Shown here: positions 1-24,207 of the stretch, one piece after another | How positions within the stretch are numbered: the first letter of the stretch is position 1 | Layout of the letters: every line of letters begins with the position of its first letter | Origin: a virus | Taxonomy: Duplodnaviria > Caudoviricetes | IMG/VR virus record: IMGVR_UViG_3300021089_000280 | Span: 1 to 24,207 of that record | Reading direction: 5' to 3' (one strand) | Length of the DNA stretch: 24,207 nucleotides | Notes under the pieces: generated by a model | Told to the model about the DNA's origin: nothing | The model's database searches: none | What the model saw: only the letters and a program-made list of their open reading frames with translations | Translations under genes and position numbers: made by a program

Positions 1-253
1 ATATAAATTAGATCAAGCAGAAAGACTCAATGCCCATCAGTTTAATAAATTTGAAGGGTGGATGTGTAATGCAGGATATCAAAGTTGTATTATTCGCGAA
101 CCGGGAGGAGAAATTAAACGTGCTTATAGTTGCCATGATGATCCTTTAGGTACTATTGAAGATGGATTTACTTTATTTAAAGAACCGAAGGTTTGTATAA
201 CACCGACTTGTGTAAGTAGTGCAGATAGTAAAATACCAAAAGAAAAAATATGA
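1..253 (+). CDS. 3' fragment of a radical SAM protein (C-terminal SPASM/Twitch-like domain); gene begins before the window
   Basis: The frame is open from position 2 (YKLDQAERLNAHQFNKFEGWMCNAG...), so ATG 62 is internal. NKFEGWMCNAG...SC...CITPTC..AD..I.K aligns by eye with the C-termini of 4495..5391 (NKFKGWSCTAG...TC...CTRDWCTCAADINLTK) and 3513..4514. Confidence 0.75.
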   Translation, partial: YKLDQAERLNAHQFNKFEGWMCNAGYQSCIIREPGGEIKRAYSCHDDPLGTIEDGFTLFKEPKVCITPTCVSSADSKIPKEKI

Positions 254-870
254 AAATAGATGTTAATGATATAGCTTATTGGATGGATGCAATCCGTGAT
301 GAAGATAATCATCAACGTTATCATATGCTAGAAAGCTTCTGGCACGGGCAACTTAAAAGTAAAGTTTGGTTATGTGAGGAACTTCCTAAAGTTACTCATG
401 CAACAACAAATAAAATAGTTATTTTTGGAGGGTGGTATGGAATTTTGGCTACAATGCTTTTTAACAGCGAACTTGGTGTACGACATATTAGATCTATTGA
501 TATTGACCCTGCGTGTAAAGACATAGCGTTAAAAATGAATAAAAAATATGAAATAGCTGAACCGTCTGCTTTTGAGGCAGTTACAGAAGATATGTGTAAT
601 TATGAATATACAGAAGATCCACAGATTGTTATTAATACAAGTTGTGAACATATTACGCAAGAACAATATGATACTTGGTTAAAAAAAGTTCCAAGCGATA
701 CATGGATAGTTGTACAAAGTAATAACTTTTCCTCACATAAAGAACATATTAATTGTTCTGATAGTCTTGATGATTTTAAATGGAAGTCAAAGATTACTAG
801 AGAGTTTTATTCAGGTACATTAGAATTACCTAAATATGATAGATATATGATTATAGGTAGAAAAAAATGA
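250..870 (+). CDS. Class I SAM-dependent methyltransferase
   Basis: Gly-rich motif I (VIFGGWYG), acidic motif II (SIDIDP), DM and INTSCEH segments; ATGA overlap with the next gene. Confidence 0.75.
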   Translation: MKIDVNDIAYWMDAIRDEDNHQRYHMLESFWHGQLKSKVWLCEELPKVTHATTNKIVIFGGWYGILATMLFNSELGVRHIRSIDIDPACKDIALKMNKKYEIAEPSAFEAVTEDMCNYEYTEDPQIVINTSCEHITQEQYDTWLKKVPSDTWIVVQSNNFSSHKEHINCSDSLDDFKWKSKITREFYSGTLELPKYDRYMIIGRKK

Positions 871-2288
871 CAGACAGTAACGAATATTGGTATAACCCTG
901 CAGACTCGCAGTTAGGAAAATGGCAACGTCAGTTAGAAGACGTTTCTAAATCTCCTACCTTCTGTGTTTTACCATGGATACATTTTGCAACAAGACCTAA
1001 TGGTGATATGCGTTTATGTTGTAGTGCTAATGCCAGCGGAGCGGCTACTGGTGATCATGAAGTAGGATTAGTAAAAATGGAACACGGCAAGCCTGCGAAC
1101 TTTGGCCGAGAAACACCAATGGAGGCATGGAATAATGACTATATGAAGTCAGTAAGAACTACTATGCTTAAAGGCCAAATTCCTGCTAGTTGTACTAAAT
1201 GTTTCCAAGAAGAAAAAATAGGTGTTGTTAGTAAACGAATTTGGGAAACAGGAACATGGTATAAAGACGGTGTAGATATTCCCGAATTAATTAAACAAAC
1301 ACAAGAAGATGGTACAGTTCCTGAACAGTTAATATATTTAGATTTACGTTTAGGTCATACGTGTAATGTTAAATGTGTAATGTGTAGTCCACATGATTCT
1401 AGTCAATGGGTTAAAGACTGGAAAGAATTAGTTCCGCAATTAGAAGATCCTGAAGTAAAAAGGCAAATGGCTTGGGACAAATCAGAGTTTAATAATAAGT
1501 GGCATGAGAAGGAAACGTTTTGGGAAGAAATGTACAAGCAAATTCCTAATTTAAAGCAAGTATATTTTGCTGGCGGCGAACCTTTAATGATTAGAGAACA
1601 TAAAACGTTTATTGAAGAAATTATACGTCAAGGCTATCAAGATAAAATCTTATTAAGATATAATTCAAATGGTATATTAGTAGATGAAGATTTAATTGAG
1701 TTATGGAGTAAGTTTAAGAAAGTTAAATTTGCAGTTAGCATGGATGCTTGTTTTCAACGTGATGAATATATACGTTTTCCAACGGAATGGTCAGTTGTAG
1801 AAAAGAATCTTCGTATGCTAGATAATACTCCTGATAATATACAAACAAGTTTAGCTACTGCTATACAGATCTTTAATGTAAAACACTTACCTGATTTTAT
1901 GAAGTGGAAAGTAGAATCTAAATTTAAAAAACTTAATTTGGGTACAGTTCCGGGTGGTACACAAATGGGTGGTGGATTAGTTAATATGCATTTACTTTAT
2001 ATTCCTACGTTTTTAAGTATACAAATATTACCTAAAGAAGATAAGCAAGAAGTTAGAGAGCGTTATTTAGAATTTAAAGATTGGCTGTTTATTAATTATA
2101 GACAAGATGATGAGTACTGGAAAATTAATCCCTATGGTTGGAAACGTTGGGAAGCAGTAATGGATCATATGGATGCACAAGACAATAGTCATTTACTTCC
2201 AGGCTTTAAAGAGTACGTAAACAAACTAGACGCTATTAGAGGATTAAAAGCGGCTAAGATTTTTCCGGAATTGAAACATTTATTATGA
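867..2288 (+). CDS. Radical SAM protein with N-terminal Twitch/SPASM-like Fe-S domain
   Basis: CNVKCVMC (CxxxCxxC), YFAGGEP, YNSNG; N-terminal FCVLPW...CC...CTKC cysteine set. Confidence 0.9.
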   Translation: MTDSNEYWYNPADSQLGKWQRQLEDVSKSPTFCVLPWIHFATRPNGDMRLCCSANASGAATGDHEVGLVKMEHGKPANFGRETPMEAWNNDYMKSVRTTMLKGQIPASCTKCFQEEKIGVVSKRIWETGTWYKDGVDIPELIKQTQEDGTVPEQLIYLDLRLGHTCNVKCVMCSPHDSSQWVKDWKELVPQLEDPEVKRQMAWDKSEFNNKWHEKETFWEEMYKQIPNLKQVYFAGGEPLMIREHKTFIEEIIRQGYQDKILLRYNSNGILVDEDLIELWSKFKKVKFAVSMDACFQRDEYIRFPTEWSVVEKNLRMLDNTPDNIQTSLATAIQIFNVKHLPDFMKWKVESKFKKLNLGTVPGGTQMGGGLVNMHLLYIPTFLSIQILPKEDKQEVRERYLEFKDWLFINYRQDDEYWKINPYGWKRWEAVMDHMDAQDNSHLLPGFKEYVNKLDAIRGLKAAKIFPELKHLL

Positions 2289-3520
2289 ACCAACAGTTTC
2301 TACTTAATAAATCAAAATACTTTTGTATGGCGCCTTGGACTCATATGCATAGTTGGCCTGATGGTAGAACATTTGCCTGTTGTCAAGTTCAACCACAAGG
2401 AACTGATCTAGATGATTACGGTAATATAAATGAAAAAAGCATATATGAATTATGGAATAGTAAAACAATTAAAAAATTAAGACTTAATATGCTTAATGAA
2501 CGCCCAAGTAACTCTTGTAAAAGATGTTATGAGATGGAAGCCGCGACAAGTCCTTCATTAAGAAAACAACTTAATAAGAAGTTAAGAAGTTATTTCGACC
2601 AAGTAAAACAAACTAAAGAAGATGGCGGGCATGATACACCTAAAATGGCATATTTTGATTTACGTTTTAGTAATTTGTGTAATATGATGTGTAGAACGTG
2701 TAGCCCTGCATTAAGTTCAATGTTATATGATGAAGAAAAAGCATATGGAAAGGTATCTAAAAAGTTTTTACAGATTAATGATCAGAAAAATTTTATGAAT
2801 GAGCTATGGCCACTAATGGATGATGTTAAAGAATGTTATTGGGCCGGCGGTGAACCATTAATAATAACTGAGCATTGGGATATAATGAATTATTGGGTTA
2901 ACAATGGACATAGTAAAAAAGTTACTGTTGTTTATAGTACAAATTTTCTTAATCTATTATATAAAAATCAATCAGTATTTGATTTATGGAATAAGTTTAA
3001 AAATGTAGAAGTAGTAGCAAGTTTAGATGGTAGTTACAAGAGGGCTGAGTATATACGTAAAGGAACCAAGTGGGAAACTATTGTTAAAAATAGAAAACAA
3101 ATGATTAAAGATACACCTAATACAAAGTTTAAAATTGGACCTACTGTTAGTATTATGAACATATGGCATTTGCCTGACTTTCATAGAGAGTGGTTAGAAT
3201 TGGGATTGTTAGATAAGCCAAACAAAGTACATTGGAATATTTTAACAACCCCAGAATGGTTTAATATTCAAGTATTGCCTAAAAGTTTTAAACAAGAGGT
3301 TGAACAAAAATGGAATAAACATTTACAGTGGTTAGAGAAAAATTATTTGGTAAAACAAGATGATAAAGATGCTATTGCTGGTGTTTTAAGATATATGAAT
3401 GCTTCTGATAAATCGCATTTACTTCCATCTACAATCGAAAAACTTAAATTTATAGATGGTATACGTAATGAGAATTGGCAAGATGTTTTTCCCGAGTTAG
3501 AGAGTTATATAAATGAATGA
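2285..3520 (+). CDS. Radical SAM protein with N-terminal Twitch/SPASM-like Fe-S domain
   Basis: CNMMCRTC, YWAGGEP, YSTN, SLDG; N-terminal FCMAPW...CC...CKRC; paralogue of 867..2288 (shared SHLLP...D.IR...FPEL tail). Confidence 0.9.
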   Translation: MNQQFLLNKSKYFCMAPWTHMHSWPDGRTFACCQVQPQGTDLDDYGNINEKSIYELWNSKTIKKLRLNMLNERPSNSCKRCYEMEAATSPSLRKQLNKKLRSYFDQVKQTKEDGGHDTPKMAYFDLRFSNLCNMMCRTCSPALSSMLYDEEKAYGKVSKKFLQINDQKNFMNELWPLMDDVKECYWAGGEPLIITEHWDIMNYWVNNGHSKKVTVVYSTNFLNLLYKNQSVFDLWNKFKNVEVVASLDGSYKRAEYIRKGTKWETIVKNRKQMIKDTPNTKFKIGPTVSIMNIWHLPDFHREWLELGLLDKPNKVHWNILTTPEWFNIQVLPKSFKQEVEQKWNKHLQWLEKNYLVKQDDKDAIAGVLRYMNASDKSHLLPSTIEKLKFIDGIRNENWQDVFPELESYINE

Positions 3521-4514
3521 GCAACTTAATAGAATAGTTTCAACACAACCTTCTAATGTTTTAGATATTAGATTCTGGCCAACTGATATTTGTGATTATG
3601 ATTGTACATATTGTTTTCCTGATTCTCATCCTGGAATACATAGGTATCCTAAAAATATTGATACTGTAATAAACAATTTCAGAACATTGTTTGATGTTTA
3701 TACTAAAAAATTTAATAAAACAGAATTTTGGTTGTGTTTAGTAGGTGGCGGCGAGCCAACCCTTTGGCCGCATTTTAATACATTTTGTAGAGAAATTAAA
3801 AAAGAACATAATGTTCGACTTAAAGTAACAACTAATGCTTCTAGAACTTTAAGATGGTGGGACCAAAATGTTGAATACTTAGATAGAGCAACGTTAAGTG
3901 CCCATCATGAATTTATAGATATAGATCATTTTATGAAAGTAGGTGATTTTTTATATGAATGTGATTTAAATATTGGGGCATTAATGTTAATGGATTGTGA
4001 GCATTGGGATAAGTGCGTTGCTATTGTAGAGAAGATGAAAACTAGTAAACAACCTTGGATTATTGAAGCTAAAAGCATTGTTCAATTCCCAGGTAAAGAT
4101 ATTAACTCTTATACTCAAGAACAAATAGACTATGTTGCAAATACTATTAAAAGAGTTCCAGACCCAAAGTACATATTAAAACATATTGATGATTTTAATG
4201 TATTTCAAAGTGTTGCTTTATTTAATGATGGTACTGCAACAACTATGAAGTCTGAAGATTATATTCATAACAAATGGAATTATTTTAATGATTGGACTTG
4301 TCATGTACCTATAGAAAATTTAGTTATAGTATATGATGGTACTGTTACAGGATCATGTAATGCAAATATTTTTAAAGATGCAAAAATTAACATTTTTTCA
4401 GAAACATTTAAAGAAGAATTTGAAGAAAAATCATTTGATTTAAAACCAATTAAATGTCCATTTAAGGTTTGTAATTGTTTACCTGATACTCATATTACAA
4501 AGTATATTTCGTAA
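3513..4514 (+). CDS. Radical SAM protein with C-terminal SPASM/Twitch-like domain
   Basis: CDYDCTYC, GGGEP, TTNAS; C-terminal WTC...SC...CPFKVCNC. Confidence 0.88.
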   Translation: MNEQLNRIVSTQPSNVLDIRFWPTDICDYDCTYCFPDSHPGIHRYPKNIDTVINNFRTLFDVYTKKFNKTEFWLCLVGGGEPTLWPHFNTFCREIKKEHNVRLKVTTNASRTLRWWDQNVEYLDRATLSAHHEFIDIDHFMKVGDFLYECDLNIGALMLMDCEHWDKCVAIVEKMKTSKQPWIIEAKSIVQFPGKDINSYTQEQIDYVANTIKRVPDPKYILKHIDDFNVFQSVALFNDGTATTMKSEDYIHNKWNYFNDWTCHVPIENLVIVYDGTVTGSCNANIFKDAKINIFSETFKEEFEEKSFDLKPIKCPFKVCNCLPDTHITKYIS

Positions 4515-5391
4515 GATTAATATCCGCGGCACAAGTACACCAATCTCGTGTACAAATAATATTTTCAGTTGGTCTTTTAAAAGTACCTTTATAGATATTA
4601 CCTAAACTACCCCCAACGCGACAAGTAGCACGATGTACATCACCATCCCAATTTACCATTAAACTTTCCAATCCTGCTGTACAGCTCCACCCTTTAAATT
4701 TATTGGTTTTATTAATAAGCAAGTCATTTACGTTACATTCAACCTTCCCATCAATTAAAGTATTAACAGGTGGATTGTGATTTTCGGTCTTTAAAAAGTC
4801 CAATTCTTCCTTAGAATAGCGTTCCAAATCTTCAAAAATATCATGTGCTTCAGTCCAGCGTATAGGACGTAAAGCATAGGGTATATTCGCTTTAGAAAGG
4901 CGTCTACAAGCTTCTGTAACGTCGTTTAAGCGGTGGTTTAGCATCATGACGTGTACAAGTACCATCTTGTTTTTAGATGCATTATATACGCTTATAATGG
5001 TCTCCAAAATACGTTCCCAATCGTACTCAAAGTGCAAACTAAACACTATATGATCTAAGTATTTGGATAGCATATCTACATAAAAATCTTTGGTTCTTGT
5101 TCCGTTTGTTGTTACATTAATCCAAGTAACTTTTGGGCGAGCATAATCTAAGAGGGCAGTAATGTCTGGGTGAACAAACGGTTCACCTCCTGTAAGGCTA
5201 ATTCTTACATTTTCAATTTTGGCTAATTCGTCAACGGCTTTTTTAAGTGTTTTAATATCCGTATGCGGACTAACCATATCATGAATTTCAGCTGGACAAT
5301 ACGAGCAATCGTAATTACATCGTTTACCCAAGTTCCATTCAACCTTAACACTTTTAGCATAATGTTCATATTTGTTCTCTACTCTAAACAT
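4495..5391 (-). CDS. Radical SAM protein with C-terminal SPASM/Twitch-like domain
   Basis: CNYDCSYC, LTGGEP, TTNGT; C-terminal WSC...TC...CTRDWCTC. Confidence 0.9.
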   Translation of the reverse strand: MFRVENKYEHYAKSVKVEWNLGKRCNYDCSYCPAEIHDMVSPHTDIKTLKKAVDELAKIENVRISLTGGEPFVHPDITALLDYARPKVTWINVTTNGTRTKDFYVDMLSKYLDHIVFSLHFEYDWERILETIISVYNASKNKMVLVHVMMLNHRLNDVTEACRRLSKANIPYALRPIRWTEAHDIFEDLERYSKEELDFLKTENHNPPVNTLIDGKVECNVNDLLINKTNKFKGWSCTAGLESLMVNWDGDVHRATCRVGGSLGNIYKGTFKRPTENIICTRDWCTCAADINLTKYTL

Positions 5392-6197
5392 CGTACAGTT
5401 CCAATCTTATCATATACTGAAAGAGTTCTTACAATGTCTTTATATGATTTATGATTTAATTCACTTGCTTCAAGATCAATTTTAGCTACAGGAATCATTC
5501 CAAAGCTATTTTTTTTAAAAGTAAGGCCTTTTTCCTTAAGCCATCGATTAATTTGCAATTTCCTTAAAACGTGCATAAGCCAATTAACATTTTTGCCAAA
5601 TTTTATCATAACATCAGAACTATAATGTGTTTGAGGTTCGTCTATAGTATATTCATCATTATCTTTAAAAATATCTAGCATATTTTTACCTACATGGCAA
5701 TAATTAATATATACTTCACCGAATCGCCATTTAAATGTAAAGTCATTATAATCTTCTAATTTTCGTCTAGGTCTATTTTTAAATGTTACAACGACTGTAG
5801 CCGCATTACCTCTTTTTTGTGATTCATATTCGTGAATTAATATATTAAATTTTTTAAGAGCTTCTTGAATATTATCAGGTGCGTTGTTAAACCAATCTGT
5901 ACCTATTGTAATTTCACCACGTAAGTTTTCAAAATAAGTATGTAAATAATTTAAATTAGTTTTGTCAGTGGCTCTAATATCTATTACTCTATCATAAGCA
6001 TTAATAATTCCAATTTGTTCATTAATTAACTTAACATAATTTTTCTTTTGTCCAGGCCAATCAGTAAATCTTGTGCTTTCGTCTATTTCATTATAATTTA
6101 TTAATTCTTCATACCATTTTTTAGCAATTTCAGTATCGTATGTATTAAAGTATACCCATTTACTATCTTTATTGTTTTTAAATAATATTTTAAACAT
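5379..6197 (-). CDS. Hypothetical protein within the radical SAM operon
   Basis: Long ORF overlapping both neighbours. Start moved from 6227 to ATG 6197, which overlaps the upstream stop at 6190-6192. No family recognised. Confidence 0.7.
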   Translation of the reverse strand: MFKILFKNNKDSKWVYFNTYDTEIAKKWYEELINYNEIDESTRFTDWPGQKKNYVKLINEQIGIINAYDRVIDIRATDKTNLNYLHTYFENLRGEITIGTDWFNNAPDNIQEALKKFNILIHEYESQKRGNAATVVVTFKNRPRRKLEDYNDFTFKWRFGEVYINYCHVGKNMLDIFKDNDEYTIDEPQTHYSSDVMIKFGKNVNWLMHVLRKLQINRWLKEKGLTFKKNSFGMIPVAKIDLEASELNHKSYKDIVRTLSVYDKIGTVRCLE

Positions 6198-7467
6198 AGT
6201 CAGCAAACTCAGGATTAATTTTATCAAATGGACCTTGCCTTCTTTCTGTATCTAATGTTTTATTAAATGCAATACAGTCTTGCCAATATTCTGATAAGTC
6301 CTTTGCTTCTAAGAAGTTTATATTATCAGTAATTTGTTGTTGTGTAATCTTTTTCAAAATAGGATGTTTTTTTACTAATTTATAGTTGTCTACTTTAGTG
6401 TACATATTAACTAGTTGTCTAATTACACTTTCTTTTAACGGTTTGGGCAAAACTTGGGCACTTAATACTCTTGGGTATTGTACTCTATGACTATAAAATA
6501 CTATTTCTAGTTTATCTAAAAAGTACTCAATAACTGTTGGCATTTGCAATACATTGTTAGCTTGAACAGTAAATGCACCAACAATTCTACTTACAGTTGG
6601 AATCTTTTTCATTTCTTTAACATTGTTTATAACTTCATTAAAGTTACCATCAGTACGAATGTATTCATAAATGTCCCATAAGCCGTCAATACTAACATTA
6701 ACTGCTACACTTTTAAATTTAGGCCAATACTCATGGACAGTTCGTTTACCTTTAATACCAAGTGTAGTTCCGTTTGTAGCATACTTAATTTCTATATCTT
6801 TACCATAGGGTTCTAACATATCTAAAATTTTATAATGCATAGGATCCATTAAGGGTTCTCCACCAGCAAATTCTACTCGTCTAAAGTGTGGTAATAACTT
6901 TTCAAAACTTTTCCACCAGTTAGGACTATCATCAAATAACCCTACATATGGTGCTTCAGTTAATCCTAATTTTTCTACAGCATCAACAAGATAATTGTTT
7001 TCAGCTTTATAATGATGTACAATAGATTTCCAATCTTTCCATTGTGTACTATCTAATGGATTACACATACGACATCTTAAGTTACACAAGTTATTAATTT
7101 TAATTTCCATAGTTGGCAATTCAAATGGCATTGTGTAATCGTCTTTTAATGTGTCTAATGCATTAGGATATAAGTTAATTCTTGATTCAGGAATAACATT
7201 ACTAATATGTCGTTGACGTAAACTTTGTACACCTTGGTCTTCTAAATCAAAGCACGGTTTACATACGTCAGGACGTTCGTTGTTTAAAACTTGTCTACGA
7301 ACTTCGAGCATTTTTTCATTGTTCCATGCTTCTTCTAATGTTTCGTTTTGTATCCAACCAATAGGTTGACTACGACAGCAAATTTTAATTGCGCCATCTT
7401 CTCGTGTTGCTAACCCTGTAAAAGGGTGCATACAAAATGTACATGATTTACAGGTTTCTTCTGTCAT
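6190..7467 (-). CDS. Radical SAM protein with N-terminal Twitch/SPASM-like Fe-S domain
   Basis: CNLRCRMC, FAGGEP, YATNG, SIDG; N-terminal FCMHPF...CC...CKPC. Start placed at ATG 7467 (ATGA overlap with upstream stop) rather than 7497. Confidence 0.88.
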   Translation of the reverse strand: MTEETCKSCTFCMHPFTGLATREDGAIKICCRSQPIGWIQNETLEEAWNNEKMLEVRRQVLNNERPDVCKPCFDLEDQGVQSLRQRHISNVIPESRINLYPNALDTLKDDYTMPFELPTMEIKINNLCNLRCRMCNPLDSTQWKDWKSIVHHYKAENNYLVDAVEKLGLTEAPYVGLFDDSPNWWKSFEKLLPHFRRVEFAGGEPLMDPMHYKILDMLEPYGKDIEIKYATNGTTLGIKGKRTVHEYWPKFKSVAVNVSIDGLWDIYEYIRTDGNFNEVINNVKEMKKIPTVSRIVGAFTVQANNVLQMPTVIEYFLDKLEIVFYSHRVQYPRVLSAQVLPKPLKESVIRQLVNMYTKVDNYKLVKKHPILKKITQQQITDNINFLEAKDLSEYWQDCIAFNKTLDTERRQGPFDKINPEFADYV

Positions 7468-8243
7468 GATATACTCTCGGCCTCCTTTATAGCCCATTCT
7501 CGTTCTTTACACCAAAAACACTTTCCACACTCAGGAACGGATTGTCCTGGAACATACGTTTTATAATCTAAGTTTCCAAAGACTTCAGGATAGTGTGTTC
7601 TATCACCCTCGCAACTACGAGTAAGTGATAATAGTCCTCTAATATTATGTTTATAATATTGTGCAATAATCCAATCTTTGCTTGTATAGATAAAAGGATG
7701 ACATACTGTTACGCCCATATGTTCTCTAATTAAAGGTGTTAGGTCTTCTGTAGGCTCAATATCTCTATCATCTAATTTACCTTTAAAATCTTTTGTAGGA
7801 TTTTTGTTTACACCGGCAAACCACGCATCAAGCCCATACCTAAATGCAATATATTCTGCGTGTGAGCGTAATATAATTTGATTACCGCTTTTTAATTTTC
7901 CATATTCATCAATAATATTAGGTCCTTTATCGCCCCATTCTAAATCGGGTGGAATAAAGTTTTGGTGCATAGTAAACCTATGATCAGGAAAGCGTTCTTC
8001 TAACCAATTATATACGTCTAATGCATTATATTTTTGCCACGGTCTAGTTTTCCACATTCTAATATTAGTTAAGATATGTATATTAGCTGTATGACTAGTA
8101 CTAGAGCATATTAAGTAAGCTAACAAGGCACTATCTGCCCCACCACTTAAACTAATACCTATATTTCGCCATGCTTGTAATATAGGAAATTCTACCTCGC
8201 CATACTTAACGATATTGTCAGCGTATTGTGTTTTTTCTAGCAT
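7464..8243 (-). CDS. QueC-like PP-loop ATP pyrophosphatase (divergent)
   Basis: PP-loop ISLSGGADS; PF...K..I; TRSC...CGKCFWC Zn-binding set as in QueC. The QueC RN and YPDC motifs are not seen, so no symbol is assigned. Confidence 0.7.
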   Translation of the reverse strand: MLEKTQYADNIVKYGEVEFPILQAWRNIGISLSGGADSALLAYLICSSTSHTANIHILTNIRMWKTRPWQKYNALDVYNWLEERFPDHRFTMHQNFIPPDLEWGDKGPNIIDEYGKLKSGNQIILRSHAEYIAFRYGLDAWFAGVNKNPTKDFKGKLDDRDIEPTEDLTPLIREHMGVTVCHPFIYTSKDWIIAQYYKHNIRGLLSLTRSCEGDRTHYPEVFGNLDYKTYVPGQSVPECGKCFWCKEREWAIKEAESIS

Positions 8244-8248
8244 TATTA

Positions 8249-8292
8249 TATTTACCGTAATTCTCTGGGCAGTTAATTACTTCCGATAAGTA
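8249..8292. promoter_or_regulatory. Divergent late-promoter-like motifs: TAAATA (minus, 8249-8254) and ATAAGTA (plus, 8286-8292)
   Basis: The only real intergenic gap in the enzyme cluster, lying between divergent blocks; motifs resemble the T4 late promoter TATAAATA. Confidence 0.45.
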
Positions 8293-8300
8293 TGTATATC

Positions 8301-8972
8301 ATGTTAAAAAATACATACATCTATCATGATGTGACTGAGATTGTTGATATATTACCGCCCTTGAAAGAAGGTAAAAATGATTTTACCAAACAAACTGGAA
8401 AATTTTTTTACGACCCGTGGGAGGTATTACCAGAGTATAAAGGTACATCATTAGAAGAATTGCATAATAAATTACCACGTGCTGGCCAAATGCGAGCTAT
8501 GGTAATGCATGAAGGTGATTGTTATTCTGAACACGCCGATATTGATGATAGATATCATTTAACAATAGATGCAGAAACTAGTTATTTGATTGACCTAGAT
8601 CATGACAAAATGTATCCTACATTAGTTAATAATACAGTTTACTTAATGAATGGTGGTACAATTCATACAGCCGCTAATTTCGGTCATGTTCCTAGAACAG
8701 AATTAGTAGTAAGACAATTACTAACTCATAATAAGTTAAAAGATCCTGTTAGATTAAATTTAGCTGTTAATTATGATGTATTTGATTTACGTTATCGTTT
8801 TGATCTTGTGTTTAGTCCTTGGTTAAACCGTGCAAATAAAAATGGTATAATTGATAATTTTGAACCTGTCAGTGAAAAACAAATACTTGTAGATTTAGAA
8901 AAAGAGTATCTAGACGAGTTTAAAGGTTTAATTGAATTTTCAGAATTACCAGTGGAGATGAAAATTGACTGA
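8301..8972 (+). CDS. Fe(II)/2OG-type (Asp/Asn beta-hydroxylase-like) oxygenase with C-terminal extension
   Basis: HxD...H triad (SEHADIDDRYH...IHTAANFG..PR). Start is 8301 or 8292. Confidence 0.65.
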   Translation: MLKNTYIYHDVTEIVDILPPLKEGKNDFTKQTGKFFYDPWEVLPEYKGTSLEELHNKLPRAGQMRAMVMHEGDCYSEHADIDDRYHLTIDAETSYLIDLDHDKMYPTLVNNTVYLMNGGTIHTAANFGHVPRTELVVRQLLTHNKLKDPVRLNLAVNYDVFDLRYRFDLVFSPWLNRANKNGIIDNFEPVSEKQILVDLEKEYLDEFKGLIEFSELPVEMKID

Positions 8973-9531
8973 AATTAAATGGAAAGAATTTCGTAAAATT
9001 ATTGATGGCAAATTAGACAGAGGTAGTTTGGCCTATGATGCCTATGTTAGTAAAGATCAATATTTAATGCATTTTGATAGTGAATTTTTCTTTAAAAAAG
9101 AACTAGAACATATGGAAAGGTTATCTGAAAAATCATATGCACCAGAAGTAGATAAAATAGATTTAGAAAAATTGATGATTTATCTTCCTCTTTATGATAA
9201 TTTAAATCATTTAATTGCAGAAAACAAAGCACCCGATGATTGGAAAGAACAAGTGCATAAAATTATTGAAGACCTAGAACGGATGAATGTTTGGAAACTA
9301 AACTTGTTTACTCATTGCTTTTATGTAAAAGAAGGATCATTACATATAATAGATCTTTATGGTTGTGTATTTGATGATGAAATTGTTACGTTTGGTCAAA
9401 TTGATCCTATTTTATCAAAACGATCAAGGAATCTTTTCTTACAGTTTAAAGAATTAGATGGAATTGTTGATATGAGAGAAGCATATAGATATAGCAAAGT
9501 AAACAATGTTTGGGGATTACGTGATGATTGA
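8965..9531 (+). CDS. Degenerate protein-kinase-like fold protein
   Basis: TTG start with GGAG at 8954-8957. FKKEL...APEV..ID, WKLNLFTHCF (catalytic-loop position) and IIDLYG (DFG position); paralogue of 11731..12438. Confidence 0.55.
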   Translation: MTEIKWKEFRKIIDGKLDRGSLAYDAYVSKDQYLMHFDSEFFFKKELEHMERLSEKSYAPEVDKIDLEKLMIYLPLYDNLNHLIAENKAPDDWKEQVHKIIEDLERMNVWKLNLFTHCFYVKEGSLHIIDLYGCVFDDEIVTFGQIDPILSKRSRNLFLQFKELDGIVDMREAYRYSKVNNVWGLRDD

Positions 9532-10021
9532 TTGGGATAATATCCTAGAAGAAATTAAAGATAATCCAGGTCAAAATGCTCCGTTTAGATTACCTTTAGA
9601 TGAACCAGTAGTAAGAAAGATGATAGATGATTTAAAAGGATATCCATCAGAATCAATTGAATGGTTTAATTATTATCCTGCTGTAGATTTTAATGTTCGT
9701 GTAGTAAAGGAATTTAGTGATCTTGTAGAAAAGGAATGTGTTCGTGCGTGGATTAGTAAAATTAATCCAGGAAAAACAGCACCGTGGCATTGGGACTGGG
9801 ACGCTAATGAACAGTCATATCTTAAGAAAGGGGACCTAGTTAGATTTCATGTAAGTATAAGTCCACCTTCACCAGGTCATGTGTTTATGGTTGATGATAA
9901 ATGTTTTTATAATGAAAGGCAAGGTACAATATATGAATGGGAAAATCATAGGTCATATCATGCTGGAGCAAATTGCGGAAGCAAACCAAAGTTCCTTTTT
10001 AATTTTTTAGGTTATAGATAA
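9524..10021 (+). CDS. Asp/Asn beta-hydroxylase-like Fe(II)/2OG oxygenase
   Basis: ISKINPGKTAPWHWD...RFH...YHAGANCG..PK (HxD...H). Likely start at ATG 9524 after GGGGA, rather than 9506. Confidence 0.75.
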   Translation: MIDWDNILEEIKDNPGQNAPFRLPLDEPVVRKMIDDLKGYPSESIEWFNYYPAVDFNVRVVKEFSDLVEKECVRAWISKINPGKTAPWHWDWDANEQSYLKKGDLVRFHVSISPPSPGHVFMVDDKCFYNERQGTIYEWENHRSYHAGANCGSKPKFLFNFLGYR

Positions 10022-10929
10022 TGAAATTAGTACAAGTTCCTGACACATATACAGAAGAACATATTAATAGTGATAGACTAGGAGGAATGATCCCTTTATT
10101 TGATAAACGGATAGAGAAATTAATACATAATTTAAAAACTAAGAATATTGAATTTTTAGATCATACATTAATGACGTTAAATGAAAAGGTTGGTGTAGAT
10201 TTATTTGAACGCTTTAAACATGATTTTACTAATCATTTAAAGTCATCTATGTATAATCATTTAACTGGCTTTGAAGCATTTAAAGAAGTAGATATTATTG
10301 CAGGCTGTACACAATTCTTTGATGACTTATATGTTATGAATAAAGACATACAAGTTTTACAAAACGAATACAAATATCACGAATTATTAAATCCTAATTT
10401 ACAATATAGAACAGTTGAATCATTAAGAGCTCATACTCCATTAGTTATTAGTTTACCTTTTAGCTTTCATGGTCAAGAGCATCCAGAGATGGATAAAATT
10501 TTAGAAGAATGTTTAGAGCGATATATACCAGTGCATATAGATTCAGCTTGGATACCTGCTAGTAGAGACATTTGTTTTAATTATGATCACCCTGCTATAC
10601 ATTCTTTTGCTATAAGCATGAGTAAAGGATATGGTACTGCTGGTTGGAATCGTATAGGGTTACGTTGGCAAAGAACACGTAAAGGTTATGACACTATTAA
10701 CATATTAAAAGACTATCATCAAATAACTACATATCCTGTAGCAGTTGGATTATATTTTTTAGATAACTTATTACCAGATCATTTGTGGGCTACACACAAA
10801 GAACGTAATGAGAAAATTTGTAAAGACTTTGGTTTAACACAAACGAAAGCAATTCATATGGCTAGGAATGGTGAAACAAATTATGGGCTTTCGCCTTTAA
10901 TTAGATATTTGGAGTATAATAATGCTTAG
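10021..10929 (+). CDS. PLP-dependent fold-type I enzyme (aminotransferase-like)
   Basis: VHIDSAW (pyridine-binding Asp), SMSKG (Schiff-base Lys) and downstream RIG; short for the family. Confidence 0.7.
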   Translation: MKLVQVPDTYTEEHINSDRLGGMIPLFDKRIEKLIHNLKTKNIEFLDHTLMTLNEKVGVDLFERFKHDFTNHLKSSMYNHLTGFEAFKEVDIIAGCTQFFDDLYVMNKDIQVLQNEYKYHELLNPNLQYRTVESLRAHTPLVISLPFSFHGQEHPEMDKILEECLERYIPVHIDSAWIPASRDICFNYDHPAIHSFAISMSKGYGTAGWNRIGLRWQRTRKGYDTINILKDYHQITTYPVAVGLYFLDNLLPDHLWATHKERNEKICKDFGLTQTKAIHMARNGETNYGLSPLIRYLEYNNA

Positions 10930-11731
10930 AGGAATTGGCGGGCAACCGTATATTGCATTAGATAATTATCTAGATATCGACGGATTTAAAAAACTCAATC
11001 CAGAAATTTGCAAAGGATTTGCTTTAGCAAGGGAATATGCAAAAGAAGGAACTTGGATGGAGCCTGGATTTAAGTTTGATGATATGAGTTACGTTTTAAA
11101 TTGGAAACCTATTTATAAAGCATTTGCAGAGTATCAGGAATTACCCGCTGACGACCCAATTAAAATTCAAGGTGCTGAAATATTTCCAAAAGATTTTAAG
11201 GATTATAAACAAAGAAATTTATTTACACGATATCTTAAAGGAGCATTAGGAGCCAACGATCCTTACATATATTATTTTCTTTGGGAAGAAGGTGATTGGC
11301 ATAAACGTAATGCTGAACGTAAACCAACAGAAGAAGCAAAATATTTTCCTGGTGTTGTAAAGTGGGTTGAAGACTTAATTGAAAAAAATGTTATTACACA
11401 AATAGGAAGAGTTATCTTTTTTCATTGTGAACATGACGGTCATGCGTTCGAACATCGTGACCTAGATGGCTCTAAAGGTACCGATCAAGGCTTTAGTCCG
11501 CATAACAATGAGTTTATTCATATAAGATATAGAACTAAAAGAGGCTTTTATATATGGGATCCTGAAGCTAAACAGAAACATTATGTTAATTCTTGTGCCG
11601 CTTTTTGGAATGATCAAGATTGGCATGGTGGTGAAACTAGTAATGAACAAGAGTATGGTTTAAGAATCGACTGTAAGTTTAGTGATCGCTTTAGAGAAGA
11701 AATAGGTATAGCCTACCTGGAGCATTATTAA
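10922..11731 (+). CDS. Putative Fe(II)/2OG-type oxygenase (DSBH fold)
   Basis: GRVIFF...FEHRD...DWHGG...LRID pattern in the C-terminal half (HxD...H...R). Confidence 0.55.
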   Translation: MLRGIGGQPYIALDNYLDIDGFKKLNPEICKGFALAREYAKEGTWMEPGFKFDDMSYVLNWKPIYKAFAEYQELPADDPIKIQGAEIFPKDFKDYKQRNLFTRYLKGALGANDPYIYYFLWEEGDWHKRNAERKPTEEAKYFPGVVKWVEDLIEKNVITQIGRVIFFHCEHDGHAFEHRDLDGSKGTDQGFSPHNNEFIHIRYRTKRGFYIWDPEAKQKHYVNSCAAFWNDQDWHGGETSNEQEYGLRIDCKFSDRFREEIGIAYLEHY

Positions 11732-12438
11732 TGAACTATAATTATTATTACAATAACGTTCCTGGTAAAGGTCAATGTAGAAATAACTTAATTTATACAA
11801 GCCTTATGAGTGAGGACAAGACTGAATTTGTACAGTGGTATTACAATGATACAGAATATCATAATGGACAAAATGAAGTTGTTGATCCTGCTTTAATGCA
11901 ACAAAAATGGGAAAGAGAACTTATATTTTTACAGTTTATGGAATCAGAAGCACCCAATATGATTCCACGAATTATAGATATTGATGATGAGCAACGTAAG
12001 ATTTTTCTTGAAGTCCAAGGTCCAGATTTTTGGGAACAGGCAAGATGTAATCAAGATAATTTTAATTCAGTTTGCCCAGACTGGCAAGAGCAGATGTTAG
12101 ACATACTTGAAGTTCAACAAGATTTAGGTCTTTTTAAATTTAGTTTGCACCCTAGTAGCTATTTTTTAGTTAACGGAAGATTGAAAAGTATTAATTATTT
12201 CTTTTGTTATTCACAAGAAGAACAGTTAATCACAGTTAATGAACATTTAAGTCATATTAGTCGTGATAGACAAAAAGAATTATTCCCACAAATGGAATTA
12301 AAAGGTATTAGTGTTAATGAACCTCAGCAATATAGAGACTTACAGATGTTATGTTTTGATAGTTTCGCTAGTGATTATCCTGCAGAATTTATAGAAGAAG
12401 CAAAGAAGATATATAGTGTACAAAATAATCCCTTATAA
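11731..12438 (+). CDS. Degenerate protein-kinase-like fold protein
   Basis: WERELIFL...IPRIIDID...IFLE, DWQEQ, FKFSLHPSSYF, SINYFFC; colinear with 8965..9531. Confidence 0.55.
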   Translation: MNYNYYYNNVPGKGQCRNNLIYTSLMSEDKTEFVQWYYNDTEYHNGQNEVVDPALMQQKWERELIFLQFMESEAPNMIPRIIDIDDEQRKIFLEVQGPDFWEQARCNQDNFNSVCPDWQEQMLDILEVQQDLGLFKFSLHPSSYFLVNGRLKSINYFFCYSQEEQLITVNEHLSHISRDRQKELFPQMELKGISVNEPQQYRDLQMLCFDSFASDYPAEFIEEAKKIYSVQNNPL

Positions 12439-12982
12439 TGAATCAATAGACCTTACTGAATTTTATAAAGAAGCACATCAAAGAGGATTGCATAATAATT
12501 CTACTAAGAAAATGCTCTTTGATAGTATTAGTAATGAACGTGAATGGCAAGTATGGATTTTATATTATAATAATGAAATAGTTGGTACTACAGCCGCCCA
12601 TAGTTTAGATATTATGGGAAATAATTGTTATAGAATTGCCGCACGAAGTTGTGTGTTTACTGATAAATTGCCTTTAAATCATATAAGAACATTAACAGGA
12701 ATTAAAGAACATCAAAATGCTACAGCTCAGTTTCTGATTCCTATTTGTATCGAATGGCAACCATATGCTAACTTATATATTACTTCTAACGAACATGAAC
12801 AGGGTACTCAAAGACAAGTTCATAGGATTTTTTGTCCTGCTTTAGAAAAGACAGGTGCTTTAAATAAGGTAGCTGAAAAGGAATATAGAGGTCATAAACA
12901 AACTTTTTGGGAAGTTAATGTTGATGTTTATTATAGACAGTTAGATGAATTTGGCCGATGGCCAATTGAAGGATTAGTGTAA
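12416..12982 (+). CDS. Hypothetical protein, possibly GNAT-fold acyltransferase
   Basis: GTG start, 188 aa; VWILYYNNEIVG...RIAARSCV...LYITS strand pattern resembles GNATs, but no clear motif A. Confidence 0.45.
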   Translation: MYKIIPYNESIDLTEFYKEAHQRGLHNNSTKKMLFDSISNEREWQVWILYYNNEIVGTTAAHSLDIMGNNCYRIAARSCVFTDKLPLNHIRTLTGIKEHQNATAQFLIPICIEWQPYANLYITSNEHEQGTQRQVHRIFCPALEKTGALNKVAEKEYRGHKQTFWEVNVDVYYRQLDEFGRWPIEGLV

Positions 12983-14332
12983 TGCTACCCAAGCCGCGCC
13001 TGTGCGTCCTTGGAATTCACTATCAGTAGTATTATAAATTATCATTCCGGCTTCAGCCGTTAATGCATCTCTTTCAACAGTAGTTAAGTTACCTACTTTA
13101 TGATAACCACTAACTCGTGCGTTACCTGTAACGTCTAATGCTGAAGTTGAATCTGCAACTCCTGTTCCACCAACGCAAAGTCTTCCAGCACTATCAACTG
13201 TTATACCAGCCCATGTACTACCACCATCCGGTGTTGAAATAAGATATATTTTTCCTGGTACTGCACCAGTGGCAATTGTAGCACCCGGTTCAACACTCCA
13301 CTGAATCATACTTGATACTGTGTCTTCGTTAGTGCCGTCGTGTCCGTGTACTTTAATTGATGTTAGCTCGTCGCCTGCTTGTACAACTGTTTTAGTTGCT
13401 AAATTTCCTCTTGAAACTTTGTAAACTATACCTGTAGATTGTGTTCCAGTTGATAAACTTTGTACTTCAATAATTTTATCTGAAGCCGCACCAGCTTTGA
13501 AATTAATTCCTTGTGTTGAAACATCAGTATCTCGTCCAATTGTTAATTTTCTACCAATGCCTGGCGTAGAAGTTATATCAAGATAGCCTTCACTAAATGT
13601 AACTGTACCATTACTGAGTGTTCCGTTTAATCCATCTACTAATACTGTTGAGTCGTCTGCAAATACAGAACCTTTAACATCACCTGTTACTGTTCCTGTA
13701 AAACTTGACGCTTGTAAACTTCCAGAAAATACTCCACTAACTGCATTTACAGCCTTTGAAGTTGCATTAAAAAATGATGAGTTATCAGTTGCATCAACAT
13801 CACCTTTAAATGTTCCTGTTGCGTTTAAGGCTCCAGTTGCTTTATTAAGTAAAACAGTAGAGTCGTCTGCAACAATATTGGCATTAACGTTTCCGGCGTT
13901 AACATCTTGAGTTACATGAATGGTATTATACCATCCTTGATTAAATTTATTAGTTGAAGAGCCAATGTTTCTTGCTCCGTCAACATCAGGAATAACATGA
14001 CTTTCTACTTTAGCAAGAATATTAACTGTATCTGATGTAGCATCACCTATTGTAAGGTTACCGCCGAGTGTAAGATCTCCGTCTGCTGTAATACTACCTG
14101 TTACAGTAATATTACCATCTGTATTGATGTTACCTGTACCAGTAATATTGTAGTTATTTAGATCTAAATTTGACCCTAAAAACTCACCTGCTGTATCAAC
14201 AGGATTTCCACCAGCTTGTGTTCCATCGCCGATATATAGTCTTTTGGTATCTGTAGTGTATATTAATTCACCATCTGCTGGTGTTATTAATACTCTTTCT
14301 GCGTTTGTACCTCTGCGTAGTCTTAAAGCCAT
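12974..14332 (-). CDS. Tail-fibre/virion structural protein with Mtd-N (major tropism determinant N-terminal)-like module
   Basis: N-terminus LRLRRGT..ER....PADGELIYTTDTKRLYIGDG; Gly/Thr/Asn/Asp-rich beta-repeat body; GGAG RBS at 14343-14346; ATAAATA upstream. Confidence 0.75.
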   Translation of the reverse strand: MALRLRRGTNAERVLITPADGELIYTTDTKRLYIGDGTQAGGNPVDTAGEFLGSNLDLNNYNITGTGNINTDGNITVTGSITADGDLTLGGNLTIGDATSDTVNILAKVESHVIPDVDGARNIGSSTNKFNQGWYNTIHVTQDVNAGNVNANIVADDSTVLLNKATGALNATGTFKGDVDATDNSSFFNATSKAVNAVSGVFSGSLQASSFTGTVTGDVKGSVFADDSTVLVDGLNGTLSNGTVTFSEGYLDITSTPGIGRKLTIGRDTDVSTQGINFKAGAASDKIIEVQSLSTGTQSTGIVYKVSRGNLATKTVVQAGDELTSIKVHGHDGTNEDTVSSMIQWSVEPGATIATGAVPGKIYLISTPDGGSTWAGITVDSAGRLCVGGTGVADSTSALDVTGNARVSGYHKVGNLTTVERDALTAEAGMIIYNTTDSEFQGRTGAAWVALH

Positions 14333-14361
14333 TTATTGTTCACTCCTGGATATCGTATATG

Positions 14362-14368
14362 TATTTAT
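14362..14368 (-). promoter_or_regulatory. Late-promoter-like ATAAATA upstream of the tail-fibre-like gene
   Basis: CATAAATA about 30 nt before the ATG; second copy at 14380-14386; resembles the T4 late promoter TATAAATA. Confidence 0.55.
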
Positions 14369-14382
14369 GCCATTAACATTAT

Positions 14383-14703
14383 TTATTTGTTCTTCTTCAA
14401 GAAGCCCCGGGTACGTTTTTGTATATCCTTTTTCACACGATCTGTATCTACTCTGAAATCAATGTGTTTAATAGTGTTTTCATACGTGATGAAGAGATCA
14501 TGTAGGGTTTTTTCTAGCTTATTTACAGGGTTTTTATTCTGGGGATTGTCGTTCATTACGACATCCCAGACCTTACCGTTAGAGAATTCCACCCTTACAG
14601 AATGCAAATATTGAAGCGGAATGGCCTTAATATCTATGTCTTTAAATACTTCGGGCCATTTGTCAATAACATTTTGTGGTAGACGCTTCCTAGGCCTTGC
14701 CAC
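14383..14703 (-). CDS. Hypothetical protein
   Basis: 106 aa ORF, GTG start overlapping the upstream gene, basic termini. Confidence 0.7.
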   Translation of the reverse strand: MARPRKRLPQNVIDKWPEVFKDIDIKAIPLQYLHSVRVEFSNGKVWDVVMNDNPQNKNPVNKLEKTLHDLFITYENTIKHIDFRVDTDRVKKDIQKRTRGFLKKNK

Positions 14704-15289
14704 GAGCGGTAGTCTTCTTGCTAGGGCTCAGTTCTTCTGCTTGTTTCCGAAGATCAGTTGCTTCTTTGAATAGACCATCTGCATCTGCACGTAGTTTAGT
14801 AGCTAATTTTTCGTCTGATAACGGTGTTTCAGCAGTTTGACTCTCTGCGGATGCATCGGGAGTTTCAAGTGTACGAACCTCGCCAACTTCCTCTACAGAA
14901 CTTCCACCTACTGCAAGATCTTTGATCGCTACACCTTTTATTTCTGCAATCTGTTTGTTAAGCTCGTCAAGGCTTACTACAGTTGAAGGGTTTGGTGTCA
15001 TTTCAACGTTAGACGTACTAACTTTAGTTAGGTTTCCTGTTGTATGGAAACGTGCTAACATTATGCTACCGTCACCAAGTGGTGTACGTTGCATAGCATC
15101 TGCAAGTTCGTCAGCAACTTGACCTGTGTTACTTTCAATTAATGTCATTAAAAGATCATGGTCAGCGTCGCGTAAATTTTCAGTCGGACATACTAGGCAA
15201 CTTTCAGGTTCTCCTGGTAATGTACGGAAGACAACAGCCACTTTACGTCCTGTTTTCTTCATTCGACCGATATGTTTTAAGTCAGCCAT
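14690..15289 (-). CDS. Hypothetical protein with C-terminal coiled-coil-like segment
   Basis: 199 aa, GGAG RBS, TAATG coupling with the upstream stop. Confidence 0.8.
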   Translation of the reverse strand: MADLKHIGRMKKTGRKVAVVFRTLPGEPESCLVCPTENLRDADHDLLMTLIESNTGQVADELADAMQRTPLGDGSIMLARFHTTGNLTKVSTSNVEMTPNPSTVVSLDELNKQIAEIKGVAIKDLAVGGSSVEEVGEVRTLETPDASAESQTAETPLSDEKLATKLRADADGLFKEATDLRKQAEELSPSKKTTARGKA

Positions 15290-15642
15290 TATTTGTCTCC
15301 TGTTGTAGCTGGCTTGGCTGGCGTTGCCGGAGCATTGCCTGTTGCCGCTACTTGTTGATTTTGAATACTAGTTAAAAATGTTTCTAACTTTGTATATGTT
15401 TTACCGACTGCTTCTAGTTCGTTGGCTTTAAATGCCCCACGACTTTGAGCAACTTCGATAACAGTTTTTAACACTCCTAAATCTTGAACTGTTAGTTCAG
15501 GATTACCTGGGGCTGGCCCGTCGGCCGGCGCACCTGTAGGAGGTAGTGTTGTAGCTGATGGTGTTGTCGGAGCCGTCGGAGCCGCTTGAGGCGGAGTAGC
15601 CGAGGTTCCTTCTGTTGCCATCGCTTGTTTTCCATCTGACAT
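15289..15642 (-). CDS. Hypothetical protein with Pro/Ala/Thr-rich arms around a short helical core
   Basis: AGGAG RBS at about 15650-15654; low-complexity termini flank ELTVQDL...SRGAFKANEL...FL. Confidence 0.8.
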   Translation of the reverse strand: MSDGKQAMATEGTSATPPQAAPTAPTTPSATTLPPTGAPADGPAPGNPELTVQDLGVLKTVIEVAQSRGAFKANELEAVGKTYTKLETFLTSIQNQQVAATGNAPATPAKPATTGDK

Positions 15643-15685
15643 ATATGTTCTCCTTTTAGATGTATTGTATATTATATACGTATAT

Positions 15686-15692
15686 TATTTAT
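15686..15692 (-). promoter_or_regulatory. Late-promoter-like ATAAATA (a TATAAT also lies at 15671-15676)
   Basis: Located in the AT-rich gap upstream of 15642; no good -35 found for the TATAAT. Confidence 0.4.
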
Positions 15693-15985
15693 TAGTACTT
15701 TAAAAGTGGACACGCCAACATGAAATAAGAAAGCTCTTTTGGGTCTTCAAATCCGAGGTTTATCATGGTTGAAACAGCATTTTCCTTGTCCAAAGCTACT
15801 TTCTTACCAATAAAGAACCTACTTTTCAGATTATTCATTATCCATTTTGTAATAGCATCTTCTAAGTTATAGTTTTGCTTTAGAGTAATGTATTCAAAGT
15901 GTGGGGGAGCCACATTGAGTTGCCTTATACCGAAATAGTTTAGGGCATTGGGTTGGCCTGTTTTTTGTAACATTATGGTTTGCAT
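15692..15985 (-). CDS. Hypothetical protein
   Basis: 97 aa ORF in operon context; start may be the second ATG (15973). Confidence 0.7.
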   Translation of the reverse strand: MQTIMLQKTGQPNALNYFGIRQLNVAPPHFEYITLKQNYNLEDAITKWIMNNLKSRFFIGKKVALDKENAVSTMINLGFEDPKELSYFMLACPLLKY

Positions 15986-15990
15986 ACCTT

Positions 15991-16197
15991 CTATATATAT
16001 TTAAATTGTTTCTTCTTCGACCATCCATCAGTAGTTAAGTCTTTTAAAGGATCTTTTATTTGTTTAATATCGCTCACAAGATTAGGAGCGAACCGCTCAG
16101 CTATATCTTCTCCTGTATCGCTATATACAAAAGTTTTAATAGTCCTAACTTTGGACGGGTGCATATATTTGAGTTTAAAACTCCAAGCCTTTGTCAT
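15991..16197 (-). CDS. Small hypothetical protein
   Basis: 68 aa; ATGA overlap with the vWA gene stop; fills the gap. Confidence 0.6.
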   Translation of the reverse strand: MTKAWSFKLKYMHPSKVRTIKTFVYSDTGEDIAERFAPNLVSDIKQIKDPLKDLTTDGWSKKKQFKYI

Positions 16198-17486
16198 CCT
16201 TCATAATGCGCCGTAACACCGAATGGTGCTTTTAAGTTCTTATCATGATGTCCATGAATGATGAATACTGTTTCACAGTAGTTTTCATCACCCCAGCTAT
16301 CCCAAGGATAACCATCAGTAAACATTATGAAACGTTTTGGATTAATACCTTCTTTTTCCATATATTTCCAATTCGCCATAAAGTCTGTTCCGCCGCCTCC
16401 AATAATTTTGTATTCTGATAACTCGTTACCATTATCAGCAGTAAAGTCTTCTTCGCCATATACTTTAGTATCAAAGCACCATAGCTTAATTCTGTAGTCC
16501 TGATACTCTTGCATAATGCCTTGTACTTCGCTTAGAAATATATTAGCTTGTTCGTTTCCAATCGAACCACTCATATCAATTCCGATACAAATATCAATAG
16601 TTGTATCAAAAGTCATACCTGGAAGAATTGCTCCTGTATGCCATCCCTTGCGTGATGGACGTTGGAAAGAGTAATCATTTTTAATAGTGCTTTGGATCTG
16701 CTGACGTAACAGTTCACGCCAGTTCATTTTAGGTTCAGTAAGTTCCTTAATAAAACGGTCAACTTCACCTGGAATGTTACCAGCACCTGCGGCCTGTGCC
16801 GCACCTAGCATACTTTCCTTAACTTCGTCACGGATTTTACGGAGCTCATCTTTAGAATAGCTTGGAGGTCCGTTACCTTCTTTTTTACCGTCTTTGGTCT
16901 TTTTAGAATTACCTTGGCTTGGCTGATTATCTTTATCCCAGTCAATATGTTCGTCAAGCAATTCGCCTAATTGTTCAAGCTCTTCTTCGTCATATTTTTT
17001 ATAAATTTCGTCGTAAACTTTTTCAGAAGTCCAACCGTCGTATTTAAAATCTTGGAAAATTGGAATATCTTTTGGTTTTGTACCAATTGAATCACGGATC
17101 AAAGTATTGTTAACAATATAGTCAGCCGCGATGTTATGGATTTGTGGATCTCGATCTTCACGTCTTGTCATATGATCGAAAACACAATGTAGAATTTCGT
17201 GAGCAATAACGAACTCAATTTCTTTGTTCGTCATTTTAGCAAAGAATCTTGAATTGTAAAATAAATGTCTACCATCAGTTGCGGCAGTACCACACCAGTC
17301 ATCACACTCTTTAATAATAAGCCTTGTGGCCATATTACCAAAAAATGGGTGGCGTAAAAGTAACCCAACTCTTGCTACAATAATTTTATCCAAAACTTCA
17401 GCTCGAAGATCTTTTAACTCTTCTGGAGTAAGTTTAACTTCTTCTGTTTTTGGTTTTTCTAAAGTAACTGTAGTCATCTGTGCCAT
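16194..17486 (-). CDS. Metallopeptidase-like (HExxH) plus vWA domain protein (DUF2201-like), MoxR partner
   Basis: TAATDG...AHEILH; charged linker; MIDAS DMSGS...GGGTDF...FTDG. Confidence 0.88.
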   Translation of the reverse strand: MAQMTTVTLEKPKTEEVKLTPEELKDLRAEVLDKIIVARVGLLLRHPFFGNMATRLIIKECDDWCGTAATDGRHLFYNSRFFAKMTNKEIEFVIAHEILHCVFDHMTRREDRDPQIHNIAADYIVNNTLIRDSIGTKPKDIPIFQDFKYDGWTSEKVYDEIYKKYDEEELEQLGELLDEHIDWDKDNQPSQGNSKKTKDGKKEGNGPPSYSKDELRKIRDEVKESMLGAAQAAGAGNIPGEVDRFIKELTEPKMNWRELLRQQIQSTIKNDYSFQRPSRKGWHTGAILPGMTFDTTIDICIGIDMSGSIGNEQANIFLSEVQGIMQEYQDYRIKLWCFDTKVYGEEDFTADNGNELSEYKIIGGGGTDFMANWKYMEKEGINPKRFIMFTDGYPWDSWGDENYCETVFIIHGHHDKNLKAPFGVTAHYEG

Positions 17487-17510
17487 TCCTCAATTTCTTA
17501 TTATATGTAT

Positions 17511-17539
17511 ATTATACTATATTTAATGTTCATTGTCAA
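17511..17539 (-). promoter_or_regulatory. Consensus sigma70 promoter TTGACA-N17-TATAAT for the vWA gene
   Basis: -35 at 17534-17539 and -10 at 17511-17516, perfect consensus; TAAATA embedded in the spacer (17520-17525). Confidence 0.85.
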
Positions 17540-17542
17540 CCG

Positions 17543-17572
17543 AAAAATGAAAGGGGATTAATTAAAATCCCC
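17543..17572 (-). terminator. Rho-independent terminator after the AAA+ ATPase gene
   Basis: GGGGATT-TTAATT-AATCCCC stem-loop (17553-17572) followed by TTTCATTTTT on the minus strand. Confidence 0.75.
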
Positions 17573-17588
17573 CTCCAAATAGCGTCTG

Positions 17589-18683
17589 TTAAGCCGACGC
17601 CTCGCCTTGTGCGGCTTTAATATACTTGCCAAAACGTTCATGGAACTCATCAAAACATTCAACTTCATCTGGATCGATTGGAAGTTGATATTGTGTAAGA
17701 GCTAATTTGATACCCATGACAACCAATTCAGTATCAAAGTTGTCCATTGAGAACCTTAAGAAATTATTAACTTTGTCGTCAAATTTCTTATCGTTCTTAT
17801 CACAAGCTTCTTTAAGCTCGTAGCATAAAGAGACTGTCAAGGAATACATGGCACTGATTTCTTTAGTCTCCAGCTTCTTAACTTTACCAGATAAAATATC
17901 TGTTGGGTTAGGAAGTTCTGCGGCTACTTTTCTGTGAGCCATGAATTTTACAGCAAGTCCTTCGCCGACTGCACCACTAACTAAATCTGTAGTGGTATTC
18001 TCGTCGTCATCGTCTTCCAAAAGTTCGGAAACGAACGACCAAGAACGGGGTGTAGCAAATGAACGACTAGCGGATTTTGGATCAAAATCGTATAAGTCCT
18101 TCTTGCTAAATGTCAAATAACCAACAACATCTTGGTGTTGATCATTCTTTACTGCCCACTCAAACCAATCATCAAAATCAACTTTGATTTCTAAGTGAAC
18201 AAATCTGTTTGCCAACGGAGCAGGCATTCTATAAGTAACGCCTTTATCAGCTTCTCTGTTACCTGCGGCAACAATCAAAACGTTGTCTGGAAGTGTATAA
18301 GTACCAACTCTACGGTTAAGTATTAATTGGTATGCCGCGGCTTGTACTGCCGGTGCGGCCGAATTCATTTCATCCAAAAACACAATAATATACTTGTGCT
18401 TCTTCGCCATTTTGGCATCTGGTAGTTCGCTTGGGGGTGCCCAAACCATCGTACCTTGCTTTGAATCGAAATAAGGAATACCTTTAATATCGGTAGGTTC
18501 CCATAAGCTCAAACGTATATCAATAACGTGAGCTTCCATGCTGTCGCCAATTTGACGAACTATGTCTGATTTTCCAATGCCTGGGGGACCCCAGATAAAG
18601 ATTGGACGTTTCTTTTTAAATGCTCGGACAATACTTGCCTTTGCACTATTTGGACTAACTTGTCTTACTGCTAGATTTTCCAT
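17589..18683 (-). CDS. MoxR-type AAA+ ATPase
   Basis: Walker A GPPGIGKS, Walker B VFLDEMN, sensor AAGN, arginine finger LANRF, TPRSW; AGGAG RBS; adjacent to the vWA gene. Confidence 0.9.
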   Translation of the reverse strand: MENLAVRQVSPNSAKASIVRAFKKKRPIFIWGPPGIGKSDIVRQIGDSMEAHVIDIRLSLWEPTDIKGIPYFDSKQGTMVWAPPSELPDAKMAKKHKYIIVFLDEMNSAAPAVQAAAYQLILNRRVGTYTLPDNVLIVAAGNREADKGVTYRMPAPLANRFVHLEIKVDFDDWFEWAVKNDQHQDVVGYLTFSKKDLYDFDPKSASRSFATPRSWSFVSELLEDDDDENTTTDLVSGAVGEGLAVKFMAHRKVAAELPNPTDILSGKVKKLETKEISAMYSLTVSLCYELKEACDKNDKKFDDKVNNFLRFSMDNFDTELVVMGIKLALTQYQLPIDPDEVECFDEFHERFGKYIKAAQGEASA

Positions 18684-18735
18684 TGTATTTGTACTCCTTT
18701 GCCTTTGTTATGTTCAGTGCCTTATTATGTATACT

Positions 18736-18764
18736 ATTATAGCACCAGTAACCAAAAAGGTCAA
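18736..18764 (-). promoter_or_regulatory. Sigma70 promoter TTGACC-N17-TATAAT with extended -10 (TGc)
   Basis: -35 at 18759-18764 and -10 at 18736-18741, upstream of the AAA+ gene. Confidence 0.8.
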
Positions 18765-18805
18765 GTGAAATATGCGGTTTTTCTGCAAAAAATAACCTAG
18801 TAAAA

Positions 18806-19201
18806 TCAAGGGTTTATAGAATCATTTGTCCGTTTTAGAGCTTTATTAAGTCCATATTTTCGGACATCTCCTGAAAAGAGGTGTAATTCGAGTGCTTTTT
18901 TTTCATTTAAAACAGAAACACTTCTATTAGTAAGATAATATGGACAGTCTATAAACTTATCCAAAAAAATTACAATTTGGGTAGTTACTTTAAAGTTGTC
19001 TGGAAATGGAACTTCGTAATTTGCTAGTTCTAATGTTTCAGTAGTAAAGGCAAAACCATCTTCGGTTAATCGTAAACCTCCGGTTTTCTTTGCTCTAGTA
19101 TTCTGCCACCACTTGGGCATATACTCTTTGAGTGTACTTTCGTTAATTGATATGCCGGCTTGTTTTAAGAATACCTTGGTATAGGTTTCTTTTAAATTCA
19201 T
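18806..19201 (-). CDS. Hypothetical protein
   Basis: 131 aa; ATGA overlap with the upstream gene. Confidence 0.75.
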   Translation of the reverse strand: MNLKETYTKVFLKQAGISINESTLKEYMPKWWQNTRAKKTGGLRLTEDGFAFTTETLELANYEVPFPDNFKVTTQIVIFLDKFIDCPYYLTNRSVSVLNEKKALELHLFSGDVRKYGLNKALKRTNDSINP

Positions 19202-19488
19202 TTTTCCGTAACTGTCTCACCTGCTGTTAATTTTACAACTGTAAAGTCTGTACAATTAAAAAGGTCGTTAAGTTTCTTTGCGAGGTTGTGTGCATGACCA
19301 GGATTACTAAAGCTAACCTTTTTATATTTTGGTCCTGGATAGTTTGTTAGTACGTTTGATGATTTTAAATTAAAAGGTTTATTTTGATAGAAGACAGCCC
19401 ATATGGCTTCAGCCTTCAGAACCTGTTCCGAACGGTACGATTTTTTATTAACGTTCTCTAATATAATTTCTGGTTTTGGTCTACTCAT
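19198..19488 (-). CDS. Hypothetical protein
   Basis: 96 aa; AGGA RBS; ATAAATA motif upstream. Confidence 0.75.
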   Translation of the reverse strand: MSRPKPEIILENVNKKSYRSEQVLKAEAIWAVFYQNKPFNLKSSNVLTNYPGPKYKKVSFSNPGHAHNLAKKLNDLFNCTDFTVVKLTAGETVTEK

Positions 19489-19513
19489 AGTTTGTTCCTG
19501 TTAAACATACTAC

Positions 19514-19585
19514 TATTTATCTCAATATAGCAGTTATGTACGCAGTTTACTCTAAGAGTAGAGTGTAGTTATAGAGGGGTATTTA
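19514..19585 (-). promoter_or_regulatory. Intergenic regulatory region: two TAAATA motifs flanking three AACTRC repeats
   Basis: ATAAATA at 19514-19520, TAAATA at 19580-19585; AACTGC/AACTAC at 19530-19535, 19542-19547 and 19565-19570. Confidence 0.45.
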
Positions 19586-19590
19586 GATGG

Positions 19591-19833
19591 TTATTTCCAC
19601 TTCGAACCACCGTCCATGGAAATATTAACAACTTCTTCTACTTTGTTAGATTGATCTACCAACTTTTCAAGATCACCGTGTAATCTAGACATTACACTAC
19701 CTAAGGTAAAAGCAAGATTTTTTGCATCTTTGATTTCTATTGCCACTTCTTTTTTCTTTGCATTTTCGGCAATTTTAACTTTATCAATAAATTGTTCTAA
19801 AGGAATAGTGTTTAATGGTTTAACGGTTTGCAC
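19591..19833 (-). CDS. Hypothetical protein
   Basis: 80 aa; GTG start with AGGAG RBS; overlaps the upstream gene. Confidence 0.7.
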   Translation of the reverse strand: MQTVKPLNTIPLEQFIDKVKIAENAKKKEVAIEIKDAKNLAFTLGSVMSRLHGDLEKLVDQSNKVEEVVNISMDGGSKWK

Positions 19834-20323
19834 GGCTTAACTCCTGACGCATTTCTAATTCATCTTTAAATGGTCCTTTGTGTTCATATTTTTCTAAAGT
19901 AACTAATTTTGGACAAAAACTTTTAACCCATCCCTTGTCAAAATGAATTATAAAATAACCAGCACAATATAGACTTTTAGATTTTTTACTTTTTGTAAAT
20001 AATGCAAATTTCCTTTTAAGGTCATAAACAGCATTATACGGTACAGAACTAGTTGCTAGATTATAAATCACTTTGTCTACAGTTTTATTTGCATCACTTA
20101 TACTAGCAGTCCATAGTATTTCACCACCTATACCTTTTTTAAGATCTTGAATACAGTTATAATATTCAGTTCTTGATTCAGTACTTTTGCGTTGTTTTGA
20201 ACAACAATACATATAATGATTGTTTTCATCCTTAGATAATGTTCCAAGTTTCTTTGAAGTAGTTACATCTTCAATTATCCAGAATTTGTTTTTTAGTATT
20301 TCTTTTGCTTTTACATCTGTCAT
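19820..20323 (-). CDS. Hypothetical protein
   Basis: 167 aa; ATGA overlap with the rnh stop. Confidence 0.75.
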   Translation of the reverse strand: MTDVKAKEILKNKFWIIEDVTTSKKLGTLSKDENNHYMYCCSKQRKSTESRTEYYNCIQDLKKGIGGEILWTASISDANKTVDKVIYNLATSSVPYNAVYDLKRKFALFTKSKKSKSLYCAGYFIIHFDKGWVKSFCPKLVTLEKYEHKGPFKDELEMRQELSRANR

Positions 20324-21306
20324 AATACAGGATACCTCGCTTGTAATGGTTCAGCATAAGCCTGAGCATTATCTGTGATTCTTTGCATATCATATAATGC
20401 ACAGAATTTCATCAATCTCAAACCTACTTGTGGAATATTTTTAGGTTGTGCGTTTTCAACAACCGTAGTTTTAATTTTTTCTTTAATATATTCAGGTTGT
20501 GCAGTTAAGTCACATAGTTCTACATTTCGATTATAATCATCTAATACCCTATGTTCTTTGCCTTCATGATCTACCCAACGTTGCAACATTAAATTATTCC
20601 AACTGTAACCTTTTGTTTGCATATCATTAAATGCCTCTTCCAAGCCTACTTTGTTTCTTGTGCCTTTACTTCTAACACCAGGGTATGCAGAAAATACATT
20701 ATCACTTGTATCTCCACGAACACACTTTTGAAAAAGTGCCCAGTCTGGGTTTGGTGCTAATTTATCTTTGCCTGTCTTTTTGTCAACAACTCGTTTTCCT
20801 TTATCGTCAAAATAACCTTCGTGTGTAATAGTTATATTTGACACACCGTTATATTGACAAACTGTTGGTGAAATTAATTGTGTAAAATCACCATCTGTTG
20901 ATATAATTGCGTGTTCATCATTTGGATGATGCTGGATCCAGCCTGCAATTAAATCATCAGCTTCTAATTCTGCGTGTTGTAATACAGTACAATTTGTCTT
21001 AGTTGTTATAAACTCTCTAAAGTTATCGAATGTCTCCCAAAAGACTTTTTCTTCTTCTTGTTGTGCTTCTGTTAGAGCATCACGTGCCGCTTGTCTATTT
21101 CTTTTATATGGTTCATAAACATCTTTACGCCAACTACGGCCTTCTAAACAAAATACAATATGATCTGCATCAAAGTCATTCCATGCTTTCTTTAAGCTAT
21201 TAAAAGTAATATGAAAAGCCATACCTACCTTCATATCAAGTTCGCCACGCACTACATGACGAGCTCTAAAGAACGTATTTGCTGTATCAACTAGAACGTA
21301 TTTCAT
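20320..21306 (-). CDS. rnh: 5'-3' exonuclease / T4 RNase H-like flap nuclease
   Basis: LVD..N, WRK..Y..YK.NR, EADD, ISTDGDF.QL and GDTSDNV...PGV are the FEN/T4 RNase H acidic motifs. Confidence 0.88.
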   Translation of the reverse strand: MKYVLVDTANTFFRARHVVRGELDMKVGMAFHITFNSLKKAWNDFDADHIVFCLEGRSWRKDVYEPYKRNRQAARDALTEAQQEEEKVFWETFDNFREFITTKTNCTVLQHAELEADDLIAGWIQHHPNDEHAIISTDGDFTQLISPTVCQYNGVSNITITHEGYFDDKGKRVVDKKTGKDKLAPNPDWALFQKCVRGDTSDNVFSAYPGVRSKGTRNKVGLEEAFNDMQTKGYSWNNLMLQRWVDHEGKEHRVLDDYNRNVELCDLTAQPEYIKEKIKTTVVENAQPKNIPQVGLRLMKFCALYDMQRITDNAQAYAEPLQARYPVL

Positions 21307-21973
21307 CTGCTATATCCTTGTTCATAAAGGTTACTGTTTTTAACGGTGTCGGAGTACCGTGTTCTTGAATCCATAAATCAAATGCAATACTTAATCTTGT
21401 ACTATCTTCGGTATATTCGTCGGTACGATGTTGAATATATCCTGGAAAGAAAGTTAATTGTCCTTTTTTATTTTGAACGTGCATTTCTATATCAGGTTCA
21501 TAAGGAAATTTATAAAATGTTTTAGTGTTATAATTTCCTAAATGTATATTGCCACTAAGATATGTTATTGGGGAAGCACCATGACTATGAGTGTCTATTT
21601 TTTCACCTTTACGCATAATATTATACCAACATACTATTTGTAGATCTTCTATTGGTGTTTCGTCTTGTTCAACAAATTCTATATATGATTTTTGTATAAA
21701 CTTTTTAAGCTCATTAATTTTTGGTTCTTCTTTTCCTAAATCAAAAAGATTATAAGAACCAAATCTTGCTGTTACAGAATAGTCACCTAATCCTGTACCC
21801 CCATCATTGCTAGGTTTTTGTTGTAAAATATCACGTTCTTTTTCTAATAGAAAAGATGTTACTGCATCAACCCCAGCTTCGTCTTTCCAGATTGTGACAC
21901 CAAAAGGTACGTTCCAAGATGGTGCATAGCTGTTTAACGGTTTTGAACTTTCCATTTTTTCTATTTGAATCAC
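21287..21973 (-). CDS. Putative 2OG-Fe(II) oxygenase
   Basis: WYNIMRKGEKIDTHSH...LSGNIH...FFPGYIQHRT...RLSIAFD (HxH...H...RxS). Confidence 0.8.
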   Translation of the reverse strand: MIQIEKMESSKPLNSYAPSWNVPFGVTIWKDEAGVDAVTSFLLEKERDILQQKPSNDGGTGLGDYSVTARFGSYNLFDLGKEEPKINELKKFIQKSYIEFVEQDETPIEDLQIVCWYNIMRKGEKIDTHSHGASPITYLSGNIHLGNYNTKTFYKFPYEPDIEMHVQNKKGQLTFFPGYIQHRTDEYTEDSTRLSIAFDLWIQEHGTPTPLKTVTFMNKDIADEIRSS

Positions 21974-22338
21974 GATATTTCAGACTTTCCTTTATCTGAA
22001 ACAGGACCAACATTAATGTACCCTGCTCCTCTTGAAGGATCTAGTCCTTGTTCTTTTAAGATATTTCGTGCAACGTCTTTAAACCAACCGTCAACTATTT
22101 GCTCGTTAGTTTCGCCTTTATAACCAGCATCTAATAATTGTTCAATAAATTCGTTGTTCCAATCGAGTTCAAAGAACCCGTTCTTAATATCTTTTGGATT
22201 AACGTGAGTATCTAAAACTCCTACCCAGGGTTTTCTAGCTTTCTGGGCCGCCTTCTTTTCAGCCATTAACAATTCGAGTCTAGTTTTTTGTTTAGGATCT
22301 GTTTCTTTTTTAAATAAGTTCTTTAATTTATCTAACAT
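21970..22338 (-). CDS. Hypothetical protein
   Basis: 122 aa; AGGA RBS; GTGA overlap with the next gene. Confidence 0.75.
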   Translation of the reverse strand: MLDKLKNLFKKETDPKQKTRLELLMAEKKAAQKARKPWVGVLDTHVNPKDIKNGFFELDWNNEFIEQLLDAGYKGETNEQIVDGWFKDVARNILKEQGLDPSRGAGYINVGPVSDKGKSEIS

Positions 22339-22398
22339 AATTATATTCCTGATTGTCTAATTTTTTCAATATCAATATCTTGTTGTGGTAATACATCT

Positions 22399-23265
22399 TT
22401 AAGTTCCCCATGAATTTCCGAAGATGTCGACGTGTAGTCTTGGGGTATATCTCCATCCTCGACCCATTGCAAGTTTGGCGACTGTTTTTGCGTTTTCTTG
22501 GTATTCTTCGTAACACCCACCCACGGCCATACAGTAAACTGGACACTCAACTCCGGCAGATTTGTACTCGTCCACAGCTTTAGTAACTTCGTCCACATCC
22601 ACTTCGTCAGCCACGACAAACTTAAGATACAAGTGAGTCCCAGGGACAGTAAAATATGAACTAGCAACTTCAGGCTTGATAGCATCACTCCATAACTCGC
22701 CACTGACAGTAAGTTTCGGAGAGCACGACCAAGTAGTATGAAATCTTGCTTTAGTTGAGATGTAGTCTCTGAAATCATCTCTAAGCTCTTGTGTAGTGTT
22801 TGTTTCAAACGTAACATTTTTTAAATCTCCCATTTTTGGATGCTCAAATAATTCTGTATACATCCTTTGCCAACCGAGCAACGGTTCGCCCCCTGTTATT
22901 ACAAGGTGAATATCTTGCCCATTATTGCAAGTCCATTTGCCGTCCGGTGTTAGAGAAAGTAATTCATCAACTAGATCATCTAGTTGGTAATCCGTAGTAA
23001 ACTTCTTAAATCTAGGATCCCAAGACGCATAACTGTCACAACCTTTATGCACCAAAGGTAAATCTTTCAATACTTTATACTTATCCGGGTTTTCCTGGTG
23101 GTCTTTAGCAATTAGATCATAGTCATTTGCCAATTCGCCTCTAGGCATACCGAATCCTTGGCATTTAAAATTACAACCAAACATACGTAAAAATACCGAA
23201 GGTACCCCAACAAATCTACCTTCTCCTTGCACACTATAGAATGCTTCACATACTCTAGCCTTCAT
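22399..23265 (-). CDS. queE: 7-carboxy-7-deazaguanine synthase (radical SAM)
   Basis: E.FYSVQGEG..G.PSVFLR..GCN..C...CDS, VITGGEP, FETN, SPK, LKFVV, RLH; co-located with folE. Confidence 0.88.
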   Translation of the reverse strand: MKARVCEAFYSVQGEGRFVGVPSVFLRMFGCNFKCQGFGMPRGELANDYDLIAKDHQENPDKYKVLKDLPLVHKGCDSYASWDPRFKKFTTDYQLDDLVDELLSLTPDGKWTCNNGQDIHLVITGGEPLLGWQRMYTELFEHPKMGDLKNVTFETNTTQELRDDFRDYISTKARFHTTWSCSPKLTVSGELWSDAIKPEVASSYFTVPGTHLYLKFVVADEVDVDEVTKAVDEYKSAGVECPVYCMAVGGCYEEYQENAKTVAKLAMGRGWRYTPRLHVDIFGNSWGT

Positions 23266-23413
23266 ATATCTTCTCCCTTATAACAGCCTTATCGTAGCCT
23301 AATCTGGACATCTCGTCCAAAAACTTTTCTTCTGTCCAAGCACCATACTCAAACATTTGTATTGCTTTATTCACTTTACGATTCCAAAACTCTCTGACAT
23401 TAGCTACACTCAT
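23255..23413 (-). CDS. Small hypothetical protein (52 aa, absent from the ORF track)
   Basis: Hand translation: MSVANVREFWNRKVNKAIQMFEYGAWTEEKFLDEMSRLGYDKAVIREKIYEG*. ATGA overlap with the folE stop and 11-nt overlap with the queE start. Confidence 0.7.
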   Translation of the reverse strand: MSVANVREFWNRKVNKAIQMFEYGAWTEEKFLDEMSRLGYDKAVIREKIYEG

Positions 23414-24090
23414 TTTCCGTGACCTTTCATGCTTAAACAGATGTCATAAAATTCTTGTTTTAGTGCTGGGTCTTCACTAAATGCACCTAGCATAATTGCA
23501 GTAGTCATATCTGATTCGTGTTCTTTTACACCACGTTGTGTCATACAATGGTGTTCTGCTTTAACTACTACCGCTACGTGTTTTGTCTTTGCATATAACG
23601 AAAGTTCGTTTGCAATTTCTGTAGTCATTTCTTCTTGTATTTGTGGACGTTCTGCAATATGATGTACTAGTCTATTAAACTTACTAAGACCAATAACTTC
23701 TTCTTCAGGTATAATGCCAACCCAAGCATTACCTACAATATTTTGGAAGTGATGGGCACAAGTGGACCTAATACTTATTGGTCCACTCGTATACAAAGAT
23801 TTGTAACCCATATTGGGAAAACTTGTCACCGCAGGACGCGGATTAAACCGACCTCCGAAGATTTCGCGAACATACATTTTTGCAACACGTTTTGCTGTAT
23901 TGCGAGTATTATGATCGTTCTCAGTATCTATTACAAGTGCTTCAAGAACTTTTTGAAACGCTTCTTGAACTTCCGTTTCAAGTTGTTCTTTTTCGTACTC
24001 ATAAATGTGTTTACTGATATTATCATTCGCATGAAATCTTATGCCTGCGTCTATCAGTCTTTGTCGAATTTGTGTACTTACTTTTCCCAA
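23410..24090 (-). CDS. folE: GTP cyclohydrolase I
   Basis: TA.RVAKM, S.CAHH, GLSKF.R, RPQIQE, A.H.CM..RGV Zn/GTP motifs; TTG start with GGAG 7 nt upstream. Confidence 0.93.
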   Translation of the reverse strand: MGKVSTQIRQRLIDAGIRFHANDNISKHIYEYEKEQLETEVQEAFQKVLEALVIDTENDHNTRNTAKRVAKMYVREIFGGRFNPRPAVTSFPNMGYKSLYTSGPISIRSTCAHHFQNIVGNAWVGIIPEEEVIGLSKFNRLVHHIAERPQIQEEMTTEIANELSLYAKTKHVAVVVKAEHHCMTQRGVKEHESDMTTAIMLGAFSEDPALKQEFYDICLSMKGHGK

Positions 24091-24137
24091 TTTATTTCTC
24101 CGATGTTAAGGCAGTGGATTGCCATAATTCATATACT

Positions 24138-24166
24138 ATAATACAGTATATTTAGGTTGTTGTCAA
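24138..24166 (-). promoter_or_regulatory. Sigma70 promoter TTGACA-N17-TATTAT for the folE-queE operon
   Basis: -35 at 24161-24166 and -10 at 24138-24143; TAAATA in the spacer (24149-24154). Confidence 0.75.
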
Positions 24167-24171
24167 GCATT

Positions 24172-24207
24172 TTAGAAATGTTTGTTAGCCATTTCAAGCA
24201 TATCATT
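24172..24207 (-). CDS. Possible 3' end of an upstream gene running off the window
   Basis: Open frame NDMLEMANKHF* ending just before the folE promoter; too short to identify. Confidence 0.35.
   Translation of the reverse strand, partial: NDMLEMANKHF

Follow-up and report, generated by a model that had tools for sequence, protein, structure and literature searches.

This locus raises the question of what a phage builds with a dense block of radical SAM (rSAM) and other tailoring-type enzymes, and on which substrate they act. The window, i.e., the whole stretch of 24,207 nt that was analysed, had been interpreted from its letters as carrying 16 overlapping or abutting genes of an undescribed modification pathway, with virion proteins or their glycans, hypermodified bases or a small molecule as candidate substrates.

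Gene content of the enzyme block

All 16 open reading frames (ORFs) were confirmed at their positions and strands in the ORF list of the window, and neighbouring ORFs overlap by 1-38 nt, the sole exception being a 48-nt gap at 8244-8291. They are given below with the adjoining fibre-like gene and two promoter-like boxes; family counts refer to the best 80 of 232 loci in IMG/VR, which were collected with g03 as query.

g01, 2..253, + strand: Cys-rich C-terminal 83 aa of a 319-aa rSAM protein, cut by the contig edge; 71/80
g02, 250..870, +: class I SAM-dependent methyltransferase fold, small-molecule type (model and Foldseek); 79/80
g03, 867..2288, +: N-terminal-twitch rSAM protein (NF033640, 394.6 bits, cut-off 170)
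g04, 2285..3520, +: N-terminal-twitch rSAM protein (NF033640, 385.4 bits); 8/80
g05, 3513..4514, +: rSAM protein, C-terminal Cys cluster (NF038283, 37.9 bits, cut-off 180); 62/80
g06, 4495..5391, -: rSAM protein, C-terminal Cys cluster (NF038283, 61.2 bits, cut-off 180); 71/80
g07, 5379..6227, -: soluble 282-aa accessory protein; 8/80
g08, 6190..7497, -: N-terminal-twitch rSAM protein (NF033640, 315.3 bits); 65/80
g09, 7464..8243, -: QueC-like PP-loop ATPase with SGGxDS and a C-terminal four-Cys site; 54/80
TAAATA box, 8254-8249, -: 5 nt before the g09 ATG
TAAGTA box, 8287-8292, +: 8 nt before the likely g10 ATG (8301)
g10, 8292..8972, +: Fe(II)/2-oxoglutarate hydroxylase domain and additional C-terminal domain; 50/80
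g11, 8965..9531, +: kinase-fold protein without catalytic-loop Asp
g12, 9506..10021, +: probable Fe(II) oxygenase (invariant H95-x-D97...H152); 36/80
g13, 10021..10929, +: probable PLP-dependent enzyme, fold type I by motif, accessory; 3/80
g14, 10922..11731, +: probable Fe(II) oxygenase (invariant H178-R-D180...H235); 22/80
g15, 11731..12438, +: kinase-fold protein (Kdo/RIO/APH/Bud32-like), catalytic-loop Asp and DFG Asp both absent
g16, 12416..12982, +: possible GNAT-fold protein, unconfirmed
g17, 12974..14332, -: Mtd_N fibre-like gene, right boundary of the island (PF18454, E 2.4e-11)

The proposed six rSAM proteins were borne out: five are intact with CxxxCxxC, and the cut sixth, g01, is present as a full-length 319-aa gene with this motif in contig L001, which is 99.9% identical to the window over 1-3203 and in which the cluster indeed continues past the left edge. 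Pfam Radical_SAM matches five proteins, four above its cut-off and g04 below. The cut-off of NF033640 is passed by g03, g04 and g08 over the full model length, and in proteins of this type in the island the twitch domain precedes the rSAM domain. g06 is a paralogue of g05 and g01; g05 gave a weak viperin/MoaA-like score, and the top model of both g05 and g06 is viperin, far below its cut-off; peptide-maturase models likewise stayed far below theirs. The g04 gene is variably present, being absent at the corresponding place in the closest relatives, and contig depth is reduced at this gene. Positions 2153-3585 are spanned without differences by contigs from one of two other marine studies, 8064-9264 and 11538-13664 with zero differences by contigs from both.

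The methyltransferase fold of g02 was confirmed (model pLDDT 88; Foldseek placed NodS N-methyltransferase first, at E 3e-10 and TM 0.61, closely followed by many others). In g09 the PP-loop and Cys motifs are invariant across 16 sequences, in keeping with its QueC-like label, although it falls below the Pfam cut-off (PF06508, 18.9 bits, cut-off 22); it has 2125 homologues and likely activates a carboxyl group. Among the presumed oxygenases the assignment is secure for g10, whose closest solved relative is Cpz10 (PDB 7V4F; profile E 1.7e-15 over ~97 positions) and in which H81, D83, H125 and R135, i.e., the His/Asp/His triad and the 2-oxoglutarate Arg, are invariant; g12 (E 0.6 to Cpz10, not significant) and g14 (no significant relative among solved structures) are probable oxygenases by their invariant HxD...H motifs only.

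The kinase fold was also confirmed (g15: Atlas 0.96 to RIO1/APH/Kdo clusters; Bud32-type chain E 0.001), but the catalytic Asp is missing (0/22 kinase-fold sequences), and g11 and g15 are probably not ordinary kinases. g11 adjoins g10 in 30 of the 34 loci having both, and g16 adjoins g15 in 13 of 16. The PLP label of g13 holds at motif level, with D174, S201-K202 and R211 invariant, a pattern which we take to be that of fold type I, but database matches stayed sub-threshold: threonine aldolases were reached at E 0.4-0.8 only, and Pyridoxal_deC was matched by 1/32 family members (E 0.004). g13 has 225 homologues. For the possible GNAT, Acetyltransf_1 was matched by 2/45 distant g16 homologues, both below cut-off. 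Family searches with g07 (54 homologues) gave no recognised family.

The products are soluble: hydropathy revealed no membrane segment in any of the 16 window proteins or in four glycosyltransferase (GT)-associated families (maximum 1.54). No exporter gene was found in the island loci, and no conserved small ORF or precursor peptide among 87 short intergenic ORFs of the 80 loci (best 80 of 232), the largest group comprising 8 loci and 3 sequences. As had been stated, neither a glycosyltransferase nor a precursor peptide lies within the window, and no recognisable sugar enzyme is present among its proteins. FolE and QueE are encoded in the same window.

Position, conservation and late-type boxes

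The viral origin of the contig was confirmed. It belongs to a marine giant phage that is widespread and uncultured, and the PA5oct/GAP32-like phages concerned (~350 kb) contain an island of roughly 20-33 kb of which the window makes up the right-hand half. In G001-G004 and the complete 357-kb genome G006 the island starts directly behind PHROG tail-fibre/tail-collar genes and ends on the right with the Mtd_N gene, a fixed place among fibre genes in 5/5 long contigs mapped; all 13 rSAM matches of G006 fall inside it. The g17 product (13% Thr, 8% Ser, 8% Asp, 7% Asn) is a candidate acceptor of decoration.

Homologues of the window genes co-occur as a block across the 80 loci (best 80 of 232), which collapse to just 14 clusters when grouped at 90% identity of g03, and a core of g02, g03, F2, g01, g05, g06, g08, F6, g09 and g10 is present in 11-14 of the 14; convergent layout and overlapping genes are kept. 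Compared with the relative G001, pN/pS was 0.08-0.35 in 13 of 14 island genes (g07, 0.31) and 0.62 in g16 (g01 and g04 left out), indicative of purifying selection on the island. Because of this low pN/pS and the co-occurrence of homologues, the ORF block is not a product of chance. Near-identical contigs differ gene by gene, i.e., the conserved enzyme island is mosaic and undergoes recombination.

In L001 a GT-A-fold gene (family F6) ends ~1.76 kb left of the window edge, and within the best 80 of 232 loci F6 was found upstream of the rSAM genes in 56/56 whose upstream DNA extends for 1.5 kb or more. Its DxD is invariant, and its fold is established (AlphaFold pLDDT 92; VIA Z 11.4 to B4GALNT1; all 50 matches listed are GT-A or nucleotidyltransferase folds), a fold which cannot tell glycosyltransferases from nucleotidyltransferases; no match was obtained in Pfam or among PDB sequences. 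Families F22 and F28, without Pfam match, are presumably GT8-like from the look of their motifs. Accessories recurring in the 80 loci (best 80 of 232) include nucleotide-sugar (UDP-sugar) dehydrogenases (9/80) and epimerases (7/80); others are AspH/LpxO-type hydroxylases (AspH-like ones recurrent), a desaturase, protein-isoaspartate methyltransferase, TauD, aminotransferase III, a B12-rSAM, alternative oxidase, a cold-shock/oxygenase fusion and an Fe-S assembly protein.

Between g09 and g10 two T4-late-type boxes stand back to back (8249..8292). TAA[AGT]TA occurs 4-8 nt before the ATG in 45/50 g10 and 26/49 g09 genes, and before none of 79 g03, 78 g02 and 65 g06 genes. In 3/3 long contigs scored the box precedes g10/g09 and the baseplate-wedge gene, and a late sigma factor is encoded. 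Overall the structural excess is modest (12/98 ORFs in structural regions, 8/86 in the island, 3/77 elsewhere), and genes of the FolE/QueE region lack the box.

What the island may build

The glycan option of the sequence-only reading gained support from the genes of glycosyltransferase fold found a short way beyond the window edge. From context and fold we would put at about one half the probability that the island serves, in the late phase of infection, to build and modify a sugar decoration whose putative target is the phage's own fibres or baseplate. The boxes would be late promoters read by the phage late sigma factor, and the GT-A/GT8-like proteins left of the window would work in the cytoplasm, using nucleotide sugars to glycosylate structural proteins. 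The rSAM enzymes, six or seven in number, may abstract hydrogens from the sugar, resulting in oxidation, epimerisation or deoxygenation; rSAM chemistry on aminocyclitol/amino-sugar rings is described for BtrN and NeoN (passages of PMC9012708, PMC10991966). The methyltransferase could cap an amine or hydroxyl and the QueC-like ATPase amidate a uronic-acid carboxyl, while oxygenases, PLP enzyme and GNAT-like protein would supply lineage-specific substituents and the Asp-less kinase-fold proteins might be binding partners or perform non-canonical chemistry. Gene swapping would vary the decoration, as in O-antigen clusters, and thereby alter host binding, grazing or decay.

It appears unlikely, albeit the leading alternative, that the island makes and edits nucleotide sugars for host surface polysaccharide (O-antigen/LPS), so that the altered surface of the infected cell blocks other phages. 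The same gene types were read in this way in pelagimyophage islands (passages of PMC7029224), and UDP-sugar dehydrogenases/epimerases, AspH/LpxO-type hydroxylases, the desaturase and a kinase fold similar to Kdo/WaaP clusters would fit; however, no catalytic Asp is found in the kinase-fold proteins, the 16 window proteins and four GT-associated families lack membrane segments, and the late-type boxes point to expression at a stage when remodelling the surface would come too late.

That a diffusible nucleoside- or aminocyclitol-type molecule is made (defence inhibitor, signal or antibiotic-like) is quite unlikely. Cpz10 as closest solved relative of g10 points that way, but Cpz10-type folds are widespread; the weak top score of g05/g06 on the viperin model is well below cut-off; and the TauD, aminotransferase III and B12-rSAM accessories and the small-molecule methyltransferases nearest to g02 have to be set against loci without exporter and the fixed fibre-gene position in 5/5 long contigs mapped.

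Direct modification of fibre protein residues in RiPP style (cross-links, hydroxylation, methylation), with sugars secondary, is decidedly doubtful. Peptides are frequent substrates of twitch/SPASM rSAM proteins (passages of PMC9012708), AspH-like hydroxylases recur, a protein-isoaspartate methyltransferase is among the accessories and g17 is Asp/Asn/Thr-rich; yet the RiPP option was weakened because no conserved small ORF emerged from the 87 short intergenic ORFs of the 80 loci (best 80 of 232), and the low peptide-maturase scores and the constant linkage to GT-fold genes also speak against it.

Hypermodification of phage DNA bases, as glycosylated/elaborated pyrimidines or 7-deazaguanines, lost support and is very improbable; DNA-modification genes are located outside the island. 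A QueC-like g09 in a phage with FolE and QueE in the window would suit it, as would phage GT-A enzymes that glycosylate DNA (cited in part of PMC12619734). Against this, the FolE/QueE region has no late-type box and also encodes a DpdL-like LxxxHRHxF protein, which marks a QueC-independent route to 7-deazaguanine (bioRxiv 10.1101/2023.04.13.536721); the complete relative G006 has a single, canonical thymidylate-synthase (TS)-family gene and thus no second hydroxymethylase-type copy; and in phage RsoM2USA the beta-glucosyltransferase and a second TS-family gene lie at 2-8 kb, >200 kb off the island. A loose collection of auxiliary metabolic genes, for which alternative oxidase, the cold-shock/oxygenase fusion, the Fe-S assembly protein and the metabolic boost proposed for Campylobacter phage rSAM modules (passages of PMC2853527) might be invoked, is scarcely credible, given that the core is fixed in 11-14/14 clusters, that genes overlap and that the convergent layout is conserved.

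Comparison with known systems

Searches matched no described pathway, as had been supposed, but the island has precedents (passages of PMC7029224 and PMC2853527), and related rSAM/glycosyltransferase islands are already known in other phage groups. Smaller versions occur in two cultured phages. Ralstonia jumbo phage RsoM2USA (MG752970.1; ORF347-354, behind tail genes) shares the order F51, F28, F22, F6, twitch rSAM, F6, methyltransferase, the last (ORF347) being the g02 orthologue at 33% identity; it retains only the methyltransferase, GT-like genes and a single, distantly related twitch rSAM gene, all annotated as hypothetical, and the word 'radical' is absent from the part of its paper concerned (PMC8504454). 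Profiles of g09-g12 and g14-g16 (g13 not in the test) found no match in 50 kb around this cassette; g09-g16 could therefore be a second module with a different substrate. Vibrio phage K566 (OZ196521.1; ORF303-309) has an alternating arrangement of four N-twitch rSAM genes with two GT8 genes, which exceed the cut-off, and one GT4-like gene, ~27 kb away from the annotated long tail fibres. The half with oxygenase, QueC-like, GNAT-like and kinase-fold genes is missing from both phages in the stretches compared.

The host recognition cluster of pelagimyophages/cyanomyophages (passages of PMC7029224) is likewise a large hypervariable island of the structural region, between VrlC and gp14 in T4-like SAR11 myophages, in which rSAM cassettes are gained and lost and, with glycosyltransferases, adjoin tail fibres; in contrast to the present island, a constant core of six rSAM genes is not described in these passages, nor are QueC-like or kinase-fold genes, and their authors favour host O-chain change. 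Campylobacter phages CP220/CPt10 (passages of PMC2853527) and a marine T4-like genome with 12 rSAM genes (passages of PMC5332604) also carry many rSAM genes in an exchangeable module, a likeness by description; the Campylobacter modules include an amidinotransferase, have no glycosyltransferase link in those passages ('glycosyl', 0 occurrences) and were interpreted as metabolic support.

At the level of single enzymes, NF033640 (N_Twi_rSAM, twitch domain-containing radical SAM protein), with g03, g04 and g08 as members, is a catalogued family for which literature and database searches found no reaction; here its members share a phage island with five further enzyme classes. The caprazamycin beta-hydroxylase Cpz10 has the triad and 2-oxoglutarate Arg in common with the g10 family and takes as substrate a nucleoside amino acid rather than a glycan (passages of PMC9814697), but g10 has the extra C-terminal domain, and a nucleoside substrate is not implied for it. 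In mycobacteriophages the glycan was measured on capsid and tail tube (Freeman et al. 2023, via passages of PMC12619734, which mention no rSAM/oxygenase editing); there, phage-encoded glycosyltransferases decorate structural proteins, as is proposed for this island.

An enzyme island in a widespread jumbo phage

The island is real, conserved and chemically unexplained. All 16 ORFs (g01 to g16) placed at 1-12982 by the sequence-only reading are present as described, neighbouring ones overlapping by 1-38 nt, the one exception being the divergent pair g09 and g10, which a 48-nt gap separates. Measured against the relative G001, pN/pS was 0.08-0.35 in 13 of the 14 island genes tested and 0.62 in g16.

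The whole virus record is the window (24,207 bases), and its viral nature was confirmed by a core gene at 14690-15289, which matches 85 cultured phage records with PA5oct-, GAP32- and Atu_ph07-like jumbo phages at the top, as well as by structural genes in the relative G002, which encodes a T4-type major head protein, a portal, a baseplate wedge and a late sigma factor. Placement with PA5oct, GAP32 and Atu_ph07 is by this one core gene. Since relatives of 62-105 kb reach a CheckV completeness of 17-30% and the complete genome G006 (100%) comprises 357,559 bases, the genome is estimated at about 350 kb. A cellular origin was rejected, as the sole GTDB match, in a scan that reaches close relatives only, was a 3.5-kb contig with phage gene order in an archaeal MAG. 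This contig (L104; PUNK01000001.1, 3537 bases; Thermoplasmata MAG) carries F2, a further radical SAM family, together with g03 and two further island radical SAM genes at 57-78% identity, and is probably a mis-binned phage fragment.

The sampled words of the window were contained to 89-95% in 14 DNA runs (10 studies; labelled marine or plain metagenome), and contigs from two other studies span the main island junctions with no differences; raw DNA reads were sparse (1 and 38 reads). With window 1-20000 divided into 30 bins, contigs from RNA libraries covered 26, 27, 12 and 11 of them; transcription, strand and level are not readable from contigs. Outside the island, the window also holds a MoxR-type AAA ATPase paired with a DUF2201 metallopeptidase/vWA protein (16194-18683), which belongs to the conserved core of these jumbo phages, and a stand-alone 2OG-Fe(II) oxygenase (21287-21973), which has no nucleotide match in G001.

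Protein families of the island

Six radical SAM proteins had been claimed, and five island proteins indeed carry an intact CxxxCxxC, whereas the sixth (g01, 2-253) is here only the tail of a 319-aa radical SAM gene, which is whole in locus L001 (99.9% identity over window 1-3203). Three of them, g03, g04 and g08, pass the NCBIfam model NF033640 (N_Twi_rSAM) with 394.6, 385.4 and 315.3 bits (cut-off 170, whole protein), and their twitch/SPASM Cys domain is N-terminal to the radical SAM domain: PF13186 was located at residues 33-112, 14-82 and 22-82, and CxxxCxxC starts at residues 166, 132 and 138, respectively. For g05 and g06 the best model was viperin (NF038283), but 37.9 and 61.2 bits, in the N-terminal part only, are far below the cut-off of 180, and membership of the viperin family was not supported.

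The methyltransferase proposed for g02 was confirmed at the level of its fold, which is of class I SAM, Rossmann type, by a predicted model and at least 500 Foldseek matches at E<=0.001. Its G60-G61-W62-x-G64 and D84/D86 (glycine-rich motif I and acidic beta2 end) are invariant, and its closest structural neighbours, with 7-14% identity, are N- and O-methyltransferases that act on small molecules. The supposed QueC-like ATPase g09 stood in part: a SGGxDS PP-loop and a four-Cys site, which we take to be motifs of QueC and PP-loop ATP pyrophosphatases, are invariant in all 16 sequences aligned, but PF06508 scored 18.9 bits, below its gathering score of 22, and no QueC model matched in the NCBIfam scan. 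QueC itself turns CDG into preQ0.

The kinase-fold proteins g11 and g15 form one family, whose APH/Kdo/RIO/Bud32 fold is supported (Atlas 0.96; the ten best named hits all in one clan; Bud32-type chain E 0.001) and in which the alphaC Glu is kept in 22 of 22 sequences. The catalytic loop, placed by eye with HxDxxxxN as the presumed kinase motif, has its Asp in 0 of 22, the position being occupied by S (9), N (9), T (3) or A (1), and S (9), T (7) or C (6) at the Asn position. As the DFG Asp is furthermore replaced by Asn in all nine g15-type rows, the two proteins, judged from these residues, are unlikely to be ordinary kinases. In the putative PLP enzyme g13, D174, S201-K202 and R211 are invariant in 32 of 32 sequences, a pattern we assume to be fold-type-I-like (pyridine-binding Asp, Schiff-base Lys), and family matches were sub-significant only. 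For g16 there were sub-threshold GNAT hints, namely two of 45 distant homologues matching Acetyltransf_1, both under the cut-off, and one Atlas cluster with 20% PF00583; g07 belongs to no recognised family.

Among the oxygenases, g12 and g14 show the triad motif, HxD...H being invariant in 19 and 10 sequences, but no family or structure match below E 0.4, whereas g10 was confirmed as an Fe(II)/2OG hydroxylase of Cpz10/AspH type: its profile matches Cpz10 (PDB 7V4F) with E 1.7e-15, and the HxD...H iron triad, the 2OG-binding Arg and the cupin core are kept. According to the accessible text of PMC9814697, Cpz10 hydroxylates the nucleoside amino acid in caprazamycin synthesis.

To the left of the window, F6 ends about 1.76 kb away (in L001) and was found in all 56 loci, among the best 80 of 232, whose sequence reaches 1.5 kb or more beyond g01/F2 on the upstream side. 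It has an invariant DxD and a predicted fold with pLDDT 92, for which Foldseek returned GT-A and nucleotidyltransferase folds (E about 1e-4, TM 0.35-0.49) and VIA a match to B4GALNT1 (Z 11.4, rmsd 2.7 over 135 residues); no match was found in Pfam or among PDB sequences. The model thus predicts a GT-A fold with DxD, which, being common to nucleotidyltransferases, is not proof of sugar transfer from an NDP-sugar to an acceptor. PDB sequence searches likewise gave no significant match for g02, g09, g12, g13 and g14. The absence of a precursor peptide, already remarked from the sequence, was borne out, as no conserved short ORF occurred among 87 candidates (ATG-started intergenic ORFs of 18-75 aa in the best 80 of 232 loci), and the general Pfam scan gave no match of PqqD type (RiPP recognition element).

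Distribution, mosaicism and timing

A scan of IMG/VR with g03 yielded 232 relatives, the best 80 of which were kept as loci, many of them cut short. These fall into only 14 clusters at 90% identity, so that counts are not independent, and their high g03 identity is a selection effect, as they were picked as best g03 matches. Within these best 80 of 232 loci, g02 was found in 79, F2 in 77, g01 and g06 in 71 each, F6 in 66, g08 in 65, g05 in 62, g09 in 54, g10 in 50, kinase-fold genes in 40 and g12 in 36, while g04 (8), g07 (8) and g13 (3) were rare; a scan with the g09 alignment gave 451 relatives. The order in G001-G004 and G006 runs from baseplate and tail-fibre/collar genes through the homologue families F51, F28, F22, F19-like and F6, then the radical SAM and oxygenase blocks, to the Mtd_N gene g17, and all 13 radical SAM matches of G006 lie within its 33-kb island. 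Accessories differ widely between loci and include UDP-sugar dehydrogenases, epimerases, TauD, AspH-type hydroxylases, aminotransferase III, a B12-type radical SAM and alternative oxidase. Inserts observed in some relatives are an alternative oxidase (L052:7324-7932), a PaaD-like Fe-S assembly protein (L010:3063-3353) and a protein-isoaspartate methyltransferase (L003:4665-5315).

Near-identical contigs are mosaic: L005 agrees with the window to 100% in g06-g16 and to 86-94% in g01-g05, G001 reaches 99% identity in g05 only, and L002-L005, L057 and G009 have no g04 in this position. Metagenomic chimeras could add to the apparent mosaicism, but contig depth over g04 was likewise lower in both contig runs. 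The convergent block g03-g05/g06-g08 (window 867-5391 and 6190-7497) is inverted between lineages when set against L011-L015, L040-L045 and G002-G004. In the window the methyltransferase operon leads into g03, and g09 leads into g08; those relatives show the reverse arrangement.

Among 50,697 cultured phage records only RsoM2USA matches F6 and F22, and four records match g03, hence at E 1e-5 the island is absent from most cultured relatives. ORF354-347 of RsoM2USA repeat the island's left half, including a g02 orthologue with 33% identity, and this phage has two NF033640 genes. It also carries an unannotated DNA-glucosylation-like locus (MG752970.1 1890-8443; L187) with beta-glucosyltransferase, nucleotide kinase, dCMP deaminase and a second TS-family gene. 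Vibrio phage K566 (OZ196521.1 161548-169287; L105:8965-16704) has four N-twitch radical SAM genes alternating with GT8, GT4-like and GT8 glycosyltransferase genes in convergent arrangement; its long tail fibres are encoded about 27 kb away. Since g09-g12 and g14-g16 were not found in the RsoM2USA or K566 stretches read, the right half of the window may represent an added module.

The box TAA[AGT]TA, taken by us as a match to the T4 late promoter consensus, stands 4-8 nt 5' of ATG in 45 of 50 g10 and 26 of 49 g09 genes, and in none of 79 g03, 78 g02, 76 F2 and 65 g06 genes. The commonest spacing is the strict TAAATA-N5-ATG (67, versus 4-36 for other spacings), and both boxes of the window lie at 8249-8292. 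The window contains the exact octamer TATAAATA a single time, within g14 on the opposite strand, and therefore only the shorter box was scored. The baseplate-wedge gene of G002, G003 and G004 likewise has the short-box layout in front of it, but overall the enrichment in structural regions was only modest, with the box at 12/98 ORFs there, 8/86 in the island and 3/77 elsewhere. From the T4 consensus and the encoded late sigma factor we infer that the boxes are late promoters. A 124-aa protein in G002 (94189-94560; L089), presumably resembling ribosomal protein L7/L12, has the TAAATA-N5-ATG layout as well.

Possible function and known counterparts

Genomic context and folds, as observed, point to late tailoring of a virion glycan by the island, to which we assign a probability of about 0.5. 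The acceptor, the sugar and each reaction would follow by analogy with radical SAM chemistry on sugar rings and with measured virion glycosylation. BtrN and NeoN catalyse radical SAM oxidation and epimerisation of aminocyclitol/amino-sugar rings (accessible text of PMC9012708 and PMC10991966), and virion glycosylation was measured in mycobacteriophages, as described in the available portions of PMC12619734. It is a tentative and rather doubtful extension that, in a common clade of marine jumbo phages, a full assembly line of secondary-metabolite grade, with 6-13 radical SAMs of unstudied families, oxygenases, an amidating ATPase and pseudokinase partners, gives the fibres a coat of sugar or sugar-nucleoside type for which no cellular example is known, and is reshuffled gene by gene like an antigen locus.

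That the island instead changes the surface polysaccharide of the infected host is rather unlikely, as membrane parts are missing from the window proteins. Serotype-converting cassettes of GtrABC type comprise a membrane flippase/ligase and a bactoprenol transferase; such a cassette was rejected, no 19-residue segment above 1.5 hydropathy having been found in the 16 window proteins and the maximum of the glycosyltransferase families being 1.54. The synthesis of a diffusible nucleoside-like small molecule was retained because of the Cpz10 likeness of g10 and the accessory set, and appears improbable. Hypermodification of phage DNA bases by the island is highly improbable, given that the complete G006 has one thymidylate-synthase-family gene (PF00303), canonical and with no second copy of the dNMP hydroxymethylase kind linked to a glycosyltransferase, and that the beta-glucosyltransferase and second TS-family gene of RsoM2USA, at 2-8 kb, are separated by more than 200 kb from the island of that phage (216-222 kb). 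A search for TET/JBP dioxygenases was positive in 0 of 8 records, but control genomes also gave no positive, so that it shows no absence.

Candidate genes of a 7-deazaguanine route were observed outside the island: QueE and FolE in the window (22399-24090), QueD in G002 (L089:16447-16938), and in G009 (99.3% identity to window 3483-24207), which continues rightward, a DpdL-like protein with LxxxHRHxF motif (L189:8273-8749) and a 519-aa candidate transglycosylase (L189:9806-11362). Neither the latter, which we take as candidate DpdA/TGT, nor a 350-aa, presumably glycosyltransferase-like protein near FolE had a PHROG match. LxxxHRHxF is the signature of DpdL, proposed for a QueC-independent 7-deazaguanine route (bioRxiv 10.1101/2023.04.13.536721, accessible text), and with such a protein adjoining, FolE and QueE do not need g09. 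The QueE, FolE, DpdL-like, candidate transglycosylase and QueD genes likely serve a 7-deazaguanine DNA modification separate from the island.

If virion-glycan tailoring holds true, it would be the first function for the N-terminal-twitch radical SAM family, and phages too, beside giant eukaryotic viruses and mycobacteriophages, would devote up to a tenth of the genome to particle-surface editing. As the phage is common (14 DNA runs, 10 studies), such decoration could affect host range and the decay of particles at sea. The enzymes moreover offer new radical sugar chemistry, and two cultured phages have smaller cassettes.

No literature on NF033640 function or on the island was found in a search at the level of listings, with subscription journals thinly covered, and the accessible text of PMC12619734 (moraphages) and PMC12801897 does not describe it. 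Radical SAM-rich phage modules (PMC2853527, PMC5332604) and radical SAM/glycosyltransferase islands beside fibres (PMC7029224) are in print, as far as the available portions of these papers go, and the genome tables of PMC5332604 and PMC7029224 may include members of the clade. With the host recognition cluster of pelagimyophage type the island shares a hypervariable stretch with fibres, glycosyltransferases and radical SAM cassettes in the structural region. That cluster occupies the interval from VrlC to gp14 in T4-like SAR11 myophages; the phage studied here groups, by one core gene, with PA5oct, GAP32 and Atu_ph07.
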